Shown here: positions 1 through 64,000 of the stretch, in pieces
Layout of the letters: every line of letters begins with the position of its first letter
How positions within the stretch are numbered: position 1 is the first letter of the stretch
Source: a virus
Lineage: Duplodnaviria > Caudoviricetes
Virus record (IMG/VR): IMGVR_UViG_3300028197_000002
Direction: 5' to 3' (one strand)
Length of the DNA stretch: 64,000 bases
Program-made: the position numbers and the translations under genes
The notes under the pieces: model-generated
What the model was told of the DNA's origin: nothing
The model's database searches: none
What the model saw: the letters and a program-made list of their open reading frames with translations, nothing else

Positions 1-2
1 AA

Positions 3-659
3 GACATAGAAGCGAAATTAGCTGCTGATGATACTGCTGATTTGTTTGAACTTCAAGATACTAATTTGTGGATGAAGTCAGAAGAAGAATTAAATTTCAA
101 GTGGAAAAAAGATTATGCCGAAGATATTCCTTATGAGTTGTTTGAACAAGCTAAAATTAATACGACAAAAATAGCAGAAAAATCAAAAGGCGTTGAATTA
201 GATAGGTCTATTAAGCTTCCTTATATGGAAGATGCTGATTTAAAATTATTAGAGGCTATTGAAGAAGGATTTTTAAAAAGACATCTTCCTAAAAATAAAA
301 CTTACTTGGGAAGAGTAAAAGAAGAGTATTCTCTTATTTGCAATAAAGGGTTTGCTTCTTATTTTCTTATTCAAAAAATAATGACAGACGAAGCCAGAAG
401 GATTTGTCCCACTTTACTGGGGTACGGAGATGGCTCAGAGGCAGTTGGTCCCGGAAGAGGAAGTGCTGTCGGCGCTTTGACTTGTTATTGCTTAGGCATT
501 ACGGATGTAGACCCAATTAAGCATGATTTGCTTTTTTCAAGGTTTTTAAGTCCTTCTCGTGGTGGAAAGCAAATGAAATTGAGATTTTCGATAGATCCGA
601 TAGAGGTCACAGAAGAATTTGCGAATGATTGTCCTTTTGATGTTCCTTTTAATTATTGA
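3..659 (+). CDS. dnaE: DNA polymerase III alpha subunit, N-terminal part (5'-truncated by window edge); first half of a split DnaE
   Basis: Frame is open from base 3. Contains R-x-x-E-E-Y...KGFASYFL, GPGRGSAVGALTCYCLGITDVDPIKHDLLFSRFLSPSR (DnaE GRGS and RFLNPER motifs), then stops before the PDIDVD motif. Confidence 0.93.
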   Translation, partial: DIEAKLAADDTADLFELQDTNLWMKSEEELNFKWKKDYAEDIPYELFEQAKINTTKIAEKSKGVELDRSIKLPYMEDADLKLLEAIEEGFLKRHLPKNKTYLGRVKEEYSLICNKGFASYFLIQKIMTDEARRICPTLLGYGDGSEAVGPGRGSAVGALTCYCLGITDVDPIKHDLLFSRFLSPSRGGKQMKLRFSIDPIEVTEEFANDCPFDVPFNY

Positions 660-710
660 AAATTTGATTCAATTTAACTATACTAGCTTAACAAGGAGTT
701 TTTAAATAAA

Positions 711-968
711 ATGAACATCAAAATATTAACTTTATCTACTGGTGTCGATATATTGGGATACATTGAATCTGAGGAAAGTAATTATTTCTTAGTTTCTAAT
801 CCTTATGTTATTAAGGCGTCAATAACAGATACGGAAGAAACCTTTACGCCTTATACTACATTTTCTGATAATAGTGTAAAGATATTTAAAACAGCAGTGG
901 TTGCTGAATTTGAGCCAGTTGAAAGACTTAAGATTTCTTACGCTGAAAAATTCGAAATTCCTGTTTGA
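711..968 (+). CDS. Hypothetical 85-aa protein, possibly Sm-like beta fold common in T4-like phages
   Basis: AAGGAG RBS upstream; IKILTLSTGVDILG...NPYVI pattern. Fold is inferred. Confidence 0.6.
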   Translation: MNIKILTLSTGVDILGYIESEESNYFLVSNPYVIKASITDTEETFTPYTTFSDNSVKIFKTAVVAEFEPVERLKISYAEKFEIPV

Positions 969-1729
969 TTATTTAGGAATTAAAAATTTTACTCTGACTT
1001 TATATGGGAAGCTTTGCGATCCTACGATTGCTTCTTGTTGATTATATTTACTTATAATCAATTTGTCAGCTTTGGGAAATAAAGATTTCATCCCTTCAAC
1101 TTTGTATCCTTTTGCTTTTAAGAAATCATTTAGTTTTTTCTCTATTTGATTTTTAGCATCTTTTTCACTTGAAGCAGTAATAACACCTGAGATATCAGCG
1201 ACAACTTCTATTCCACCTGTGCCTAAGTCTTCTGATTGTATGACGTCTATCATTGTGTCGCTGAATGTGACTTTTGATACGCCATCTTTTATTTCTTGAA
1301 TGTGTTTTGTGATGACTTGAGTATCGGCTTTCATTTTTGCCCCAAGTTTAAATAGTCTTTCTTCACTTGGAGATCTTTTGTCTCCAAAATCATATTCTAA
1401 ACTCGGTCGATTTTTTTTAAGCCAATCCCTATCTTGCTTAAAATCTTTTACGGCTTGTTTGTCTCCTTGCATGTCCGAGTAGGAATATGCATATTGTTGT
1501 TGATTTGGAGATTGTGCGGACACTTGTCCTATTCCAGCACCAGCCATTGCCGCAGCTAATGTTGCAGCCTTAGCTGTCTTTCCTAGTTTTGATTTTCCTA
1601 GCTTTTGTAACAATCCCGCTTCTAATAGATCAACAAGTTGCTCTTGAGTAGGTTCATCGTATCCTTCTTCGATAAGAATAGACTTGATAACTTTTATATC
1701 TTTGTCTTGTGTGTATTCTTTGAATGTTT

Positions 1730-1733
<4 letters not shown>
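969..1733 (-). CDS. Putative internal head protein with T4 capsid-targeting-like N-terminus
   Basis: Starts MKTFKEY (cf. T4 IP CTS MKTYQEFIAE); ILIEE and LLEA candidate L/I-x-E cleavage sites; followed by a hydrophobic Ala/Gly stretch. Confidence 0.7.
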
Positions 1734-3028
<1,295 letters not shown>

Positions 3029-3058
3029 TATTAAATTCTCCTATTAAGTAAACATTAT

Positions 3059-3066
3059 TATTTATA
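3059..3066 (-). promoter_or_regulatory. T4-type late promoter TATAAATA
   Basis: Exact TATAAATA on the minus strand ~30 nt upstream of the 3028 start. Confidence 0.65.
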
Positions 3067-3086
3067 CTCCACGTTGTAATTTTGAA

Positions 3087-3115
3087 TTGGTTTTTTATTG
3101 ATGATTTGTTATAAT
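3087..3115 (+). promoter_or_regulatory. sigma70-type promoter for the AAA-DnaE(C) operon
   Basis: TTGGTT-17 bp-TATAAT with a TG extension. Confidence 0.55.
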
Positions 3116-3150
3116 GTAAACTTAATTTTAGTTAAATAAAAAGGAATTTT

Positions 3151-4140
3151 ATGCCTGTTGTAAATACTCAATGTGACGAAGAGTCTGATTGGCTAGACTC
3201 TGTTTCCCCTGTTTCGGTTAATTCGGTGGAGTTCGAACTCGAATCGCCAAATTATCGAGGATTGAAGCAATTCACGACCACAGACGGCAAGAAATTCTTT
3301 GCAGCAGGGTCTACTGTTTCATCTTTGGTTCCGGGCACATATAACATTAAAGTGGATAATTCTGCTGGAATTTGTTTTCAAAAAATAGATATTGCGACTG
3401 ATGGGCTTTTAAGATTCCCAAATAGTAATTCTGAAAAGGTTATTGAAGAGATTTCTAAGTTTTGGGATCGAGAGTCTGTATTTAAGAAATACAATCTTAA
3501 TTATAAAAGAGGAATATTTTTATATGGACCACCCGGATCGGGGAAATCTTCAACAATACAAATTGTGTCAGAGGGTGTCGTAAAAAGAAACGGAGTTGTT
3601 TTTAAATTTAACAATCCATCTGTGTTTGTTGAAGGAATTAGAATTTTCAGAGAAATTCAACCAAACACTCCTGTCGTTGTTTTAATGGAAGATATTGACT
3701 CCACAATTGAAGCTTTTAATGAATCAGAAGTTTTAAATATATTAGATGGAGTTGATCAAGCAAGTAAAATTGTTTTTTTAGCCACAAGCAATTACCCAGA
3801 GCTTTTAAGTCAAAGGCTTTTAAATAGGCCAAGCAGATTTGATAAAAGATTTAAAATGGAACACCCTGATGAAAATGCAAGAAGATTGTATTTTAATAAT
3901 TTAATTGATGACGAAGCCATAGAAAATTCATCAATTGACATTGACCAATGGGTAGCAGAAACAGAGAATATGTCTATTGCTCACTTGAAAGAATTGTTTA
4001 TTACTGTTTGCATACTTGGGAATTCTTATACTGATTCTTTAGGGGCTTTGAAAGGTATGAGCAACATACCTCGTTCAGATGCAGATTATGATAAGAAAGT
4101 GGGGTTTGGTGTTAATTCTGGTGGGAAAGGTTGGAGATAA
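3151..4140 (+). CDS. AAA+ ATPase (BCS1/FtsH-like AAA domain)
   Basis: Walker A GPPGSGKS, Walker B VLMEDID, sensor ATSN, arginine finger NRPSRFD. Confidence 0.92.
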   Translation: MPVVNTQCDEESDWLDSVSPVSVNSVEFELESPNYRGLKQFTTTDGKKFFAAGSTVSSLVPGTYNIKVDNSAGICFQKIDIATDGLLRFPNSNSEKVIEEISKFWDRESVFKKYNLNYKRGIFLYGPPGSGKSSTIQIVSEGVVKRNGVVFKFNNPSVFVEGIRIFREIQPNTPVVVLMEDIDSTIEAFNESEVLNILDGVDQASKIVFLATSNYPELLSQRLLNRPSRFDKRFKMEHPDENARRLYFNNLIDDEAIENSSIDIDQWVAETENMSIAHLKELFITVCILGNSYTDSLGALKGMSNIPRSDADYDKKVGFGVNSGGKGWR

Positions 4141-6746
4141 TGGACAGCAGAGAAGAACTAATTAAAATTTGCATAACTGAAATGCAAAACAAAAACTTAA
4201 ATGATTCATTCTATAAGGATCGTTTGAAAAAAGAGTTTAAAGAAATAGACATTCAATCTGAACATGATTATTTTATAAAAATTTATGATAAAAAATTAAA
4301 GTTTGATAAAAATGAAAATAATCTTTTAGTGTGTTATTTGTTAGGAGCTTGCGATCAATTTGATAAAGATGTTGATCCTGTATATTCGCAAGGTGAGTTT
4401 CCTGATATTGATGTTGATTATCTTCCTGCTATTCAAGATTATTTAAGAAATAAATTTTGCCCAAAAGCTTTTGGAAGAGAAAATGTTGTAAACATAGGAA
4501 ATTATGGAACTTTTGGAATTAAATCTGCCTTATTAGATATGGCTAGGGTTCACGGTGCCGACAGAACAGAGATACAGACGATAACCAAAAATCTACAAGA
4601 TAAAGACGAAGAGGGTCAGCCACTAACATGGGAAAAGGCACTAGAGATTTCTCCTGCTTTGAGTGAGTATTGTGAAAGTTACCCAGAGGTTACAGATGCT
4701 GCTCGAAGATTAATTAATAGAAATAGAAGTAGAGGAAAACATGCTGGTGGAACTGTTATCTCAAGTGTTAAAATAGATGACTTTGTTCCAATTATGATAG
4801 ACACTGATGGGAATCCAGTTTCTGGTTGGACGGAAGGACTTCACGATCAAGATTTACAGCCTGTTGGTCTAATTAAATTTGATGTTCTTGCGATTAAAGA
4901 CTTGTTGAGAATTTCTACTTGTTGCCAATTGATCAGACAAAGGCATCCAGAAGTAAAATCAATTTGCGCATTGAAAAATGGTTCCGATTGGAGTGATATT
5001 TCTTACTTAGATGATTCTCAAGCTATTGAATTGGCGAACCAAGCCAAGACAAGAGGTGTTTTTCAATTTGATAGCGAAGGAATGAGAAACCTTGTTAAGT
5101 CAGGGGGAGTTAGCTCTTTTGAAGATTTGGTTGCGTACACAGCATTGTTTCGTCCCGGACCATTAGGAATGGGAATGCATGAAAAATATATTGATAGAAA
5201 AAAAGGCCGAGAGGATTGGAATGAAGACACTCCTGATTGTATAAAAGATATTTTAGGAACAACTTATGGTGTTTTATGTTATCAAGAGCAAGTAATGAAA
5301 GTTCTCAATAGAGTTGGAGACATTCCTCTTATTCATTGTGAGAAAATTAGAAAAGCGATCAGCAAGAAGAAGACAGATGAATTCATAAAGTATAAAGAAA
5401 TGTTTTTGGAGAAAGGTTCTGTAAAAACAGGATGGCCGCTTGTGTCAGAAGACAACAAGAACATGAATTATCTTTGGAGCCAAATCGAAGCTTTTGCTGG
5501 ATATGGTTTCAATAAGTCTCATGCCGTTGCGTACACTTATATATCTTCAAGATTGCTGTGGTTAAAGACTCACTATCCACTAGAGTTTTTTAACACCACT
5601 TTTAGGTTAGAGGCAGATGAAGACAAGGTTCGATCTTATAAAAGAGAAGCAGAAAAGCTTGGAATAGAAATTAAAAAATGTGATGCAAATAAATCAAAAG
5701 CAAGTTATGAAATTGTAGATGACAAGATTTACATAGGATTTTCAAACATAAAAGGAATTGGCAAAGATGTCGCGGATGAAATGGTCCGCAAGCAGCCTTA
5801 TTGTGGACTAGAAGATTTCCTTGAAAGGTTTGGGACTGACAAAAGAATTGTTGAACCTTTGATATATCTTGAGATTTTCAAAGAAAAGCCAATTAATTTC
5901 TTATTGGAATTTTATGAAGAATATAAAAAATGGTCTAAAAGTAAAACGGATCGAGGAAAGCGACAGGGAAAAAGAAAAAAAGAACTTAAGGAAATAATAT
6001 TTTCTTTTCTTAAAGAAGAACTGTTAGAAGATGGGAAAATAGATGAAATTCTAAGTGAAGATAAGTTGCTTTATCTTCATGACAACTTTGAAGAATTTGA
6101 CAATTCGCTTCTTTCGGTAGAGTTTTCTAAAGAGGATTTGCTTCCTACTTTGAAAAAATATTATAGGTCTGTCACAAGTTATAGAGAAAAGATACGAGTG
6201 ATCGAAAATGATCCGCTATCTTTGAATAATTGGAATTCTACTGATAAGTACAAGCTAAGTTCTATTCCCAATCAATTTGATATTGAGAAAAAATATTATG
6301 GATTTAGTTGGCAACACCCTCTTGAGAAAAGCCCTGATTATTATGGAGATAATTTATCTTTCAATAGATTTAAAGATGACGATTCAATATTGAAAACAGG
6401 CGTGGAATGCATGATTATAAAAAAGCCTGAAGAAAAAATATCTAAAAAGGGAAACAAGTATTACTATGTTTTGGTTGAAGATGATAACTGGAATATTGAA
6501 GTCGTCACTTTTTGGGAAGAAGACTATTTGAGATTTAAAGATGAGATTAATTATTGGAATGAAGATGAAAAAAGAGGCAACTTACTACAATTAAGATGTA
6601 CAAGGCCCGGAAAAGGATTTAAATCTTATACTTTTGAATCGCCTTCCAAGCGAGATAGGCACAAATTGCCTGAAGACAAAAAGAAAGACTATAGACTTAG
6701 AGTCATGAGGGCGCCAATTTTAAGAGGTGAAGAATCTAATGAGTGA
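4140..6746 (+). CDS. dnaE: DNA polymerase III alpha subunit, C-terminal (catalytic) part of a split DnaE
   Basis: FPDIDVD catalytic motif, KHAGG, GLIKFDVL, GVFQF, ALFRPGP, YQEQVM, GYGFNKSHA, HhH IKGIG and a C-terminal OB-like segment. Start placed at the ATG after GGAG. Confidence 0.96.
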   Translation: MDSREELIKICITEMQNKNLNDSFYKDRLKKEFKEIDIQSEHDYFIKIYDKKLKFDKNENNLLVCYLLGACDQFDKDVDPVYSQGEFPDIDVDYLPAIQDYLRNKFCPKAFGRENVVNIGNYGTFGIKSALLDMARVHGADRTEIQTITKNLQDKDEEGQPLTWEKALEISPALSEYCESYPEVTDAARRLINRNRSRGKHAGGTVISSVKIDDFVPIMIDTDGNPVSGWTEGLHDQDLQPVGLIKFDVLAIKDLLRISTCCQLIRQRHPEVKSICALKNGSDWSDISYLDDSQAIELANQAKTRGVFQFDSEGMRNLVKSGGVSSFEDLVAYTALFRPGPLGMGMHEKYIDRKKGREDWNEDTPDCIKDILGTTYGVLCYQEQVMKVLNRVGDIPLIHCEKIRKAISKKKTDEFIKYKEMFLEKGSVKTGWPLVSEDNKNMNYLWSQIEAFAGYGFNKSHAVAYTYISSRLLWLKTHYPLEFFNTTFRLEADEDKVRSYKREAEKLGIEIKKCDANKSKASYEIVDDKIYIGFSNIKGIGKDVADEMVRKQPYCGLEDFLERFGTDKRIVEPLIYLEIFKEKPINFLLEFYEEYKKWSKSKTDRGKRQGKRKKELKEIIFSFLKEELLEDGKIDEILSEDKLLYLHDNFEEFDNSLLSVEFSKEDLLPTLKKYYRSVTSYREKIRVIENDPLSLNNWNSTDKYKLSSIPNQFDIEKKYYGFSWQHPLEKSPDYYGDNLSFNRFKDDDSILKTGVECMIIKKPEEKISKKGNKYYYVLVEDDNWNIEVVTFWEEDYLRFKDEINYWNEDEKRGNLLQLRCTRPGKGFKSYTFESPSKRDRHKLPEDKKKDYRLRVMRAPILRGEESNE

Positions 6747-7221
6747 AATAATTAATGAAGAAAATTTTGACCGGTATTTTAAAGATGTAAGGCAAAACAA
6801 GCCTGAAAAAGATGATATTATTGCAAAGTACTCTGCCATAGCAGAATTTGTTGATGGTGGTGAAAAAAGACAAATAATATCATTGCTAATGACCACAGAA
6901 GACAAAATGGAGGCAACTGCTCAAATAATGAGAAAGCTTCTTTTTGCTTCCGAAAGAGATGCTTTAAAAGTTCCAAGAACAATGGCGGAAGACTTGATTT
7001 CTGGTATGTCTACCGATGAAGTGGCAGAAAAATCATATAAATATAAAGTTGAAATTTTTTATTATACTAAAAAAGAGCATTTGCCATTAGATGATCCTCA
7101 CTGGAGTAGTATTTCAATAATTGATATGAATGAAATTGATTCTAAGGTGAAAGCCAAGCATTTTAGCGATGAGGAAAATGACCAAGAGAATCTTAAAATT
7201 GCAAATAAAAATGAAAAATAA
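6739..7221 (+). CDS. Hypothetical protein
   Basis: ORF overlaps the dnaE stop; GAGG RBS. Confidence 0.7.
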   Translation: MSEIINEENFDRYFKDVRQNKPEKDDIIAKYSAIAEFVDGGEKRQIISLLMTTEDKMEATAQIMRKLLFASERDALKVPRTMAEDLISGMSTDEVAEKSYKYKVEIFYYTKKEHLPLDDPHWSSISIIDMNEIDSKVKAKHFSDEENDQENLKIANKNEK

Positions 7222-7257
7222 GCAATATATATTATAAGTCACAGAGGAATATTAAAT

Positions 7258-7941
7258 ATGAATGATTACATGCAAGATTTTAAAGATGATATGGATAATT
7301 ACACAGCCAAATGGGAAAAGGCTTTAGAGGATGGAGTATTTGACAATGCAGATGGCGAAATTCCATCTTTAAATCAACAAACCTCCAAAGATAGTTTTTT
7401 TGGTTTTTCCAATACAAATCCAACAAGTGAGCCTGCCGCTTCGGATTCTGAATATTGGAACGCAATTAATTCTGCCTCTGAAGATCATGCATCTTCGCCT
7501 CATCCATTGAATGAAGTGATGGCAGAAGCAGCTTGGGAAGGTACTCCGATCCCTCAAGACCTCCCACAGGCAGTGCGTGGTGAAGGTCATAAGCAGAGTC
7601 CATCGAATCCTCAAGCTAGAGACAGTATGGGAATGGATCAAGAATTAAAAAAGCAATCTCTTGGTATGACTTATACCCAAGAAGAATTAAGCAAGCTTGC
7701 TGAAATAAAAACAACCTTGTATGATCTTGAAGCTAAAATGTTAACTTCTTTAGGAATGGGAGATGACAAAGGGGCAAGTAAAGTTAGCGCTCAAATACAA
7801 AAAGTTAAAAAAGAAATGAATGAGCTTTCTGATGAAATTGGAAGAGCTTATGCAAATCCTACAGAACCTGAAGATGGCACAGGCCCTCATTCTTCTGACA
7901 ACCCGATGGTTACCCAGCCAAAACAACTTAAAAACATTTAG
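7258..7941 (+). CDS. Hypothetical acidic protein with C-terminal coiled coil
   Basis: 227-aa ORF; ATATATA and GAGGA upstream. Confidence 0.75.
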   Translation: MNDYMQDFKDDMDNYTAKWEKALEDGVFDNADGEIPSLNQQTSKDSFFGFSNTNPTSEPAASDSEYWNAINSASEDHASSPHPLNEVMAEAAWEGTPIPQDLPQAVRGEGHKQSPSNPQARDSMGMDQELKKQSLGMTYTQEELSKLAEIKTTLYDLEAKMLTSLGMGDDKGASKVSAQIQKVKKEMNELSDEIGRAYANPTEPEDGTGPHSSDNPMVTQPKQLKNI

Positions 7942-7956
7942 TAGTGGAGATAAAGT

Positions 7957-8160
7957 GTGGATGCTGTTTTTTACATTTCGTTAATTGTATTTTTAGTTTC
8001 TTTAGTAGGAGTTTTTTACTTTAGAAACCAAAGAAAAAAACAAGATGATCTCCAAGCGCAGTTTGTAGTCACAGGGACATTGGCTTTAATATTTACTATT
8101 GTTTGTTTTTTGTCTGCAATCTGCACCATTTTGAATTTTCTATGGAAATGGGTCATCTAA
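7957..8160 (+). CDS. Small two-TM membrane protein
   Basis: Two hydrophobic segments separated by RNQRKK; GGAG RBS. Confidence 0.7.
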   Translation: MDAVFYISLIVFLVSLVGVFYFRNQRKKQDDLQAQFVVTGTLALIFTIVCFLSAICTILNFLWKWVI

Positions 8161-8182
8161 TTCCTCTTTTGCAAAAAGAATA

Positions 8183-9214
8183 GTGGAAGAATTTAAAAAA
8201 ATATTAGAAGGTAAAACTAAGGCTTGTTTATTTACCCACCCTTTCCCTGATCCAGATGCTATTGGAAGTATGATGGGTATGAGTTGGGTTTTAGACAAAC
8301 TTGGGATTAAATCTAACATGTATTATGATGGGGTCATATCCCATCCTCAAAATAAATCTATGGTCAATCTTTTGGACTTAGAGTTAATTCCTTTGTCCAA
8401 TTATGACAGTGATCTCTATGACCAAAGTACAACTTTGAACATCTTGTTGGACACAGTCCCAGACAATGCTGGCGCTCCAAATGAAGTTTCTTTTGACATG
8501 GTCATAGATCACCACAAAGACTTCCCATTAGATTACAAAGGTGTTTATTTAAATTTAAAATCTGGAAGTGCCTGTTCTGTTGTTTATAATCTTATAGAAC
8601 AATTAGAATTAGAGTTTGAAGAAGACAAGCTGGCAGATAATAAAGTTGCCACTGCAATGATGATAGGAATTACCACGGACACAGAATTTTTAATGTCTGA
8701 TGACTGTAGTGATCATGAATTTTTTGCTTGGAGTAAATTGTTTCAATTTAGAGATCCAACTCTTCTAAAGCAGATCGTTCATTATGAAAGGCCTAAGTTT
8801 TGGATCGACTCTAAGGCTACTGCTTGCGCCAAGGCAATTGTAGATGAAAGTGTTGGAGTTGTAGGAATGGGCTTAATTCCTCAAAAACATCGTGACATGA
8901 TCGCAGACATGGCTGATGAAATGGTTACTTGGGAGGACCTCCATACAGCGATTGTATTCGCTTTAGTCGATGGGAGCAGGATTGAAGGCTGTGTTAGAAC
9001 TAAAGCATCCTCTGTCTCTGCTCCTTCTTTGTGCAATGAGCTTGCTGGCAAATACGGATTAGGTGGAGGGAAGCTTGGGAAAGGCGCTTATAAATACGAA
9101 CTGTGTGGAGCAGGAATAGAAGAAGATGATGACGAAGATATTAAATTAAAAACTTGGGATCTGTTTCAAGACAAAGAAATAAGAAGGGTTTTCAGGATTG
9201 TAAAAAATAATTAA
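8183..9214 (+). CDS. DHH/DHHA1-family phosphoesterase (NrnA-like)
   Basis: HPFPDPDAIGS, LLDT, IDHH and ITTDT motifs; C-terminal GGG loop (GGGKLGKGA). Confidence 0.88.
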   Translation: MEEFKKILEGKTKACLFTHPFPDPDAIGSMMGMSWVLDKLGIKSNMYYDGVISHPQNKSMVNLLDLELIPLSNYDSDLYDQSTTLNILLDTVPDNAGAPNEVSFDMVIDHHKDFPLDYKGVYLNLKSGSACSVVYNLIEQLELEFEEDKLADNKVATAMMIGITTDTEFLMSDDCSDHEFFAWSKLFQFRDPTLLKQIVHYERPKFWIDSKATACAKAIVDESVGVVGMGLIPQKHRDMIADMADEMVTWEDLHTAIVFALVDGSRIEGCVRTKASSVSAPSLCNELAGKYGLGGGKLGKGAYKYELCGAGIEEDDDEDIKLKTWDLFQDKEIRRVFRIVKNN

Positions 9215-9216
9215 AA

Positions 9217-9390
9217 ATGAAAAATTTGATAAAATGTAATTCTTGTGGCTGGTTTATAATAATTAAAAATGAAAAAGATATAAAAGAAAATAATCTTAGA
9301 GAAGTTAAAAGCGGTTGTTCTACTTGCAAAAAAGCAAGAAAGTTTTTTTGCAAGAAATGCGAAAATATAGTTAAAATGTTCAGAATGTAA
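9217..9390 (+). CDS. 57-aa zinc-finger protein (absent from the ORF track)
   Basis: Manual translation MKNLIKCNSCGW...GCSTCKKARKFFCKKCENIVKMFRM, with three CxxC pairs; starts 2 nt after the DHH stop. Confidence 0.75.
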   Translation: MKNLIKCNSCGWFIIIKNEKDIKENNLREVKSGCSTCKKARKFFCKKCENIVKMFRM

Positions 9391-9422
9391 TATTCTTTTC
9401 TATATTATAGTGAGCAAATCGA

Positions 9423-10634
9423 ATGAAAAAAAAACTAGTAAAATCTTTTAAAAGAGATTCCTATAATGGAAAAAAGAAGGAATCTGAAGTTGCTTTAGAA
9501 AGCGCAAACTTTAAAATTCACAAAATGAATAGTAGGCCAAGACCTGCACCTGAAAACACTATTCTAATCGCAACCTTTTCTGAATTTGGTTGTGAAAGCT
9601 TGGGCATAATGTACTGCATCCCAGCTTTGATTCAGGAACATCCTAGTAAATATAAGATAATAGTTGGTTGGTATGGAAGGGAGTTTCTTTATCGACATTT
9701 ATGCGATGAGTATTGGGAAATTAGTGAAGACTATATGCATCTCAGAGAATATGCTAATGCTTTTCATCATTCTTCTAAGAATTTAAGATCCATAGAGTCT
9801 TCTTTAAAAGAATATGGACTTGTTTTTCCTTCTGAATATTTAGGAAAAATATCAATAGGAATTAAGTGTAATAATTGTGGCCTATTTATGAATTCCGTAT
9901 ATGGAAATGGAGAGTCTTGGAAAGAATATAATGGAGAGAATACTTGTCCAGCTTGTGCTAGCGACAATATGACTCTTCCTATGCTTCAAGATATCAAGGG
10001 GTGGAAAGATAGAATGCTTCCAATTCCTTCTCCAAGTGAAGAAAAAATTAATTATGTCAAGAAATATTTAAAAAAACCTTCTGTTGGAATATTTGCTCGT
10101 GGAAGAAAACAATATGGAAGAAACTTGCAACCTGAATTTTACATTAATTTAATTAAAATGTTAGAGGATATGGGTTACAATCCTATATGGCTTGGGGAAA
10201 AGGTTTCCGTTCAGCCTTGCCCGGTAGATCATATTTTAGATTGGTCCCGAATGAAAGAGTCTCGTGATTTAGAATCTACATTGGCAATTATTAAAAATTG
10301 CGATTTCACAATTCAATTTTGGACTGCTTCTACTAGATTATCAGGAATGATTGGTGTTCCTTATATTTTGTTTGAAAGTCCTGATCAAATATGGGGAAAA
10401 AAAGGTCAAGAAGGAATTAGAAGAAATTTATGTGATTTGGGTCCTAGAAAATTAGCAGCCAATCATTTTTTAGATGTTTATAGAAACAATAAAGAAGGAC
10501 TAGAGATAGTGAAACAGTGCATAGAGGAACTAAATGCTGGTAACTATGAAGATATTATAGGATTAGTTGGTAATAAGAAGGCCATGTGGCAATATAAAAA
10601 AGATAACGACGAAAGGATAGGCAGTAAATTTTGA
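9423..10634 (+). CDS. GT9 (heptosyltransferase)-like glycosyltransferase with zinc-ribbon insertion
   Basis: N-terminal FGCE...IPAL...VDEYW; C-terminal DLESTLAIIKNCDFTI...TASTRLSGMIGVPYILF, a GT-B/GT9 pattern; CNNC...CPAC insert. Confidence 0.6.
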   Translation: MKKKLVKSFKRDSYNGKKKESEVALESANFKIHKMNSRPRPAPENTILIATFSEFGCESLGIMYCIPALIQEHPSKYKIIVGWYGREFLYRHLCDEYWEISEDYMHLREYANAFHHSSKNLRSIESSLKEYGLVFPSEYLGKISIGIKCNNCGLFMNSVYGNGESWKEYNGENTCPACASDNMTLPMLQDIKGWKDRMLPIPSPSEEKINYVKKYLKKPSVGIFARGRKQYGRNLQPEFYINLIKMLEDMGYNPIWLGEKVSVQPCPVDHILDWSRMKESRDLESTLAIIKNCDFTIQFWTASTRLSGMIGVPYILFESPDQIWGKKGQEGIRRNLCDLGPRKLAANHFLDVYRNNKEGLEIVKQCIEELNAGNYEDIIGLVGNKKAMWQYKKDNDERIGSKF

Positions 10635-11767
10635 TGTTTAGTGTTGAAGAAAATTTAAAAAGGTCTTCAGAAAAAATTGGATTAAGAAGAGTTGTTTTTG
10701 ATAGAAACAATATTCCTTCTTCTATGGAAAATATCGTTGTACTTGTTTTTTTTGGCGATATGGAATCTTCTTTTACTTTGTCTTCTTTGATTTTAAAAAG
10801 AATAAAAGAAGAGCTTAATTCTTCTAAATATTTTATATTAATATCTTGGCCCGGACATGAATGTTTATATCCTTATGTTGATGAGTTTTGGACTATTGAT
10901 AAAGAATCTGTTCTTCATAAGATGAGATCCAGAGTTAGTAGTTTTGAAAATAATTCTGAATATAAAACACTTCTATTAAGAGAATTAAATGAGTGGTTTT
11001 ATGACGTTCTTTCAGAAGACGCAATAACGTATTACTATGACAAAGGATTTACAAAGAATTTTTTTGATACGTTTAAAGAACCGAGAGTGTTTTTCCCTGC
11101 GATTAATTCTATAGCTTATCTAGGAGTCGATGTAGCTAGAGAATTAAATGAAAAGCAATCTAAGATTTTCATCTATCCAAGTAGAAAAATTAATATTTTC
11201 AAACAAGGAAAGGTTCAATGTGTTGATGTAAAAATAGAATTCTGGAGGAGTATGATAGAGAAGCTTCAGAAAAATGAGCTTTCTCCTGTTATATACAATG
11301 ATGTTTTTACACATGATTTTAGCCAAGAATTTCAAGATTGCATTCATGTCGTGAGCAACAACATGTCTTATGCCTTGACTGCCATGAGATCTTGCGGATT
11401 AGTTTTAGATTGTTTTAGTGGAATTTATAAAATGGCCATATGTGCCAGAACTCCCTTTCTATGCTTTGGAGAGAGGTCTAAGTTTAATTTTATGAAAGAA
11501 TATGAAGTAGACGATTTGTGTGCTTATAATTTAATGCCAAAAGAGTATATTTTTGCATTTTCTACTATATTAACCAAAGGAGAAGAAAGTGACTGGTCTG
11601 CATTGCATATTAGCGCCATAAATAGAGCTAAAAAGATGATAGCAGTTATGGACAGAGATAGACTCCCTCCGACAGTAGAACAGGATAAGGTCGTCCCTTA
11701 TGATATTGTCAGAGAAAACAAAATTAAAAAGTTAGGAACTAAATTCATAAAGGTAAAAGAGGACTAA
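10631..11767 (+). CDS. GT9-like paralog
   Basis: FFGDME...VDEFW and ALTAMRSCGLVLDCFSGIYKMAICARTPFLCF parallel the upstream gene; 4-nt overlap. Confidence 0.5.
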   Translation: MMFSVEENLKRSSEKIGLRRVVFDRNNIPSSMENIVVLVFFGDMESSFTLSSLILKRIKEELNSSKYFILISWPGHECLYPYVDEFWTIDKESVLHKMRSRVSSFENNSEYKTLLLRELNEWFYDVLSEDAITYYYDKGFTKNFFDTFKEPRVFFPAINSIAYLGVDVARELNEKQSKIFIYPSRKINIFKQGKVQCVDVKIEFWRSMIEKLQKNELSPVIYNDVFTHDFSQEFQDCIHVVSNNMSYALTAMRSCGLVLDCFSGIYKMAICARTPFLCFGERSKFNFMKEYEVDDLCAYNLMPKEYIFAFSTILTKGEESDWSALHISAINRAKKMIAVMDRDRLPPTVEQDKVVPYDIVRENKIKKLGTKFIKVKED

Positions 11768-11770
11768 CCG

Positions 11771-12010
11771 TTGAGAAAGCCACTAGTTAGAGTAGAACTT
11801 AAAGAAAGAGGCAGATCCAGTGCTGATAAGGATCGAGCCTTTAGACAACTTCTTTCCACATTTAAAAGAAGGGTTAATGAAGCTGGAATACTTACAACAT
11901 ATAAACAAAAGCAGTTTTATGAAAGCCCAAGTGAAAAAAGAAAGAGAAAAAGGAAAGAAGCAGAAGTAGAATCGCATAAAGAAAAAATAAGAAATTACTT
12001 TTCAAGGTAA
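11771..12010 (+). CDS. rpsU: 30S ribosomal protein bS21
   Basis: L..FKRRVNEAGIL..YKQKQFYESPSEKRKRKR matches bS21. Confidence 0.9.
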   Translation: MRKPLVRVELKERGRSSADKDRAFRQLLSTFKRRVNEAGILTTYKQKQFYESPSEKRKRKRKEAEVESHKEKIRNYFSR

Positions 12011-12020
12011 AAGGTGCAAA

Positions 12021-12293
12021 ATGTCAGATAAAAAAATAAAAATTATGAGTTTGTCTCTCGAACCAGAACTGCACGAACATATAAAAAATTCTGCAAAACG
12101 ACTCGGACACAAAAATGTTTCTAAAATGATTAGAGAGTTAATTTCTAATTACTTGGACTTAATGGTAAACGAAGGGGACGAAACTCCCGTCCTTCTCAAG
12201 GTTCCTAATGAAATTAGAAATGATGAAGAAGAATTGAAAAAATGGCTTTCTGTTAAATTAGAGGCTCTTTCAAAGGCTTTGTTAAAACAATGA
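12021..12293 (+). CDS. Ribbon-helix-helix (CopG-like) DNA-binding protein
   Basis: KIMSLSLEPELHEHIK..AKRLGHKNVSKMIRELI strand-helix-helix pattern. Confidence 0.7.
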   Translation: MSDKKIKIMSLSLEPELHEHIKNSAKRLGHKNVSKMIRELISNYLDLMVNEGDETPVLLKVPNEIRNDEEELKKWLSVKLEALSKALLKQ

Positions 12294-12772
12294 AAATAGT
12301 ACCTGTTGAAGATATCCCTAAAGAAATGGCAGACGTGTCATTGGATAATTTAAATGAGATATATGTCACAGGCAAAAAGATGGAGGCTATTTGTTTAGAA
12401 AACAATGGCATAGGGATTTCTGCTGCGCAGGTTGGAATTCCTTGGAATTTTTTTATTTATTGTGTTTATAAGAAAGATTTTCGTTACATAGTTAATTGTA
12501 AGTATGAGCCATTAACAGAAGAAAAATTTTCAGGGTTAGAGGGATGCCTTTCTATTTTAGATTCAAGTGGAAGTCCTAGAAGATTTAAAGTTCCTAGATA
12601 TAAAAAAATTAAAGTTTCTGGGTACGAGATTGTTTCTGGTGAAAAGCTGTATCTTGAAAAGTTCGAAAAAGATTTCACTCTTAGTCTAGAATCTGTTTTG
12701 ATTCAGCATGAAATAGATCATCAAGAAGGAGTTCTTATATCTGACATTGGCGAAGAGGTTCGGGTTTTTTAA
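12290..12772 (+). CDS. def: Peptide deformylase
   Basis: GIGISAAQVG, EGCLS, QHEIDHQEG. Confidence 0.96.
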   Translation: MKIVPVEDIPKEMADVSLDNLNEIYVTGKKMEAICLENNGIGISAAQVGIPWNFFIYCVYKKDFRYIVNCKYEPLTEEKFSGLEGCLSILDSSGSPRRFKVPRYKKIKVSGYEIVSGEKLYLEKFEKDFTLSLESVLIQHEIDHQEGVLISDIGEEVRVF

Positions 12773-12774
12773 TT

Positions 12775-13056
12775 ATGTTATCAATACTTCAAGTTCAAAA
12801 CGTTTGTTTGGTAGAAGGTGGGAATAAGTGTTGTAGATATTTATTAGAAGACGACCTAGATCCCAGCAAATTTCATTGCAATAAGTTAAGGCCTCTTGAA
12901 AAATCAAAAATAGATAAAGAGGTTAATGGCTTTCTTTCTGATTGTCATGTGAAAAAAGTAAATCCATCAAAATATTCTAAGTCGCTTGGAAATAACTGTG
13001 ATGGATATTTAATTTTGCATCATATAGAACAGGGATACGACAAAGAAGATTCTTAG
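12775..13056 (+). CDS. Cys-rich hypothetical protein
   Basis: 93-aa ORF coupled to def; six Cys. Confidence 0.7.
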   Translation: MLSILQVQNVCLVEGGNKCCRYLLEDDLDPSKFHCNKLRPLEKSKIDKEVNGFLSDCHVKKVNPSKYSKSLGNNCDGYLILHHIEQGYDKEDS

Positions 13057-13538
13057 TCGTCTCTAAGGAATTCGTATGCTTTTGTTTCCACTTTGGCCCC
13101 AAGAGCAGAAATTAAAACGCTTTCCTCAAGATCTTTGTTGTGCAAAGCTTTTATTTCTTTTCCCATAACCTCTGCTGTCTTTTTGTACTCTAAGGCTTTC
13201 TTTCTGTAATCATATATCAAGAATATAAGTAAAGAAAGCACGACAAGACCAACTATTAATCCTCCATCTCCTTGGAATAAAGTTACTCCTGTATTTTTTG
13301 TGTTTGAATTTATAAATCCATTTTGTAAATTTTCTATATCACCAGCTAAGATATCCAATTGGTTTCTTATTGCTGATATATCTGCTAATATTCCATTTTG
13401 ATTATTTTTTATATCTCCAATGTCTCCGCTTCCACCATTTATATTTGGTCCGTTTGGACTAAGAGGGCTAAATTTACATCCGGACACAAATAGGAAGCTA
13501 AAGCTCATAATGAGTGTGAACAAAAAATTTTTATACAT
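13053..13538 (-). CDS. Lipoprotein with internal TM helix (u-spanin-like topology)
   Basis: Start reassigned to the ATG at 13538 (AGGA RBS). Signal MYKNFLFTLIMSFSFLFVSG-C lipobox, heptad region, TM GGLIVGLVVLSLLIFLIY followed by DYRKK. Confidence 0.7.
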   Translation of the reverse strand: MYKNFLFTLIMSFSFLFVSGCKFSPLSPNGPNINGGSGDIGDIKNNQNGILADISAIRNQLDILAGDIENLQNGFINSNTKNTGVTLFQGDGGLIVGLVVLSLLIFLIYDYRKKALEYKKTAEVMGKEIKALHNKDLEESVLISALGAKVETKAYEFLRDD

Positions 13539-13560
13539 ATTGTTTTTCCTTTGTTTAAAT

Positions 13561-13869
13561 TTATTTTTTAATGTGAGCATCGGCCCATTTTGAGCTTTCT
13601 GGCATTTTATTGTCGTCTGTATACTTTTTCCATTTTTCGTAACTATACAGATCAATATATTCGCTTCTTCTTAATGGTCTATTTTCTTCTGCTTTTTTAA
13701 GAAGTCCTTGTCTTATCTTGTGTAATTCAGGATAGCTCGGACGACCAGAGTTTTGTCCTGCCACAACATTTGCTTTGTTTATTTTCTTTTCAAAAGAATT
13801 GCTAGTTTTTCTTAGATATTCTTTTCTTTCTAAGAAGTCAGAAAATTTTATAAAGCTTTGTTCTTTCAT
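13561..13869 (-). CDS. Basic hypothetical protein with CTS-like start (KFSDFLE)
   Basis: 102-aa ORF; ATATATA upstream. Confidence 0.7.
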   Translation of the reverse strand: MKEQSFIKFSDFLERKEYLRKTSNSFEKKINKANVVAGQNSGRPSYPELHKIRQGLLKKAEENRPLRRSEYIDLYSYEKWKKYTDDNKMPESSKWADAHIKK

Positions 13870-13969
13870 AATAAAGATATATATTGTTTTAATAAAATTT
13901 AAAAATAAAAAAAGAATAATTTATTTTGCATGTGAAGTTTTCGTTTTTCTATGAATTGTGTCAATCCCG

Positions 13970-13998
13970 TTGACATATTAGATTTTTTGTAATAAAAT
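13970..13998 (+). promoter_or_regulatory. sigma70 promoter
   Basis: TTGACA-17 bp-TAAAAT. Confidence 0.75.
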
Positions 13999-14038
13999 GT
14001 TAGTGGAATTTTTAACTTTAAACTTAAAAGGATTTAAG

Positions 14039-14461
14039 ATGAGTGAGTATGTTTTAGAAGCAGAAGAAGACATAGATATAGACGTAGAACTAAAAAATAA
14101 TGAAGATTTAATTGAACAAATAGAAGAAATAGATGGTTTGTCCAAACAGGCCATTTCTAATTATTTTTTAAATGAAGAAATGTATACTGGAGATTTAATT
14201 GAGAAAAGTCTAATTCATTTGCCCTATTATGTTTTATTGGTTAGAAATACATCTGTTTCAGAGGGAGTTGTGAAAGCTTATAAAATGATTGAAGATTGTG
14301 GTTTTAAAGATTCTATTTCTATAAATAAAAGTAGTATGCCAGAAGATGTTAAATTTGTTTTAAATTTGATAAAAAAAATACAAAGAGAAGTTTCTCAAGA
14401 ATTTGTTGGTGGAATATTGTTGATGCATTTAGAGTTAATTGAAGGAATAGAGATGTGGTGA
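14039..14461 (+). CDS. Hypothetical protein
   Basis: ATG after an AAGGA RBS, downstream of the promoter. Confidence 0.7.
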   Translation: MSEYVLEAEEDIDIDVELKNNEDLIEQIEEIDGLSKQAISNYFLNEEMYTGDLIEKSLIHLPYYVLLVRNTSVSEGVVKAYKMIEDCGFKDSISINKSSMPEDVKFVLNLIKKIQREVSQEFVGGILLMHLELIEGIEMW

Positions 14462-14778
14462 TCAGCCGGGAAGATAAAGACATGAGGCTGGTTTCGGGCT
14501 GTTTCTTTGAAAACGAAATAGACAAGAGCAATTCTTGGTTATTGAAATATTTCAAGTCTGATATTCAAATTAGATTTTTAAAATATTACTTAACATTCGG
14601 TGGATACTATTACTTCAGAAGACATACTGGGATTTTTTGTTCAACTAGATATTTGGAATCGCTGAAGAAAAGATTGAGTTATTTATTAAAAATACACAAA
14701 GAGTCCAAGGCCAATTTTGACTTGGATCTTCTTGCTAAAATAGAAATGGGAAAAATTAAGAATTTAAAAGATATATAA
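14455..14778 (+). CDS. Hypothetical protein
   Basis: ORF overlapping the previous gene. Confidence 0.6.
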   Translation: MVISREDKDMRLVSGCFFENEIDKSNSWLLKYFKSDIQIRFLKYYLTFGGYYYFRRHTGIFCSTRYLESLKKRLSYLLKIHKESKANFDLDLLAKIEMGKIKNLKDI

Positions 14779-14793
14779 AGAAGTGATATTCCA

Positions 14794-15225
14794 ATGGAGA
14801 GCAAAATGAAAAAAATTATGTCTTTTAAAGATTATGTGTTAACAAAAGAATCAAGTGCTGCAACTAGATTGCGTAGAGATGCTGCTCTTGGCTTAAAACC
14901 ACCAATTCCAGATGCAATGCTTCACAGCAGATCTACAGCTTCTCCATTTGAAGTAAAAGAAATACAAAAGAAAAATAAGAAAAAAAAAATAAGAAAATGT
15001 AGCGAGTCAGTTCGTTCAGCGCCGCAGAAGCCTGATTCTGTAGAAGACGGCCAGTGTCCAGATTGTGGATCGCCAGCTACGCTATATAATTATGGAATAG
15101 ATGCCGGTGGCAATGAGGATCACAGAACTGATTGCAGCAATCCTAAGTGTGATAATTATGGTATAACTAAAAAATCAACACATCTATCGGCTCCTCGTGG
15201 TAGCATGTCTCGTGGATACATGTGA
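14794..15225 (+). CDS. Basic protein with CTS-like motif and zinc ribbon
   Basis: MSFKDYVLTKES near the start; CPDCG...CSNPKC. Confidence 0.7.
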   Translation: MESKMKKIMSFKDYVLTKESSAATRLRRDAALGLKPPIPDAMLHSRSTASPFEVKEIQKKNKKKKIRKCSESVRSAPQKPDSVEDGQCPDCGSPATLYNYGIDAGGNEDHRTDCSNPKCDNYGITKKSTHLSAPRGSMSRGYM

Positions 15226-15255
15226 AAGAACTAATTTTTTAAGCAGTTGCTTGTA

Positions 15256-15702
15256 ATGGAATCATCAAAAGATATTACTGATTGGGATATTAAATTTTTA
15301 AAATTAGCCCAACACGTTTCAGATTGGTCAAAAGATCCAAGCACTAAAGTTGGAGCTGTTGTAGTCGATGAAGATAATAGGATTGTCTCTATTGGTTATA
15401 ACGGCTTTCCTAAAGGTGTTCGAGATGATGAAAGACTTGAGAATAGAGATGTTAAATATTCTTTAATTCTTCATGCTGAAGAAAACGCTTTGCTTTTTTC
15501 TAAACAGAATTTAAAAAATTGTAAAATCTATACTTACCCTTTGTTTCCGTGTTCTCGTTGTTGTGCAAAAATAATCCAGTGCGGAATAACTGAAATTATT
15601 GCTTTAAAAAATGAAAATCTAAGATGGAAAGACAGCATAAATCTTTCTATTAAAATTTGCGAAGAAGTTGGAATTTCTTATAAATTCGCCTCAGATCTCT
15701 AA
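15256..15702 (+). CDS. dCMP deaminase
   Basis: SKDPSTKVGAVV, IGYNG, HAEENAL, PCSRC. Confidence 0.93.
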   Translation: MESSKDITDWDIKFLKLAQHVSDWSKDPSTKVGAVVVDEDNRIVSIGYNGFPKGVRDDERLENRDVKYSLILHAEENALLFSKQNLKNCKIYTYPLFPCSRCCAKIIQCGITEIIALKNENLRWKDSINLSIKICEEVGISYKFASDL

Positions 15703-15766
15703 GATTTTACTATATTAGGTAAACTCTAGAGTTGGAGATAAGGAGGTGAATTTTCCTCTCTGACAC

Positions 15767-15805
15767 AAACGGTAGAATTTTTTAAAATTATTCTGCCGTT
15801 TTTTT
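15767..15805 (+). terminator. Rho-independent terminator
   Basis: AAACGGTAGAA/TTCTGCCGTTT stem followed by a T7 run. Confidence 0.8.
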
Positions 15806-15812
15806 ATAAATA
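15805..15812 (+). promoter_or_regulatory. T4-type late promoter TATAAATA
   Basis: Exact motif 5 nt before the ATG of the virion gene block. Confidence 0.75.
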
Positions 15813-15817
15813 TACTT

Positions 15818-16774
15818 ATGAGATACTCTGAATTAAATCACGTAAGCGGCTGTGGCGATCAAAGCGGCTGTACGAATCTAAATGGTTGCGAAAGTGGAGC
15901 TGTTGCGGCTGTATGTATAAAAAGACACGATACCCAGCCATCTTTTAGAACATCTGTAGAAGATTGTGACGGCCCTATGGACCTCACAGATACCAACTTG
16001 GTTTTAGAATATAATCTTTGGTCAAGAGCTAAACTTAAAAAATCTATAACGAATACTGATGACACAATTGCTTTTGCTGACAATATAGGATTTGGCCAAG
16101 TAATGCAACATGATGTGATTATTATTGATTCTGGAAGATTACCAGAACACATGCTTGTTATAGGGTTTGATGAAGAAAATAAATTAATAAAAGTTCAGAG
16201 AGGATACAACGGAACTACTGCCATAAGTTTAAAGAAGGGAACTGGACTAAGATCTTTTAGAGCAGTTGATGGAAACGCTGAAATAGAGACTGTTTTAGAG
16301 GATGTTGTCAAAGAAGACGGAACTGTTTTAAAAGATCAAATTGCTGCTACTTATTTTGTAGTCAATTGGAGTCCTGAAGACACATGCTTGCCGGGATGTT
16401 ATTGGCTAGAGTTTAAATTAATTAAAATGAAGTCCTCCTCCTACCTCAGTTCTGCTTCTGTAATATCTTCTTTTACTCCTTCAACATATACTCCAGCAGA
16501 TTTTGGATGCGGATTAGGAGATGGCATGGAATGGGTGAGAAGATTTCCTGTCGATCAAGAAGGCTTTTTAATTCACATAGTAGATTCTCCCACTGCAGAA
16601 ATGAATATATCGGGTAGTAGTATTGGTGGTGGTGGTGGCGGAAGTCATGACCATGTTGCTTCGGATACTGCGCCAATAAGTCCATCTTCTGGAGATCTGT
16701 GGTTTAACACGACAAATTTAAAATTGTATGTTTACTATAACGATGGAACCAGTGCTCAATGGGTAGAAGCATAA
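15818..16774 (+). CDS. Virion structural protein (BppU-like N-terminus, tail-fibre-type C-terminal repeat)
   Basis: IKRHDTQPS...DLT motif; C-terminal PSSGDLWFNTTNLKLYVYYNDG...QWVEA repeat shared with the next gene. Confidence 0.7.
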   Translation: MRYSELNHVSGCGDQSGCTNLNGCESGAVAAVCIKRHDTQPSFRTSVEDCDGPMDLTDTNLVLEYNLWSRAKLKKSITNTDDTIAFADNIGFGQVMQHDVIIIDSGRLPEHMLVIGFDEENKLIKVQRGYNGTTAISLKKGTGLRSFRAVDGNAEIETVLEDVVKEDGTVLKDQIAATYFVVNWSPEDTCLPGCYWLEFKLIKMKSSSYLSSASVISSFTPSTYTPADFGCGLGDGMEWVRRFPVDQEGFLIHIVDSPTAEMNISGSSIGGGGGGSHDHVASDTAPISPSSGDLWFNTTNLKLYVYYNDGTSAQWVEA

Positions 16775-16813
16775 CAAAAGAAATAAATTTAATGAGTAAG
16801 CATAGGAGATAAA

Positions 16814-18331
16814 ATGGCTCAAAATTTTCCAGATAGTCCCGTCTTAAATGACTTGGCAACTGTTAATGGAATTGTTTATAAGTGGAATGGTTTTGCTTGG
16901 GATATTGTTCAATCAGCAGGAGCCAATGTTACCATTAGTGATAATGCGCCTTCTGCTCCTAGCGTTGGAGATCTTTGGTGGGAAAGTGATGTTGGTAGAC
17001 TTAAAGTTTATTATAATGATGGCGTGACGAGTCAATGGGTTGATGCAAGTCCATCTAGTTCCGGAATATCACTAACAAATTTAAGCATAGGATCAGAAGG
17101 AGTTGCTAGTGGAGATGGTTCTTTAGGCTACGACAATACAACAGGAGTTTTTACTTACACTCCTCCTGATTTAAGTAGTTATTTAACCGCTACTTTGGAT
17201 GCTGATATTGACTTAAATGGAAATTCCATAGTCGATTCAACCTTAGCAGGTTTTGTAACATCTAATTTAAGAACATTCGAAACGAAAATTCAATTAGGTG
17301 GAGATTCAGATGCTGACACTTATGGATATGCCATTGGGCAAGAAGCACAAGCCGGTATATATGATGTTACTATTGGTGCATATGCAGGAAAAAATAAAAA
17401 AACTACAAACAATAATTACTCTATTGGAATCGGAGCGTTTGCTCAACAAAATTCAAATCCGGGCGATGAAACAGGAACTGGAGCTATAGCTATAGGAGTT
17501 TTGGCTGGAGATGCTAATCAAGGCGAAAATGCTTTGGCTTTAGGAAGATATGCTGGAAGAAATAATCAAGCCACTAAAAGCATTGTAATTAATGCTACTG
17601 GTAGTGATTTAGAAAATATAACTGCAAATAGCTGTGTCGTTAAGCCCATCAGAAATGCGGCAGGAACACATGGCTTAGAGTATGATCCTGCAAGTGGAGA
17701 AATCACATATGACACATTGTCGTCAGGTGGAATTTCAGACTCTATAACAGAAGGAAATTCTAGTGTGGAGGTCACAGATACAGGTTCAGATGGGCATATA
17801 GACCTAACTACAGAAGGAACTTTGAGATGGGAGATAACGTCAACAGGACATCTTCTTCCATCCACAAATGAAGATTATGACATAGGCTCTGCTAGTAGAA
17901 AAGTTAGGCATTTGTTTTTAAGCGATAATTCTCTTTATTTTGTAGATTCTTCTGATAACGAAAGAGTTCTTAATGTTAATAGCGATGGAAAAATTGTTTT
18001 CGATGGATCTAATATAGCAGACAGAAGCTCTGAAGTTCCTTCGAACGGCGCTGTCATAGATTTAAATAAAACAAATCATTTTGTTTCTCCCGGAGAATCT
18101 TATGTTTTAGAAGATGGAACATACACAGGACAAGAACTTAGTTTTTGGAAACAGGTAGGAGTTGGCTATCCTGAAATAAATGTTTCTAATGCTCTTTGGA
18201 CTAGTACAGGAAATTCAACAGGTATTGAGTCTTCATTTGTTTGGAGATTAAGTGGGGATTATGTCGGCAAGTTTTCTTGTGTATGGAATGGTGCGCAATG
18301 GTGCTTGAGTAGTGGGGAGACAGGAGTTTAA
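16814..18331 (+). CDS. Tail fibre / virion protein
   Basis: NFPDSP...YKWNG..W, GDLWWESDVGRLKVYYNDG, YDNTTGVFTYTPPDL, AIG-repeat (YadA-like) segment, HLLPSTNEDYDIGSASRKVRHLF. Confidence 0.8.
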   Translation: MAQNFPDSPVLNDLATVNGIVYKWNGFAWDIVQSAGANVTISDNAPSAPSVGDLWWESDVGRLKVYYNDGVTSQWVDASPSSSGISLTNLSIGSEGVASGDGSLGYDNTTGVFTYTPPDLSSYLTATLDADIDLNGNSIVDSTLAGFVTSNLRTFETKIQLGGDSDADTYGYAIGQEAQAGIYDVTIGAYAGKNKKTTNNNYSIGIGAFAQQNSNPGDETGTGAIAIGVLAGDANQGENALALGRYAGRNNQATKSIVINATGSDLENITANSCVVKPIRNAAGTHGLEYDPASGEITYDTLSSGGISDSITEGNSSVEVTDTGSDGHIDLTTEGTLRWEITSTGHLLPSTNEDYDIGSASRKVRHLFLSDNSLYFVDSSDNERVLNVNSDGKIVFDGSNIADRSSEVPSNGAVIDLNKTNHFVSPGESYVLEDGTYTGQELSFWKQVGVGYPEINVSNALWTSTGNSTGIESSFVWRLSGDYVGKFSCVWNGAQWCLSSGETGV

Positions 18332-18348
18332 TTTTATAGGAGAACATT

Positions 18349-19698
18349 ATGGCATTTTCATTCCCAACTTCACCTAGTGTTAGTGACACTGTTACTTTAG
18401 GTGGATTAGTTTATATATGGAATGGTTCGAGTTGGGAAACCCAAGTTGTTAATTTAGGTCTTCTTAGCATTAACAATTTGAGCAACGTTGATTTCAATAG
18501 CGTCACTTTAGATGGAAGTAATGGTGACGGTAAAGTTTTAGCTTGGGATCAATCATTGCAATCTTTTGCTCCTATAGATCAATCTGCAGATCTTAGCGTA
18601 ACAACAGCTGCTGCATCAACAACGCCTAGTTTAGCATATGATGATGGAACTGGAGTGTTCACATACACACCTCCAGATTTAGGAAGCTCTATAGTATCTC
18701 AGTCAGAATATTCCAGCACAATAACAACAAATGCATCTGACGCTTCAGAAACTGGATCTTATATCCTAGGGAACACAGGCGCAGCAAGTGCGACTGGATC
18801 ATCCACAGGTTGGTTTTTTGGAGACATTGTTCAAGATCCTGATAATCCGGGAACATCAATTATACTTGATGTAGACAGTGCTATTTTTGGCCCCGGAACA
18901 ACTCTAGGAAATCATGATGGCAATGTTCGAACTCCTACTGGTTCACATACCATTTTAGACGTAGGAACAGATGGAACAGATGGCACATTAACCATTACAA
19001 ATATTACGGCAGATGGAACTTTAGATTTTTCTGGCGCGACTGTTACTGGTGTAGTGGCAGGATCAGACACGCAGATTCAATTTAACAATAGTGGATCTTT
19101 TGGGGCTGATGCTAATTTAATATTTAATTCTTCTGAGCAAAGAGTTGTTGTTGGCTCAGGAGGAACCGGCAAGTTCGAAGCATCAAGTTTCATGGGTCAT
19201 GCTGATCAAACAACATATGTTTCTTCGCAGACTACGGGTTCGGAAAGCACTCACTTTGCTTTAAATAGTACAAGTGGAGTGCTAACTAATATTTATGGAT
19301 TTACTACATTTCAAGGAAACGCTTGTTTTGAAAAACAGGTTCAAGAAAAATTTAGCACAATAAATGCAGCGACTGGAACAGTGACTCATGATTTAGATGA
19401 TGGTCAAGTATTTAGACACACAAGTCCTTCAGCTGACTTTACTGCTAATTTAACAAATATAAATTTAACTGGCGATCATGCAATGACCGTTACAATTGTG
19501 ATTGAACAAGGAGCAACAGCGTTTATTGTTAGTTCGATACAAATTGGAGGAGCTTCTCAAACAATAGAATGGCAAGGGGGAATTACACCTTCTGGTACAG
19601 ACAATGGATTTGATATAATGAGTTTTAGTATATTAAATACAGGAACGACAGGATCTCCTTCTTATTTGGTGATGGGACAATTGGTTGACTTTGCTTAG
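18349..19698 (+). CDS. Tail fibre / virion protein
   Basis: FSFPTSP...YIWNG..W, YDDGTGVFTYTPPDL, GSDTQIQFNNSGSFG; C-terminal beta domain (WQGG..PSGT..G.DI.SF). Confidence 0.8.
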   Translation: MAFSFPTSPSVSDTVTLGGLVYIWNGSSWETQVVNLGLLSINNLSNVDFNSVTLDGSNGDGKVLAWDQSLQSFAPIDQSADLSVTTAAASTTPSLAYDDGTGVFTYTPPDLGSSIVSQSEYSSTITTNASDASETGSYILGNTGAASATGSSTGWFFGDIVQDPDNPGTSIILDVDSAIFGPGTTLGNHDGNVRTPTGSHTILDVGTDGTDGTLTITNITADGTLDFSGATVTGVVAGSDTQIQFNNSGSFGADANLIFNSSEQRVVVGSGGTGKFEASSFMGHADQTTYVSSQTTGSESTHFALNSTSGVLTNIYGFTTFQGNACFEKQVQEKFSTINAATGTVTHDLDDGQVFRHTSPSADFTANLTNINLTGDHAMTVTIVIEQGATAFIVSSIQIGGASQTIEWQGGITPSGTDNGFDIMSFSILNTGTTGSPSYLVMGQLVDFA

Positions 19699-19707
19699 GA
19701 GATAAAA

Positions 19708-22605
19708 ATGCCGTTTATGTCGTCTTTTTCGGGATCTTTTGGCGTAGGAAGAAGATCAAATTCAATTAAATTTGGACTTACAAAGCCACATAGAATTATA
19801 GCTCATTATAGTCCCGGTAATTCTAGTAGTTATGGCGGAAGTGGAGCAACATTAGTAGATTTAACAAACAATAATTATGATGCAAATATTGTAGGAAGTC
19901 CTCCTTTTAACACAGATAACTTTCTTATTGAATCTGGAGATTACATATCTACGCCTTCACTAGACGCAGACATTAATAGCAGTAGTGAAAATCATACTTT
20001 GGAAATATGGTGCTATCCAACAGGAGATGGTGTTGTTGCTCAATATTGTGGTCAAGTAACCCCAAACACAGGTTATCACCACTCGGCAATAGAGATAGTA
20101 TCTGGACAAGTGGAATTTGGATTATTGAGCATAAGTAGCCTTGTTAGTTCTGGGCCTACTGGAAGCATAAATTTAAATACTTGGAATCAAATAGTTTTAA
20201 CATATGACGGTTCTTACATTAGAGGTTTTGTGAATGGCCAAAGAGTTACAAAGACTTCGGTTTCGTGGACATCCCCAGCAGATGGCAGCTTGCCATTACA
20301 TATGGTTTTTGGAGCATCTGCCACAACGAACCAAGGAGACGGAACTGATTTTGATGGAAATTTAGGAATTATTAGGATTTACGATAGGAAGTTAAGTCGT
20401 AGTTCAATTTTAAGAAATTATAAACATGATTTAGAAACTCACTCTGCAATTGTTATAACGGACACTCCAGATGGATTTGATGATCCTGTTGTGTCTGGAG
20501 AGATGGCAACAAGTACTTTGTTGGGCGGCGTGGATGATTCTGTTGCAGCATTAACAGCAAAACTTAAACCTAATCATAGGTTTATTGTTCCTGCTAGTTG
20601 GATTGAGAGTAATGTTTTGCCTAATCTTTCTTCAGATCAATCCAAAGTTTTTTTTGGTGTTCCAAAAGATAGTGCCAATTGGAGTGATGTTGCATTGTCA
20701 GATGATTTTTGGGCGGTGTTTAGGATTGAAAGAGATAGCTCAACACAGCATAATTCTTATTTAAATATTACAGGAAGCAGTCCTGATTATGATGAGGCCA
20801 CTGTTTCATCTTTATCATCTGCTTTTTATGATTATGCAATTGAATGGGACGGAAGCAATCTTCATGTAATTGCCACCACTTCAAATGACATTAGCACTCA
20901 AACTGGTGTTTCTGATGGTGGTTCTTTCACTAGGGTTGCAACCTACAGCAATTTTGCCTCAGAGCAGAGCAAGGTGAATGATGAGCTAACGCTTGTTATT
21001 GCTGTTGATGACGGCGGCAAGGTTGAACTTTCAGACACAGGGCTTAGTCAGATTAGAATACCTTGGAATACATCTACAACTGTTCTTTGTGGCGAATCCA
21101 GTAGTGGAAATGGAAACTATGGTTTTGTTAATGAGTCTACGTTTGATGAATCGGGCCAACACGCACCGAGTGGCTTGTCTTATAGTGGAATTAGCTCTCT
21201 GAACGCTGGAGAAACTTACAAATTCATTTATGATCCATCAATGGAATCATCAGATTATATAGAGTTTAGGCTAGCGGAAGATGCCACTACCGTCTACACC
21301 CAAGGAATCACCACTTTTGATGGCACAAACTCTGGCGATCCAAACGCGGACCAAAACTACAAAGGAATTATTTTTACTGTTCCTGCCGATGTTCCTCCAC
21401 TAAGACTTTACCACTACAACAGCCATGGATCAGGATCTTATGACAACGGACGATATATAGATATGATTGGATCATCTGTTACATATGCAGTAGCTCCTGT
21501 TTCTACAAGTCAAGACGAAGGGACAGCTTTACAGTTTAATGTTACAACAACAGACGTTCCTGATGGAAAAACTATTTATTGGACGGCGAATCACTCATCA
21601 ACATCGGACGCAGATTTTGTAGAAAAATTGTTTAGCGTAACGGCGGGAAGTACAACTATATCAAATAATTCTGCTAGTTTTGATGTAACATCAGTGGCTG
21701 ATTCACTAACTGAAGGAAGCGAAACTTACTTTGTTGAAGTGCGTATAGGTATTGGTCAGACTATAGGGCTGATTGTTGCTACTAGTTCTACTGTAACTGT
21801 AAATGACACAAGTCAAAATGCATGGGACCCATCAACAGACATAACAACAGCTGCTTGGATTGATGCGTCAGATTCTTCAAATTACACAAGAAGTGGAACA
21901 TCACTACTTTCTGTGAACGATAAAGCAGGAACTTACACAATGTCAGTTGGTGGCAATCCTGTTACTAATTCAAGCACTCAAAACGGATTAAATATATTTG
22001 ATTTTGATGGTAATGGTGATTATCTACAAAGTACAACTTATTCAACACAAGCATCATCTGGTAATCATTGGGCAATCGGAGTTTTCAGGTATGAAAATGT
22101 AGACAGTAATAAAGATACTATTTGGAGTTATGAAACAAATGGTTCACCAAAACGAGATTATGCAATGAGTAGTGGCAACTCATCATCATGGACAGGAGAA
22201 TTAGATTTAGATGGTTTATCTAGCAATAGAATTAGTAGTTCAATCGGTAATGCGGAAGTTTGGAATTTGAAAAGTTTAACAAAAAACCAATATCATATAG
22301 TTGCTTGTTGGTTCAATAAGACAGGAAATCAAATTGGCGTTAGAATAGATGGTTCAAATGCATTCACACCAGTAAATGATTATGATAATTCATTGCAAAC
22401 AAACCAAGAATTAAGATTGATGAGAAACAGGTCGTCACAATCATTAGATGGAAAATTATCAGAGTTTTTTGCGGTGGCAGGTATTCCCGGTACAAGCGGA
22501 ACTGACTTGACTCATTTAATAAAAGCAGAAGGATATTTGGCTCATAAGTGGGGATTGGCGGGAAGTTTGCCAAGTAGTCATGCTTATAAAAATAGCGCTC
22601 CTTAA
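19708..22605 (+). CDS. Large receptor-binding/tail protein with LamG (concanavalin-like) domains
   Basis: TLEIW, WNQIVLTYDG..IRGFVNG, FDGNLGIIRIYDRKLS; second LamG-like C-terminal domain ending EGYLAHKWG. Confidence 0.8.
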   Translation: MPFMSSFSGSFGVGRRSNSIKFGLTKPHRIIAHYSPGNSSSYGGSGATLVDLTNNNYDANIVGSPPFNTDNFLIESGDYISTPSLDADINSSSENHTLEIWCYPTGDGVVAQYCGQVTPNTGYHHSAIEIVSGQVEFGLLSISSLVSSGPTGSINLNTWNQIVLTYDGSYIRGFVNGQRVTKTSVSWTSPADGSLPLHMVFGASATTNQGDGTDFDGNLGIIRIYDRKLSRSSILRNYKHDLETHSAIVITDTPDGFDDPVVSGEMATSTLLGGVDDSVAALTAKLKPNHRFIVPASWIESNVLPNLSSDQSKVFFGVPKDSANWSDVALSDDFWAVFRIERDSSTQHNSYLNITGSSPDYDEATVSSLSSAFYDYAIEWDGSNLHVIATTSNDISTQTGVSDGGSFTRVATYSNFASEQSKVNDELTLVIAVDDGGKVELSDTGLSQIRIPWNTSTTVLCGESSSGNGNYGFVNESTFDESGQHAPSGLSYSGISSLNAGETYKFIYDPSMESSDYIEFRLAEDATTVYTQGITTFDGTNSGDPNADQNYKGIIFTVPADVPPLRLYHYNSHGSGSYDNGRYIDMIGSSVTYAVAPVSTSQDEGTALQFNVTTTDVPDGKTIYWTANHSSTSDADFVEKLFSVTAGSTTISNNSASFDVTSVADSLTEGSETYFVEVRIGIGQTIGLIVATSSTVTVNDTSQNAWDPSTDITTAAWIDASDSSNYTRSGTSLLSVNDKAGTYTMSVGGNPVTNSSTQNGLNIFDFDGNGDYLQSTTYSTQASSGNHWAIGVFRYENVDSNKDTIWSYETNGSPKRDYAMSSGNSSSWTGELDLDGLSSNRISSSIGNAEVWNLKSLTKNQYHIVACWFNKTGNQIGVRIDGSNAFTPVNDYDNSLQTNQELRLMRNRSSQSLDGKLSEFFAVAGIPGTSGTDLTHLIKAEGYLAHKWGLAGSLPSSHAYKNSAP

Positions 22606-22631
22606 AAAGATTTTTAAAAAACTTTAAATCG

Positions 22632-22659
22632 TTGCACATTTAATGCAAATTGATATAAT
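22632..22659 (+). promoter_or_regulatory. sigma70 promoter
   Basis: TTGCAC-16 bp-TATAAT with TG extension, upstream of infC. Confidence 0.65.
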
Positions 22660-22674
22660 TAAAAACAACAAAAC

Positions 22675-23187
22675 ATGAAAAGATTTGATTCAAATAAACC
22701 AGTCGGTCCTAGAAAAAACGAGCAGATTCGTTTTTCTACGGTTCTTGTAATTCACGGAAGTGAAAATTTGGGAGTTATGCATCCCAAAGAAGCTTTAAAA
22801 ATAGCAAAATCTCACAAACTTGATCTTGTCGAGGTTTCTCCCGATGCCAGACCTCCAGTTTGTAAAATAATGGATTATGGAAAATATAATTATTCAAATT
22901 CTAAATCTAAACAAAAAAACAAAAAACAAAAGACCAAAGAGGTTCGAATATCATGCAGAATTGGCGAGCATGATTTATTGACTAAAAGAAATTTAGCTGA
23001 AAAATTTCTAGGCCAAGGTCATAAAGTTTTGTTGAAATTAGAACTAAAAAGAAGAGAAAATATGTATAAGAATATTGGATTTTCTATGGTGAAAAAGTTT
23101 TGCGAGTATTTTGATGATTTTTCAATTAACAGACCTAATTTAGATGGAAGATTCATTACTTGTGTGATTGAGCCAAAAAATGTTTAG
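22675..23187 (+). CDS. infC: Translation initiation factor IF-3
   Basis: RKNEQIR, LDLVEVSPDARPPVCKIMDYGKY, KEVRI...IGEHDL.TK...FL..GHKV. Confidence 0.95.
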   Translation: MKRFDSNKPVGPRKNEQIRFSTVLVIHGSENLGVMHPKEALKIAKSHKLDLVEVSPDARPPVCKIMDYGKYNYSNSKSKQKNKKQKTKEVRISCRIGEHDLLTKRNLAEKFLGQGHKVLLKLELKRRENMYKNIGFSMVKKFCEYFDDFSINRPNLDGRFITCVIEPKNV

Positions 23188-24088
23188 ACAAATAAAGAAT
23201 TATTCTCCAAAAGTAATTCACAAAACTCTTGGCGAGGTTGGTCTTGACTTTTATAACTTTGCCGATCAGATAGACCTAGATCACCCTGACATTAATTACT
23301 TTTCTTTTTCTGATAAAATTAATCAGTCTTTTTCTTTGGTGGATCTAGCAATAAAAAATAATTTATCAGATTCTATTGACGGAATAGAAAATCTTTACTT
23401 CAAAGAGATTGAATTTTATAAAAAAATACATTGCTTGGAAAAAGCTTTTCCTAGATTTCTTAATTCTAGGAAAAAGATAGAAATGATAAGGAGATCTAAA
23501 AAGATTTCTGATGTTTTTTTAAGCACATTTAAAAAAACTCCTAGAACTATTTGGGACAACCTTCCATTTGATTTTGAAATTTTTCTAAAGAACAAAAGCT
23601 ATGAAAAATATTTAAAAGAAGCCGAAGAAACTTCGTGTAAATTTAGATATTTTGGATGTGATCAGATGGCAGATCACATAGATGATAATTTAAATAAAAT
23701 AAAATCTATATTTAAAAATAATTATTTTGGATACAAAGAACTAAGCATTTCAAATGCGGCAATCATTCTGGCTAAGATGCATGAGTTTAAATTAAGAAAT
23801 AATCATCGTGATTGTTCAATTTATTATAAAAAATTAAATTACAAACCAAAAGTTTATCCTATTCATGAGCTTGGTAGCATAAAAACAAAAAGGTTTACTA
23901 ATTTAATGGGTAGATTAGAAGAAAAGCCTCTTTTTGATCATTATTTTGTTGTTGTTCCTTCTTATTCTAATGATGGCAAGAATTTTTCTAATAGTGAAAT
24001 ATTGAATAAAATATCTAAAAATGATATCGTACCTGTAATTATGGGCGAAAGAGGTTTTAAGACTTATTTTATTTCTTATTGGATCTAG
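23180..24088 (+). CDS. Hypothetical protein
   Basis: ~300-aa ORF overlapping the infC end. Confidence 0.75.
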   Translation: MFRQIKNYSPKVIHKTLGEVGLDFYNFADQIDLDHPDINYFSFSDKINQSFSLVDLAIKNNLSDSIDGIENLYFKEIEFYKKIHCLEKAFPRFLNSRKKIEMIRRSKKISDVFLSTFKKTPRTIWDNLPFDFEIFLKNKSYEKYLKEAEETSCKFRYFGCDQMADHIDDNLNKIKSIFKNNYFGYKELSISNAAIILAKMHEFKLRNNHRDCSIYYKKLNYKPKVYPIHELGSIKTKRFTNLMGRLEEKPLFDHYFVVVPSYSNDGKNFSNSEILNKISKNDIVPVIMGERGFKTYFISYWI

Positions 24089-24097
24089 GAGTTGTAG

Positions 24098-24442
24098 ATG
24101 AAAATAGATGTAAATTTTAAAATCTCGGATAGTGCGGCGAAAGAGCTTAAAAAAGCCATGAAAGAATCAGACTCGGAAGGATCAAATGTAAGAGTAGGAG
24201 TTCAAGGAGGAGGTTGTTCAGGATTCATGTATCAATTGGGTTTTGAAGAAGCAGAAACTTTCAATGAAGAAAATGATATTCTTGAAATCCAAGAAGGAAT
24301 TAATGTTGTGATAGATAAGAAATCTGCGATTTTTTTGAATGACGTTATTTTAGAGTGGGTTGAAGACTTAAATCAAAGAGGATTTAAGTTCAATAATCCT
24401 AATGCAAACAAAAGTTGCGGTTGTGGTCAATCGTTTAGTTAA
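24098..24442 (+). CDS. iscA: A-type Fe-S carrier (IscA/HesB/ErpA family)
   Basis: VRVGVQGGGCSG and FKFNNPNA..SCGCGQSF. Confidence 0.95.
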   Translation: MKIDVNFKISDSAAKELKKAMKESDSEGSNVRVGVQGGGCSGFMYQLGFEEAETFNEENDILEIQEGINVVIDKKSAIFLNDVILEWVEDLNQRGFKFNNPNANKSCGCGQSFS

Positions 24443-24455
24443 ACAAGGTGTTTTT

Positions 24456-24842
24456 ATGAAGAATATAATTATTAGTAAAGATGAGTTAATTGAGCTGTGT
24501 GCCACTTCGTATGAGGTAGGGCATAGAGGATACGCCGATCAGTCAAATGATTTTGTAGAAAATTTAGTAGAAGACTTTCTAAAAGAGGTAGATTCCCCAG
24601 AAATATCAACTCGTTTGAAACCTAGCGTGAGTTCGAATGAAATCACATTTTGGGGAGGGGATGTGCCCGGAAACACTGACAATTCAGTGTTAAGCTATGG
24701 TGATTCTATTAGCGATCATCAAAGCATTGTTGTTACTGCTAATCCAAACTACGATGTTTCGGCATATACTTCCACTGCTCAAATAGAAATTCCGGAATAT
24801 GATTCCACTTTAAATTTAACTGTTGATAAAAACGAAACATAA
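24456..24842 (+). CDS. Hypothetical acidic protein
   Basis: ATG after AAGG. Confidence 0.65.
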   Translation: MKNIIISKDELIELCATSYEVGHRGYADQSNDFVENLVEDFLKEVDSPEISTRLKPSVSSNEITFWGGDVPGNTDNSVLSYGDSISDHQSIVVTANPNYDVSAYTSTAQIEIPEYDSTLNLTVDKNET

Positions 24843-24892
24843 TTTTGAAATTAGTTACTATTATATTTTTAGTCACAAGGAGACTTATTTAG

Positions 24893-25267
24893 ATGAATGA
24901 AATTTTAGGTGTAGATGGAGAACAAGTGCAAGTTAGCAAGTCAGTTCCATCTTTGAAAGATGTTGTGCCGTGTGGTTCTCAAGTTTTAGTTGAAGTATTA
25001 ACTGCTCAAGAAGCCATGGGTACTGTTCTCACGATTGAGGCAGATGCGGCGATTACAGGAGCGCCACAGGGCTATGTAAGAAAAATAGGCCCTCGTGGAA
25101 GTAATGATTGGGGATTTAACATTGGAGATAGAGTTACTCTTCATGGAAACTATACTCCAGTCACACAGCAAGTAGATAGAGAAAACTCTCACAGAGAGTG
25201 GATTTTAGTTGATCCTAATCAGGTAAAAGCTGTTTTGGTAGAAAAAACAAGTTGCTGTAAATCTTAA
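24893..25267 (+). CDS. groES: GroES-like co-chaperonin
   Basis: VVPCGSQVLVE...QGYVRKIGP...IGDRV...ILV...VKAVL. Confidence 0.75.
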   Translation: MNEILGVDGEQVQVSKSVPSLKDVVPCGSQVLVEVLTAQEAMGTVLTIEADAAITGAPQGYVRKIGPRGSNDWGFNIGDRVTLHGNYTPVTQQVDRENSHREWILVDPNQVKAVLVEKTSCCKS

Positions 25268-25362
25268 AAAATATGCAATATATTTTGATTTGTTTATTGT
25301 TTATGTTTTTTGTATTTTGTATAACCGCAAGAGACAGATAATGCAAATCTAGATTTGGATTT

Positions 25363-26304
25363 ATGAAAGATTACTATAAAGTTTTATGTGTTTCTATTGA
25401 TTCTAGCAAAGAAGAAATAGAGAGAGCGTATAGAAAACTTGCATTTAAATACCACCCCGACAGAAATATTAATTTAAAAGCTGCTACTAAAAAATTTTTA
25501 GAAGTTCAAGAAGCTTATGAATATTTAAAAAATAAAAAAACATCGTTTACTTTTAAGAAAAATAAAGTAGACGATGTTTTTGACAATATATTCTCTAAAT
25601 TTTTTGGTGATCAAAAAAAAGAAAACAACTCCACAAAAGTAAGATTAAAAATATCGTTAGAGGAATGTTATAAAGGTTGCGTCAAAGATGTTTTAATTGA
25701 CGAGCATTCTTTTTGCGAAAATTGTCAAGGTACGGGTGGAGTTAAATGGGATCATTGCGACAAATGTAGTGGCAAAGGATTTGTTTATGAAGGTGGAATT
25801 GTTTCTATACAATCTTGCTGCATATTTTGTGAAGGTAAAGGCTGTTGTATAAAAGAGAAATGTCTTGATTGCAAAGGGAATGGATTTTTAGTCAAGTCTA
25901 AAAAGAAAGTTTCTGTGACTGTTCCCAAAGGCATAAAAGATGAAACTCAAATAAGAATACCAGAAGCTTCTTTTGGAGAAGATTTGTATGTAGTTGTAAA
26001 TGTTCAAAAAGGAGATTTTTCAAGAAAAGATCAAGATTTAATTTCTGATCTTTATGTTCCTTATTCGAAATTGGTCTTGGGTGGAGTTGTGAATTTTGTT
26101 CTGTTTGATGAAAAAATAGAAGTAAAAATTAAGCCAAGAACACAGCCGGGATCTACTTTGCTAATTAAAAACAAAGGGTTTTCTTTTGTTGAAAATAAAA
26201 CAAATAAAGGAAATTTAATTTTTAATATAAAATTAAACATACCAATTTCTATTAATAAAAAATATAAAGATCTTCTTGAAAAATTATCTGAGTTTGATAA
26301 ATAA
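25363..26304 (+). CDS. dnaJ: DnaJ chaperone
   Basis: J-domain with HPD; four CxxCxGxG repeats; C-terminal VPKG/GNLI domain. Confidence 0.93.
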   Translation: MKDYYKVLCVSIDSSKEEIERAYRKLAFKYHPDRNINLKAATKKFLEVQEAYEYLKNKKTSFTFKKNKVDDVFDNIFSKFFGDQKKENNSTKVRLKISLEECYKGCVKDVLIDEHSFCENCQGTGGVKWDHCDKCSGKGFVYEGGIVSIQSCCIFCEGKGCCIKEKCLDCKGNGFLVKSKKKVSVTVPKGIKDETQIRIPEASFGEDLYVVVNVQKGDFSRKDQDLISDLYVPYSKLVLGGVVNFVLFDEKIEVKIKPRTQPGSTLLIKNKGFSFVENKTNKGNLIFNIKLNIPISINKKYKDLLEKLSEFDK

Positions 26305-26322
26305 TATAAACTGGAGATTAAA

Positions 26323-26544
26323 ATGAATAATAAAAACTTGATCGTGGCAGCAGTTACTCTTACTGTAGTTTTGTTTGCAACTATATCTTTTAATTTAGTT
26401 GTGAATCAAATTGCAGATAGGGTAATTCAAAAGTTGAAAAGAGATTATGTTCCCGGACCATACCAACCCGGATTTGACCCTGACAAAGTTGACCCAGCTA
26501 TTTTTAGGTCAGACTTTTCAAAGGCTAAGTTTCTTGAAGATTAA
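26323..26544 (+). CDS. Small membrane-anchored protein
   Basis: N-terminal hydrophobic helix; GGAG RBS; YVPGPYQPGFDPDKVDP. Confidence 0.7.
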   Translation: MNNKNLIVAAVTLTVVLFATISFNLVVNQIADRVIQKLKRDYVPGPYQPGFDPDKVDPAIFRSDFSKAKFLED

Positions 26545-26969
26545 TCTACTTCTATTTTTTGTATTTTAGAAGGTTCTTTTGTTAGATCGTCTTCGGATCT
26601 TTGAAAGATGACAGTTATTCTTTTACCTATTTCGGGTGTTTTTTGAATTCTGTTGAATTGATCTAAACTTAAATATAACTTGGTTCCATCTTTTAGTCCT
26701 ATGCAAATAGGATTGCTGTTTATGTCTATTTCAGATATAAACGAGCTTCTTACTACTTGTGGAATTAGAAGATCTAGTCGAGGCCCAACACCACCCAATT
26801 GATCAAAACGGCCCCAATTAGGCCCAGACCCAGTCCATGTGGCGGGAACTACTGCGCTTGTTGCAAAGTCATTATGTTTTCCCGGTGTTAATGGAAGGTT
26901 TTTTCCATGTGGAGTACGTGGCCTTTGATAAGCTCTTTCTGTTAAATGTAACCATTCTTTAAAATTCAT
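26541..26969 (-). CDS. Hypothetical late protein with CTS-like start
   Basis: Start reassigned to MNFKEWLHLTE; AATAAATA lies 5 nt upstream. Confidence 0.7.
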   Translation of the reverse strand: MNFKEWLHLTERAYQRPRTPHGKNLPLTPGKHNDFATSAVVPATWTGSGPNWGRFDQLGGVGPRLDLLIPQVVRSSFISEIDINSNPICIGLKDGTKLYLSLDQFNRIQKTPEIGKRITVIFQRSEDDLTKEPSKIQKIEVD

Positions 26970-27000
26970 AACTATATTTATTATAGCTGAGAGGAAAATT

Positions 27001-27276
27001 ATGAAACTTAATGTACTTGCCCCAATGATCACAGACGACAAAAAACTTGTTTTTATGGATTTTACTAGTGGAAAAACTTATAATATTAAATTAGAAAACA
27101 ACGAGTTTTCTTTAATAGAAATAGAAGAAGAAGCATCACAGGCTTGTTTTGAGGATATTGCAGAGCAACAAGCGGCAATGGCACCAGAGATACCTGTAGA
27201 CGAAATAAGAAGTGTTTTGGACACAGAAAAAGGACTTTCAAAACAAAATGAAAAACATATTTTTAGGAGAAAATGA
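27001..27276 (+). CDS. Hypothetical protein
   Basis: GAGG RBS; acidic ORF. Confidence 0.6.
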   Translation: MKLNVLAPMITDDKKLVFMDFTSGKTYNIKLENNEFSLIEIEEEASQACFEDIAEQQAAMAPEIPVDEIRSVLDTEKGLSKQNEKHIFRRK

Positions 27277-27515
27277 TGGCTGGAGAAGCAGAAAATGTAA
27301 ACTTTTCTTTGGGTGATATGCAAAGTGGCAATCAAAAAAGAACAAAAAGACAACTTAACCCATTAGAAGATATTAGTCTTCAACAGTTTTCGGATTGGTT
27401 GCACACGCAAAGACTTTCTAAGGATCAAAAACTAAAAGCCATTGAATCTGCTAAAAAAATGCCTACGGGATCTTTAGGTTTTTTGAAGCAAAATTTAATG
27501 AAATTTGTAAAATGA
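27273..27515 (+). CDS. Hypothetical protein
   Basis: AGGAG RBS; coupled ORF. Confidence 0.65.
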   Translation: MMAGEAENVNFSLGDMQSGNQKRTKRQLNPLEDISLQQFSDWLHTQRLSKDQKLKAIESAKKMPTGSLGFLKQNLMKFVK

Positions 27516-28021
27516 CAAGTAAACATGATATAAGTTACATTTCTAGAGATCCTTGGTCTGAATCTGGCGATGATGCGTCTAAAGTCGAAGTGCGTGTAAA
27601 GCCAGATAGGTGTGCGGCCAAAGATTATCATTTGCCTTCTTTTCATAAAGTTGAAACAAATATAAATGCAGATTCAGAAAAGTACATTCCAATTTACGGC
27701 TCAAGTTCAACAGAAGCTGACGTATTTGCTAATTTAGAAAAAGAAATATTAATTGGAAGTTCTTCTTGTTTGGTGTTTGATTGCGGTTTTAGTTTAGATG
27801 TTCCAACTGGATTTAGAATTAAAATTGATTCTAATATAAATTTAAAAAACAAAGGTGTTCTAGCCAATCATTTTTTAGATGAATCTTGCTATAATAATAA
27901 AAGCATTAGGATGAAAGTCTCTTTAATGAATGTTTCTAAAGAGCCTGTAGTAATACGCAAGGATGATAAAATAGCAATAATCTCCATAGAGCCTGTCTAC
28001 ATTTTTGATTGGAATAATTAA
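27512..28021 (+). CDS. Degenerate trimeric dUTPase-fold protein
   Basis: ADVFA, LVFDCGFSLDVPTGF, V.LMNVSKEPVVIRKDDKIA match the fold; RSG, GxIDxDYRG and C-terminal motif V are absent. Confidence 0.7.
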   Translation: MTSKHDISYISRDPWSESGDDASKVEVRVKPDRCAAKDYHLPSFHKVETNINADSEKYIPIYGSSSTEADVFANLEKEILIGSSSCLVFDCGFSLDVPTGFRIKIDSNINLKNKGVLANHFLDESCYNNKSIRMKVSLMNVSKEPVVIRKDDKIAIISIEPVYIFDWNN

Positions 28022-28036
28022 AGAGGAATTTAATTC

Positions 28037-28270
28037 ATGAAAGTATTTGCAGTTATAACGGTGGCGAGACAAGTAGATGGAGAGTATATTTTTATAAAAA
28101 CAGAAAAAGCATTTAAATCTGCTCAAAAGGCAGATGAATGTCTTAAAAAAATAAAGAGCAATACAGTGACTCCAGATGGAAAATGGAAGCCTCAAAAGAT
28201 TGAAACAGAAAATGGCGAAGCAATATGCCAATGTGAAGTTGGTGTTTTTGAATTAGATTTAGAAGATTAA
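28037..28270 (+). CDS. Hypothetical protein
   Basis: GAGG RBS; 77 aa. Confidence 0.7.
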   Translation: MKVFAVITVARQVDGEYIFIKTEKAFKSAQKADECLKKIKSNTVTPDGKWKPQKIETENGEAICQCEVGVFELDLED

Positions 28271-28272
28271 TG

Positions 28273-28300
28273 TTGACAATAATTTAAAATTTGTTCTAAT
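28273..28300 (+). promoter_or_regulatory. sigma70 promoter
   Basis: TTGACA-16 bp-TCTAAT. Confidence 0.55.
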
Positions 28301-28324
28301 TTAGAACTTAAAGAGGAAAAAAAT

Positions 28325-29056
28325 ATGGTTGATATCCCGCACAATCCGTTAGAAGGCGACAAGCCGGAATTAAATTTATCTTTGCAAAGTAATAGCGAAG
28401 AGCAAATATCAATAGTTATAGTTCACAAAGACAGGCCAGAATATCTGAATATTTGCCTTCAGTCTATAGCTGTTACTAGTGTGAATAATAACTATGAGAT
28501 TATCGTCGTAGATAATGATTCGGGACAAGATTCTCAAGATTTCTTAGACGAAATAAAAGATGAAGTTACTGTTGTTAAAAACGATAAGAATTTGTTCTGG
28601 GCAGAAGCCGCTAACAAGGGTGCGGAAAAAGCAGATAAAGATTCAAAATACATAGTTTTCATGCATTGTGATGTTGTCATAACAAATCCCGCTTGGTTAG
28701 ATTTGCTTGTTAATGTTTCTGAGTCCTCTGATTCTGGATTGGTAGGCTTGGAGCTTCAGTCATATTTCTTGCAAAGTCAAAAAGTAGATTTTGTTCAAGA
28801 ATGGCTCATGTTAACAACAAGAGATTGTTGGGAAAAAGTTGGTCCTTTCAATAAAAAGCTACCTCAAATCGGCGCTCCTTTTGTTTTTACATTAGATGCT
28901 CAATCGCAAGGTTTTAAGCCTCAAGTTATGAAAAACATTATAGCTCACCACTATAGAATATTTGCTTTAGATATTAATGAGTATGAAAGATTAATAGAAA
29001 AAGCAATGGCAACAATTCCAGAAGTTATGAGAGAAAGGCAAAGTGCCTCAGTATGA
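28325..29056 (+). CDS. Glycosyltransferase family 2
   Basis: ISIVIVH, YEIIVVDNDS, AANKG, VFMHCDV. Confidence 0.88.
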   Translation: MVDIPHNPLEGDKPELNLSLQSNSEEQISIVIVHKDRPEYLNICLQSIAVTSVNNNYEIIVVDNDSGQDSQDFLDEIKDEVTVVKNDKNLFWAEAANKGAEKADKDSKYIVFMHCDVVITNPAWLDLLVNVSESSDSGLVGLELQSYFLQSQKVDFVQEWLMLTTRDCWEKVGPFNKKLPQIGAPFVFTLDAQSQGFKPQVMKNIIAHHYRIFALDINEYERLIEKAMATIPEVMRERQSASV

Positions 29057-29550
29057 AAAAATCAAAAATAAAAACAAATATAAAAGGTGTTGTTTTTTTT
29101 GAACTAGAGAGTTTTGATGATGGTAGAGGATCTCTTACGGAACTTTTTAGGCATGATTGTTTAGATAATCACAACTTCCCAGTTATGGCTTATTTAAGTG
29201 AAACAAAGCCAAATGTTTCCAGAGGTCCTCATGAGCATGAAGACCAATCAGATTTATTTTTTTTCGCAGGACCAGCAGATTTCAAATTGGTTCTTTGGGA
29301 AAAAAGTCAACAGTTTGTTGATTTGGGATGTGAAACGCAAGGATTGTACAGGGAAGAGCATATTGTGGGTGTGAGTAACCCTACAGGAGTTATCGTTCCT
29401 CCCGGAGTTATACATGGATATAAAAACATATCAGATGTTTCCGGCTTAGTTATAAATGCTCCAAATAAACTATACGCAGGTCCCGGAAAATTATACGAGG
29501 TGGACGAAATAAGGCATGAAGATGAAAAAAACACAGATCTTATTATTTAA
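29053..29550 (+). CDS. rfbC: dTDP-4-dehydrorhamnose 3,5-epimerase-like cupin
   Basis: FDDGRGSLTELFR, SRGPHEH..Q, VPPGVIHG. Confidence 0.82.
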   Translation: MKKSKIKTNIKGVVFFELESFDDGRGSLTELFRHDCLDNHNFPVMAYLSETKPNVSRGPHEHEDQSDLFFFAGPADFKLVLWEKSQQFVDLGCETQGLYREEHIVGVSNPTGVIVPPGVIHGYKNISDVSGLVINAPNKLYAGPGKLYEVDEIRHEDEKNTDLII

Positions 29551-30499
29551 TATTTTTATTTATTTGGTTTTGACAAATCTTGTTTTGTCTCAAGAAAAAA
29601 CAGGATTTGCCATAGATCCAAGTGCAAATAACATTGCGGTTCTTTTCACTATGACGGACGAAAGTGGAAGAACGCGTAATTTAGATTTGATAGAATCAGT
29701 TTTTAAAGATGGAGCTTTAGGTTTTAAGGCTCAAAGATATCATAACGTTTCTTCTCCTTTTATTTATAATAAGCTAACAGAGATTTCTGAAAAATTAGAC
29801 GACAATGCTACCTTGCTCTGTTATTTTAACAGTCATGGAGGAGGAAGCGGTAATAGATTTATAATGAGTGCTAAAGGTGGAAATTTTAAATTTAGCAAAG
29901 CTTTGGATGCTATTAAGAAAGGCAAGAAAGTTAAGAGATTAGTTTTTCTAGTAGACACTTGTCATGCCGAAGGCAGCATTCAAGATTCTACTGGTCAAGA
30001 TGGTGAATTATTAAAAAATTTAAGAGATGCAACCCCTACTGAGTTTCTTCCAGAGTTGCCTGACACTTATGACTCAAAGGACTTGCCTTTCACTGCAAGT
30101 TTTATTGAAAGCCGACTTGAAAAAAGAGGTTATAAAACTTATAGAGTTACAAATAGAGTTATTGACTACGGTCAGGAAAGTGGGGCTTATGATGAAATAT
30201 TAATTATTAGTTCTTCGAGTGTTGAGAAGGTTTCGTACAGAGGAGTTTTTGCTTCTCGTTTAAATTCTACTTTCCAGAAAGTAAAAGAAGATAATGAAGT
30301 GACAGTAAATCAATTTTTAAAGAAGTTCGCGGATAGCCATTCTAAGAGTGGACAACAACCGCACTACAAACTTCTTCCTGACAAGACGATGCTTGAAGAA
30401 CCTTTATTTGGTCCTTGGCTCGCGCAGGTTTTGCCAATCATGGAAAATGGCAAAAGAAAAGAATTAGGGTATAATTTCATACCAATGCCAAGTAAATAA
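29522..30499 (+). CDS. Caspase-like (clan CD) peptidase with signal peptide
   Basis: Signal-like MKKTQILLFNIFIYLVLTNLVLS; His-Gly in YFNSHGG and Cys in LVDTCHA. Confidence 0.7.
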   Translation: MKKTQILLFNIFIYLVLTNLVLSQEKTGFAIDPSANNIAVLFTMTDESGRTRNLDLIESVFKDGALGFKAQRYHNVSSPFIYNKLTEISEKLDDNATLLCYFNSHGGGSGNRFIMSAKGGNFKFSKALDAIKKGKKVKRLVFLVDTCHAEGSIQDSTGQDGELLKNLRDATPTEFLPELPDTYDSKDLPFTASFIESRLEKRGYKTYRVTNRVIDYGQESGAYDEILIISSSSVEKVSYRGVFASRLNSTFQKVKEDNEVTVNQFLKKFADSHSKSGQQPHYKLLPDKTMLEEPLFGPWLAQVLPIMENGKRKELGYNFIPMPSK

Positions 30500-30509
30500 A
30501 AGGCGATTA

Positions 30510-31127
30510 ATGTTCAATAATTTTGATATAGATTCTAGGCTTAGAATAAGCCCTAAATCTTTTCCTGATTTTTTTGCGGCTCCTGTAACTCTTTATGTGA
30601 ATGATTTTGATGAAGAATCAGTGGTTAAATTTAAAAAAGAAATGGAGTTGGCTCAGAACACAAATCAGGACATAATTCCTATAGTAATAGACTCTTATGG
30701 GGGGCATGTTTATAGTCTGCTTGCTATGATAGACATAATAGAACAATGTCCAGTTACAGTGGCAACTATAGGTCTAGGAAAAATGATGAGTTGTGGAAGT
30801 GTTTTATTGACTTGTGGTGATGAAGGATATCGCTTTGCAAGTCCAAACTCCACAGTCATGGTTCATGATGTTTCTTCTTGGACTTCAGGGAAAAATGAAG
30901 AAATTCAGTCTAGTGCTGCTCAAACAAACAAGTTGAATAAAAAGATTTTTGAAATCATGTCTGTTAATTGTGGTCATCATAAATCTTATTTTTTAGATAA
31001 GCTTTTTGAAAAGCATCATGCTGAGTGGTATCTTTCTTCAAAAGAAGCCAAGAGAGAAAATATTATACAATATATAAAAACTCCTTCATTTAACATAAGC
31101 ATTAATGTGAACGTGGATTTTAGTTAA
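30510..31127 (+). CDS. clpP: ClpP-family protease
   Basis: IDSYGGHVY..LAMID, GKMMSCGS (Ser), VMVHD (His), YLSSKEA. Confidence 0.88.
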   Translation: MFNNFDIDSRLRISPKSFPDFFAAPVTLYVNDFDEESVVKFKKEMELAQNTNQDIIPIVIDSYGGHVYSLLAMIDIIEQCPVTVATIGLGKMMSCGSVLLTCGDEGYRFASPNSTVMVHDVSSWTSGKNEEIQSSAAQTNKLNKKIFEIMSVNCGHHKSYFLDKLFEKHHAEWYLSSKEAKRENIIQYIKTPSFNISINVNVDFS

Positions 31128-31555
31128 TTTATTTTTTCTAAAAAATTAATTAATTTTTTATTTTTATATGTTTCAAGTTTGTTCTTAGCATATTTATTTG
31201 CATAAAATTGACAAAATAATTCTACCTGATTTTCTTTTTTATTTTTGTTATCTTTTGTTAATTTTAACCAAACGTCTATCTTATCATTAGGCAGTTTGTT
31301 CCAAACTAGATGCCCTATTTCATGAAGCAAAGCATATTCTCGGCTATAGTTCCAAGGCGCAGATATCTTTATTAACTTTTTATTTTCATCATAAAATCCA
31401 ATATGCTTTGAATCATTTTTCAAAGTATTGTACGGTTCAAATTCGATTTTGAAATCAGCAACTAGTTTTTGATGGCTTTTTGGTATCTTTTCTAATGTTT
31501 TATTCACATCATTAGTGCTGTATTCGAAATTTTCTATAAAAAGTCTGAAATTCAT
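31124..31555 (-). CDS. Zincin-like metallopeptidase with CTS-like start
   Basis: LLHEIGH (HExxH) and downstream E in VELFCQ; begins MNFRLFIE; ATAAATA upstream. Confidence 0.6.
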   Translation of the reverse strand: MNFRLFIENFEYSTNDVNKTLEKIPKSHQKLVADFKIEFEPYNTLKNDSKHIGFYDENKKLIKISAPWNYSREYALLHEIGHLVWNKLPNDKIDVWLKLTKDNKNKKENQVELFCQFYANKYAKNKLETYKNKKLINFLEKIN

Positions 31556-31642
31556 AAAATTAACTCTTGATTATTTATTTTATTTATGTTCTTAGAAACA
31601 ATAAATAAAATAAAACCTTTTTCAAGTTTAATTGGGAGATTA

Positions 31643-32371
31643 ATGACTAGAACTAGAAAAAAAAGACAAGCTTCGTCAAAAGCGTCTGAAACAAAAACCA
31701 CAAAAACTACTTCTATTAAAAGAAGAAGAAATTTACTTAAGCCTAAGACCAAAAATCAAGAAGATGTGATTTATGCTTTAGCAGAAAATACTGTAACTCT
31801 TGCGATGGGTCCTGCTGGAACTGGCAAGACAAAAATAGCAGTAGCATATGGTGTTGAAAAATTATTGGATGGAGACTTTAAAAGGCTGGTCATAACCAGA
31901 CCTGTAGTAGAAGCAGGAGAGAATTTAGGTTTCCTTCCGGGTTCGTTTGAAGAAAAGATAGATCCTTATTTGCAGCCTATATATTACGAGCTTTCCCATT
32001 ATCTCAGCAAGACTGATTTGCAAACTTATATAAATAATGGAATTAATAGAATAGGCGAAAATGAAATAATAATTGCTCCTTTGGCATATATGAGAGGCAT
32101 GAATTATCACGATTCCTATATGATATTAGATGAATCTCAGAATTGTACAAGAGAGCAGATGAAACTGTTTATAACAAGAATAGGATTTAATAGCAAAGCT
32201 GTTATGGTTGGAGACGATAAGCAATCAGATTTGCCTAATGGAAAATCTGGACTTGTGTATTGGTACGATAAACTCAAAGGTATACAAGATGTAGCTTCAG
32301 TTAAATTAGATAACGAAGACATAATAAGGAATCCTGTCATTTCTAGGATTCTTCAAAGATTAGGGGAATAA
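31643..32371 (+). CDS. phoH: PhoH-family ATPase
   Basis: GPAGTGKT, RPVVEAGENLGFLPG, LAYMRG, ILDESQN, GDDKQSD; GGGAG RBS before 31643. Confidence 0.96.
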   Translation: MTRTRKKRQASSKASETKTTKTTSIKRRRNLLKPKTKNQEDVIYALAENTVTLAMGPAGTGKTKIAVAYGVEKLLDGDFKRLVITRPVVEAGENLGFLPGSFEEKIDPYLQPIYYELSHYLSKTDLQTYINNGINRIGENEIIIAPLAYMRGMNYHDSYMILDESQNCTREQMKLFITRIGFNSKAVMVGDDKQSDLPNGKSGLVYWYDKLKGIQDVASVKLDNEDIIRNPVISRILQRLGE

Positions 32372-32412
32372 GATGGGCACGCCGATTACCAAGCTCGTAT
32401 TTGGAGCTAGCT

Positions 32413-35400
32413 ATGAACTATGAAATGGGTGGTGGAGTTGTTCTTTCCGGACAGGTTAGTGTAACTTCGCCTTACTATCAGTATGTTGGTTCTGGTGGGA
32501 TAACGATATCATCGGCTGTCCGGCAGCTATCTGATTTTGGGATACCTGATTTTTCGGCTGTCGGTTCTGGCGGAATATCATTAACAAATAGATATACCTA
32601 TCGTCAAAATATAACTAATTCTTATAATTTTGATTTTTTGAGTTCTTACAGCATTCAGCCTTATACCGAACCCTTTGGTCCTTCAAGCCCAACAACTGAC
32701 AATATTATAATAGATTTTACTTCTGGTTATTCTGTAGGAGAACAAAGAAAGTATTGGTGGAGAATTCAATGCTGTTGCCTGCCAGCAGAAGAAGGAGAAG
32801 GAGAAGAAGGCCCTTCAGAAGTGTCTCTCATGCCTTTGAAATTTAATAGTTCGATAAATAGTCTTATTGAAGGTTTGGCAAATAATTCAATTATTAGCCC
32901 TAATTTAATTAAAAGTTTGATGCCTTCAATTTCCATCTCATCTAAACCATTATTTGCATCGTTAGGTGATGCGAATAATGGTTTAGGTAACCAAAAAAAT
33001 AAATCTAGGAATAGCAATCGACTTAACAGATCTAATGGAGAGATTTCTGCTCTATATCATGAAGACGATCATGAAGAAGAGGTTTTATGTCAAGGAATAT
33101 GGAATAGCGGAGGTAGTTTAACTTGTGGTGGAAATGCTTTAAGTTTGATTAGTCTTGTAAGGGCGCCAACTGTAAATGACGTTTGCGCTATAATCAAAGC
33201 TCCTATGTTCGGCCCTGAATACTTGGATATTTTTTCTGTTTTGAAAATACAAAAATGGGTCCCGGAACAAAGACTTTGGGTAGATCAAGAGTACTGCAAT
33301 GCTCCAAATTGCATATCTCTTTGTGTAGATTATGCGCCTGAAGATGATCACGCTGCTTTTGTTATGTCTGTGATAGAAAATTATAATGAAGCAATTGGAA
33401 CTGGTGGTGTTTCTTTATCTGGATCGGCAGAGGCGTCAGCTATTATTGGAACTTGTGTGGGACAAGGAGGAGTTACCATAGCCGGATCCTTACACTCTGT
33501 AATTTCAGCAGCATACAGTTTCAATCCAAATTTCATTGGAAAACCTCCAGTTTCACTTGGAGGCTCTGCTAATATATTTGTGAGTCATGTAAATTCTAGA
33601 GGAGGAATATTTCTTTCATCTTCTTCTATTGAAGTTATTTCCATCGCTCACTTTTACAAATCACAAGGCGGACTTTCCATAGAAGGATCAGGATTAGATG
33701 ATGTAAGATTTTCAACTTCATATGATGATATAACTTATGATGTGATATTCTTGACAGGCGCAGCAGAATTCACTTCTCTTTTAAAGAATTTCATATACGA
33801 TTCAGAAGGAGGCGGTGTTTCTTTAAGTGGAGCGGCAGAAGCTAATTCTAGTAGATACAAGCATGATTCTGATGGGATGATCACAATCTCAGGAATTTCA
33901 GAAACAATATCAGGGAGAAGACGATATCAGGGAGAAGGTGGAATTTCTATTGGAGGAAGTTCTTATCTGACCAGATATGTTGTAGCTTCTGGAGGAATTG
34001 CTATTTGTCGTGGTTATGATTTCACTGTTATATCAGGACCAACATCTACTTTCGACATCGTAGGATTTGAAAACAGGTCAAGAAATTTGACTTTTAATAA
34101 TGATGGAACAAAAATGTTTGTTGTTGGAGAAACTGGGGATGATGTAAACGAATTCAATCTTTCTGTCGGTTTTGATCTTTCATCATCAGTAACATTTGTA
34201 GGAACTTTTAGTGTATCTGCAAATTGCCCAAACCCAACGGCGGTGAAATTCAATCCAGATGGCACAAAAATGTTTCTAACTACATTTGGAAACAGCAATG
34301 TTCATGAATATGGTTTAACAACAGGGTTCGATGTATCAACAGCAAGTTTCAGCCAAACATTAATTACAAGCGGTAATGACAGTGATAACTTTGGCCTTGA
34401 TTTTAGCAACGATGGAACCAAGATGTTCATCACAGGAAATCAAAATGATAAAATATATGAATACGCATTATCGTCAGCATTTGACATTTCAACAGCAACA
34501 TTTACGCAGGATTTATATTTAGGCACCCAAGATTCAGAACCTTTTGGAATAGAGTTTATTGATGATGGGAAAAAATTATTTGTTGTAGGAACATTAGACA
34601 ACGGTGTTGATGAATATCATTTATCTAGCCCATATGACATATCGACAGCTTCTCATGTGAACTTTTTTGGTGTAAGCGGCAATCCATCTGGAATCCACAT
34701 TAATCCTAGTGCAACTAAAATGTTCATTTGTGGAACGTCTACAGATTTAGTTAAAGAATTTGATATGAACTCAGGCTGCGATACTGAATCTTATTTTACT
34801 TTTACATACACTGGTTCCGGAGGAGTTGTTCTCTCTGGGCAGACTAGTGGAACAACTTCACCTTCCTTTAATTTCGAGTCTTCAGGTTTAGGTCCTATTA
34901 CAGTTACTAATGATGGAGTTTATGTTAGTTACAGAGATCTAGGAAATCATGAGGACACTTTTAGTGCGGTTATGTCGACAAGCAACTTATCTTTAAACCT
35001 TGGAAATGATATAGCTGATGGTTTTTCTGATTTGTCAATAAACAGTGGGACAATTAATACATGTGGTTGTGAGAACGTTGGTCTGACTATTCAGCTTGTA
35101 AATAATCTTTCTAAAGTCTCAGAGATTGGAAGTTTTATTCAGCGAAACAAACTAAATTCTTTAGATTCTTTGAGATTGCATTATGTTAATGGAATTAATT
35201 CTTGGAATAACGTCCAGCATCTTTCTGGGCTTGGTGCTGATGATGTAACAGAAAATTGGAAATTTGTTTTTCAACTATCTTGCACTAACAAAATTGAAAA
35301 CATAGAGCTTGAAAATTTTTATTTTAAATTTTTACTATTGGTCGAAAAACAAATTCCCTCAAAAAATATTAAACTAAAATCCATGTTTTTATTGAATATG

Positions 35401-35868
35401 GACACCTCTGTTATGTGTTCTGATTCTACTCGATTGTTAAGTAGCACTATTACTTTTGATTCTTTTGAAAAAATTCCGTTTGTTGACGAAAATATAATAG
35501 AAAATTTTGTTTACAAAGATGAAATAGGTATTTTTTCCGATTCAGTGTGGAATAAAAAATTAGATTACTCTCTTATTAGAGATGATTTGGCTTCAGGCCC
35601 AGTTGTTTCTGGGGCATTTCCTACTTTTAAGATAAACATACCGATTGGTCAGCCGCTAGAGTATTTTATGACATTGCCTGATGAGTCAATTCCTAAAAAG
35701 CAGCAGCAACTTTTGGACTCTCAAATTCAAAATCCTTTATCTCAAACAGATGTTGATTTGAAAGGTCAATTAACAAGCGGTCGTCCGACTTCAATCGCAC
35801 TTGGAAGCGGTCCGACCGCCATTCGGGTAGACAGCCCCCAATACAACACGATTTTTCCTCCAAATTAA
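32413..35868 (+). CDS. Large virion structural protein with G-x-GG-x-x-x-SG repeats and an inserted beta-propeller
   Basis: Many GSGG(I/V)x(L/I)SG repeats; five F-x-x-DGTKMF-type blades at ~34021-34770; Cys-rich segments. Confidence 0.8.
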   Translation: MNYEMGGGVVLSGQVSVTSPYYQYVGSGGITISSAVRQLSDFGIPDFSAVGSGGISLTNRYTYRQNITNSYNFDFLSSYSIQPYTEPFGPSSPTTDNIIIDFTSGYSVGEQRKYWWRIQCCCLPAEEGEGEEGPSEVSLMPLKFNSSINSLIEGLANNSIISPNLIKSLMPSISISSKPLFASLGDANNGLGNQKNKSRNSNRLNRSNGEISALYHEDDHEEEVLCQGIWNSGGSLTCGGNALSLISLVRAPTVNDVCAIIKAPMFGPEYLDIFSVLKIQKWVPEQRLWVDQEYCNAPNCISLCVDYAPEDDHAAFVMSVIENYNEAIGTGGVSLSGSAEASAIIGTCVGQGGVTIAGSLHSVISAAYSFNPNFIGKPPVSLGGSANIFVSHVNSRGGIFLSSSSIEVISIAHFYKSQGGLSIEGSGLDDVRFSTSYDDITYDVIFLTGAAEFTSLLKNFIYDSEGGGVSLSGAAEANSSRYKHDSDGMITISGISETISGRRRYQGEGGISIGGSSYLTRYVVASGGIAICRGYDFTVISGPTSTFDIVGFENRSRNLTFNNDGTKMFVVGETGDDVNEFNLSVGFDLSSSVTFVGTFSVSANCPNPTAVKFNPDGTKMFLTTFGNSNVHEYGLTTGFDVSTASFSQTLITSGNDSDNFGLDFSNDGTKMFITGNQNDKIYEYALSSAFDISTATFTQDLYLGTQDSEPFGIEFIDDGKKLFVVGTLDNGVDEYHLSSPYDISTASHVNFFGVSGNPSGIHINPSATKMFICGTSTDLVKEFDMNSGCDTESYFTFTYTGSGGVVLSGQTSGTTSPSFNFESSGLGPITVTNDGVYVSYRDLGNHEDTFSAVMSTSNLSLNLGNDIADGFSDLSINSGTINTCGCENVGLTIQLVNNLSKVSEIGSFIQRNKLNSLDSLRLHYVNGINSWNNVQHLSGLGADDVTENWKFVFQLSCTNKIENIELENFYFKFLLLVEKQIPSKNIKLKSMFLLNMDTSVMCSDSTRLLSSTITFDSFEKIPFVDENIIENFVYKDEIGIFSDSVWNKKLDYSLIRDDLASGPVVSGAFPTFKINIPIGQPLEYFMTLPDESIPKKQQQLLDSQIQNPLSQTDVDLKGQLTSGRPTSIALGSGPTAIRVDSPQYNTIFPPN

Positions 35869-35894
35869 TAATGACTGGGAATGGTTGATTAAAC

Positions 35895-36092
35895 ATGAGT
35901 TCTACTGAAATTATTTTAATAATTTGCTTGATTGTTTCTATAATAAATTTAATCACCTTATTGTCTGTTTCAAACTTTTTAGTTAGACTCGCTTCAAAGA
36001 TGACAGACGCCCAATTTAATATTGAAAGTGAAGATGAATTAGAAGAAAATAATCAAAATCCTAATAATGATAAAGGTTTAGTTGATGTATAA
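35895..36092 (+). CDS. Small membrane protein
   Basis: N-terminal TM helix; acidic tail. Confidence 0.7.
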   Translation: MSSTEIILIICLIVSIINLITLLSVSNFLVRLASKMTDAQFNIESEDELEENNQNPNNDKGLVDV

Positions 36093-36984
36093 AAAATTAA
36101 AAAGAATGGTTTGGTTTTTTGGCTTAATTGTCTGTGAATGGCTTGTTCTTGTAACTTTTGGAATGTATCAAGAAGCCAGATCTGACGAACCAATAAAAGC
36201 AGTGTTTCAAGAAGAGCAGAAGCTTGTGTTTACGAATCCTTTTCCCACAACTACATCGAGCAACGTGCCAGATGAATTTAAGGATCTTGTTTGGAACAAG
36301 TGGGATACTGATAATTTTATTGTTTTGAGCATTAGCGAGCAACAAGGTCTTTATCTTAAAAATAATATAGAACGCATAAAAAGTTCTCTTTTGAAAAATT
36401 GGGGGATAAAAGATTTTGATTTATCTAAAAAGTGCAAGTTAGTTTGTGTTTCTAATGAAGAAATGTTAGATAAATTATTTAAAAAGCAAGATTTTCATTC
36501 TGAAGTTAGAAAAGATTCTGATGGAAATATAGAATCTAATGCAATATGGTTTTATTTAGACGATACAAATGCTATGGGAAAGCTTAATGATAAAGTTCTC
36601 GACATATGTCTTTCAGAACTGTCGCAAAAAGTCAAATCAATCCCTGCTTTTTGCAGAGTGGGAATGTGCGTTTTAAGTAAAAACTCAAACCAAATTAAAG
36701 AAACTATTTTAAAAGGGGAAGATGCTAATGCCTCTGATTTAATTACATCTGAAAAGCCAGAGTTATCAGAAGGGCCTTGTGCTGCTTTGTGTTTGATGAT
36801 TCGGAAAGAGTATGGTGAAAATAATTTTTTAAGTTATTTGCTAACAGGGGACTTAAAGTCTTTGGGAATTAATGATGAAAATCAGTTAGATTCTATATTT
36901 AACAGATACAAAGACAATCTGAAGAAAGATTTAAGTAATAATTTAGTTCCTGCTAATTATTTGAAAATAGAAAGTTCAAATTAA
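36085..36984 (+). CDS. Membrane-anchored/secreted protein, possibly an inactive zincin-fold homologue
   Basis: N-terminal TM; WDTDNFIV and PAFCRVGMCVLS recall peptidase MA-like proteins but HExxH is missing. Confidence 0.55.
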   Translation: MYKKLKRMVWFFGLIVCEWLVLVTFGMYQEARSDEPIKAVFQEEQKLVFTNPFPTTTSSNVPDEFKDLVWNKWDTDNFIVLSISEQQGLYLKNNIERIKSSLLKNWGIKDFDLSKKCKLVCVSNEEMLDKLFKKQDFHSEVRKDSDGNIESNAIWFYLDDTNAMGKLNDKVLDICLSELSQKVKSIPAFCRVGMCVLSKNSNQIKETILKGEDANASDLITSEKPELSEGPCAALCLMIRKEYGENNFLSYLLTGDLKSLGINDENQLDSIFNRYKDNLKKDLSNNLVPANYLKIESSN

Positions 36985-37025
36985 TATATAATATTATCAT
37001 TTATTTTTAATCGGAGGTTCTTAAA

Positions 37026-37280
37026 ATGATATTTTCGTTATTACTTTGGCTTGTCTACGGATTGATAGTTGGTTTGATAGTAAAAGCTATATATAGAGGA
37101 AGTCTTTCCGCTGGTTTTATGTCCACAGTCGGGATAGGCATTGCAGGTTCTTTTGTTGGTGGTCTTATAAATTACTTGTTAGGAGGCGGTGGTGACCCAC
37201 TTCAACCGTCCGGTTTCTTAATGGGAATTGTTGGCGGTATTGTGGCTTGTATTTTACATAAAAAATTAAATGAACTTTGA
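37026..37280 (+). CDS. GlsB/YeaQ/YmgE-family (transglycosylase-associated) membrane protein
   Basis: WLVYGLIVGLIVKAI...GIAGSFVGG...GIVGGIV; GGAGG RBS. Confidence 0.88.
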   Translation: MIFSLLLWLVYGLIVGLIVKAIYRGSLSAGFMSTVGIGIAGSFVGGLINYLLGGGGDPLQPSGFLMGIVGGIVACILHKKLNEL

Positions 37281-37500
37281 TATTTTAGACGACAGAATTT
37301 TAAATTCTTTTAAGGAAAAGTATAGGGACGTTCATCCTTTAGTTTTTCAAAGATCATTAGAAAGAGCTAGGAATTTTGATGATTTATTTGAAATACTAGA
37401 GGACGTTCCTGAATTTCCTTTTTGCTGGGATGACGAAAACAAGAAATGGATGTCTTTTTATGATTTTGTCATTTTTGAAAAAGTAAAAGAAATTTTATGA
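37270..37500 (+). CDS. Hypothetical protein
   Basis: Coupled ORF. Confidence 0.7.
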   Translation: MNFDILDDRILNSFKEKYRDVHPLVFQRSLERARNFDDLFEILEDVPEFPFCWDDENKKWMSFYDFVIFEKVKEIL

Positions 37501-38276
37501 TTGTTGCTGCCATATATGAAAATTTAAAAGAAGATAGAAAAAACCCAAATCATAGATTTCAAAAAGAATTGGTAAATTTTTGGAAAAAAAGCTGGAAAGA
37601 CAATGGGTTTGACGTAGTCGTTATTACAGAAAAAGATTTTCCTGTTTCTTCTGAGTTTGAGAACTTTTGTTGTAGGATTGAAGAAGTCAATAGAAAAATA
37701 TATGGCAATTCTTTTGAAAAAATGAAAAAAGGTTTTATGTGGAGATATTCTATTTCTTGTTGGAAAAGATGGTTTATTTTTGCTGAATTAAATTTGAATG
37801 ATCCTTTTTACTGTGGTGATTATGATGTTATAAATAATTCATTAACACCTGATAATTGCGAGATCAGTCAAGACTTATTTTTTTTACATGGTCTTTGTCC
37901 TTGTTTGGCTAGTGGCACTTCTTCTCAATTTAAATATTTTTGCGACATTGCAATCAAAATTTCTGAAAAGAATATAGATCGCATATCTGAATCCTTCAAA
38001 GAGAAGTCAGTGGGCACATTTTATACAGATCAATCTTTTTTTGTTTGTAATCATAAAGATGATGACTATAAACAAAGTTTAATAAACACTTCTTCAACAA
38101 CAACTTTTTTAAATGGCATAAGACTAGACCCAGAATGCAAGCTGATACATTTTTCTCATAATTTCACATCAAGAAATTGTGATAAGTATTCTGATTTAAA
38201 TAGAATAAAAATAATAAAGAAATTTTTGAAAAAAAAAGAATCTTTAGTTAAAAATGTGTCTTGGAGACTTGGATAA
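37497..38276 (+). CDS. Putative GT-A fold glycosyltransferase-like protein
   Basis: GDYDVIN (DxD) and TDQ motif. Confidence 0.5.
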   Translation: MIVAAIYENLKEDRKNPNHRFQKELVNFWKKSWKDNGFDVVVITEKDFPVSSEFENFCCRIEEVNRKIYGNSFEKMKKGFMWRYSISCWKRWFIFAELNLNDPFYCGDYDVINNSLTPDNCEISQDLFFLHGLCPCLASGTSSQFKYFCDIAIKISEKNIDRISESFKEKSVGTFYTDQSFFVCNHKDDDYKQSLINTSSTTTFLNGIRLDPECKLIHFSHNFTSRNCDKYSDLNRIKIIKKFLKKKESLVKNVSWRLG

Positions 38277-38755
38277 TGCACTTGCATGAAGAATATTCAA
38301 AAAGAAATAACATTAAAAATTGCGTGTTGAGAAACACTAGAAATATTATATTTTTAAATGAATCCAGATATGATTGCATTTCTATTTACAGAGATATTTC
38401 TTTAAGACCTTTTATCTATAAGTTTGACTTTTGTATTAGAGGAGAAGTTAAAAAAAGCATAGATATAACTTGGGAAAATTATGAAAGATTTATTTTTTTT
38501 ATACATAAAGTTTTTAATGAAAAATTTGTTTTTGACAAACAGCAGATAAAGTTTTGTTTTTGGTCTTTGACTGTTATTAAAAATCAAGATTATTTTATCA
38601 ATAATATTGATAGAAAAAAAATGTTTAATTCTTTTGAAAGTTTAAATATTATTGATTCAATAGTTTCCGAAAATAAAAGCTTTGAATTAAAGTGGAAAAA
38701 TGATCTGAATAGTATCTTTAAACGTTATGCTTTTTGGTTAGAAATGCTATCATGA
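38276..38755 (+). CDS. Hypothetical protein
   Basis: ATG overlapping the previous stop. Confidence 0.6.
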   Translation: MHLHEEYSKRNNIKNCVLRNTRNIIFLNESRYDCISIYRDISLRPFIYKFDFCIRGEVKKSIDITWENYERFIFFIHKVFNEKFVFDKQQIKFCFWSLTVIKNQDYFINNIDRKKMFNSFESLNIIDSIVSENKSFELKWKNDLNSIFKRYAFWLEMLS

Positions 38756-38779
38756 TTAAATCTTTTTTAAGAGACGGTT

Positions 38780-39379
38780 ATGATCGAAACTTCACTGAAA
38801 AAAGCCAAGCAGTTCACCAAACGTCCTAGAGTTGGCGAGTTTTCTACCGATGGTTCCGAATTGGATTGGACATATTGTAGGGAATATTTTTCTCAAAAAT
38901 TTAATGAAAAAAGTACGGGAATATTTTTTTCTTGTAAAGAAAATGATAGAGAAAATATTTCTAATTTAATTTTAAAAACAGAAGATATTTTAAATATATC
39001 TTTAGACATTCCTAAATCTAAATTTTATCACACGAACTTAAATTTTGCTTTTTGGATTGAGCCTTCTTTTTTTTGGAAATGCTGCCCTATTAGAAGATCT
39101 TTCTTTACAGTTTTATTACGCGCAGGATTAGATTATAATGGCTTTAACTACGAGGATTGTTTGTTTAGTGGCAAATTAATTTCCACTAAAAATGCAACAC
39201 AGAGGTTTCTTTTTGGATTTACTGAATTTAAAGATAAAGAAGCCGTTGTAGAAGGTATCGGAAAAGGCTGGATTAGTTATTTTGCTAATAAAAATGTTGA
39301 GTTCGTAAGAGAAAGTTTAAAATCTTCTCGTGTTAATCGAGAATTTTTATTTGGAGAAAAAATTCTATGGACAAATTAA
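38780..39379 (+). CDS. Hypothetical protein
   Basis: 199-aa ORF. Confidence 0.7.
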   Translation: MIETSLKKAKQFTKRPRVGEFSTDGSELDWTYCREYFSQKFNEKSTGIFFSCKENDRENISNLILKTEDILNISLDIPKSKFYHTNLNFAFWIEPSFFWKCCPIRRSFFTVLLRAGLDYNGFNYEDCLFSGKLISTKNATQRFLFGFTEFKDKEAVVEGIGKGWISYFANKNVEFVRESLKSSRVNREFLFGEKILWTN

Positions 39380-39804
39380 AATCTAGATGGATGAAAAGAA
39401 AAGATTTAGATGTCTTTTCCGCTAAAGAGCATAAGCATATTTTACATTTAATTGGAACAAAAAGAAATATAGCTGCTGTTGTAGAAAATGATGAAGAAAT
39501 TTTAGGATGTATAGTTTATAGGGTTTTAGATGAGATTATTTTGATATTAAAAATTTCTTTTTTAGATGAAGACCACATGGAGTTTATGTTAAAAGAAATT
39601 AAAGGAAAATTTAAAAAGTCAGTTTCAATTTGCGTTTCGGAATATGACACAAAGTTGCATTTGGCTCTAAAAGATTCAAACTTTAGGGCAAATAAAATCA
39701 TTAAAAATAAAGATAGAAATTGCGACTTTTATGTTTTCGATTGGCATCCAACATTTAATGAAGTTGGGATCAGGTCTGCAAAGGAGCTTTTATCCAATGA
39801 GTAA
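39367..39804 (+). CDS. RimI-like GNAT-fold protein, degenerate
   Basis: RWMKRKD, VVENDEEILGCIVY, ICVSE...L..SNFRA; the acetyl-CoA R/QxxGxG loop is missing. Confidence 0.55.
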   Translation: MDKLKSRWMKRKDLDVFSAKEHKHILHLIGTKRNIAAVVENDEEILGCIVYRVLDEIILILKISFLDEDHMEFMLKEIKGKFKKSVSICVSEYDTKLHLALKDSNFRANKIIKNKDRNCDFYVFDWHPTFNEVGIRSAKELLSNE

Positions 39805-40831
39805 GAGACTTTTAATAACTGGCGCTGGTGGTTTTATAGGCGCTCATTGTGTTCAGTATTTTTTAGAGAATACTAATTGGGAAATAATTGGGATTGATTC
39901 TTTTCGCCACAAAGGAGACTTGGGTCGTCTTGAAAATATAGATTTTGATAATAGGTTTAAAATTTACTATCATGATTTAACGCTGCCTATACAAGATCAA
40001 TTGTACAATAGGATTACTGAAGCAAAGATTGATGATAGGGGCAATGTAATAAGAAAAAAAGTAAATTACATTGTAAACATGGCGTCAGACTCAGCGGTTG
40101 AAAGATCAACACAAGAGCCAACTTATGTTTTAAGAAATAACTATGATCTTGCTATAAACATGTTGGAGTTTGCAAGAAGAGTTCAGCCGGATAATTTCTT
40201 GCAAATATCTACTGACGAGGTTTACGGAGAGGCCTGTTCTGAATTTGGTCATCATGAATGGGATGTGATATTACCATCAAACCCATATGCTGCTAGTAAA
40301 GCGGCTCAAGAGGCAGTAGCTATTTCTTATTGGAGAACATTTAATATTCCGGTAGTTATTTCTAATACGATGAACATCATTGGAGAATGGCAAGATCCAG
40401 AAAAGTTTTTGCCTAAGATAATTCAGAAGATTTATCTTGGAGAGGAAATGCCAATATATGCTGACTCTGATGATGAAATAGGATCTAGAGTTTATATTGA
40501 TGTTAAGAACAAGGCAGATGCTTTATTACATTTGTTAAAGAAGCCAGTTTCTTTATATGCAGAAGGTTCTAAAAGACCTGACCGATGGAATATTTGCGGC
40601 TATGACGAGTTGAATAATTTAGAGCTTGCTCAGATGGTTGCAAAAATAATGAACAAAGATCTTAAGTATAAGTTGATTTCTAGTGAATCAGCAAGACCGG
40701 GATACGACAGAAGATATTTGCTTGATGGATCTAAACTTAAACAAAGTGGCTGGAAGCCACCGTTTACTTTTTCGCAGACTTTGGAAAGGATTGTTAAATA
40801 CACAATGTCTAATTCGCATTGGGTATTATAG
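39797..40831 (+). CDS. rfbB: dTDP-glucose 4,6-dehydratase-like NAD-dependent SDR
   Basis: ITGAGGFIG, ISTDEVYG, PSNPYAASKA, RPGYDRRY. Confidence 0.88.
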   Translation: MSKRLLITGAGGFIGAHCVQYFLENTNWEIIGIDSFRHKGDLGRLENIDFDNRFKIYYHDLTLPIQDQLYNRITEAKIDDRGNVIRKKVNYIVNMASDSAVERSTQEPTYVLRNNYDLAINMLEFARRVQPDNFLQISTDEVYGEACSEFGHHEWDVILPSNPYAASKAAQEAVAISYWRTFNIPVVISNTMNIIGEWQDPEKFLPKIIQKIYLGEEMPIYADSDDEIGSRVYIDVKNKADALLHLLKKPVSLYAEGSKRPDRWNICGYDELNNLELAQMVAKIMNKDLKYKLISSESARPGYDRRYLLDGSKLKQSGWKPPFTFSQTLERIVKYTMSNSHWVL

Positions 40832-40833
40832 GT

Positions 40834-41505
40834 ATGATTTGGTTCACAGCAGATACTCATTTTTTTCACAAAAAAATTCCTCTTTATACGAAAAGAAAAT
40901 TTTGTTTAAATAGAGAAGAAAAGAAGCAATTAGATTCTATATGGTCTAGAGGCGGACCTACTTGTTCTCAGTGGGGCAATTGGTGCCCTAGTTGGGAATC
41001 TATAAATAAAATGAATGATGCTTTAATTAACAATATTAACAATTGTGTTAAAGCAGATGATGTTTTGTGGCATCTTGGAGATTTTTGTTATGCTCCTAAA
41101 AATAAAGTTGATGATTTTTCTAAATCTATCTTTGATAGAATAAATTGCAAAAACATTTATCTTTTAAAAGGCAATCATGATTTTGAAATTATTTTTAAAT
41201 ATTTTAAAGATTGTTTTGAGAGAAAAGAAATTAGGAATAATAGAAGATTACTAATTCTAAGTCACTATGCCCAGTTGATCTGGAACAAATCGCATGAAGG
41301 CTCATGGATGCTTTATGGGCATTCACACGCAACCGCAGAAAAGTTTTTAGATGAAATGATGCCAGATCGTCTTTCTTTGGATGTTGGAGTTGATAATGTA
41401 AATCGTCTTTTAGGCGAATACAGACCAATCTCTTTTGATGAAATTGATAAAATATTTAAACATAAGGGCGGAAATAGTATTGACACTAGCTTGAACTTGC
41501 TCTGA
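40834..41505 (+). CDS. Calcineurin-like metallophosphoesterase
   Basis: FTADTHFFH, LGDF, GNHD, SHY, GHSH, DVGVD. Confidence 0.92.
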   Translation: MIWFTADTHFFHKKIPLYTKRKFCLNREEKKQLDSIWSRGGPTCSQWGNWCPSWESINKMNDALINNINNCVKADDVLWHLGDFCYAPKNKVDDFSKSIFDRINCKNIYLLKGNHDFEIIFKYFKDCFERKEIRNNRRLLILSHYAQLIWNKSHEGSWMLYGHSHATAEKFLDEMMPDRLSLDVGVDNVNRLLGEYRPISFDEIDKIFKHKGGNSIDTSLNLL

Positions 41506-41638
41506 AAATGCGTTTTAAGAGCTTTATTTGCACTTCGATGCGCATGTCGAAATATTCTTTTTAGAAGCTCAAAAGTCATCTGAAGAGCTTTTTTATCATA
41601 ATTTTTTGGATTTGCTTTACTTTAGCTGTCTTAATTAC

Positions 41639-41667
41639 TTTACATTAAATTTTCTTTTAGATATAAT
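41639..41667 (+). promoter_or_regulatory. sigma70 promoter
   Basis: TTTACA-17 bp-TATAAT upstream of the sigma factor gene. Confidence 0.75.
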
Positions 41668-41718
41668 TATCATATGTTAAAAGAGGATGTTTAGGTTGTT
41701 TCAAAAGGTTGTGAAAAA

Positions 41719-42231
41719 TTGGATTCTGCAATATTCGAAAATAATGTTGGTTTGCTTAGATCAATTGTCGTAAAATATATTGACAGTAATCAAAGGATTG
41801 AGGACTCAGAAGCATATTCCGATGGTTGTCTCGCTTTAATAAAGGCGCATAGAACATACGATGCCAATAAAGGTGCGTTTTCTACATGGGCCACTAGAAT
41901 AATCAAGCAGGCAATTATTGGATCATATAGAAAAAATAAAAAAAATAATTTTGAATTAAATGATGATATTGATACGATTCAAGAAGAGAATTGCTTGAAT
42001 GTTTCTGAGAAGGCAATGTCTATTCTTCTTAAAGAAGATGATGACGATAGTGATTTAGATAAGGAAAATAAAAAAATATTAATTGATCATTACATCAATA
42101 AGATTTCATGGGCAGAGATTGGACGCAGAATGAACTACTCAAAAGAAAGAGTAAGGCAAAAGGGGCAAGATGCTATTCGAAGAATAAGAATTAAATATAA
42201 ATTAATTCTAGATGAAATTGAAAATTTTTAA
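41719..42231 (+). CDS. RNA polymerase sigma factor (sigma70 family, regions 2 and 4)
   Basis: DGCLALIKAHRTYD.NKGAFSTWATRIIKQAI and HTH SWAEIGRRMNYSKERVRQ. Confidence 0.88.
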   Translation: MDSAIFENNVGLLRSIVVKYIDSNQRIEDSEAYSDGCLALIKAHRTYDANKGAFSTWATRIIKQAIIGSYRKNKKNNFELNDDIDTIQEENCLNVSEKAMSILLKEDDDDSDLDKENKKILIDHYINKISWAEIGRRMNYSKERVRQKGQDAIRRIRIKYKLILDEIENF

Positions 42232-42291
42232 TTTACTTGAAAATTTATTTAGATATAATTGGATAGTCCAAAAAACAAGGAATAGGAAATT

Positions 42292-43179
42292 ATGAAATAT
42301 TTTGCTTTTTTAATTTTGTTGTTGATTTGCTTGCCTCAATCTTTCGCTCAAGTAAGAGAAGAAAGAGACAGCGTTTTTGAAGATAACAAAGAAACTTCGC
42401 AACAACCGGATGAGCAAGCGACAGCATTCGACGATTCCGATTCAAAAAGTCCTTCAGATAAAATAGTTGAAGAGATTACGGAAGAGATTTCTTGGTCTGT
42501 TAAGAAATGCGATATAAAAAATTATTTAAATTGTCTTTCTAAAGAAAAGAGAGAAAAAGATAAGATTAAAATTGCCAAGCGTTTTATGATGCAAAATGCC
42601 CAGTCTAATTTAGATGTTTTGAACACTTTTGTTTTAAGTGAAAGTGATGATCAAATAGATTTCATGGCAAAGTATTGTGTTGATGGCAATGCTATTATTC
42701 TTTCTGAAGTGACGCTTGTAAAGGAAGAAGGAAGATTTGTTATTTCTAAAGAAAAGATATTAGAAAGTACATCAAACAATCCGTTGGCTTCGTTGGGAAT
42801 ACCAGAAAGAAATGCACATCTCAAAGGTCTTGATCCAAATGATCCAAATGTTGTCATTAAGCCATGTCATATGGGTGCGGATTGCAAACATGCAAATATA
42901 GCAGGCCATAGACTCGCTGCGCAAGAACAGCAGCCTGCGAAGCCTTTTGAGCCTATGAAAGATTTGAATCCAGTTCTTGATCCTCCGTTTAATCAAAATG
43001 TAAATTTAAATGGAAACCGTTTTGTTGATCAAAATGGAGGAATTAGAGAAGTGAACAAAGATAACGGATGGGTTTCTGTTCCAAAAAACGGCCCGCAGTA
43101 TGTAGATCTTAAGCAACTAGGAAAGTTTTTCCCAGATAGATATACTGGATGCAAAGATGGCAATTGTTTCAGAAACTAA
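42292..43179 (+). CDS. Secreted hypothetical protein
   Basis: Signal peptide MKYFAFLILLLICLPQSFA-Q. Confidence 0.75.
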   Translation: MKYFAFLILLLICLPQSFAQVREERDSVFEDNKETSQQPDEQATAFDDSDSKSPSDKIVEEITEEISWSVKKCDIKNYLNCLSKEKREKDKIKIAKRFMMQNAQSNLDVLNTFVLSESDDQIDFMAKYCVDGNAIILSEVTLVKEEGRFVISKEKILESTSNNPLASLGIPERNAHLKGLDPNDPNVVIKPCHMGADCKHANIAGHRLAAQEQQPAKPFEPMKDLNPVLDPPFNQNVNLNGNRFVDQNGGIREVNKDNGWVSVPKNGPQYVDLKQLGKFFPDRYTGCKDGNCFRN

Positions 43180-43198
43180 TCATTGAGGGAGGTTTAAA

Positions 43199-43747
43199 AT
43201 GGGCGTGGATGTTAGCTCTCAAAGTGGAGTTATTGCTTCTACTAGTGAAATTATAAAGCTAGTAAATGGGAAAAACAAAAAAAAGATACTTGAACTTTGT
43301 CAAGATTTCTATGATGAAGTTTATTCTGATCATATAAATTATAAAGAATGTTCTTGGAGAAAAGAAGTTGTAGAATATTTTTCTTCTCTAAATAATATTC
43401 AAGCAAAGACTGTCGGAGATTTGAAAGATATCTTAGGGTCTCTTGTTAAAGTGAGTGGAGAACCTGCCAAATACGATCTTGATACTCATGTTGAGTATGG
43501 AGAAGAAGTGTGTCTTTTGTGGCAGAAAATTATAGAAGAGGGATTGGATGTCGAATTACCTCATCTCGAAGAAGTCACGGCCTTTGGTAGTTGCAGGTAC
43601 AATGGTTATGATGTTCCTTTAGGCGAGGCGTGTTTTGTTTTTAGCGAATCGTGCTGTTTTGAAAAAAGTCTTTCGGACATAGGAAAGAATTTAAAAAAAG
43701 CAATAGGTCATGTGGATGTCACAGAGTGGACTCACTATAGTTGTTGA
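43199..43747 (+). CDS. Hypothetical protein
   Basis: GGAGG RBS; 182 aa. Confidence 0.8.
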   Translation: MGVDVSSQSGVIASTSEIIKLVNGKNKKKILELCQDFYDEVYSDHINYKECSWRKEVVEYFSSLNNIQAKTVGDLKDILGSLVKVSGEPAKYDLDTHVEYGEEVCLLWQKIIEEGLDVELPHLEEVTAFGSCRYNGYDVPLGEACFVFSESCCFEKSLSDIGKNLKKAIGHVDVTEWTHYSC

Positions 43748-44658
43748 TCAATTCTTTTGAGTTGATTTTCAGAAAGAGTCCAACTTGGACTTATTTGGTT
43801 TCCTACCCAAGGTAATTTATCTTGGGCTATCCATCCAATTTTATCTGGTAGTATCTTTTCATCGTTTCCGTAAATATCTCTTGCCATAAGCAAAATGTTT
43901 TTTGTCGGAAGCATCGAGAAGAGTCTTGCTGATCCTCCTAAAGCAATTATTTTCCAATCCAGATACTCAGATCCGAGTATTTGGATTCCCATGTAGTGAT
44001 GTTTTGTTTGTTTGAGTAGTTTCTTTTGAAACTCATAGTCGATTCCAATCAGGTTATTTAAAACATTTTGTTCCTTTAGTTTTTGTTTTATTTTTTTAAA
44101 CGTTCCTTTTATTTCACATAAAATTATATTTTTTGGCAATTCATTTTTAATTTTCAAAAATAAATCGTAAGTTGATTGTCTTATGTAGGTCTTTTTATTT
44201 GTGATAAATTCATTTAATTCATCTAGACTTACATCTTTGTAAATTAATTTTGTAAGTCCTGTTTTATCGTAGCAATCTCTTTCTAAAGGATCGAAGGCTT
44301 TTTGATAAAATCTTGTATTTAAATTTCGAAATTCATTTAAAAAAGAATTTTTTCCTAATATTGTTATGCATTTCCCTTTTAGGTCATATGCATTTTGCAT
44401 ATGTTTTTTGCTTTCTGCTATGATTAATTCGTCTGCGTATTGAGAATTAACTGGAAGATAATTCATTTGAGATAAAACTCTCAAACAAATATTGTTTTTG
44501 TCGCAAAAAATTTTCATATTAAATAAGTCAATGTCATTGTAGTGTTCGTAAACAAAAGGATTTATTGTTATGACTTGATTTGTCTTTTTTTGATTTATTA
44601 TTAGCTTTGAAAACTTTTTGTTTTTTTTAATACATTTGTCATCTATTATTTTAATCAT
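43735..44658 (-). CDS. Hypothetical protein
   Basis: 307-aa ORF with no recognised motif. Confidence 0.75.
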   Translation of the reverse strand: MIKIIDDKCIKKNKKFSKLIINQKKTNQVITINPFVYEHYNDIDLFNMKIFCDKNNICLRVLSQMNYLPVNSQYADELIIAESKKHMQNAYDLKGKCITILGKNSFLNEFRNLNTRFYQKAFDPLERDCYDKTGLTKLIYKDVSLDELNEFITNKKTYIRQSTYDLFLKIKNELPKNIILCEIKGTFKKIKQKLKEQNVLNNLIGIDYEFQKKLLKQTKHHYMGIQILGSEYLDWKIIALGGSARLFSMLPTKNILLMARDIYGNDEKILPDKIGWIAQDKLPWVGNQISPSWTLSENQLKRIDQQL

Positions 44659-44779
44659 TATTTAAATAATACTTTTTTTTAAAAGCAAGATTGTTATCTC
44701 ATTGCCCCTTTACAAGTGCTCGTCTTGTACTAAGATAGTTTTGAAATTTAAATTGCTCAAAGCTTTGTGGAGAGATTTT

Positions 44780-45208
44780 ATGAGTGGCGATAATTCTGGC
44801 GACAGATTCTTGATGATTTCTATGAAAACTACTGTTTTTACTTTGATTTTTTTTCTCATTGTATTTGTATCTGTTTTTGTTAATTTTTATTCTAATCAAA
44901 ATGAAAGTTTCGAATCCAAGACAGAAGATGTTGATGTATTTTTAGTCGAACAAAATGAACAACTTTATTACGATGATGATCCTGACGATTATGCTGTTGG
45001 CTTTCAAGCTGGAAAGTTCGCCTTATATTCTCAATTAAATATAGAATACCAACCTGAAGAAGCAGAAGTCTTTGCCTACTCTTCTTTTGTTGAAGAAAAT
45101 AACGACCCAAAGTATTTTGAAAACATAGAATACGATAAGGGTTATGTCGATGGTTATCATCGAGCCACGGAGCAAATTTATTGTCCCGCTTCTGTAGGAC
45201 ATAAGTGA
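44780..45208 (+). CDS. Membrane-anchored acidic protein
   Basis: GGAG RBS before 44780; one TM; GFQAG/GYVDGYH motifs. Confidence 0.7.
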   Translation: MSGDNSGDRFLMISMKTTVFTLIFFLIVFVSVFVNFYSNQNESFESKTEDVDVFLVEQNEQLYYDDDPDDYAVGFQAGKFALYSQLNIEYQPEEAEVFAYSSFVEENNDPKYFENIEYDKGYVDGYHRATEQIYCPASVGHK

Positions 45209-45534
45209 TATGCCAGTTTTTTGCGAACAATATCATAAAGAAGATTTTAATAATCTTTATCACAAGTTTGTTGGAACCAACATTGTTTTAATGCTTCCCA
45301 AACTTCTTATGTTTATTCCCGTCCTGCTTTTTATCAGTCTCTTGTGTTTCGCTATGTCTGCTCCTCCATCGACTAGACCAGTCTCAACACAAGTCATGGC
45401 AGGAATTTCTTTAAAGGAAGTAGCAAGACTCGAAATGGTTTTTACTCACGATTGATCGTTTTTCGTTCTCAAATGAAAAATGGAAAACTCTATTGGAAGT
45501 TATGAGTCCGCAGTGATATATAAACATAGGAGTT

Positions 45535-45849
45535 TTGGAGTCTCTTATGTTTTTGAGTAATAAAAATTTAAATTTCTTTCCTTTGATAATGAGTACTCTC
45601 ATTATAGCTACTTTGTTTACTTTTAGATCCATAGAGAATAAAAGAAAATTTATTCAGAATAGCAAAACAACATTAATTGTTTTGGAGAGAGGTTTAGAAA
45701 ACACTAGGGATGTGGAGAAAGATTTAGAAAGATTAACCTACCAAAATGTTGAAATTGAATCTTTTGGGGGTGTTACTTATGTTAAAATAAAATGCCCTCC
45801 TGATAAAACTCCTTTTTTCAAAAAATTAATACGAGACTTAACGGAGTAA
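45535..45849 (+). CDS. Membrane-anchored hypothetical protein
   Basis: AGGAG upstream; N-terminal TM. Confidence 0.6.
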   Translation: MESLMFLSNKNLNFFPLIMSTLIIATLFTFRSIENKRKFIQNSKTTLIVLERGLENTRDVEKDLERLTYQNVEIESFGGVTYVKIKCPPDKTPFFKKLIRDLTE

Positions 45850-45851
45850 AA

Positions 45852-46271
45852 ATGGCCATATCAAAAGGAACAGTAAGAGTTGTAAATGGAACATACCAGC
45901 CGATCAGAAGTTCTGAGATGGAAAGAAGAGTTAGAAGAGGCAATGTCAGAATGGACTCGATAAAAGGAGCAATTCCGCCTCCTTTTGAGTATCGTCAAAC
46001 TGATGATGGCAAAAACACTTTTGAGATGAATATAAGATGTGTATCGAAGGTCCACTTGTTAAAAAGTGGAATAGCGGTTGAAACTGATAATTATGTAAGG
46101 AATGAAAAAACTATTCGAAGTCTTGGAGAAAAAAACATAACTCAACAAATTAAATTAAACGCTTGTCAGTATTCTGGATACGAGGAAGCTTCTAAACTTA
46201 GAAAAAGAATTATTCAAACTCAAAAGTTAAAGAACTTAAATGATCAAGAATTTATTTTTGATATTGAATAA
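45852..46271 (+). CDS. Hypothetical protein
   Basis: GGAG RBS; 139 aa. Confidence 0.75.
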   Translation: MAISKGTVRVVNGTYQPIRSSEMERRVRRGNVRMDSIKGAIPPPFEYRQTDDGKNTFEMNIRCVSKVHLLKSGIAVETDNYVRNEKTIRSLGEKNITQQIKLNACQYSGYEEASKLRKRIIQTQKLKNLNDQEFIFDIE

Positions 46272-46434
46272 TTTTTTGGATAATTAATACTTAAATGTTT
46301 AATTTTTCTGTTTGAAATTTATTTATTTTATTTCTGTTTTTGGATAGCGATGTACATTGTAAAAAATACCGCTTCTTATTGGTCTAATTGGAAAAATTAA
46401 TTTAAATTAATTTTTAATATTGATAGATATTATT

Positions 46435-46524
46435 GTGACAAGGATGTTGCAATAAGGGCAAGGATGCCCGCTTTTTTATAGTGCTTTAAAGGCTGTTTAT
46501 TTATAAAATATTACAGTCTTTTTT
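46435..46524 (+). ncRNA. Candidate CsrA/RsmA-binding small RNA (or CsrA-regulated leader)
   Basis: Two hairpins with AGGA loops (GTGACA-AGGA-TGTTGC and GGGCA-AGGA-TGCCC), then a GGCTGT...ACAGTC hairpin and T6 tail. Confidence 0.55.
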
Positions 46525-46544
46525 ATTTGAAACAGGAGGTTGAA

Positions 46545-46769
46545 ATGACAGCATCATCAGTAACAGGCGTGAGCGGTCCAGGAATATCAAATGGCAAATT
46601 TAAGCCTGAGAATAGCTCTTGTAGATATGGTTGCGGTAGCGGCGGAAATTGCATGGAAGAAGAAACTGTTTCTTCAAAAAAGAAAGCTTATTGTTGTTCT
46701 AGTGGAGTTAAAACTTGTTCTTATTTAAAAGTTTTAAGATGTTCTAATTCTAGAATAAAAACTTGTTGA
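46545..46769 (+). CDS. Small Cys-rich protein starting MTASSVTG
   Basis: AGGAGG RBS; eight Cys in 74 aa. Confidence 0.7.
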   Translation: MTASSVTGVSGPGISNGKFKPENSSCRYGCGSGGNCMEEETVSSKKKAYCCSSGVKTCSYLKVLRCSNSRIKTC

Positions 46770-46774
46770 GGCAC

Positions 46775-46803
46775 TTTACATTTCTTGTTTTCTTTCCTAT
46801 AAT
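46775..46803 (+). promoter_or_regulatory. sigma70 promoter
   Basis: TTTACA-17 bp-TATAAT. Confidence 0.75.
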
Positions 46804-46917
46804 TAGGCAGCAACTTTGTTTCTTATTGAAACCCAGTTGGAGAATTTATGATCTAACAAATGTTTCTTTTTGTAAAAAAAATACTTTATTTTTATTTTCT
46901 GATTTGAAAGGGATTTA

Positions 46918-47217
46918 ATGTCGAGTTTTCATGTTGATGCAAGAGTATCTATTAAACTAGAGTATGAGTTGGCTGTTCGTTTAGGCGAGTTTTTACTTCA
47001 GTCAGGCACAGATGACAAGCAGGTTCTTGCTTTGGGCCATAAATTAAATAATTTAGAAGAAGAGGAAGAACAACAACAGCCTGTTCGTTTTTCTAATATT
47101 GTGAATAATTCTTATAAGTACAACAAGGATTGGAATAGCAATGAACATGGCTCTTCTGACGACAACAACGAAGAAAAGCCAAGAAGAATTAACTTAAGAA
47201 GACGAGCTACTGTTTAG
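46918..47217 (+). CDS. Hypothetical protein
   Basis: AAGGGA RBS; 99 aa. Confidence 0.75.
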   Translation: MSSFHVDARVSIKLEYELAVRLGEFLLQSGTDDKQVLALGHKLNNLEEEEEQQQPVRFSNIVNNSYKYNKDWNSNEHGSSDDNNEEKPRRINLRRRATV

Positions 47218-47317
47218 TTTTCAAATAACAAACAACAAGAAAGGTGTGCTGTTGTATGCGGCACTCCATTCTTGTTGTTTTTTTTAATATATTTTTTAAT
47301 TTTCAAAGGAGATTTGA

Positions 47318-47650
47318 ATGAGATTTTTATTAACAGTTGCTTTTTGTGTTTTTCCATTAACAATTTTTGCTCAAGATGAAGTTGTTGAAATTGTAAGTGA
47401 TGAAACTCCAAAGCAAGAAGTTGTAGAGGAAGTTTTGGATGAAAAGCCTATTATTGAGATTTTAGAACCTGTGGATGTAATTCCTCCAAAATGCGAAACA
47501 AATTTCGCAACTTTAAGAAGGGCCACTTGCACTTCAGTGAATTTTGTTGGTAAAGTTGCTTGTACGCCTTTTAAGGTGGTCAGCAAAGTTTTTTGCCATG
47601 CTAGAACAAGAAGAAGTTTTAGTTTTTTTAGACGAAGATGTTGTCGTTAA
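47318..47650 (+). CDS. Secreted small protein
   Basis: AAGGAG RBS; signal MRFLLTVAFCVFPLTIFA-Q; ends RRRCCR. Confidence 0.75.
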   Translation: MRFLLTVAFCVFPLTIFAQDEVVEIVSDETPKQEVVEEVLDEKPIIEILEPVDVIPPKCETNFATLRRATCTSVNFVGKVACTPFKVVSKVFCHARTRRSFSFFRRRCCR

Positions 47651-47687
47651 TTTAAAAAACTAATTTTGCATTCATTTACGATTGCTT

Positions 47688-47720
47688 AAACCCACGTTGT
47701 TTTCTCAACGTGGGTTTTTT
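47688..47720 (+). terminator. Rho-independent terminator
   Basis: AAACCCACGTTG/CAACGTGGGTTT perfect stem plus T run. Confidence 0.9.
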
Positions 47721-47736
47721 ATTTGTAAGTTTAAGA

Positions 47737-47764
47737 TTGTCGTATTTCAATGTTTTTTTATAAT
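47737..47764 (+). promoter_or_regulatory. sigma70 promoter
   Basis: TTGTCG-16 bp-TATAAT, followed by an AGGAGG RBS. Confidence 0.6.
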
Positions 47765-47783
47765 GAGTTTATAGGAGGACTAA

Positions 47784-48068
47784 ATGCAATACAAAAAAAA
47801 TAGGAGTCGATCAAAATTAAATAGGCATAACACTCTTTTAATTAAATTCAATATTACTTCAGATAATTATATAAGCTCTTGGTTTAATGGTTTTAATTTA
47901 GAACATTTTAAATGTTCTAGTTTAATACAGAGATGGGCTGTTGAAGTTCCTTTTTGGAAGGAAGAAGAGTATATTGATAAGTTTTTTGATTCTAGTATAG
48001 TTGAATCAATCATGCAAATGCCTAAGCACCATGTTGGAGTTAGGCAACGGGAGTTTGTAGATGAATAA
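47784..48068 (+). CDS. Hypothetical protein
   Basis: Strong RBS. Confidence 0.7.
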   Translation: MQYKKNRSRSKLNRHNTLLIKFNITSDNYISSWFNGFNLEHFKCSSLIQRWAVEVPFWKEEEYIDKFFDSSIVESIMQMPKHHVGVRQREFVDE

Positions 48069-48318
48069 GAAGCGTCAAAAAAAAGAATGTTTTGTTCGTG
48101 AGTACAGAAATCAATTGGCCGAAGAAGGCGTAGAGATTAATTTCGAAGAAGCTGAAGAAAGATATGATGCAATTAGAAATTTAATTGTAAAATCTAGAAA
48201 CATGTCTCAATTAGATATCTGGAAGCTAGAGGAAATGAAGCCTATGGATGGATTTTCTGAAAAAGATCATAGTGATTTAATTAGTTTGTATAAGTATTTA
48301 ATAGAAAATGAAGTATGA
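48061..48318 (+). CDS. Hypothetical protein
   Basis: Coupled ORF; GGGAG RBS. Confidence 0.7.
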   Translation: MNKKRQKKECFVREYRNQLAEEGVEINFEEAEERYDAIRNLIVKSRNMSQLDIWKLEEMKPMDGFSEKDHSDLISLYKYLIENEV

Positions 48319-49414
48319 TTTCGTTATTGCTGGAGCAGGGTTTTTTGGAGCTACTTTTGCAAGATTAGCTGCTGACGCTGGCAATACATGCCTTCTTATA
48401 GATAAAAGAGATCACATAGGAGGAAACTGTTATACAGAAAAAATAGAGGGGATTAATGTTCACAAATATGGCCCTCATATATTTCATACTAATAGTTCTG
48501 AAATTTGGAATTTTGTAAATAAATTTGCTACATTTAACAATTATCAACATAGAATAAAAGTAAATTATAAAGATCAAATATATTCTTTCCCAATAAATTT
48601 AATGACTGCTAATCAAATTTGGGGAGTTAGAACTCCATCTGAATTTGATAATAAAATAAATGAAGTTAAGTTGGACTTAAAAGCTGATAATTTAGAAAAT
48701 TGGTGTTTGTCCAATGTTGGTAAAGATTTATATGAGACATTTATAAAAGGTTATACTAAGAAGCAATGGAATAAAAATCCCAAAGAGCTTCCTTCTTTTA
48801 TAATTAAAAGAATTCCTTTAAGGAATACATTTGACGATAGATATTTCAATGACAAATATCAAGGAATTCCTATTGATGGATATACTTTGTTATTTGAAAA
48901 CATGCTGGATCATAAAAATATTGAAGTTCAATTGAATGTTGATTTTTTTAATAACAAAAAAGAATTTTTAAAAAAAGGCAAGACCATCGTCTATACGGGA
49001 AAAATAGATGAGTTTTATGAGTATAGATTTGGTGAATTGGAATACAGATCGTTAAGATTTGAAAACAAAATTTTGGATGGAGATTATCAAGGATGTCCAA
49101 TAATCAACTATACAGATGAAAATGTTTCATTTACAAGAATTGTTGAACATAAGCACTTTGAGTATTTGTCTGGCGCTAGTCCAAATAAAACAGTAGTTAC
49201 TTGGGAATATCCTGATGATTATTCAATTGGAAAAACTCCTTACTATCCAATTAATGATAAAAATAATAATTTAATTTATGAAAAATATAAATCAATTGGC
49301 CAATCTGCTGATTTAGATATTATTTTTGGTGGCAGATTAGGTAGATATCAGTATATGGACATGCATCAAGTTATTGGCTCCGCCATGAAAAGTTTTTATA
49401 AGATTTTTAAATGA
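48308..49414 (+). CDS. glf: UDP-galactopyranose mutase
   Basis: GAGFFG, HIGGNCY, VHKYGPHIFHT, FIKGYTKKQW, YQGIP, PYYP, GRLGRYQYMDMH. Confidence 0.96.
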   Translation: MKYDFVIAGAGFFGATFARLAADAGNTCLLIDKRDHIGGNCYTEKIEGINVHKYGPHIFHTNSSEIWNFVNKFATFNNYQHRIKVNYKDQIYSFPINLMTANQIWGVRTPSEFDNKINEVKLDLKADNLENWCLSNVGKDLYETFIKGYTKKQWNKNPKELPSFIIKRIPLRNTFDDRYFNDKYQGIPIDGYTLLFENMLDHKNIEVQLNVDFFNNKKEFLKKGKTIVYTGKIDEFYEYRFGELEYRSLRFENKILDGDYQGCPIINYTDENVSFTRIVEHKHFEYLSGASPNKTVVTWEYPDDYSIGKTPYYPINDKNNNLIYEKYKSIGQSADLDIIFGGRLGRYQYMDMHQVIGSAMKSFYKIFK

Positions 49415-50091
49415 TTGCTTCAAAAAAAGTTTTAGTATTAAATAAAAATTGGACTGCTATTGGATTTTCTTCTCTGCAACGAGTAATCGGTCTTTTATTT
49501 GCGCAGTATGAAAACGGAGATCCTAAAGCGCAAATTATCACTCCTCCTCCTAAAGGTAGTTATGAAGTTTGGACTTGGGAAGATTGGGCGAAAATTAAGC
49601 CTAAAGAAGGAGATTCCGAACTAATATCAAGTTCGCAGATATTTAAAATTCCAGAAGTTATTTTATTGACAAGGTACGATAGAGTACCAGCCAGAAAAGT
49701 TAATTTTTGTAGAAGAGAAATATGGAAAAGAGATGAATTCAAGTGCCAATATTGTGGGATCAAACCTAAATATGATGAGTCTACTTTGGATCATATTATA
49801 CCAAAATCTCGTGGAGGCGAAACTAATTGGACAAATTGCGTTTTAGCTTGTTATCAGTGTAATAGTCAAAAAGCAGACAGAGAGCCTCATGAAGCTTTTA
49901 AGCCCCATGATAAAAGGGCTAGTTTATGGAGAGGACCTTCTCCAATGAGGCTCTACAAGACTCCTGTAAGGCCTAAAATGCCTTCTTTTGCTGATGAAAG
50001 GATTAAGGTTTTGGATACTTGGAAACATTGGATTGACAAACTTTATTGGGATGTAACTTTAGATAACGATATGCAGAAAGAAGGAGATTGA
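49411..50091 (+). CDS. HNH endonuclease (McrA-like)
   Basis: VLVLNKNW, RDEFKCQYCG, TLDHIIPKSRGGETNWTNCVLACYQCNSQK. Confidence 0.92.
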   Translation: MIASKKVLVLNKNWTAIGFSSLQRVIGLLFAQYENGDPKAQIITPPPKGSYEVWTWEDWAKIKPKEGDSELISSSQIFKIPEVILLTRYDRVPARKVNFCRREIWKRDEFKCQYCGIKPKYDESTLDHIIPKSRGGETNWTNCVLACYQCNSQKADREPHEAFKPHDKRASLWRGPSPMRLYKTPVRPKMPSFADERIKVLDTWKHWIDKLYWDVTLDNDMQKEGD

Positions 50092-50092
50092 T

Positions 50093-50434
50093 ATGGGATT
50101 ATTGACAATTAAAGAATTCAAAGAAGGCAAAAGAGTGGATAGAACTAGGCCTAAAGATCGACAAATAAATGCACTAGAAGAACTGACAAAACAATCAGAA
50201 GAACTTGGTCTTTGCGATAATGCTTCAAATCCTATGATCAAAGACCAAAGATTTAATAAACTAAACGAAGCCACAGAAGAAGAAATCATGTCTATTAAAG
50301 GCGTGGGGAGAAAAACTTGTGATGTATTATTCGCATTTTTAAAGGAAGGCGAATTTAGAAATAAAGAAGATTTGAAAAAAACTGGTTTAAACACACGAAC
50401 TATAAATTTCATAAATTCTTGGCTTGATATATAA
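50093..50434 (+). CDS. Helix-hairpin-helix DNA-binding protein (ComEA-like)
   Basis: LNEATEEEIMSIKGVGRKT and EDLKKTGL. Confidence 0.75.
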   Translation: MGLLTIKEFKEGKRVDRTRPKDRQINALEELTKQSEELGLCDNASNPMIKDQRFNKLNEATEEEIMSIKGVGRKTCDVLFAFLKEGEFRNKEDLKKTGLNTRTINFINSWLDI

Positions 50435-50490
50435 ATATTTTTTTCAATTTGATATATAATTAAAACCCTTTATCAATAGATAGGAGAAAA

Positions 50491-50853
50491 ATGTTAAGTT
50501 TTAATGAATGGCTTTTGCAAGAAGGCAAATGTGGCAACATGGACAAAGATGGTCCTGAAGACAAAAAAGACAAAAAAGACAAAGATGGTCCTGAAGACAA
50601 AAAAGACAAAGATGGTCCTGAAGACAAAAAAGACAAAAAAAGCAGTGGCGAAGATTGCGATTGCGATTGCGAATGTGATTCTTGCGATGATGGCGATTGT
50701 AATGATTGCAAAGAATGTGATTGTGATTGCGAAAGCGAATCTAAAGATAAGGACGACAAAGAATCTGATGGGTTGACTGAAAAACAGAAAAAATTACCCA
50801 AAGGTTTGCGTGATGCTATTTTGAAGAAAAAAAAGGAAAAGAAGGGAAAGTAA
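50491..50853 (+). CDS. Charged Cys-rich low-complexity protein with CTS-like start
   Basis: MLSFNEWLLQE; DKDGPEDKK repeats; CDCDCECDSCDDGDCNDCKECDCDC; GLTEKQKKLP tail. Confidence 0.8.
   Translation: MLSFNEWLLQEGKCGNMDKDGPEDKKDKKDKDGPEDKKDKDGPEDKKDKKSSGEDCDCDCECDSCDDGDCNDCKECDCDCESESKDKDDKESDGLTEKQKKLPKGLRDAILKKKKEKKGK
50545..50634 (+). repeat. Three 27-nt direct repeats (coding)
   Basis: AAAGATGGTCCTGAAGACAAAAAAGAC at 50545, 50581 and 50608. Confidence 0.9.
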
Positions 50854-50856
50854 ATA

Positions 50857-51255
50857 ATGCCTTTTAAAAGCACAGCTCAAATTAAAGCATGTTATTCGTC
50901 TAAAGGTTTTGGAGGAAAAGTTGATTGCGATCAATGGCTTAAAAAAACAGATTTTAAGGATTTACCAGATCGAGTTTCTAAAAAGAAAAAACCTTATGAA
51001 GAGAAGAAGGAAGAAAATTGCTTTATTAGAACTTTTTCTCAAGACGTTAATGAAGAAGAGCTTTGTTGGCATGTGGATTTGGAAGATAGAATAGTTTCTT
51101 CTTTAAAAGAAACAGATTGGAAATTTCAAAGAGATAATTCACTTCCAGAAAAGATAGAAGGGGAAATACACATTAAAGCCAATGAATGGCACAGGATAAT
51201 AAAGGGTTCGGGAGATTTAGAGGTGAGGGTTTTAAAAATAGCCAAGAAGAATTAA
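50857..51255 (+). CDS. Two-module protein: MPFKS..Q motif fused to a small cupin-like domain
   Basis: MPFKSTAQ...LPDRV, then RTFS...ELCWHVDLEDR...WHRIIKGSGDL. Confidence 0.7.
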   Translation: MPFKSTAQIKACYSSKGFGGKVDCDQWLKKTDFKDLPDRVSKKKKPYEEKKEENCFIRTFSQDVNEEELCWHVDLEDRIVSSLKETDWKFQRDNSLPEKIEGEIHIKANEWHRIIKGSGDLEVRVLKIAKKN

Positions 51256-51319
51256 TTCTTCTTGGCTATTTAATTACGTATTGCGATCTTTTTTTATGAG
51301 TCTTCGAAACAACTGAATT

Positions 51320-51472
51320 TTATTTTCTAATAACGCTGGCTACTGAGTTCCACATAACTATTAGCAAAGATATGTAAAGAGCGGGGTGGCACATAACGAG
51401 CGCAAACGTAGTGACTATAAGTAAAATAAATGGAGAAACTTTAGGTGCTTCTATAGGTTCATATCTTTTCAT
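51320..51472 (-). CDS. 50-aa membrane peptide (absent from the ORF track)
   Basis: Manual translation MKRYEPIEAPKVSPFILLIVTTFALVMCHPALYISLLIVMWNSVASVIRK. Confidence 0.5.
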   Translation of the reverse strand: MKRYEPIEAPKVSPFILLIVTTFALVMCHPALYISLLIVMWNSVASVIRK

Positions 51473-51637
51473 TAACTAATACTAAGCCTGTTTTAGGCAG
51501 ACTTTTAAGCTATCATCTAGATGATATATTTTTTCTATTATCTTTTTCACTAAAATTTAAAGCATCTCAAAAATAAATTAGTAAGATAATTCATTTTTTC
51601 TTGCTTTAAATTTTAGATTTGATTCATAAATAATCAC

Positions 51638-52222
51638 ATGGAATTTAAAGCATTTGTATCGGAAATAGAGACGGACTCAATGAAATTGTTAGGTGATTTT
51701 CAAATTAGTGAAAACTTAAAGTATCACTTAGAAAACAACTTGTCTCTATGTAATAATATTTTCAGAGTCGGAAGTGATTCTTACTTTGATTTAATAAAAG
51801 AAATCAAATCACTTTATTACGAAAACAAAGTTGCTTTAAATGATGACGATTTTGGTCTTTTAGAGACTGATCTTTGTGAGATTTTTGAAAACGGAGATGA
51901 ATTAATTTATTTAGATTTGCCTGTGCTTATTGGTGAAGCTGAATATAAAGGGAAAAAAGTAAAGTTAAATAATCCTTCAAGAACTCCCGGAGGTCCAAAG
52001 AAATTTAAGGTTTATGTGAAAGGCAAAAATGGTAAAATAAAAATTGTCAGGTTCGGAGATCCTAATTTAAAAATAAAAAACATGAACCCTAGTAGATCTA
52101 AAAGTTTTAGAGCTAGGCATAAGTGTTCTGAAAAAAAAGATCGTACTACTCCGGGATATTGGTCGTGCAACATAGCTAGATATGCCAAAATGGTTGGCCT
52201 CTCCAGCTCTAATCCATGGTGA
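51638..52222 (+). CDS. Conserved phage protein (KSFRARHKC/YWSC family) with CTS-like start
   Basis: EAEYKGKKVKLN.P..GGPKKF.VYV...VRFGD...SFRARHKC...GYWSC; CATAAATA lies 5 nt upstream. Confidence 0.75.
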   Translation: MEFKAFVSEIETDSMKLLGDFQISENLKYHLENNLSLCNNIFRVGSDSYFDLIKEIKSLYYENKVALNDDDFGLLETDLCEIFENGDELIYLDLPVLIGEAEYKGKKVKLNNPSRTPGGPKKFKVYVKGKNGKIKIVRFGDPNLKIKNMNPSRSKSFRARHKCSEKKDRTTPGYWSCNIARYAKMVGLSSSNPW

Positions 52223-52225
52223 AAA

Positions 52226-52846
52226 ATGACAGCAGCTTATTATTTGAAAGATATTCGTGCCCATGAACCAGCCGAGTATTATGATTTGCTTTGCAAAAAC
52301 ACAAATTTTAGCTGGAAGGCATCAGGCTGGGAATCTGAAGAAGATCAATACGGAAGATTTTTACTAACTTCTTCTATCATTAAAAAAGAGTCCTCGGTCT
52401 TAGATGTGGGTTGTGGGCAAGGAGATTTGTTCACTTTTCTTGAACAAAGAATGTCAACTAAGCCATTTTCATACACCGGAATTGATGCAAGTGAAAAGAT
52501 GATAGAGATTGCAAAGTCTAAGCATCCTGATGTTCATTTTTCTTGTGTGGATTTTTTAAAGTTAAAAGAAGAGCAGAAGTATGATCATGTTTTTGCTTTA
52601 GGCACGTTTAGTCTCAAGGCTTTAGATCAAGAATCATACATTAATTCTTGTATATCTAAATGCTTTAGATTAACTAATCACACTTGCACAATAACAATAA
52701 CATCAGAAACATCAGAATCAAAATATAACGAGATATTTTATTATAAAGTTTCTGATGTTGCCAAAGTCGCTTCTTCTTTGAGTAAGAAAATTGTCATAAA
52801 CACTGCTTCCTCTCCTTGTGAAATAATTTTAACTCTTTATAAATGA
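52226..52846 (+). CDS. Class I SAM-dependent methyltransferase
   Basis: GWESEEDQYGRF, VLDVGCGQG, YTGID. Confidence 0.9.
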   Translation: MTAAYYLKDIRAHEPAEYYDLLCKNTNFSWKASGWESEEDQYGRFLLTSSIIKKESSVLDVGCGQGDLFTFLEQRMSTKPFSYTGIDASEKMIEIAKSKHPDVHFSCVDFLKLKEEQKYDHVFALGTFSLKALDQESYINSCISKCFRLTNHTCTITITSETSESKYNEIFYYKVSDVAKVASSLSKKIVINTASSPCEIILTLYK

Positions 52847-53214
52847 AAGTTTTTATGCCTTATATAAATAAAGATGATAGAAAATTAGTAGACGATAAGA
52901 TAAATGAAATTTCTTCTACGATATTAAGAATGAGAAATAGAGATTTTTTGTCTGTCGCTGGCATCTTAAATTATTCAATAACAAGAATTTGTTCTAAAGT
53001 AATGGGCAATTTAAATTATGGCAATATCGTCATAGTGACAGGATTGTTGGAAAATGTAAAACAAGAGTTCTACAGGCGTATTGCTTCTCCGTATGAAAAT
53101 GAGAAAATAACTCAAAATGGCGACGTGGAGGAGTATTCTGTCTTTGAAAAAAAATCTCAAAATATTTTTTTTAAAGAGTCAGCGAATCCTGATTCTTATT
53201 TAGAGAAAATGTAA
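52843..53214 (+). CDS. Conserved phage hypothetical protein
   Basis: MPYI...G.LNY.IT...G.LENVKQEFYRR..SPYE.EK...NGDV; true start may be 52855. Confidence 0.75.
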   Translation: MKVFMPYINKDDRKLVDDKINEISSTILRMRNRDFLSVAGILNYSITRICSKVMGNLNYGNIVIVTGLLENVKQEFYRRIASPYENEKITQNGDVEEYSVFEKKSQNIFFKESANPDSYLEKM

Positions 53215-53294
53215 GCAAATCCTCTTTCGTTCTTCTTTTAAAGTCATTATAATGATCAAGGTAATTCTATGAATAGAAAAGAAATGGCTTTTAG

Positions 53295-54326
53295 ATGAAA
53301 TTGACCGAAGAACAAAAATTTGCTCTTAAAAAAGTAGTAAAATTTAAAAATAATGTTCAGACAATTGGCGGTTATGCTGGAACCGGTAAAACTGTTTTGA
53401 TAAGAAATTTATTTGAACTTCTCCCCAACTTCTCTTTTTGTGCTTATACGGGCAAAGCAACTAATGTGTTAAGAAAAAAAGGCATAGAAACTGCTCAAAC
53501 GATTCACAGCTTGATTTATTCTGCTCATGAAATTGATGGTCAAGTTTATTTTAGTTTGATTCCTGATTTGGATTGCGATGGAATCGTTGTTGATGAAGCC
53601 TCGATGGTTAGTGAAGAGATCTATAAAGACTTATTATCTTTCAACAAGCCCATTATTTTTGTTGGAGATCACGGGCAGCTTGAGCCAGTAGGCGATAAGT
53701 TTAACCTGATGCAAGATCCTGATTTTAAATTAGAGCACATTCACAGAAACGCAGGCGAAATTGCTCATTTTGCAGAATTCATAAGAAATGGATATCGGCC
53801 TGCTTCTTGGGAGCATAGGTATCCTTGCAAAAATGTTAAATTTGTAAAAAACTACAAAGATCACGTTTCTGATGTCGACCAAGTAATTTGCGCTTTTAAC
53901 AACACTAGAGTTTCTATAAACAAGCTGGTTAGGAAAAATCTTGGTAAAAATGTTGATATTCCTGAAATTAGCGATAAAGTAATTTGTTTAAGAAATAATT
54001 CAAAAGAGAAAATATTTAATGGAATGATTGGTTGGATAGGATGGTTTTATAATAAACATGTTATTGAGTTTGTGACAGAGGATAATTTTTCTTGTAAAGT
54101 TCCTCTTGATTTAAAGTGCTTCAATAAAGCGCGTTATGAGTTTGAGTTTGAAAAAGATTCCCCAAATCCTTTTGATTATGCTTATGCAATTACTTGTCAT
54201 AAGGCTCAAGGAGATGAGTTTGATAGTATATTGGTAGTAGAGCAATCATCTAGTTCTTGGGATCATGTTAGATGGTGTTACACAGCGGCTTCAAGAGCGA
54301 AAAAATCTATTGTTTGGTGTTGTTAG
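53295..54326 (+). CDS. SF1B helicase (Dda/RecD-like)
   Basis: GGYAGTGKT, VDEASM, GDHGQLEPV, YAITCHKAQG, YTAASRA. Confidence 0.94.
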   Translation: MKLTEEQKFALKKVVKFKNNVQTIGGYAGTGKTVLIRNLFELLPNFSFCAYTGKATNVLRKKGIETAQTIHSLIYSAHEIDGQVYFSLIPDLDCDGIVVDEASMVSEEIYKDLLSFNKPIIFVGDHGQLEPVGDKFNLMQDPDFKLEHIHRNAGEIAHFAEFIRNGYRPASWEHRYPCKNVKFVKNYKDHVSDVDQVICAFNNTRVSINKLVRKNLGKNVDIPEISDKVICLRNNSKEKIFNGMIGWIGWFYNKHVIEFVTEDNFSCKVPLDLKCFNKARYEFEFEKDSPNPFDYAYAITCHKAQGDEFDSILVVEQSSSSWDHVRWCYTAASRAKKSIVWCC

Positions 54327-55459
54327 TCTTGTCTGATTAGATAGCTTTCGCTTAAGAATTTTTCTTGTGATTTTGTTATTTCTCTTGGAGTTTGTTTCAA
54401 GAAATCTGTGCCTTGATTAGTTTCGTATTCTAATGCTATTTTAAATGTTTCATCAAGAAGTTGAAGTTTTTCATTTTTAATTCGCCAATATTTTAGAGGA
54501 TACTTATCACTTATGATTTCGCCTGTTGAACTTAGTTTTACTATATTTGAATTTATTTCGTTTAAATGAGGATTCTTATCATTTGAAAGTTTTAATGTAA
54601 GTAAATATTCTATTTCACTAAATTCATTTTCTAATACATTTTCTTTTAATTTAATTAGTTCTACTATTTCTTTTATTTTTGGGTTTCTATTTGGACATAT
54701 GTTGTGAATGTGAAAAATCCAACCCGAAAGGTAATCCTGTAATAGGCTTCCTTGAGAATCAATTAAGCTTGTTTGAATTCCGTGTATGCCTGTAACTTTA
54801 CATAAATTAAAAAACAGTTGGTCAGTAAACCCGTCAGCGATCATAGATCTTTCTTGAATTACATATTCGAATTTTTCAACTACTTCAGATATTGTTTTAT
54901 TTGAACAAATTAAAATTTCGTGTTCATGAGCAAGATTGTGATCTTTGCATTTGTTTACTTCTACATTTGATTTTGTTTTAGATTTTACATATTCTATTTT
55001 TTTGTACAAGTCATGTCTTTCAAGAATTTTTCTAGTTAACTCTACGTTTCCATGTGACAATTTAGAAATGAATAGATATTCTTTTTCTGCATTGTGACGA
55101 TTGAGAAAATTCATCATTGAATCTATATCTGTAGATGTGTCGTCATCTATTTTCACTATCCATTTTGAATTTTCGTAAAATTCTTTTTTTAAATAAAAAT
55201 TATAAACTTTTGCTGCTGGATGGTCCCAATTATGTTCTAAGTATTTTAAATCTATGTTCTCATTTTCATGATATCTTGAAAAATGCTTATTTAATTCTTC
55301 TTGAGATCTTATTTCTGTACCTGTAAGAAAACACAATAAAATTTTATTTTGATTGCAATTTACAATTCCCACCTCGTTGAATTGTTTGATTCTTTTAGAA
55401 TCTCTCATGTGAACGGGCAGGAAGATTGTTGCGTCATATTTGTAATTTTTAGTTTCCAT
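54323..55459 (-). CDS. Putative GT-A glycosyltransferase-like protein
   Basis: WIVKIDDDT (DxD) and FTDQ motif. Confidence 0.5.
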   Translation of the reverse strand: METKNYKYDATIFLPVHMRDSKRIKQFNEVGIVNCNQNKILLCFLTGTEIRSQEELNKHFSRYHENENIDLKYLEHNWDHPAAKVYNFYLKKEFYENSKWIVKIDDDTSTDIDSMMNFLNRHNAEKEYLFISKLSHGNVELTRKILERHDLYKKIEYVKSKTKSNVEVNKCKDHNLAHEHEILICSNKTISEVVEKFEYVIQERSMIADGFTDQLFFNLCKVTGIHGIQTSLIDSQGSLLQDYLSGWIFHIHNICPNRNPKIKEIVELIKLKENVLENEFSEIEYLLTLKLSNDKNPHLNEINSNIVKLSSTGEIISDKYPLKYWRIKNEKLQLLDETFKIALEYETNQGTDFLKQTPREITKSQEKFLSESYLIRQD

Positions 55460-55476
55460 AATCTATAATAGTTATT

Positions 55477-56217
55477 ATGAGCGGATTTGATACCATTATT
55501 ACAGGAACAGGGCGATGTGGCACTGGTTATTTTGCCAAGCTTTTGAATAGTATGGGAATTTTATGCGGCCATGAATCTGTTTTTAATTTAAATGGAGTGA
55601 AAATAGCTAAAAAAAGAATTTCAGGAGAAGTTCCTTTTGTAATAAGTTGCACTTGTGGCGCTCAATTCACTGGAAAAGCACACAAAGAAACATGCATGTC
55701 AAATATTTTGAAAGAAATAAAAGGCAAAAGTCTTAATGCCGATTCCAGTTATATGTCAGCGCCTTTCTTAGATGATGAAATTTTTAAAAATTATAATTTT
55801 ATTCATGTTTTGAGAAATCCTTATGATGTGATAAAATCATTTGCACAAGTCGCTAATTATTTTAAAAAAGAAAATAGTCCACTTCATTCGATTGGTTTTG
55901 AAAATTTTATAAAGTCTCATTTAGGCATTGTTTATGATAATGACTTCGATCCAGCAGACAGAGGTTTTTTGTATTATGTTGGTTGGAATAAAATGATTAA
56001 AGACAAAACTCATAATCGAAAAACACTAGTTTATAGAGTGGAAGAAAATGATGAAAATAAAATTTTAGATTTTTTAAATAAAAATAGTTGTGATTTAAAT
56101 TTAAAGAATGAAAAAATAAATCATTGGAAAAACTACAAGATTGATGAGCCTCTTGAATTTAAGGTCTTTGAAAAAGATTTTAACCAGCTTTTGATAGAAT
56201 ATAAGGATTTTTGTTGA
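55477..56217 (+). CDS. Sulfotransferase-family protein
   Basis: 5'-PSB-like ITGTGRCGT and 3'-PB-like IHVLRNPYDVIKSF. Confidence 0.7.
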   Translation: MSGFDTIITGTGRCGTGYFAKLLNSMGILCGHESVFNLNGVKIAKKRISGEVPFVISCTCGAQFTGKAHKETCMSNILKEIKGKSLNADSSYMSAPFLDDEIFKNYNFIHVLRNPYDVIKSFAQVANYFKKENSPLHSIGFENFIKSHLGIVYDNDFDPADRGFLYYVGWNKMIKDKTHNRKTLVYRVEENDENKILDFLNKNSCDLNLKNEKINHWKNYKIDEPLEFKVFEKDFNQLLIEYKDFC

Positions 56218-57128
56218 TGAAATGCTTAGTTACAGGTGCAGATGGTTTGTTGGGAAGTGCTTTTAGAAAAGCGCTGGGTAATGATCATATTTTTTTAACT
56301 AGGAAGAAATGTAATCTTTTGGATTCGGCAGAAGTTGACAATTTCTTTAATTTAAATAAAAAAAACTTTGACACTGTAATTCATTGTGCGGGTGTAGTTG
56401 GTGGCGTTTTTGCAAACATGAATGCAAACAAAGAGTTTTTTGATCAAAATTATATAATAAATAGAAATGTTTTAGAAAGTTCTTACAAATCTGATGTTGA
56501 TAATTTAGTTTCTGTTTTGTCTACTTGTGTTTTTCCTGATAATGTTGAATACCCTTTGACTCCTGATAAGATTAATTTAGGTCCTCCTCATGAATCTAAT
56601 CGAGGATATTCCTATGCTAAAAGGTTCTTATTTCATCAAACAAACATGTTTGGCAAGTTTCTAAATAAAAATTGGTATTCTGTAATACCAACGAACATGT
56701 ATGGTGAAAATGATTATTTTGATTTAGAAAAAAGTCACTTGATCCCAGCTTTAATTAGAAAAGCTCATGAATCTTCTAAAAATGAAAGTGATTTTGTTGT
56801 TTGGGGAGATGGAAGTCCTTTGAGGCAATTTGTGAAGTCTGATGATGCGGCCAATTTGATTTTATGGTCTATTGATAATTGGAAAAAAGATCGTCCATTT
56901 ATGCTTGTTGATAAAAAAGAATATGCAATAAAAGATGTTGTTAGAATAATAGCGGATAAGTTCAACATTCCAGAGCATAAAGTGAAGTATAATTCTTTAA
57001 AGCCGAATGGTCAGTTCAGAAAAACAGCGGCATCAGATTGTGAACATTATGATTTCGTTTCTTTGGAAGATGGAATATCAAACACAATAGATTGGTATGT
57101 TACTAATGATTCAGTGATAAGAAAATGA
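56217..57128 (+). CDS. fcl: GDP-L-fucose synthase
   Basis: VTGADGLLG, HCAGVVGG, YSYAKR, PTNMYGEND, HLIPALI, VWGDGSPLRQF. Confidence 0.93.
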   Translation: MKCLVTGADGLLGSAFRKALGNDHIFLTRKKCNLLDSAEVDNFFNLNKKNFDTVIHCAGVVGGVFANMNANKEFFDQNYIINRNVLESSYKSDVDNLVSVLSTCVFPDNVEYPLTPDKINLGPPHESNRGYSYAKRFLFHQTNMFGKFLNKNWYSVIPTNMYGENDYFDLEKSHLIPALIRKAHESSKNESDFVVWGDGSPLRQFVKSDDAANLILWSIDNWKKDRPFMLVDKKEYAIKDVVRIIADKFNIPEHKVKYNSLKPNGQFRKTAASDCEHYDFVSLEDGISNTIDWYVTNDSVIRK

Positions 57129-57850
57129 AAATTAAGCCTTACATATTTAACTATTGTAGATATTTTGAATCTTTTGATCTTTTGAATAGTTTCGAGTCAA
57201 AAGGATTAGAGGCAAAAGTTATAGATTGTTATTGCCAAAACAACTCTGATGTCCTGAAAAAATTGAGCTTTGAAAATAAACGAGTAATTTCTTTGCCTAA
57301 TGTTGGTTATTCTGGTCAATGGAATGCAATGTTAAATGACTTGAATGGTGAAGATGAAGTTGTTTTGTTGATTAATTCCGATGTGCAAATTTTGAATTTA
57401 GATCTTCTGTTGGAAAGAATGGAAAGGTTTTATTCAATTGAAAATTCTGGCATTTACGCTCCAAATGTTAATTGGACAAGTTGGACTTTTTTAAAAAAAA
57501 GTCTTGATAAGTTTGAAGACTTTCACATAGTTCCAGCCACAGATAGTATGATTTGGAGTTTAAGAAAAGACATTGCTTTTAAAGTTGGAGAAGTTGATCT
57601 TAGTGTCAATAAGTGGGGATGGGGAATAGAAGTTGTTGCTTCTTATTTGTGCAATATAGAAAATAAACTTGTTGTTAGAGATTACGAAGTTCTTTGCAAA
57701 CATCCCAGAAACACTTCGTATTCTAATACTGCATCTAGAATTCAAATGGACAATTGGTTCGACTCTTTTGAGTTCTCAGAAGATCTTTGGAAGCACTTTT
57801 ACTCTAGAAATAATTATGGATTTAAGAGTGGAGGAATTACTCTTCTATAA
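57125..57850 (+). CDS. Glycosyltransferase-like protein
   Basis: GYSGQWN, LINSDV, WGWGIE. Confidence 0.6.
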   Translation: MKIKPYIFNYCRYFESFDLLNSFESKGLEAKVIDCYCQNNSDVLKKLSFENKRVISLPNVGYSGQWNAMLNDLNGEDEVVLLINSDVQILNLDLLLERMERFYSIENSGIYAPNVNWTSWTFLKKSLDKFEDFHIVPATDSMIWSLRKDIAFKVGEVDLSVNKWGWGIEVVASYLCNIENKLVVRDYEVLCKHPRNTSYSNTASRIQMDNWFDSFEFSEDLWKHFYSRNNYGFKSGGITLL

Positions 57851-57991
57851 AACTTTACTAGCATAAGCATTGCGCAAGGTAACTAAAAAATTCCAAGAAA
57901 ACGCAACAATTAAAAAGATATAGCTAAAGCCAAAGATCAATACGACAAAAGTTAAAATAAAAATAAATTGTGCTGGAATAGTTGGGATCAT
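57845..57991 (-). CDS. 48-aa membrane peptide
   Basis: ATG at 57991 just after the methyltransferase stop; long hydrophobic helix. Confidence 0.5.
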   Translation of the reverse strand: MIPTIPAQFIFILTFVVLIFGFSYIFLIVAFSWNFLVTLRNAYASKVL

Positions 57992-57999
57992 AACACAAT

Positions 58000-58935
58000 T
58001 TAATTTTTTTCTAATACAAAATCCACAAAACACATTTCCATTTGCATTTCTGGAAAACTGTTCATTTCGAATTTTTTAAGTATCTTGCTTTTAAATATGG
58101 AATTATTTTTGAAAAAGTCTTCTACTTTTTCTTTTTCTATGTTTTCTGAAATTATTTTCATTTTACATTGTTCTACTAATTCTTTATAGGTGCTAACAGG
58201 CCGATAAACTTCAAGAGAGTTATCTATTTCCACACCCAGTTCTTCCATTTCTTTTTGATTTAATACAAGATGAGCAAAGGCTTTATTTAGTTTTCTGTAT
58301 ATATGTCCACCATGTCTTGAACACCAAGGATGAAAACGTATGTGTATTTTTCCATTGGGTTTAAGCAAGCTTTTTGCTGTTGATATTAAATCTATTGGAT
58401 GTATTTCTTCTATATGATCTATAACATCGTAAATTAGAATTGTATCATAAGGAGCATTTTTCTTAACTTTGTCCTTATCTCTTGTCAAAAGAAAATTTTT
58501 ATTTTCTTGTTCCCAATTTAATTGTCCTTTTTGGTGCAGATCATATCCTACGGCAAAGGAAGCTTTTTCATTTGAAGCGGCAAGCACAGTGTGTCCTTCG
58601 CCACAGCCAATATCTAGAAACTTTTTTCCAACAAGTTCATCATCTACGAAAAAGTTAACAATTCCTTCTGCTCGCTCAAGCTTATCTTCTTCTGAATCTT
58701 CATCTAATATTTGATAGTGACCGATAGCTTCAGGCCAATCGGAAGAGTTTAATAGATCTAAGATAGACGTTTCTTCAGGAGGATTTTCTACTATGGAAGC
58801 GCCTTGAATAACAACGTTTTCTTCCTCTATACATCTTTCTAAGAGATCAAGATTTTTGTCTAAAATATTTATTTTTTGTCTAATATCGGTGATGTTATTT
58901 TTTGTTAAGTATATTAAGTTTAATATTTCTTCCAT
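58000..58935 (-). CDS. Class I SAM-dependent methyltransferase with N-terminal coiled coil
   Basis: FLDIGCGEG, YDVIDHI, PWCSRHGGH. Confidence 0.88.
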   Translation of the reverse strand: MEEILNLIYLTKNNITDIRQKINILDKNLDLLERCIEEENVVIQGASIVENPPEETSILDLLNSSDWPEAIGHYQILDEDSEEDKLERAEGIVNFFVDDELVGKKFLDIGCGEGHTVLAASNEKASFAVGYDLHQKGQLNWEQENKNFLLTRDKDKVKKNAPYDTILIYDVIDHIEEIHPIDLISTAKSLLKPNGKIHIRFHPWCSRHGGHIYRKLNKAFAHLVLNQKEMEELGVEIDNSLEVYRPVSTYKELVEQCKMKIISENIEKEKVEDFFKNNSIFKSKILKKFEMNSFPEMQMEMCFVDFVLEKN

Positions 58936-58951
58936 TTTACTACTTTATTTT

Positions 58952-59407
58952 ATGAATAGTTACAATAGCTTTATAACAGACAATGAGGCCTATAGACATA
59001 TATTAGTTAATATCGTAAAAAACTTGAGCCATATTCAGGTTTTAAACTCCAAGCTAGTAACGTCAGGCCGTGCTGTCGCTCATCTTATGAATTTTAAAAA
59101 TTATAAAAATTTAAATATTGGCGAATGCTTTTTTGATTCTGTTATGATTTCCTTAGAAGAAATAGATGACGACTGGCCCAAAAATATTTTTGTGATAAGT
59201 GATAATCTTAAAAAAAACCAAAGCCAGATTCAGCAATGGTTGAATTTTGAAAAACAGATGTGTGTTTTTGAGGATTATGCAAACTTTTATATTTTTACAA
59301 ATGAAAATGTAAAATTTGATCACCCAAGACTGAAAGTTTTTGATTTAAGTGATTCTGAAGATGAAATTTATAAAATTTTAAAAGAGGAGGATGTTTTTAA
59401 TGGTTAG
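58952..59407 (+). CDS. Hypothetical protein
   Basis: Start reassigned to avoid overlap with the divergent methyltransferase. Confidence 0.65.
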   Translation: MNSYNSFITDNEAYRHILVNIVKNLSHIQVLNSKLVTSGRAVAHLMNFKNYKNLNIGECFFDSVMISLEEIDDDWPKNIFVISDNLKKNQSQIQQWLNFEKQMCVFEDYANFYIFTNENVKFDHPRLKVFDLSDSEDEIYKILKEEDVFNG

Positions 59408-60194
59408 TGTAAAAACTGTGAAACCTATAGCTATATCTCCTTTTTCAAAAAGCAGAGTTGATATCATCATACCTTTTCACTCTCAATATGATAAAGTTAC
59501 TTCTTTAGTAAAAAGCATATTGTTTTCTGTTAAAAGCAATCCTTATCAAATAACTTTGGTAGATGATTGTTCTGATAACAAAGATTTTCACAAGGAGATT
59601 CATAATCAATTTAAGCCTGAAGAAAGAAGTATATTTAAACCTATTGTTCGTTGTATAAGAAATGAAAAACAACTGGGATTTGGAGGTTCTCTGCAAGCTG
59701 GGTTCGAAAACACAAGCTTGCCTTGGGTTCTTTTCATGCACTCTGATTGTTTTGTAGAAGATCCTAATTTCATGCTAGAGATGGGCAGGTCTTTACTAAG
59801 TTGGAGAGATCAAAAGGTTCCTGTTAAAATGGTTTCTGCTTGTTCTAATAATTCAGGTGATTGTTCTCTTGCTAAAAAAGATAAAAAAGATGTTGAAGGA
59901 AAAGATTTGATATTAGAAGAAGGTTCTCTACCTTTGTTTTGTTCAATGTGTCATAGAGATCTGTTTGGACATATACAAGGGTTCATAAAGCCTTATCCTT
60001 ATGCTTGGTATGAAGGTGAAGAGCTTGCTTTTAGAATGAAGAGATTTAGATTTCAACAAGGCGTTTCAGGAAAGTCTTGGATTAGACATCAAGGAGCAGC
60101 AACAATTAAATATCTTTGGAAAAAAGATAAAACTGGCGAAATTAAAAAAATAATGGAGCAGAATAGAGAACTTTGCATACAGGACATGAAATAG
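59400..60194 (+). CDS. Glycosyltransferase family 2
   Basis: VDIIIPF, LVDDCS, GFGG, FMHSDC. Confidence 0.85.
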   Translation: MVSVKTVKPIAISPFSKSRVDIIIPFHSQYDKVTSLVKSILFSVKSNPYQITLVDDCSDNKDFHKEIHNQFKPEERSIFKPIVRCIRNEKQLGFGGSLQAGFENTSLPWVLFMHSDCFVEDPNFMLEMGRSLLSWRDQKVPVKMVSACSNNSGDCSLAKKDKKDVEGKDLILEEGSLPLFCSMCHRDLFGHIQGFIKPYPYAWYEGEELAFRMKRFRFQQGVSGKSWIRHQGAATIKYLWKKDKTGEIKKIMEQNRELCIQDMK

Positions 60195-61085
60195 ATGAAA
60201 GCGTTAGTTACTGGTGGAGCTGGATTTATAGGAAGTCATATTGTTGATTTACTTATAGAATCTGGCCATGAAGTAATCGTTTTAGACAATTTGTCTTCAG
60301 GTAAAATAGAAAATTTAAATAAAAAAGCCAAGTTTGTTGAAATGGATCTTCTATCAGATCAAATTGTTTGGAACGACGGAAGGTCAAAGTATTTTGAAGA
60401 CGTAGATGCAGTCTTTCATGTAGCAGCAATGCCTAGAGTTCAGCCATCTATTGAAGATCCTTTGGGTTCAAATAGACAGAATGTTGAAGCCACTTTGAGA
60501 GTTTTGGAATATTGTAGAAAAAACAACGTAAGAAGGTTTGTTTTTAGTTCTTCTAGTAGCGTTTACGGTGACGCTGAGAAGCTTCCTACGGACGAATTGT
60601 GTGCAATATGCCCAATGAGTCCATATGCTCTTCAAAAGCTTGTAGGAGAGCAGTATTGTAATCTATATGGCAAGTTATATGATTTGGAGACAGTCTGCCT
60701 TAGATATTTTAATGTCTATGGAGAAAGGATGTCGGATGATGACTTGGCATATTCAACAGTAGTAAGTGTTTTTAATAAGCAAAAAGAACAAGGATTGCCT
60801 CTTACTATAAACGGCACAGGAGAACAACGCCGAGATTTTATTTATGTTAAAGATGTTGCAAGAATGAATTTGATAGCAATGGAGCATAAAGATTTAGGAA
60901 ATGGAGAAGTTGTCAATGTTGGCTCAGGCAAAAATTATTCTGTAAATCAAATAGCTGAAAATTTCAATTCCGAAGTCATCTACAGACCAGTTGTTTTAGA
61001 GCCAAAGGAAACTTTGTCTTGTGTAGATAAAGCAAAGTCTTTCGGGTGGAATCCAACAGTGGATTTAATGGATTGGTTGAAATGA
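60195..61085 (+). CDS. NAD-dependent nucleotide-sugar epimerase/dehydratase
   Basis: VTGGAGFIGSH, SSSSVYG, SPYALQK, LRYFNVYG, RDFIYVKD. Confidence 0.93.
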   Translation: MKALVTGGAGFIGSHIVDLLIESGHEVIVLDNLSSGKIENLNKKAKFVEMDLLSDQIVWNDGRSKYFEDVDAVFHVAAMPRVQPSIEDPLGSNRQNVEATLRVLEYCRKNNVRRFVFSSSSSVYGDAEKLPTDELCAICPMSPYALQKLVGEQYCNLYGKLYDLETVCLRYFNVYGERMSDDDLAYSTVVSVFNKQKEQGLPLTINGTGEQRRDFIYVKDVARMNLIAMEHKDLGNGEVVNVGSGKNYSVNQIAENFNSEVIYRPVVLEPKETLSCVDKAKSFGWNPTVDLMDWLK

Positions 61086-61915
61086 AATTTTTAACTGCTT
61101 ATTATAATCCGTGTAAATATAAAAGTAAAAAATATAATTACTTAAAATTTAGAAAAGACATTGAAGATCAAAATTTAGAATTGATTACTTTAGAAATTTC
61201 TAATACTGATGACTATGAAATTCACGATAGTTACAAATTCAAAGGAGATCCTTTTTTATGGCAAAAAGAATTTCTTTTAAGTAAGGCTTTAGACATTTTC
61301 CCTAACGAAGAAAAATTTACTTGGTTGGATTGTGATATAATTTTTGAAAATAAAAAATGGCATGAAGGATTAGAAAATAAATTAGAAGATTATGACGTCA
61401 TTCAGTTGTTCGAAGATGTTAATTTCTTAAGAAAAAATAAAACAATAGAAAAAAAATTTAAATCTTGCATATTTGAATATCATAACAATGATATGTTCAA
61501 ACGCGGGTATCCAAATCAAGGCCATCCCGGATTTGCTTGGGCTGCTAAAAGAAAGTATGTTAATTTTTATAAAAAAAATTTTTCATTTAGTGGAGATGTT
61601 GTTTTTTGCTCTTCTCTAATAAAAGATTTTTGGATAATAAATTCTTGGAAAATTCCTTTTAAGTTGAAAGAAGATATTTTAGATTGGTGTGTTTTAAACA
61701 ATTCTAATTTAAAGCTTACCAATCTATCGGGATCTATAAATCATTTGTATCATGGTTCTTGGAAGGATAGGCAGTATCCAAGTAGAGTTTCGATTATAAA
61801 CAAATACAAGGAGATAGAAGTTGATGATTTTTTGAAATGTAAAAATGAAAAGGTCCGTTTAGATTTTATTAATTTTATGAAGAAAAGACATGAGGACGGA
61901 ATTTACTTTTTATAA
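61082..61915 (+). CDS. Glycosyltransferase-like protein
   Basis: LWQKE, TWLDCD (DxD), GFAWA, HLYHG. Confidence 0.6.
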   Translation: MKFLTAYYNPCKYKSKKYNYLKFRKDIEDQNLELITLEISNTDDYEIHDSYKFKGDPFLWQKEFLLSKALDIFPNEEKFTWLDCDIIFENKKWHEGLENKLEDYDVIQLFEDVNFLRKNKTIEKKFKSCIFEYHNNDMFKRGYPNQGHPGFAWAAKRKYVNFYKKNFSFSGDVVFCSSLIKDFWIINSWKIPFKLKEDILDWCVLNNSNLKLTNLSGSINHLYHGSWKDRQYPSRVSIINKYKEIEVDDFLKCKNEKVRLDFINFMKKRHEDGIYFL

Positions 61916-62614
61916 AAAAAACATTTTTTTATATTCGTCATTTCTTTTTAAAAAACTTTTTATTTTTACTTTATTTGTTGAACAAATCCACATTTCAGAG
62001 TCAAAACGAACTTCCCAAGGTACTTCTAGCCTATTTTTTTTAATTTCTGGTTTTTCTATTTTCTTTATGTAGTGAGAATTTGTCCACCAAAAATTTACTG
62101 GTATGAATTTTTCGTCATCTTTTTTTAGGCATACTATATCGTTTTTATTCAAATGATTCATGCAAGTTTTGTAATTTTTTATTAGAAAATATTTTGCCCA
62201 ATATCTGGTGTATTTGTAAGATTTTTTTACCTCTGAAAAACTTTTGTAGTTTCTTTTTGGATAGTTATTTTTAAAATAATGCTCATCTTTTTTCCATCTT
62301 TTTAGATTTAAAGAAACGCCTTTTGTGTGAAAGTAAAGTAGTTTAAAGTTTTTCTCTGAAGCTACACAGTCTTCGTAGAGCATTTTTAACGTTGGCATTT
62401 CATAGTTTTTTAATTTTCCTAATTCATAAAAATTTACTTTAGGCATTGATTTTAAATAATCAATATATTTGCTAGAAAAATCTTGATCGCTTACACAACC
62501 TATTTTAATTTCATTACAATCTTTATAAATTTCTGATCTTAGAATGCAATTGAAAAATGATTTGGTGATACCTTCCCAGTTATTTATTTTTGCTAAGTGA
62601 TAGTATATTTTCAT
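61910..62614 (-). CDS. Glycosyltransferase-like hypothetical protein
   Basis: YEMPTL, LYFHTKG, NFWW, SEMW motifs typical of GT-associated viral ORFs. Confidence 0.5.
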   Translation of the reverse strand: MKIYYHLAKINNWEGITKSFFNCILRSEIYKDCNEIKIGCVSDQDFSSKYIDYLKSMPKVNFYELGKLKNYEMPTLKMLYEDCVASEKNFKLLYFHTKGVSLNLKRWKKDEHYFKNNYPKRNYKSFSEVKKSYKYTRYWAKYFLIKNYKTCMNHLNKNDIVCLKKDDEKFIPVNFWWTNSHYIKKIEKPEIKKNRLEVPWEVRFDSEMWICSTNKVKIKSFLKRNDEYKKMFFL

Positions 62615-62633
62615 TAGTTACTATTTTTAATTT

Positions 62634-64000
62634 ATGAGATATTTTGGAATTAACATAGGTCATGATGCTTCTTTAGTTGGTTTAGATGAGAATGGAAAAG
62701 TTTTTTTTCATGCTCAAGCTGAAAGATATCAAGAAAGACAAAAAAATCATTGTGATAATTTATCTCCTATATTTAGTTCTTTTAATATTAGTTTTAAAAA
62801 AGATGATTTTGTCGTTATTTGTCCTGCTTTTTTAAGAACGACACCAGAAGAAGAAAAAACCTATGCCTTAAAAGAATATGATGAGTGTTTAATTAGAAGG
62901 TGTGATGAAAATTATGCAAAAAAAAGAATAGGTAATTCTAATTTAATTCCAAATTTAGTAATAGATCATCATTTTGCACACGCTCTTTCTTCTTGGTTTT
63001 TTAGAGAAGATGATGAAGAAAAATTTTTCATATCTTATGATGGATGTGGTCCATGGGCTGATGAGCATAAGCCTTATAAATCTTCATTAGCAGGAAATAT
63101 AAGTTCTGAAAATTTCTCAATACAATATGATCATGAAAAAATTCCTTCTAGTATGCCTTTCAATCATTTGTTAGGAAAATACTCAGCTGGAAAACTAATG
63201 GGTTTAGCTGGTCATCTTCCTCAAAGCAAAGATAAATTAACTCATGAAGAGTTTATTAAATGGATGGATCTTACTGCAAGTTCTAACTTTATTCATGGAA
63301 GAGTTTTCCCCACACTTGAAAATTCAACGGAAGATTTTTTAGCGTTATCTGCTAAGATTTATAATCATTATATGAATTTTATATGGATTAAATTAAAACA
63401 AAACATAGAAAAGTTTTCTCAAGGAAAAGGTGTTCTAATAGGAGGAGGAACAGCGTTAGCTTTGGAAACAAATACCAAAATTTATAATTTAAGTAAAAAT
63501 TTGACTTTTGGACCTGCTGTTGATGATAGTGGTTTGGCGTTGGGCGCAGCTTCTTTTGCTTATTTCCACATTAATAAAAAGTGGCCAAGTTCAATTTCAA
63601 CTCCTAATTTAAATAACAATGCAAAAAAAAATGTTTCCTTTGGTCCGCAAGATCCACAAGAAATAGCAAATTTGTTATTTAAAAATAAAACCATAGGTCT
63701 TATTAGAGGAAAATCAGAAATTGGCCCTCGTGCTTTAGGTTTTAGATCAATTCTTTCACAGGCATCCGAGTACAAAAATCTGAAAAAAGTATCTCAAGTT
63801 TTAAAAGGTAGAGAGTATTATCGTCCTTTGGCTCCTATTGTAACTTCTGATCACTTTGAAAAATATTTTGTTGGGCCTAAAGGAAAATATATGCAATATA
63901 AGTGCATGTGTAACAAAATTTGTCAAGAAGATCTGCCTGCTATTGTTCACAAAGACTTATCGGCTAGGCCTCAAGTGGTATATAAAGAACAAGATCCTTG
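62634..64000 (+). CDS. O-carbamoyltransferase (NodU/CmcH/TobZ family), 3'-truncated by window edge; absent from the ORF track
   Basis: Open frame read manually: GHDAS, AERY, DHHFAHA, YDG, GKLMGLA, DDSGLALGA, EIGPRALGFRSIL, REYYRPLAP, PAIVHKDLSARPQ. Confidence 0.92.
   Translation, partial: MRYFGINIGHDASLVGLDENGKVFFHAQAERYQERQKNHCDNLSPIFSSFNISFKKDDFVVICPAFLRTTPEEEKTYALKEYDECLIRRCDENYAKKRIGNSNLIPNLVIDHHFAHALSSWFFREDDEEKFFISYDGCGPWADEHKPYKSSLAGNISSENFSIQYDHEKIPSSMPFNHLLGKYSAGKLMGLAGHLPQSKDKLTHEEFIKWMDLTASSNFIHGRVFPTLENSTEDFLALSAKIYNHYMNFIWIKLKQNIEKFSQGKGVLIGGGTALALETNTKIYNLSKNLTFGPAVDDSGLALGAASFAYFHINKKWPSSISTPNLNNNAKKNVSFGPQDPQEIANLLFKNKTIGLIRGKSEIGPRALGFRSILSQASEYKNLKKVSQVLKGREYYRPLAPIVTSDHFEKYFVGPKGKYMQYKCMCNKICQEDLPAIVHKDLSARPQVVYKEQDP

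Follow-up and report, generated by a model that had tools for sequence, protein, structure and literature searches.

The 64,000-nucleotide stretch analysed in this study (the window), which comes from an uncultured marine giant phage, very probably encodes a working two-subunit DnaE polymerase of family C, as opposed to a broken gene, and its halves are not rejoined. The two halves of dnaE are 3.5 kb apart, in one orientation, with four genes between them, two of them antisense, and the ORFs are arranged as the original prediction had described. The same split is common to a large group of metagenomic relatives. All of the features that characterize family C (PHP, GS motif, DxD, third Asp, fingers, HhH and overall fold) were found, distributed across two chains; the single polypeptide is missing, its place being taken by the two separate genes.

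Part 1 of dnaE (positions 3–659, + strand) is open at the 5′ end of the window, which contains its last 218 codons and the stop codon. According to the gene table of two identical contigs (L002 and L003), the complete gene encodes a 465-aa protein and starts approximately 740 bp ahead of the window. The PHP domain (PF02811) was identified on the 465-aa protein of these contigs, outside the window. Pfam analysis revealed that part 1 matches positions 5–98 of the Pol III alpha palm profile (PF07733). Its palm-entry module (234–524, + strand; residues 325–421), the functional copy of a duplicated module, is composed of three helices, the GRGS loop and a helix (...LTCYCLGITDVDP). The triphosphate-binding (GS) motif GPGRGS (447–464, + strand), with residues G396, G398, R399, G400 and S401 invariant in 40 sequences, is confined to part 1, with none in part 2, and in relatives inteins are located precisely between the GRG and the S of this motif. 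The Pfam alignment stops at LLFSRFLSPSR (528–560, + strand), the final canonical DnaE segment of part 1, in which L423, L424, F425, R427, F428 and R433 are invariant; R433 corresponds to the Arg of E. coli ...NPER. The region from GRGS to this Arg (residues 396–433) is the best conserved stretch of part 1 (83% mean pairwise identity). It is followed by a tail of 32 aa and the stop codon (561–659, + strand; 62% mean pairwise identity), whose conserved portion comprises the first 13 aa, GGKQMKLRFSIDP. The strand-like MKLRF of the tail was aligned opposite VDVDF of intact DnaE, with Lys/Arg replacing Asp (greedy hhalign, about 7 residues, low column confidence), and the tail is probably a copy of the catalytic strand that has lost its Asp residues. 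All 120 of the best part-1-like matches are proteins of 395–619 aa with a PHP domain and a partial palm, and DxD was present in none of them.

Part 2 (4140–6746, + strand) encodes 868 aa, comprising a leader, the remainder of the palm, the thumb, fingers, HhH and a C-terminal region. The ATG at 4140, which has GGAG 6 nt upstream and overlaps the stop codon of the preceding AAA+ gene (ATAATG), is a likelier start than the TTG at 4131. Part 2 matches positions 100–260 of PF07733, as well as the fingers/HhH families PF17657 (E 2.9e-40) and PF14579 (E 3.8e-12), and about 280 additional C-terminal residues extend beyond the fingers and HhH. The catalytic strand FPDIDVD (4398–4418, + strand), with invariant D89, D91 and D93, holds the equivalents of E. 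coli D401 and D403. The third catalytic Asp, D248 of ...KFDVL... (4881–4883, + strand; K246, D248 and L250 invariant), corresponds to E. coli D555. The predicted structure of part 2 was aligned using VIA-align with 2hpi (Z 22.0, rmsd 5.3, 399 residues aligned) and 2hnh (Z 20.9). Its likeness to the fold of Taq and E. coli Pol III alpha runs from residue 82 onwards (E. coli alpha residue 394, Taq residue 456), and in this alignment the leader did not superpose on any DnaE structure.

The break had been placed inside the palm, separating GRGS and the Arg from the catalytic aspartates, and the Pfam matches bear this out. The palm model is severed between positions 98 and 100 in the window, and an identical cut was found in each of five relatives with a whole record, including a complete 572-kb genome, which locates the break between the portion containing GRGS and ...FLSPSR and the FPDIDVD strand. 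The catalytic residues of the two halves are complementary: GRGS and R433 on part 1; D89, D91, D93 and D248 on part 2. In the proposed enzyme, subunit 1 would contribute PHP and the first palm half, whose GRGS loop and Arg would hold the incoming dNTP, while subunit 2 would contribute the three catalytic Asp residues, the thumb, fingers, HhH and C-terminal region, and the active site would be assembled across both chains.

A heterodimer, as suggested in the original prediction, appears to be the best reading of these data: both halves occur together in all five whole relatives' records, and a model of the complex of parts 1 and 2 gave an ipSAE of 0.82, compared with 0.00 for the best of three controls (of the reference pairs, 58 of 80 solved complexes attained that mark, as did 2 of 110 mismatched pairs). 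Contact agreement between runs was at least 93% and partner pLDDT at least 84. In the model, part-1 residues 394–398 contact part-2 residues 93–95 (GRGS against DxD), and the predicted interface includes residues 434–449 of the part-1 tail and residues 32–70 of the leader. Since structures of intact DnaE have already been solved, this result may reflect memory of, or likeness to, those structures. It is highly improbable that part 2 polymerizes alone, with part 1 acting as an independent PHP nuclease/pyrophosphatase that retains a palm relic. When modelled in isolation, part 2 does fold confidently, leader included (leader pLDDT about 90), and a leader that copies the palm entry could in principle plug the structural gap. 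However, the weakest spot of this isolated model is the junction strand (pLDDT 58–61), GRGS is present in none of the leader-bearing part-2 representatives, and the GS motif and the Arg segment are missing throughout. The strongest conservation within part 1 falls on exactly this stretch, which is also the target of inteins, elements that home to functional sites, and the constant co-occurrence of the halves further argues against independent roles.

The leader of part 2 (4140–4394, + strand; residues 1–85), for which four helices are predicted, repeats the palm-entry module. This second copy is devoid of the approximately 20-aa GRGS loop (...KNENN... is found instead) and of the ...LLFSRFL... 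segment. Plain BLASTP of the leader against the end of part 1 gave a value below significance (E 0.29), but hhalign matched it to the C-end of part 1 (Prob 94.9%, E 4.3e-8, 76 columns), within the module described above, and to intact DnaE (Prob 98.1%, E 1.1e-13, 82 columns). The leader had been regarded as a decayed copy of part 1; the homology holds, whereas the decay does not. Residues E32 and N58 are invariant, R28, Y44, L67 and L68 are nearly invariant, and the conservation of NENN-LLVxYLLG equals that of the catalytic core, a pattern indicating that the leader is maintained by selection and is not decaying. It is present in 99 of the 150 best part-2 cluster representatives (≤50% identity), counted as those with DxD located at residues 60–125. 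Because the leader-bearing split is common to about 100 representatives at this level of identity, the arrangement is, judged by sequence divergence, old and widespread, and not peculiar to this phage. The two-gene polymerase, cut through its active site and with a conserved, disabled copy of the piece beside the cut on each half (probably so for part 1), appears to be a real and natural design.

Partial duplication is the most likely source of these overlaps. It would have allowed the gene to split without a dead intermediate, and the copies would then have lost different functions, leaving subunit 2 opening with a conserved four-helix palm-entry copy without GRGS and subunit 1 probably closing with a version of the catalytic strand that lacks Asp. 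Fission by this route, already put forward in the original prediction, seems plausible: in a distant group, one half directly follows the other (TAA, 2 nt, ATG), yet the overlap in homology is retained. The present-day overlaps are probably folding or docking pieces. A more specific joint reading, in which the overlaps are an evolved docking device and fission was either recurrent at one spot or followed by re-fusion (in LR756511-like phages), is rather unlikely. The split would in that case also have arisen by duplication and complementary loss, and the GS-less replica on part 2 and the Asp-less Lys/Arg replica on part 1 would pair with the genuine copies of the partner chain.

The four genes located between the halves encode (i) an 85-aa protein of unknown function (phrog_527; 711–968, + strand), (ii) a 254-aa protein of unknown function without a family match, antisense to dnaE (969–1733, − strand), (iii) an acidic 432-aa protein with a long Asp/Glu/Met-rich repeat tail (1730–3028, − strand) and (iv) a 329-aa AAA+ ATPase (3151–4140, + strand; PF00004, E 1.6e-13). 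The acidic protein accompanies dnaE as a conserved neighbour in split as well as intact relatives (with homologues at many loci), and the AAA+ gene adjoins or shortly precedes part 2. Intact DnaE was identified in sister huge phages (e.g. LR756511.1, 595 kb; IMG/VR loci L039 and L041), which share with the window the neighbourhood PrkA-DUF444-SpoVR ... acidic protein, AAA+ ... p403-p377. Their DnaE is a single 1179-aa chain without leader or tail, in which 38 residues separate GRGS from DxD; it is 56–58% identical to part 1 and 41% identical to part 2. In these phages, both the acidic-protein gene and the AAA+ gene are upstream of intact dnaE; in the window they lie between the halves, where they do not form an obvious foreign insert.

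It is very unlikely that the arrangement represents recent "genes in pieces", produced when a mobile cassette of the homing-endonuclease type entered an intact dnaE of this phage, in a manner resembling the split nrdA and gene 43 of some T4-like phages. The spacing of the halves is indeed highly variable among relatives (from 0.35 kb to about 12 kb, and down to 2 nt in the distant group), and HNH endonuclease genes are present inside the gap of one relative (L007). However, none of the four gap proteins of the window matches an endonuclease family, two of the gap genes are the conserved neighbours mentioned above, the split is old, and such an insertion leaves the overlapping homologous ends unexplained. 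The present data suggest that the split predates all of the gap contents.

Cyanobacterial DnaE carries a naturally split DnaE intein, reportedly found by Wu, Hu and Liu in 1998. The cyanobacterial genes are split within the fingers, following extein residue 774, and the break in the window is located elsewhere. A comparable case is provided by the "fractured genes" of phage-like, marine loci in marine metagenomes (Dassa et al. 2009, PMC2677866). Replicative DnaE is encoded by two genes in all of these systems, but the cyanobacterial and fractured-gene halves carry split-intein parts and are ligated post-translationally, whereas the chains encoded by the window have no intein and must remain separate. 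DnaE is a classic split-intein host, and many inteins occur in the split-DnaE family, yet we consider it extremely unlikely that a highly diverged split intein (through protein trans-splicing), RNA splicing, recoding or DNA rearrangement reunites the halves. No Hint/intein family was matched by either half, tail and leader included, at E 0.01 or better, in agreement with the intein-less split initially proposed; ordinary inteins were seen elsewhere in both halves of relatives, and such elements are therefore readily detectable in this group. The end residues are also unfit for splicing: the part-1 tail begins with GGKQ, not Cys/Ser, and the leader end ...SQGE precedes F, with no HN+Cys/Ser/Thr. 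Moreover, the homologue of the leader is the DnaE palm rather than an intein. Rfam detected no intron at the break, two of the intervening genes are antisense, and no joint between the halves was found in any run examined, including two RNA libraries. An assembly artefact or a pseudogene, i.e. a gene merely broken in the contig, has a negligible probability, for although the window is metagenomic and the acidic repeat gene assembles poorly (contigs break at 1801–2082), three contigs of separate source and independent assembly (259 kb, 303 kb and 32 kb) carry an identical part-2 protein and gene order, independent DNA runs span the two gene ends and concur on the split, the gene order is repeated at 22 additional relatives' loci, and both halves are strongly conserved.

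Family B polymerase (PF00136) was absent from the records of five relatives, including a complete one. Besides the split DnaE, the relatives have one more polymerase-like gene, a small ORF resembling PolA. In tree tests, a single clade of all split forms was rejected (p-AU 0.025), but narrower groupings were not. One group in the tree is T4-like, with a long leader, Portal_T4 neighbours and, at the position where GRGS would be, the same N-x-N-N-L motif as the window. Joining this group with the clade of the window was not rejected (p-AU 0.19), and on this basis the two may have one common origin.

Intein-less splits are known from T4-like phages, in which gene 43 is divided into A and B genes and, in Aeh1, nrdA is split by mobE. 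As in the window, an essential replication enzyme is cut inside its catalytic domain, the genes lie near each other in one orientation, and assembly is non-covalent (predicted for the window). The enzymes belong to other families (PolB and RNR), with a homing endonuclease gene between the halves. We know of no conserved overlapping duplicate in these T4-like cases.

The closest published case comes from group 2.2 (T4-like) jumbo phages, which have a split "minimal" Pol III alpha (Iyer, Anantharaman, Krishnan, Burroughs, Aravind 2021, Viruses 13:63, PMC7824862). Both splits are intein-less, yield two standalone proteins and occur in very large phages, and in both the cut falls between the NTP-binding (GS) and the Mg/DNA-binding (DxD) subdomains, for the published form as the paper describes it. 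In contrast to the minimal form, which has neither PHP nor other Pol III domains, the polymerase of the window keeps PHP on part 1 and the fingers, HhH and a long C-terminal region on part 2, and its two genes are in one orientation and usually within 10 kb. The published form occurs alongside a family B polymerase in T4-like phages, which was not the case in the five relatives of the window. Overlapping duplicated modules do not appear to be described for the published form.

The marine giant phages that carry the split form a large and abundant group without a family B polymerase (five relatives' records). Family C polymerases are usually regarded as single-chain catalytic subunits, and the natural DnaE splits known to us are either healed by inteins or stripped down to a "minimal" version. 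The full-size DnaE of the window appears to be two-chain at its active site, with dNTP binding on one chain and metal binding on the other. Automatic pipelines label both halves as "DNA polymerase III alpha" or as fragments, which is of relevance for annotation. The conserved overlaps may represent a concrete route of gene fission, i.e. duplication followed by complementary loss, and hint at where DnaE could be cut for engineering. If the docking and fission reading were true, DnaE would provide a natural model for dividing an essential one-chain enzyme and fusing it again with no inactive stage in between.

The gene for the α subunit of DNA polymerase III (DnaE) is divided between two ORFs on the + strand of the window. 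Part 1 is open at the 5′ end and stops at position 659; part 2 (868 aa) likely starts at the ATG at 4140 and extends to 6746. This predicted start has GGAG six bases 5′ of it and overlaps the stop codon of the preceding gene (ATAATG). An identical public contig gives the complete part 1, a protein of 465 aa with the PHP domain first. Pfam analysis revealed that the Pol III α palm (PF07733) is cut precisely, profile positions 5–98 being matched by part 1 and 100–260 by part 2, which is also matched by the finger and HhH models. The structural model of part 2 superposes (VIA-align) from residue 82 on E. coli α residue 394 and Taq α residue 456 (Z 21–22), which places the break in standard DnaE numbering. 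These results confirmed the original prediction of a DnaE encoded by two genes and broken inside the palm, with the GRGS triphosphate-binding motif and its Arg parted from the catalytic aspartates: the invariant residues include GRGS and R433 in part 1, and D89, D91, D93 and D248 in part 2.

The ORF list places four genes between the halves: an 85-aa gene (711–968, + strand), a gene antisense to the dnaE halves (969–1733, − strand), a gene for a 432-aa acidic repeat protein, likewise antisense (1730–3028, − strand), and a gene for an AAA+ ATPase (3151–4140, + strand; PF00004). The acidic protein has a long C-terminal Asp/Glu/Met-rich repeat with 9- and 33-nt units. The repeat is variable in length: the protein has 424 aa in other assemblies of the same phage, and in one run TTC is inserted at 2221. 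[quoted passage not shown] The AAA+ ATPase, which shows a weak match to a phage clamp-loader PHROG and may be a replication accessory or assembly factor, is encoded ahead of part 2 in many relatives (immediately ahead in the window); in sister phages its gene precedes the undivided dnaE.

Misassembly of the gap can be dismissed, since contigs of 259 kb (JGI), 303 kb (ENA) and 32 kb (Logan) all encode an identical part-2 protein within the same gene order, and since contigs of two runs unflagged as a possible source bridge both the end of part 1 (55–716 and 619–873) and the start of part 2 (3718–4146 and 3860–4221). The stretch is present in seawater and marine metagenomes of many studies; a megablast search of phage records with 8 kb of the window gave zero matches. 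Rejoining of the halves by RNA splicing is likewise contradicted: no intron was found at the break with Rfam, and no joint skipping the gap was detected in any run, including two metatranscriptome libraries, whose RNA contigs are patchy over the stretch and one of which represents a 90–95% relative. Scans for promoters and terminators scored close to shuffled sequence and defined no transcription units.

The absence of intein ends, also claimed in the original prediction, was borne out. Neither half matched an intein family in Pfam, and residues required for splicing are missing, since the part-1 tail (residues 434–465, after R433) begins with GGKQ and the part-2 leader (residues 1–85) ends with SQGE ahead of the catalytic strand FPDIDVD. 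Ordinary inteins do occur in relatives. Their part-1 proteins contain mini and large forms inside GRG|S (P0061, P0097, L007:11212–12446, L038, L040, L044), and an interruption lies near query residue 460 in many long part-2 relatives; among the best 150 part-2 representatives of the 50% clusters, 34 of the 99 with a leader are longer than 1000 aa. Inteins are thus readily visible in this DnaE family; both halves in the window are free of them, and the break is not an intein.

The part-2 leader had been described as a decayed copy of the end of part 1. Plain BLASTP gave no significant match between the leader and part 1 (E 0.29), so profiles were needed to show homology. In profile–profile comparison (hhalign), a leader profile of 79 sequences matched the C-terminal end of part 1 over 76 columns (Prob 94.9%, E 4.3e-8) and a junction profile of 18 intact DnaEs over 82 columns (Prob 98.1%, E 1.1e-13). 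Many intact phage DnaEs align to part 2 starting at residue 18–29. In addition, tblastn showed that part-1 residues 1–186 (window fragment) and part-2 residues 66–860 have overlapping coordinates on the intact 1179-aa DnaE of the sister huge phage LR756511.1. The leader retains the palm-entry elements (helices with Y..RL..E..EI, the DYF motif and a helix with LLVxYLLG), and lacks both the approximately 20 residues holding GPGRGS, now KNENN, and the LLFSRFL..R segment. The resemblance was therefore upheld, while the “decay” was not: in a 36-sequence alignment of the leader, E32 and N58 are invariant and R28, Y44, L67 and L68 nearly so, with a mean pairwise identity of 37% for the leader and 52% for NENN-LLVxYLLG, compared to 48–51% for the catalytic core.

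The first 13 residues of the part-1 tail show 62% mean pairwise identity, versus approximately 64% for the entire part 1. In a greedy alignment with low column confidence, MKLRF in the tail is paired with the VDVDF strand of intact DnaE, which puts Lys and Arg at the catalytic Asp positions; this is a lead only, by which the tail might be an Asp-less counterpart of the catalytic strand. No direct repeat at the DNA level joins the two module copies (a 16-nt repeat at 4361/4403 is explained by the DKDVD and DIDVD motifs), which indicates that the duplication is old. The leader was not superposed on any DnaE structure with VIA-align, all alignments beginning at model residue 80–83, although this does not show that it lacks a known fold.

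The cut point was found to be conserved in related huge phages. A length-restricted search for part-1-sized proteins gave 4633 matches, the best 120 of which are all 395–619 aa long, with PHP, a partial palm and a common end (FSRFLSxxRG), and none contains the DxD strand. An exhaustive search with part 2 gave 20,986 matches. Of the best 150 representatives of 50% clusters, 99 carry the leader at the start and DxD at residues 60–125, none of these containing GRGS; the others comprise 7 with a longer leader, 6 intact forms and 38 fragments. Judged from these sequences, the losses in the two halves are complementary. A further 22 IMG/VR loci of relatives contain the two halves with order and strand unchanged. 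In all five whole relatives' records (G001–G005), one of them a complete genome of 572 kb bearing terminal repeats, PF07733 was found only as 3–98 plus 100–259 on the same strand, and family B polymerase is absent. Each of these records contains one short PolA-like ORF (408–456 aa; PF00476 positions about 140–380).

A complex of part 1 with part-2 residues 1–520 was modelled with an ipSAE of 0.82, while the highest of three controls scored 0.00; 58 of 80 solved complexes attain the ipSAE mark, as do 2 of 110 mismatched pairs, counts that are rough here because own alignments were used. The runs agreed in at least 93% of contacts, with a partner pLDDT of at least 84. In the model, part-1 residues 394–398 (GRGS loop) lie on part-2 residues 93–95 (DxD strand), and the interface includes leader residues 32–70 and tail residues 434–449. 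Part 2 modelled alone (pLDDT 85.8) has the leader as a confident four-helix unit and a weak junction strand (58–61). The proposal that the halves work as a two-chain complex is supported by the placement of GRGS against DxD, but the pass may reflect likeness to solved intact DnaE structures rather than independent evidence of binding.

The gap in relatives ranges from 343 bp (L049), through 1–10 kb, up to about 12 kb (L016), and its contents vary, homologues of the acidic protein and AAA+ ATPase being frequent. The 7.8-kb gap of the 572-kb relative contains HNH-type endonuclease genes (L007:13414–13683 and 17989–18921), and the gap appears to be prone to insertion. The gene order in split phages is PrkA-DUF444-SpoVR-(ClpP)-part 1-gap-part 2-…-p403-p377, whereas in the closest intact relatives (L001, L039, L041) it is PrkA-DUF444-SpoVR-acidic protein-AAA+-dnaE-p403-p377, so that the content found between the halves in the window sits upstream of the whole dnaE. 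The PrkA-DUF444-SpoVR trio is syntenic throughout the phage group; on the identical contig (L002:1–4842), PrkA, DUF444 (YeaH-like), SpoVR and ClpP are encoded upstream of part 1. According to the gene table of this contig, genes for a DHH phosphoesterase, ribosomal protein S21, peptide deformylase and dCMP deaminase follow part 2 (window about 8183–9214, 11771–12010, 12290–12772 and 15256–15702, respectively).

That a partial duplication allowed the fission is consistent with the leader homology, and two routes may be envisaged. A duplication could have moved the 5′ part of dnaE upstream, the downstream copy then losing its N-terminal part; the upstream position of the between-halves genes in intact sisters fits this route. 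Alternatively, the split may have arisen by internal tandem duplication, which fits a distant group (P0254 type, L091/L092) with the same cut point and a homologous leader, in which the halves are adjacent (TAA, two bases, ATG). The data fit either route. In a tree of the part-2 core (56 rows; quick searches, groups named after tree inspection), the NENN-type clade of the window was not rejected as a single group, the constrained tree being better (p-AU 0.64), nor was its union with the T4-like long-leader group (p 0.19); grouping of all split types against all intact forms was rejected (p 0.025). The free quick tree placed LR756511-like intact genes inside the split clade, as re-fusion would, but since the constrained tree was better, re-fusion is not claimed.

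More distant leader-bearing part-2 genes (L089/L090, P0237 type; L093, P0247 long-leader type) have no part 1 within 5–10 kb (for the P0237 type, 5 kb upstream and 10 kb downstream). In the long-leader type, the LLGIS..DP helix and the DxD strand are separated by approximately 100 additional residues, and one distant leader-bearing part 2 lies in a T4-like genome (Portal_T4, gp25). A tblastn search of phage records with P0247 found no close cultured phage that would link this type by sequence to the phages described by Iyer et al. (2021).

Cyanobacteria and marine “fractured genes” provide known cases of split DnaE, both with split inteins and breaks at other sites (PMC2677866); the halves in the window have no intein and are cut elsewhere. 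According to Iyer et al. (2021, PMC7824862), T4-like jumbo phages encode an intein-less split “minimal” Pol III α, whose break lies between the NTP-binding and Mg-binding subdomains and whose halves are encoded by distant genes beside a family B polymerase. The enzyme in the window is likewise intein-less and broken in that region, but it is full-size (with PHP, fingers, HhH and C-terminal region) and carries conserved overlapping modules, and its relatives lack PolB. No paper describing a full-size split DnaE with overlapping modules was found in the literature, coverage of which was incomplete. The most likely reading of the enzyme is a two-chain DnaE that arose by fission via partial duplication. 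The split DnaE is real, old, widespread and conserved, and it is open to direct testing.

Follow-up and report, generated by a model that had tools for sequence, protein, structure and literature searches.

Conserved genes for bS21, IF3 and peptide deformylase in a clade of large marine T4-like phages, with a probable role in maintaining translation capacity

The genes for ribosomal protein bS21, translation initiation factor IF3 and peptide deformylase (PDF) carried by an uncultured, marine, T4-like phage of ~370 kb are probably auxiliary translation genes that serve to keep capacity in a clade of large phages. We analyzed a 64,000-nucleotide stretch of this genome (hereafter the window), in which a sequence-only reading had placed rpsU at 11771, def at 12290 and infC at 22675; profile scores and motifs agree with these assignments (Table 1). 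The sequence shows what the genes are, that their motifs are complete, how they start and that their order recurs throughout the clade; all three are intact, evolve under purifying selection and have stayed together in these phages.

Table 1. Coordinates of features discussed in the text (window positions)
Feature	Position	Strand	Details
rpsU, ribosomal protein bS21, 79 aa	11771..12010	+	TTG start; AAGAGGA before start
Ribbon-helix-helix (CopG-type) protein, 90 aa	12021..12293	+	PF01402, 26.8 bits (cut-off 20.5)
def, peptide deformylase, 160 aa	12290..12772	+	PF01327, 75.8 bits (cut-off 22.8)
Conserved ORF, 93 aa	12775..13056	+	Last gene of the rpsU-RHH-def run; convergent minus-strand gene next
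Hairpin with TAAGGAGGTGA (15739-15749)	15731..15764	+	3' untranslated region of dCMP deaminase gene
Terminator hairpin	15767-15801		Directly after the SD hairpin
TATAAATA, 5 nt, ATG	15805..15820	+	Late-promoter geometry; tail-fibre-like gene 15818-16774
infC promoter, sigma-70-like	22632..22659	+	TTGCAC, 16 nt, TGaTATAAT; read from the sequence
infC, translation initiation factor IF3, 170 aa	22675..23187	+	N and C domains; ATG start
IscA-like gene	24098-24442		Pfam
GroES-like co-chaperonin, 124 aa	24893-25267	+	42% identical (E 5e-20) to an L009 protein passing Pfam Cpn10
DnaJ	25363-26304	+	Pfam
ATAAATA, 5 nt, ATG	26969..26985	-	Second leaderless-type start; 142-aa gene 26541-26969
ClpP	30510-31127		Pfam
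CATAAATA, 5 nt, ATG	51626..51640	+	Third leaderless-type start; gene 51638-52222

In profile searches, the rpsU product matches bS21 families (PF01165, 48.1 bits, cut-off 27; TIGR00030, 42.7 bits, cut-off 28.95), and from residue 21 on it aligns with solved bS21 chains, covering the two-helix core. A clade-specific insertion of ~10 residues follows the first strand, and the C-terminal tail is basic. Bacteroidetes-type bS21, which sequesters the anti-Shine-Dalgarno (anti-SD) sequence, has a weakly basic tail and a Tyr 12 residues past a KPS/T motif (PMC7797042). None of the phage proteins from six lineages has these features: their tails have pI values of 9.5-10.4 (10.4 in the window) and carry V, I or L at +12 after a KPS-like motif, with no Tyr at this position in the window protein. 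By the criteria of PMC7797042, the phage bS21 is of the non-Bacteroidetes type. Orthologues occur in five lineages and in the published 595-kb genome LR756511, and a tblastn search with phage bS21 against phage records returned zero matches.

Between rpsU and def lies a gene for a ribbon-helix-helix (RHH) protein, which the sequence-only reading had left unmentioned. The profile match spans residues 10-46, comprising the strand and two helices, and this pattern is kept in an alignment of six lineages; DNA binding is putative. In every case the RHH gene is flanked by rpsU and def, or comes immediately 3' of rpsU where def is missing, and its homologue in LR756511 is 44% identical. Both rpsU and the RHH gene have a Shine-Dalgarno (SD) sequence, and the start of def overlaps the RHH stop codon (ATGA), which couples def to the gene before it. 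The 93-aa ORF that ends the run has no Pfam or NCBIfam match; ORFs of 82-101 aa occupy its position in L004, L006-L009 and LR756511, including L007 and L009, which are without def.

All three PDF catalytic motifs are present as GIGISAAQ, EGCLS and QHEIDH (family pattern GxGxAAxQ, EGCLS, QHExDH), and the catalytic residues are invariant in the four of four lineages that bear the enzyme. The protein scores below the cut-off for the bacterial type 1B equivalog of NCBIfam, TIGR00079 (56.6 versus 103.95 bits). In bacterial type 1B PDF, a C-terminal helix docks on the ribosome. The phage enzyme ends 16 residues past HEIDH, and therefore most of this helix is missing; only 8 residues follow the aligned region, compared with ~22 in bacterial chains, which run ~14 residues longer. 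Viral PDFs without the C-terminal helix have been described, and one cyanophage example is active (PMC3660681). Among the best solved matches is the PDF of cyanophage S-SSM7 (3UWA, 154 aa), which resembles the window protein in being short (154-160 aa), in its three intact motifs and in ending soon after motif III. Identity between the two is, however, only ~36% over 72% of the length, and def in the window is coupled to rpsU and the RHH gene and has no link to photosystem genes. We found no fmt next to def in the window gene list or by Pfam. The two lineages from which def is missing (L007 and L009) each have a methionine aminopeptidase of type I (scores of 313 and 308 bits with a cut-off of 171), and this apparent swap of one enzyme for the other points to nascent-chain processing capacity.

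The infC product matches IF3_N (PF05198, 94 bits), IF3_C (PF00707, 61.6 bits) and TIGR00168 (132 bits, cut-off 60) and aligns over its full length with solved IF3 from Geobacillus, Thermus and E. coli, with a linker 4 residues shorter than in its relatives. Identity between lineages is only 42-50%, and dN/dS against L001 is 0.14 (0.09 in neighbouring genes). At all seven loci read, representing six lineages, infC starts with ATG; a non-AUG start further upstream was considered and rejected because the N-terminus that follows the ATG aligns with solved IF3 chains. In E. coli and its relatives, infC is regulated through a non-AUG start codon, an arrangement that may not apply to the host of this phage. 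The phage gene differs from the bacterial type in its start and in lacking an infC-rpmI-rplT operon: rpmI and rplT are absent after infC, and a 306-aa ORF without assigned function and the IscA-like gene stand there instead. In F. johnsoniae, the infC start is ATA (PMC7797042). The sigma-70-like promoter upstream of infC is kept in L001 as TTGCAT...TGATATAAT, and the predicted leader, counted from an inferred start site, is ~9 nt long and A/C-rich, with no SD (duplex energy +1.7). A sigma-70 consensus scan gave 66 sites versus 73 in shuffles; without enrichment, it is uninformative on timing.

The three genes lie within a replication and proteostasis block (DnaE, dCMP deaminase, GroES-like, DnaJ, ClpP) and occupy at least two transcription units, with ~10 kb between rpsU-RHH-def and infC. 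The intervening stretch varies: in the window it contains tail-fibre-like genes, in relatives HNH or TPP-enzyme genes. The GroES-like and DnaJ genes downstream of infC, together with the IscA-like and ClpP genes, make up the proteostasis context of the kit. A common order runs through L004, L006-L009 and LR756511.1: two proteins of ~380 aa each, S21, RHH, PDF (where present) and a ~90-aa protein, followed further on by dCMP deaminase, variable genes, IF3 and, beyond it, DnaJ. bS21 and IF3 are present in all of the five further diverged metagenomic lineages and in LR756511. The kit is thus long conserved rather than recently acquired. We considered as kit members, and dropped, the pair of conserved ~380-400-aa proteins encoded upstream of rpsU; they are viral hypotheticals with a weak glycosyltransferase-9 lead only. 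Megablast of positions 10000-24000 against phage records gave zero matches, pattern-based searches with IF3 and PDF in IMG/VR gave zero relatives, a tRNA scan found zero tRNAs, and Rfam returned one chance-level miRNA match only.

Among the elements linked to these genes by the sequence-only reading were an SD/anti-SD RNA at 15720 and a set of leaderless-looking genes. The former proved to be a real and conserved hairpin (15731-15764), although we found no evidence for it as a separate RNA. Its fold z-score is -4.3; identity to L001 in this region is 95%, in spite of ~50% divergence at synonymous sites; pairing is kept at three of three stem changes relative to L001; and AGGAGGTGA occurs at the same place in L006. 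We also considered a mini-ORF following this orphan SD but discarded it, since its frame is disrupted in L001 by a 1-nt indel.

The leaderless-looking genes hold up as a promoter-to-ATG geometry. There are 10 occurrences of TAAATA-N5-ATG, whereas spacings other than N5 average ~1.3 (P ~1e-6); this late-promoter geometry is statistically real, with leaderless status read from spacing only. The 64-kb window has three such sites, at 15818(+), 26969(-) and 51638(+). The layout at 15818 is repeated in orthologues at L001:1447, L006:9137 and L008:9145, and that at 26969(-) in orthologues at L001:14216(-) and L006:15291(-). A T4-type late promoter box (TATAAATA-like) is present, and T4 late box numbering begins at -13 (PMC2988020); the 15818 transcript would begin on the A of the ATG. 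A tblastn search of the 64-kb window and fetched loci found no gp55-type late sigma factor. The placement recalls lambda cI expressed from PRM, a leaderless mRNA whose promoter is positioned so that the transcript starts at the A of AUG (PMC10491246); unlike lambda cI, here the promoter is of the T4 late type, several genes per genome would be involved, and the start is deduced from spacing only. A strong SD precedes 38% of ORF starts versus 7% of internal ATGs, and many phage genes have strong AGGAG-type SDs.

In the capacity-keeping role that we favour, the phage would supply its own bS21 and IF3, which are small components of initiation and undergo exchange on the 30S subunit, and its own PDF, the first nascent-chain processing enzyme. 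The rpsU-RHH-def genes would act as one tightly packed run inside the replication-gene block, with the RHH protein as putative regulator, and infC as a separate unit under its own sigma-70-like promoter near the GroES-like, DnaJ and ClpP genes. Initiation on 30S subunits and deformylation would likely be kept at high capacity in this way while the host supply falls. Because it starts with ATG, phage infC would not be held in check by start-codon feedback, as bacterial IF3 is, and total IF3 would rise. We infer that expression is early or middle and that the proteins bind host ribosomes; any effect on mRNA choice is putative. The capacity role leaves unexplained why it is bS21 and IF3, of all factors, that have been retained, why the RHH gene stands between rpsU and def, and why bS21 co-occurs with the leaderless-type geometry in a small comparison.

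That co-occurrence bears on a broader proposal, made in the sequence-only reading, that bS21, IF3, PDF and the leaderless late genes form one integrated system with the orphan SD hairpin and a CsrA-site RNA, and that it partitions host ribosomes between phage mRNA classes. Under such a scheme, for example, 30S subunits loaded with bS21 and IF3 would take the SD-led early and middle messages, and 70S ribosomes the leaderless late ones. There are two clear classes of start, strong-SD and TAAATA-N5-ATG, and members of one gene family are SD-led in L004, L007 and L009 and leaderless-type in the window, L001, L006 and L008. Bearing bS21, HTVC008M also has the N5 peak (11 instances over 100 kb) and Melnitz a weak one (2 over 50 kb), and T4 and cyanophage S-SSM7, both without bS21, have none; in this comparison of only five, phylogenetically non-independent lineages the geometry is confined to bS21-bearing phages, all of them marine with streamlined heterotroph or unassigned hosts. 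In HTVC008M, the geometry is present with no IF3 detected. A role in promoting leaderless initiation has been suggested for 50S-bound IF3 (PMC8138138), but 30S-bound IF3 discriminates against leaderless mRNA in E. coli, and E. coli ribosomes without bS21 translate such mRNA better (PMC8138138, PMC10491246). These effects are of the opposite sign: host-like phage copies would favour SD-led messages, and a leaderless-biasing system is therefore unsupported. Nothing ties the parts together, as the kit genes have no shared operon, common motif or regulatory link, and we regard the integrated system as unlikely. A more specific version, in which bS21 of marine T4-like phages (with IF3 in the giant clade) co-evolved with a strong-SD/leaderless late (TATAAATA-N5-ATG) design, bS21/IF3 loading of 30S subunits times the switch and the orphan SD hairpin is an extra anti-SD-binding element, seems to us quite unlikely.

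The basic phage bS21 tails without the signature Tyr in six of six lineages could instead mean that the phage protein replaces the bS21 of a putative Bacteroidota host and exposes the anti-SD, favouring only the strong-SD phage messages. The premises are that host bS21 hides the anti-SD and that the host is a Bacteroidota, as predicted for the largest Mahaphages. F. johnsoniae ribosomes without bS21 regain SD recognition (PMC9976891), the phage has many genes with the strong SDs described above, and the cassette occurs in the 595-kb LR756511, which may or may not belong to the Mahaphage clade formed by the largest genomes of its study (PMC7162821) or have a Bacteroidota host. The infC promoter, however, is sigma-70-like rather than Bacteroidetes-like, and the nearest cultured carriers of bS21 and PDF infect the Proteobacteria SAR11 and OM43 (PMC7029224); we consider such ribosome re-specification very unlikely. 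That the genes are passengers, captured recently from hosts and of no adaptive role for the phage, is barely credible. Each has bacterial homologues, auxiliary genes are often gained and lost, and PDF is missing from two lineages; against this, synteny is kept at IF3 identities of only 42-50%, infC shows the low dN/dS given above, bS21 search matches are metagenomic proteins only, on contigs up to 634 kb, and the host operon partners (rpmI/rplT after infC, fmt beside def) are absent. Conservation thus contradicts the passenger reading, and capacity-keeping remains our preferred account.

Ribosomal and initiation proteins encoded by phages form a known class with putative functions, and as a gene inventory the locus is ordinary. 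Huge phages and SAR11 phages were already known to carry gene sets of this kind, and each of the three genes was described in the sequence-only reading as reported from large phages. According to PMC7162821, phages >200 kb encode IF3, S21 and PDF, which are proposed to intercept or redirect host translation, so the general idea is in print, and huge-phage S21 is noted to have extra N-terminal sequence. LR756511.1 (595 kb), unannotated in the collection used, shares the S21-RHH-PDF...deaminase...IF3 order with the window; in the passages of PMC7162821 that we consulted, we found no mention of the S21-RHH-PDF cassette, the infC ATG start or a link to T4-type late promoters. What the locus adds is a comparative picture, in which a fixed rpsU-RHH-def run and an ATG-start infC extend from ~370-kb to 595-kb phages, some lineages have methionine aminopeptidase in place of PDF, and the kit stands beside a leaderless-type late-promoter layout common to a cultured SAR11 phage.

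Freshwater Bacteroidetes phages of up to 331 kb have a clade-wide bS21 with a proposed takeover of initiation; there the gene, which is expressed late, is found among structural genes and encodes the Bacteroidetes Tyr54 (PMC9723584), whereas rpsU in the window lies in a replication block and encodes a basic tail with no such Tyr. Closer in kind are the SAR11 myophages (pelagimyophages), marine and T4-like, in which S21 and PDF are core genes and PDF lies inside a DNA-metabolism operon (PMC7029224). They differ in their smaller genomes (~140-150 kb), in having no detected IF3 and in an S21 gene adjacent to neither RHH nor PDF; in HTVC008M, the gene beside S21 was considered as an RHH counterpart and rejected as not RHH-like, and its bS21 is only ~40% identical to the window protein over 43 residues. 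HTVC008M nevertheless shares the TAAATA-N5-ATG geometry, and its bS21, the only precedent for incorporation into ribosomes, is reported to enter those of E. coli (PMC6375957, as cited in PMC9723584). HTVC008M on Pelagibacter is thus a culturable system in which to ask whether a phage bS21 changes mRNA choice at initiation.

Profile scores above cut-off, PDF motifs and an IF3 alignment bore out all three translation genes of the sequence-only reading, namely rpsU (bS21), def (peptide deformylase, PDF) and infC (IF3), and we found a ribbon-helix-helix (RHH, CopG-type) gene that it had overlooked (table). These genes lie in dense phage DNA, mostly plus strand and ~32% G+C, which also encodes a DnaE-type polymerase and tail-fibre-like genes; the bS21 search gives the length of its contig as 372,493 bases. 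The whole length of the phage IF3 can be matched to the solved Geobacillus, Thermus and E. coli proteins, and phage bS21 can be aligned to solved bS21 chains from residue 21 onward, with a ~10-residue insertion after the first strand. Its tails, basic and without the Bacteroidetes Tyr, fit the SD-competent type (criteria of PMC7797042). PDF scores 56.6 bits, below the NCBIfam equivalog cut-off of 103.95, and its chain stops 16 residues past HEIDH. One of its top solved matches, the 154-aa PDF of cyanophage S-SSM7 (3UWA), is missing the C-terminal helix with which bacterial PDF docks on the ribosome (PMC3660681).

Coordinates of the kit, associated genes and leaderless-type starts (window unless a locus is named)
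Feature	Position	Strand	Details
bS21 (rpsU)	11771-12010	+	PF01165, 48.1 bits; TIGR00030, 42.7 (cut-off 28.95)
RHH gene	12021-12293	+	PF01402, 26.8 bits (cut-off 20.5)
PDF (def)	12290-12772	+	PF01327, 75.8 bits; GIGISAAQ, EGCLS, QHEIDH
IF3 (infC), two domains	22675-23187	+	TIGR00168, 132 bits (cut-off 60)
GroES-like protein, 124 aa	24893-25267		just upstream of DnaJ; 42% identical to an L009 protein
Type I methionine aminopeptidase	L007:14610-15362	-	313 bits (equivalog cut-off 171)
Type I methionine aminopeptidase	L009:14615-15367	-	308 bits (equivalog cut-off 171)
Leaderless-type start	15818	+	late box, 5 nt, ATG; site 15805-15820
Leaderless-type start	26969	-	late box, 5 nt, ATG; site 26969-26985
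Leaderless-type start	51638	+	late box, 5 nt, ATG; site 51626-51640
HTVC008M (L010) N5 sites	6280, 7562, 11972, 18943, 19456, 31132, 49760
HTVC008M (L010) N5 sites	18916, 16007	-

The large metagenomic contigs that carry relatives of the phage IF3, from 95% down to 42% identity, share the window's gene order: DnaE ... DHH, ~390 aa, ~380 aa, S21, RHH, (PDF), ~90 aa, minus-strand gene ... dCMP deaminase, variable genes, IF3 ... GroES-like, DnaJ ... GT2 ... PhoH. Every fetched lineage spanning both positions has bS21 and IF3. The window, L004, L006 and L008 also encode PDF; L007 and L009 lack it and have a methionine aminopeptidase in its stead. This enzyme works only after deformylation, so the L007 and L009 phages would depend on host PDF. 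The cassette also matches the published 595-kb huge-phage genome LR756511.1 (380 aa, 382 aa, S21, RHH homologue, PDF ... deaminase, TPP enzyme, IF3), in which the RHH homologue is 44% identical (E 6e-22). Across lineages the protein cores are conserved and the PDF catalytic residues invariant, dN/dS of infC against L001 is 0.14, like that of neighbouring genes, and bS21 searches matched metagenomic proteins only. Together with the shared order, these observations mark the kit genes as long maintained by the phages, not recently captured. Two adjacent proteins of ~380-400 aa (9423-10634 and 10631-11767 in the window) directly precede rpsU in all lineages and LR756511.1; the sole lead to their function, from the protein atlas, is a weak likeness to glycosyltransferase-9.

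The kit genes carry differing start signals. rpsU has the SD AAGAGGA in the window and AGGAGA-type SDs in relatives; the RHH gene, between rpsU and def, has AAAGGTG. The RHH stop and the start of def overlap in ATGA, and def is translationally coupled. infC has no SD, and its promoter, kept in the window and L001 (TTGCA(C/T), 16-17 nt, TGATATAAT), would give a leader of ~9 nt. Bacterial infC is classically restrained by a non-AUG start. That of F. johnsoniae is ATA (PMC7797042); the phage gene starts with ATG in all seven loci read and would probably not be throttled by IF3. Downstream of infC lie IscA-like, GroES-like and DnaJ genes and, further on, ClpP. The GroES-like protein may correspond in function to T4 gp31; its Pfam Cpn10 match falls short of the cut-off in the window and exceeds it in the L009 orthologue. 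The 10 kb separating def from infC is variable, holding tail-fibre-like genes in the window and HNH or TPP-enzyme genes in others. The surroundings of the kit are those of replication and proteostasis, not of a dedicated initiation locus. The best regional sigma-70 consensus match (13970-13998; TTGACA, 17 nt, TAAAAT; 11/12) overlaps a called ATG at 13997, so that gene's true start may be further downstream.

SD duplex energies of -5 kcal/mol or lower were found at 38% of 93 ORF starts versus 7% of internal ATGs, and about half of the 93 starts have no SD. We counted TAAATA boxes lying d bases ahead of an ATG that starts an ORF of 60 or more codons in five non-redundant lineages (146 kb), obtaining 10 cases at d=5 (N5) against a mean of 1.3 at other spacings (Poisson P ~1e-6); with ATAAATA in seven loci, there were 11 at d=5 versus 0-2 elsewhere. 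The promoter-to-ATG geometry of the proposed leaderless-looking genes is therefore statistically real, and orthologues of the window N5 genes retain it. Since the T4 late box begins at -13 (PMC2988020), five bases between box and ATG place the predicted +1 on the A of ATG. Several leaderless-type genes begin Met-Asn-Phe (window 26969(-); L006:17798(-), 15291(-)).

T4 itself (75-125 kb) showed no N5 peak, with TATAAATA 14-28 nt ahead of starts and SDs between, and cyanophage S-SSM7 gave 0 N5 cases and leaders of 12-39 nt. SAR11 phage HTVC008M gave 9 + 2 cases in two 50-kb stretches, those of the first at annotated starts, and OM43 phage Melnitz 2 in 50 kb. HTVC008M, Mosig and Melnitz carry bS21, SAR11 myophage core genes include S21 and PDF (PMC7029224), and no Pelagibacter phage was among the IF3 search matches. 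N5 was thus seen only with bS21, in a small, non-independent phage sample, and needs no phage IF3. The layout may explain why late-promoter prediction reportedly failed in SAR11 myophage genomes (PMC7029224).

An SD/anti-SD RNA had also been proposed at 15720. The intergenic stretch 15703-15817 is 95% identical to L001:1331-1446 (synonymous sites differ by ~50%) and holds TAAGGAGGTGA inside a hairpin (15731-15764), then a terminator; all three stem substitutions between the two keep pairing. In L006 (counterpart 9047-9136), AGGAGGTGA likewise follows the deaminase stop, ahead of a terminator and late promoter-N5-ATG. The same downstream gene in L004, L007 and L009 is directly SD-led and abuts the deaminase stop, which suggests, as the simplest reading, that the hairpin SD may be ancestral and still selected, with a terminator and late promoter inserted between it and its gene. 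The conserved SD hairpin thus exists, in a 3' untranslated region; our search for a promoter making it a separate RNA found none.

The sequence-only reading joined these elements into a possible integrated system biasing host ribosomes, which finds only partial support. Its genes are real and maintained and the N5 geometry stands; the genomic setting, and HTVC008M with N5 and no phage IF3 match, speak against integration, as does the expected direction of effect. In E. coli, 30S-bound IF3 discriminates against leaderless mRNA, and 50S-bound IF3 may aid it (PMC8138138); leaderless lambda cI mRNA is translated better by ribosomes without bS21 and uS2, since the anti-SD is held up by bS21 (PMC10491246). 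Host-like phage copies should consequently favour SD-led messages. The kit is best read as a maintained translation-capacity gene set. Such sets have already been reported for huge phages (PMC7162821) and SAR11 phages (PMC7029224); new here are the fixed rpsU-RHH-def cassette, a phage infC beginning with ATG, the replacement of PDF by methionine aminopeptidase in some lineages and a leaderless-type late-promoter layout occurring alongside the kit.

Follow-up and report, generated by a model that had tools for sequence, protein, structure and literature searches.

The window analysed here, a 64-kb stretch of phage DNA with a GC content of about 32%, codes for a polymerase of the DnaE type and for proteins resembling phage tail fibres; a search for tRNA and tmRNA genes found none. 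All the features described below belong to the gap between a gene for a 139-aa protein (45852-46271) and a gene for a 74-aa Cys-rich protein (46545-46769, + strand), and neither neighbour protein has a match in Pfam, PHROGs or the ESM Atlas. Read along the + strand, this gap contains a candidate upstream box, TTGGAAAAAT (46388-46397), followed by a box resembling the late promoters of phage T4 (46422-46429), in which ATAGATA itself occupies 46423-46429 and which ends, before TTATT, 5 nt ahead of G46435. Two hairpins with AGGA tetraloops come next. HP1, as delimited by folding, spans 46430-46455 (loop 46441-46444) around the core GUGACA-AGGA-UGUUGC (46435-46450), and its predicted stem has 11 bp in the window and 8-9 bp in relatives. 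HP2 (46456-46469, loop 46461-46464) reads GGGCA-AGGA-UGCCC and is followed by GC and a U6 tract (46470-46477, the U6 itself at 46472-46477), with which it makes up a weak intrinsic-terminator-like site. The terminator-like character of HP2, flagged by a terminator scan, was absent from an earlier note on this DNA.

A third hairpin, HP3, begins about 20 nt past the HP2 region and pairs GGCUGU with ACAGUC (46491-46518), a stem that AAA/UUU lengthens to 46488-46521; together with the U6 at 46519-46524 it constitutes an intrinsic terminator (46488-46524, + strand). The Shine-Dalgarno sequence of the 74-aa gene, AGGAGG (46534-46539), provides a third GGA, in a hairpin of at most 3 bp. The ATG of this gene follows HP3 after only 26 nt, an interval that holds no conserved promoter-like element.

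The hairpins, their loops, the T6 tail and the ATAGATA box that the earlier note had described are all present where it placed them, and the RNA folding that it had proposed as a check predicts the three hairpins, with AGGA tetraloops on HP1 and HP2 in every variant of the locus. Both the MFE and the centroid folds contain HP1, HP2 and HP3. The 49-nt twin hairpin has a predicted energy of -17.3 kcal/mol (z = -3.3), which none of 200 shuffled sequences equalled or bettered. HP1 folds poorly on the opposite strand, since two of its G-U pairs turn into C-A there. The octamer CAAGGATG occurs five times in the window, against 1.9 occurrences expected, and two of these copies, at 46439 and 46459, make up an exact direct repeat with a period of 20 nt. 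A strict scan for hairpins with an A(N)GGA loop and a stem of at least 5 bp returned only eight on both strands of the 64 kb, HP2 among them; HP1 was just missed by the filter because of the two G-U pairs in its stem. One phage ribosome-binding site with a GGA hairpin is that at 14023-14041. The twin site is unique within the 114 kb of phage sequence examined.

Conservation of the twin hairpin

Relatives of the locus come from metagenome assemblies only. A blastn search of 45800-47300 against 50,697 GenBank phages gave no match, and IMG/VR yielded no relatives when searched with the 139-aa protein or with the exact 35-mer of the element. In the metagenomes, the neighbour gene of the element is carried on contigs of 259-372 kb, and two further lineages have homologues of the 139-aa protein with which it shares 65-68% of its amino acids. 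The loci of these relatives, together with variants added by a pattern scan of metagenomes, gave seven distinct versions of the locus that could be aligned; the 74-aa gene lies directly 3' of the twin-hairpin element in every lineage.

Among the three main lineages, a 47-nt core retains 91.5-93.6% identity, while the flanking genes have 66-79% nucleotide identity and the rest of the spacer 30-64%. In a 5.1-kb alignment with one relative (L008), positions 46431-46475 are 96% identical, compared with 60% overall and 49% in non-coding DNA; this segment ties for the most conserved 45-nt window of the alignment and is the sole non-coding block among the top 12. It begins about 160 nt past the upstream stop codon, and it is kept in L017, a lineage that misses most of the spacer.

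HP2 is invariant in all seven variants. In HP1, the changes that preserve pairing are G-U to G-C (L008), G-U to A-U (L045) and U-A to G-C (L017), and no change breaks any of the inner 8 bp. HP3 behaves otherwise: each lineage has a hairpin and a U run at this place, with a different sequence each time. HP3 thus drifts like a plain terminator and can serve as an internal control, which argues that the constraint on HP1 and HP2 extends beyond their shape to their sequence, and their sequence conservation is indeed well above what the structure alone would need. The earlier expectation that the hairpins would be conserved and would covary in relatives was borne out in its first half; they are kept across lineages, and covariation among the seven variants is sparse and falls short of significance (the observed level is attained in 53-77 of 500 shuffles), because the element hardly varies at all. 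The G-U pairs of HP1, the pair that varies between GU, GC and AU, and the poor fold of the opposite strand suggest that the element acts as an RNA of the + strand. These comparisons of sequences support the view that the twin hairpins are under strong purifying selection as such an RNA.

Likeness to CsrA sites and a csrA gene in the same phage

The consensus obtained by SELEX for CsrA is RUACARGGAUGU (PMC7652899). Of its 12 positions, HP1, with ACAAGGAUGU, agrees with 10 and HP2 with 9, in keeping with the earlier proposal that both are CsrA-consensus sites; the AGGA loops are flanked by ACA..UGU in HP1 and by GCA..UGC in HP2. One CsrA dimer can bridge two sites that are 10-63 nt apart, with an optimum of about 18 nt (PMC7652899), and the GGA-to-GGA distance between HP1 and HP2, 20 nt in the window (23 nt in L045), is within this range and close to the optimum. 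The ribosome-binding site of the 46545 gene had been proposed as a third GGA site. The GGA is there, but the Shine-Dalgarno region has no hairpin that is conserved in the relatives.

No csrA gene is located inside the 64-kb window. A stepwise walk along the same JGI contig led to one 48 kb downstream of the twin hairpin (L032:15726-15953(-), 75 aa), so that the question raised in the earlier note, whether the phage has csrA, received a positive answer. The product matches PF02599 at 51.3 bits (cut-off 27) and aligns over its full length with Escherichia coli CsrA (PDB 1Y00), with the equivalent of Arg44 kept. The leader of this csrA has three GGA motifs, including its Shine-Dalgarno sequence, and the gene adjoins one for PRPP synthetase, a synteny kept in related contigs of 154-210 kb. 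The best cellular CsrA matches have 44-52% identity, several of them from Planctomycetota, apart from one at 70% on a 13.7-kb MAG contig.

Phages with csrA have been described before: the gene is present in 30 of 2517 phage genomes (PMC7366521), and gp47 of the Bcep22-like phage JC1 is a CsrA homologue (PMC9144972). These reports concern the protein only and name no RNA partner. The present phage resembles them in carrying a PF02599 csrA, and differs in having, in addition, a candidate cognate RNA in the same genome.

A search with the pattern ACAAGGATGT-N6-14-GCAAGGATGC matched an unrelated group of IMG/VR phages, whose longest contig, IMGVR_UViG_3300025652_000066 (hereafter G003), has 62.6 kb. 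Among the unrelated phages with this twin hairpin, it alone has a contig long enough to test for csrA, and it encodes two CsrA homologues (85.6 and 71.5 bits). Like the present phage, G003 has a pair of AGGA tetraloop hairpins, 4 nt from each other and closed by ACA..UGU and GCA..UGC; another hairpin and a U tract precede the ribosome-binding site, and the genome has csrA, here in two copies. Unlike the present phage, its stems are unrelated (GAUACA..UGUAUC and GCGCA..UGCGC), no U tract directly follows the second hairpin, and the gene downstream is capsid-like, with its Shine-Dalgarno sequence in a GGA hairpin. More precisely, the twin hairpin of G003 is part of the 245-nt leader of this capsid-like gene, in which a small hairpin with U4 precedes the ribosome-binding site by about 25 nt and the Shine-Dalgarno sequence has its own hairpin with an AAGGAA loop. 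In metagenomes, the matches to the pattern with both motifs in hairpins of at least 5 bp were sRNA-like loci that combine several GGA motifs with a terminator, as well as the leaders of flagellar genes; matches without hairpins were in coding DNA.

Three further scans for twin sites added about 13 viral families, in which the second site mostly falls on the Shine-Dalgarno sequence. Twin-site patterns were found in 48 further viral contigs, and in about 23 of them both sites are in hairpins of at least 5 bp. None of the 48 has csrA, and 16 of these are at least 90% complete. The idea that twin-site phages generally carry csrA is thereby ruled out, and a phage csrA is no general companion of twin sites; phages with such sites and no csrA presumably address the CsrA of their host, if they address CsrA at all.

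Transcription through the element

The promoter-like box keeps a constant position, 5 nt before GTRACA, and varies in sequence: it is GATAGATA in the window, TATAAATA in L008, TATAGATA in L017 and L062, and GCTAGATA in L045 and L081. Late promoters of the T4 type have TATAAATA centred at -10, and transcription starts about 6 nt past the box. The box of the window agrees with TATAAATA at 6 of 8 positions, and that of L008 is a perfect TATAAATA at the same position. The late promoters with which the earlier note compared this box are real: ATAAATA-N5-ATG is found at 15806, before a tail-fibre-like gene, and again at 51626. Its proposal of a late promoter before HP1 was right as to the fixed position and gains from the perfect TATAAATA in one lineage, but it is weakened by the GATAGATA of the window and by the variation between lineages. 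Given the geometry at 15806 and 51626, it is plausible from the sequence that a T4-type late promoter would start transcription at G46435. The one compensatory change, the U-A to G-C replacement in L017, affects the pair 46433/46452, upstream of the start predicted by the box, and so favours a slightly earlier start or a longer transcript.

The upstream box TTGGAAAAAT is invariant across lineages while the spacer around it diverges or is deleted; its distance to the TA(A/G)ATA box is 28 nt in the window and 39-40 nt in relatives. A similar box is also present upstream of the phage csrA, and TTGGAAAAAT may be a promoter-associated element. It does not fit as part of a sigma70 promoter, as TTGGAA (46388), taken as a -35 hexamer, would be 21-23 nt from any -10-like hexamer, with a spacing that shifts by 11-12 nt between lineages. 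The -10-like hexamers that overlap 46426-46433 were discarded as well; they are not conserved, and an RNA initiated from them would start inside HP1.

The terminator that had been noted after the twin hairpins is present in every lineage. In fact, two places between the module and the next gene combine a GC-containing hairpin with a following U tract: HP2 with GC and U6, as detected by the scan, and HP3 with U6, as seen in the folds of all lineages. The GC and at least four U after HP2 are kept in the alignments of all lineages, and in L008 the terminator between the module and the ribosome-binding site has 8-9 GC-rich bp and U6. That all lineages have two terminator-like sites after the module and ahead of the next ribosome-binding site is consistent with a short RNA as the product. 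Since there is no space for a promoter after HP3, the 74-aa gene must be reached by read-through across the element. It is in L017 only that the 3' arm of HP2 could pair with the 5' arm of HP3 as an antiterminator, and this idea was therefore rejected.

Of the interval 45500-47500, three marine metatranscriptome runs have RNA contigs on 46818-47177 and 47313-47488 only, and these are uninformative on expression of the element. A metatranscriptome search with the element alone matched no RNA run, which has no bearing on its expression either way.

Possible functions of the twin hairpin

We think that the 45-nt twin hairpin is probably an RNA docking module for one dimer of a protein of the CsrA family. 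This reading is based on the match to the extended consensus, on the spacing compatible with a dimer, on the constraint on the sequence, and on the presence of csrA both here and in the comparable unrelated phage. The docked protein would most likely be the phage's own CsrA.

What the docking would achieve is a more delicate matter, and we put forward a decoy only tentatively, at somewhat less than an even chance in its complete form. We infer that transcription would begin at or slightly upstream of HP1, with the TA(A/G)ATA box as the candidate promoter, and that the majority of transcripts would stop at the tandem terminators, either at HP2-U6 (about 45 nt) or at HP3-U6 (about 90 nt). Its two GGA hairpins, both close to the consensus and with their GGA triplets separated by 20 nt, would fit both RNA-binding faces of one CsrA dimer, and the short RNA would act in trans by titrating CsrA off GGA-containing ribosome-binding sites of phage or host mRNAs, while transcripts that read through would bear the 74-aa gene. 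Several observations speak against a decoy. The candidate promoter box varies, and is GATAGATA in the window; the compensatory pair upstream of the predicted start hints at a longer transcript; AAGGA is also a plain Shine-Dalgarno-like sequence; the 48 contigs lacking csrA indicate that twin sites need no phage CsrA; and each RNA would offer two sites, for one dimer, compared with 4-22 in known sponges.

The most serious competitor is a leader acting in cis, in which CsrA would control the 74-aa gene and the short terminated RNAs would be by-products; we regard it as possible, though doubtful. CsrA bound at the twin site might, as in flhDC of E. coli, shield the mRNA from decay that depends on its 5' end, or alter the frequency of stops at HP2-U6 or HP3-U6, or else bridge HP2 to the Shine-Dalgarno GGA and repress translation, as in glgC. 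The position of the element directly before the 74-aa gene in all lineages, with only the short HP3-ATG interval between them, implies transcription through it, and the want of space for a promoter of that gene makes the module, by position, also a leader. In the same direction point the twin hairpin of G003, placed in the leader of a capsid-like gene with a hairpin and U4 before the ribosome-binding site and the Shine-Dalgarno sequence in a hairpin, and the overlap of the second site with the Shine-Dalgarno sequence in most of the other viral matches. Pairs of CsrA sites close to the 5' end of a transcript are documented, as is an influence of CsrA on termination (PMC7652899); yet the termination concerned is Rho-dependent, and such an action is not known for intrinsic terminators (PMC7652899). 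Moreover, a strong terminator separates the module from the ribosome-binding site in every lineage, the Shine-Dalgarno region has no conserved hairpin of the CsrA type, and the distance from the GGA of HP2 to that of the Shine-Dalgarno sequence (46535-46537) is 72 nt in the window, beyond the 63-nt limit for bridging unless HP3 folds. We favour a decoy over a leader because both sites are far from the ribosome-binding site, because two terminators, one of them strong, lie between, and because HP2 and its U tract are conserved as a unit.

The reader of the element need not be CsrA, although we judge this rather unlikely. Another RNA-binding protein of the phage, an endoribonuclease of the RegB type, the anti-Shine-Dalgarno of the 30S subunit, or simply a role as 5' stabiliser combined with a terminator could be imagined. 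T4 has regulators that act on RNA, and its RegB endoribonuclease cuts GGA(G/U) motifs. AAGGA can pair with the 3' end of 16S rRNA, the window contains at about 15731-15800 another unit in which a perfect Shine-Dalgarno sequence is buried next to a terminator, and the stems are conserved beyond the known needs of CsrA recognition. Against these stand a match that extends from GGA to the whole ACA..GGA..UGU of the consensus, the dimer-compatible spacing of the two sites, and csrA in the present phage as in the sole testable unrelated phage with the twin hairpin; no regB-like gene or other candidate reader was identified. Much less probable still is a DNA operator for a DNA-binding regulator, with the hairpins as incidental features, even if the exact direct repeat of CAAGGATG, with its period of 20 bp (two helical turns), would lie just downstream of the putative promoter, in the neighbourhood of AT-rich, promoter-like DNA that is conserved. 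Both copies of the repeat have inverted arms of their own, the G-U pairs of HP1 and the changes GU to GC, GU to AU and UA to GC keep pairing in RNA, unrelated sequences keep the hairpins with changed arms, and the spacing of the repeats is 23 bp in L045. We give as little credit to the idea of ordinary tandem terminators of the upstream operon that carry AGGA loops by chance; HP2 and HP3, each with its U6, obey the rules for terminators, but HP1 lacks a U tract, HP1 and HP2 hardly change in loop or stem where the true terminator HP3 drifts freely, and the block is remote from the upstream stop codon (about 160 nt) and is kept in L017, where most of the spacer is missing.

Known CsrA-binding RNAs help to place the element that we take to be a docking module. 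With CsrB/CsrC and RsmX/RsmY/RsmZ of Gammaproteobacteria it shares GGA in loops, consensus flanks, a 3' intrinsic terminator and a cognate CsrA in the genome. It differs from them in having two sites and hence one dimer, in being encoded by a virus directly upstream of a protein gene, and in a candidate promoter devoid of GacA/UvrY-type control. The known Csr/Rsm sponge RNAs have 4-22 GGA sites each, with which a single RNA can capture several dimers. Rfam 15 gave no match at gathering scores over the whole window, and a lenient scan of 46380-46560 had a best E of about 1, with no Csr/Rsm family. To call the element a CsrB/RsmZ-like sponge, as was done at the outset, was an overstatement in view of one dimer per RNA and of this lack of an Rfam Csr/Rsm match; a "small CsrB/RsmZ" is acceptable as a functional analogy and not as family membership. 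Further parallels may be McaS of E. coli, a short sRNA with few GGA sites that binds CsrA, and EutX of Enterococcus and Rli55 of Listeria, which are terminated-leader decoy RNAs sequestering a regulator. The present element would resemble them, by analogy, as a small RNA or terminated leader with few protein sites and a candidate decoy in trans, without homology to any of them.

As for leaders bound by CsrA, that of glgC has a hairpin site and a site on the Shine-Dalgarno sequence, that of flhDC has two 5' sites that block RNase E, and in pgaA CsrA promotes Rho termination (PMC7652899). The twin hairpin is similar to these in its two sites of high-affinity type at a dimer-bridging distance upstream of a gene, possibly at the 5' end of the transcript. 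It is dissimilar in that neither site overlaps the ribosome-binding site and two intrinsic terminators precede the gene; the arrangement typical of glgC and hcnA, with one site on the Shine-Dalgarno sequence or start within bridging distance of a hairpin site, is not found at the 74-aa gene.

A full-text literature search found no description of a CsrA decoy RNA encoded by a phage, and the twin hairpin may, judging from its sequence, be the first decoy or sensor RNA for CsrA borne by a virus. An action in trans would make it the first RNA antagonist of the Csr system to be encoded by a virus and, with one dimer per RNA, the smallest natural one; an action in cis would mean that a phage has linked CsrA to intrinsic terminators or to the protection of a 5' end. 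One can even imagine a self-contained viral Csr circuit, in which the phage's own CsrA represses ribosome-binding sites with GGA until a two-site decoy, made from a late-type promoter, frees their translation and so works as a timer; we consider this speculative and rather improbable. About 1% of sequenced phages encode csrA (PMC7366521, PMC9144972), and for the question of its role there a conserved, near-consensus candidate docking RNA that shares a genome with csrA offers a testable handle, consisting of a 45-nt RNA and a 75-aa protein. Finally, the twin consensus sites on the ribosome-binding sites of many phages devoid of csrA suggest that phages widely plug into the CsrA of their hosts.

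The phage csrA gene and its relatives

The phage carries a csrA gene of its own, coding for a protein of 75 aa, which lies with its leader on the minus strand of the same contig about 48 kb downstream of the twin-hairpin element (L032:15726-16080, in a stretch beyond the window). The leader contains three GGA motifs, all at most 35 nt from the start codon, as well as an 8-bp hairpin (GGGAAAUU..AAUUUCCC), and its layout looks autoregulatory. Upstream of the gene, a TTGGAAAAAAT box resembles the one that precedes the element.

More than 250 metagenomic CsrA proteins (including P0006-P0124 and those of L112-L114) are ~70-95% identical to the phage CsrA over an aligned 65-100% of its length, and many of them are carried by contigs of 150-490 kb. 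Among cellular genomes, the best matches reach only 44-52% identity, the exception being one at 70% on a 13.7-kb MAG contig. The phage protein and its metagenomic relatives thus look like a large, mainly phage-borne CsrA clade.

GGA hairpins in other phages

An unrelated phage, IMGVR_UViG_3300025652_000066 (62.6 kb), has two csrA genes (copies in its stretches L110 and L111) and also a twin AGGA hairpin leader, on the minus strand at L021:4197-4443. This leader belongs to a capsid-like gene and combines the twin hairpin with a hairpin presenting the Shine-Dalgarno sequence in an AAGGAA loop; a TTGACT/extended -10-like promoter lies upstream.

Two consensus-type CsrA hairpins are also found in many IMG/VR phages that lack csrA (L124, L118, L122, L127, L125, L126, L154 and others), several of them complete genomes. 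Since the second hairpin in such phages coincides with a gene's Shine-Dalgarno sequence, the arrangement suggests a widespread wiring of phage genes to the CsrA of the host. Finally, a locus with three GGA hairpins (GGCAAGGACGCC, GGCAAGGAUGCC and CGGCAAGGAUGCCG) recurs in high-GC IMG/VR contigs (~60% GC; L132, L136, L142, L143, L148, L149, L155 and L159), several of which are classed as proviruses; it looks like a provirus-carried small RNA of the Rsm type.

Other sites in the window

The hairpin CUUAAA-AGGA-UUUAAG at 14023-14041 holds a Shine-Dalgarno sequence in its AGGA tetraloop, directly before an ATG at 14039 that shares the reading frame of the ORF 13997-14461, and is therefore a candidate CsrA-controlled start site. 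An intergenic unit of ~85 nt within 15731-15817 (fold z = -4.4) has a perfect Shine-Dalgarno (UAAGGAGGUGA) buried in a stem; a strong 12-bp terminator comes next, and the ATAAATA-N5-ATG of the tail-fibre-like gene is directly 3' of it. With its GGA located in the stem and not in a loop, the unit is not CsrA-like.

Genes downstream of the element

The 74-aa protein encoded at 46545-46769 contains 9 cysteines; its N-terminal half (MTASSVTGVS...CRYGCG.GGNC) is strongly conserved between lineages, and it has no relative in Pfam, PHROGs or Atlas. Beyond it lies the 99-aa gene (46918-47217). RNA contigs of two separate studies of marine metatranscriptomes, with starts at 46818 and 46822, continue through this gene, which is therefore present in RNA libraries. 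Given these starts and the sigma70-like promoter TTTACA-17-TATAAT at 46775-46803 (within 46775-46822; 11/12 consensus matches), this gene probably has its own host-type promoter.
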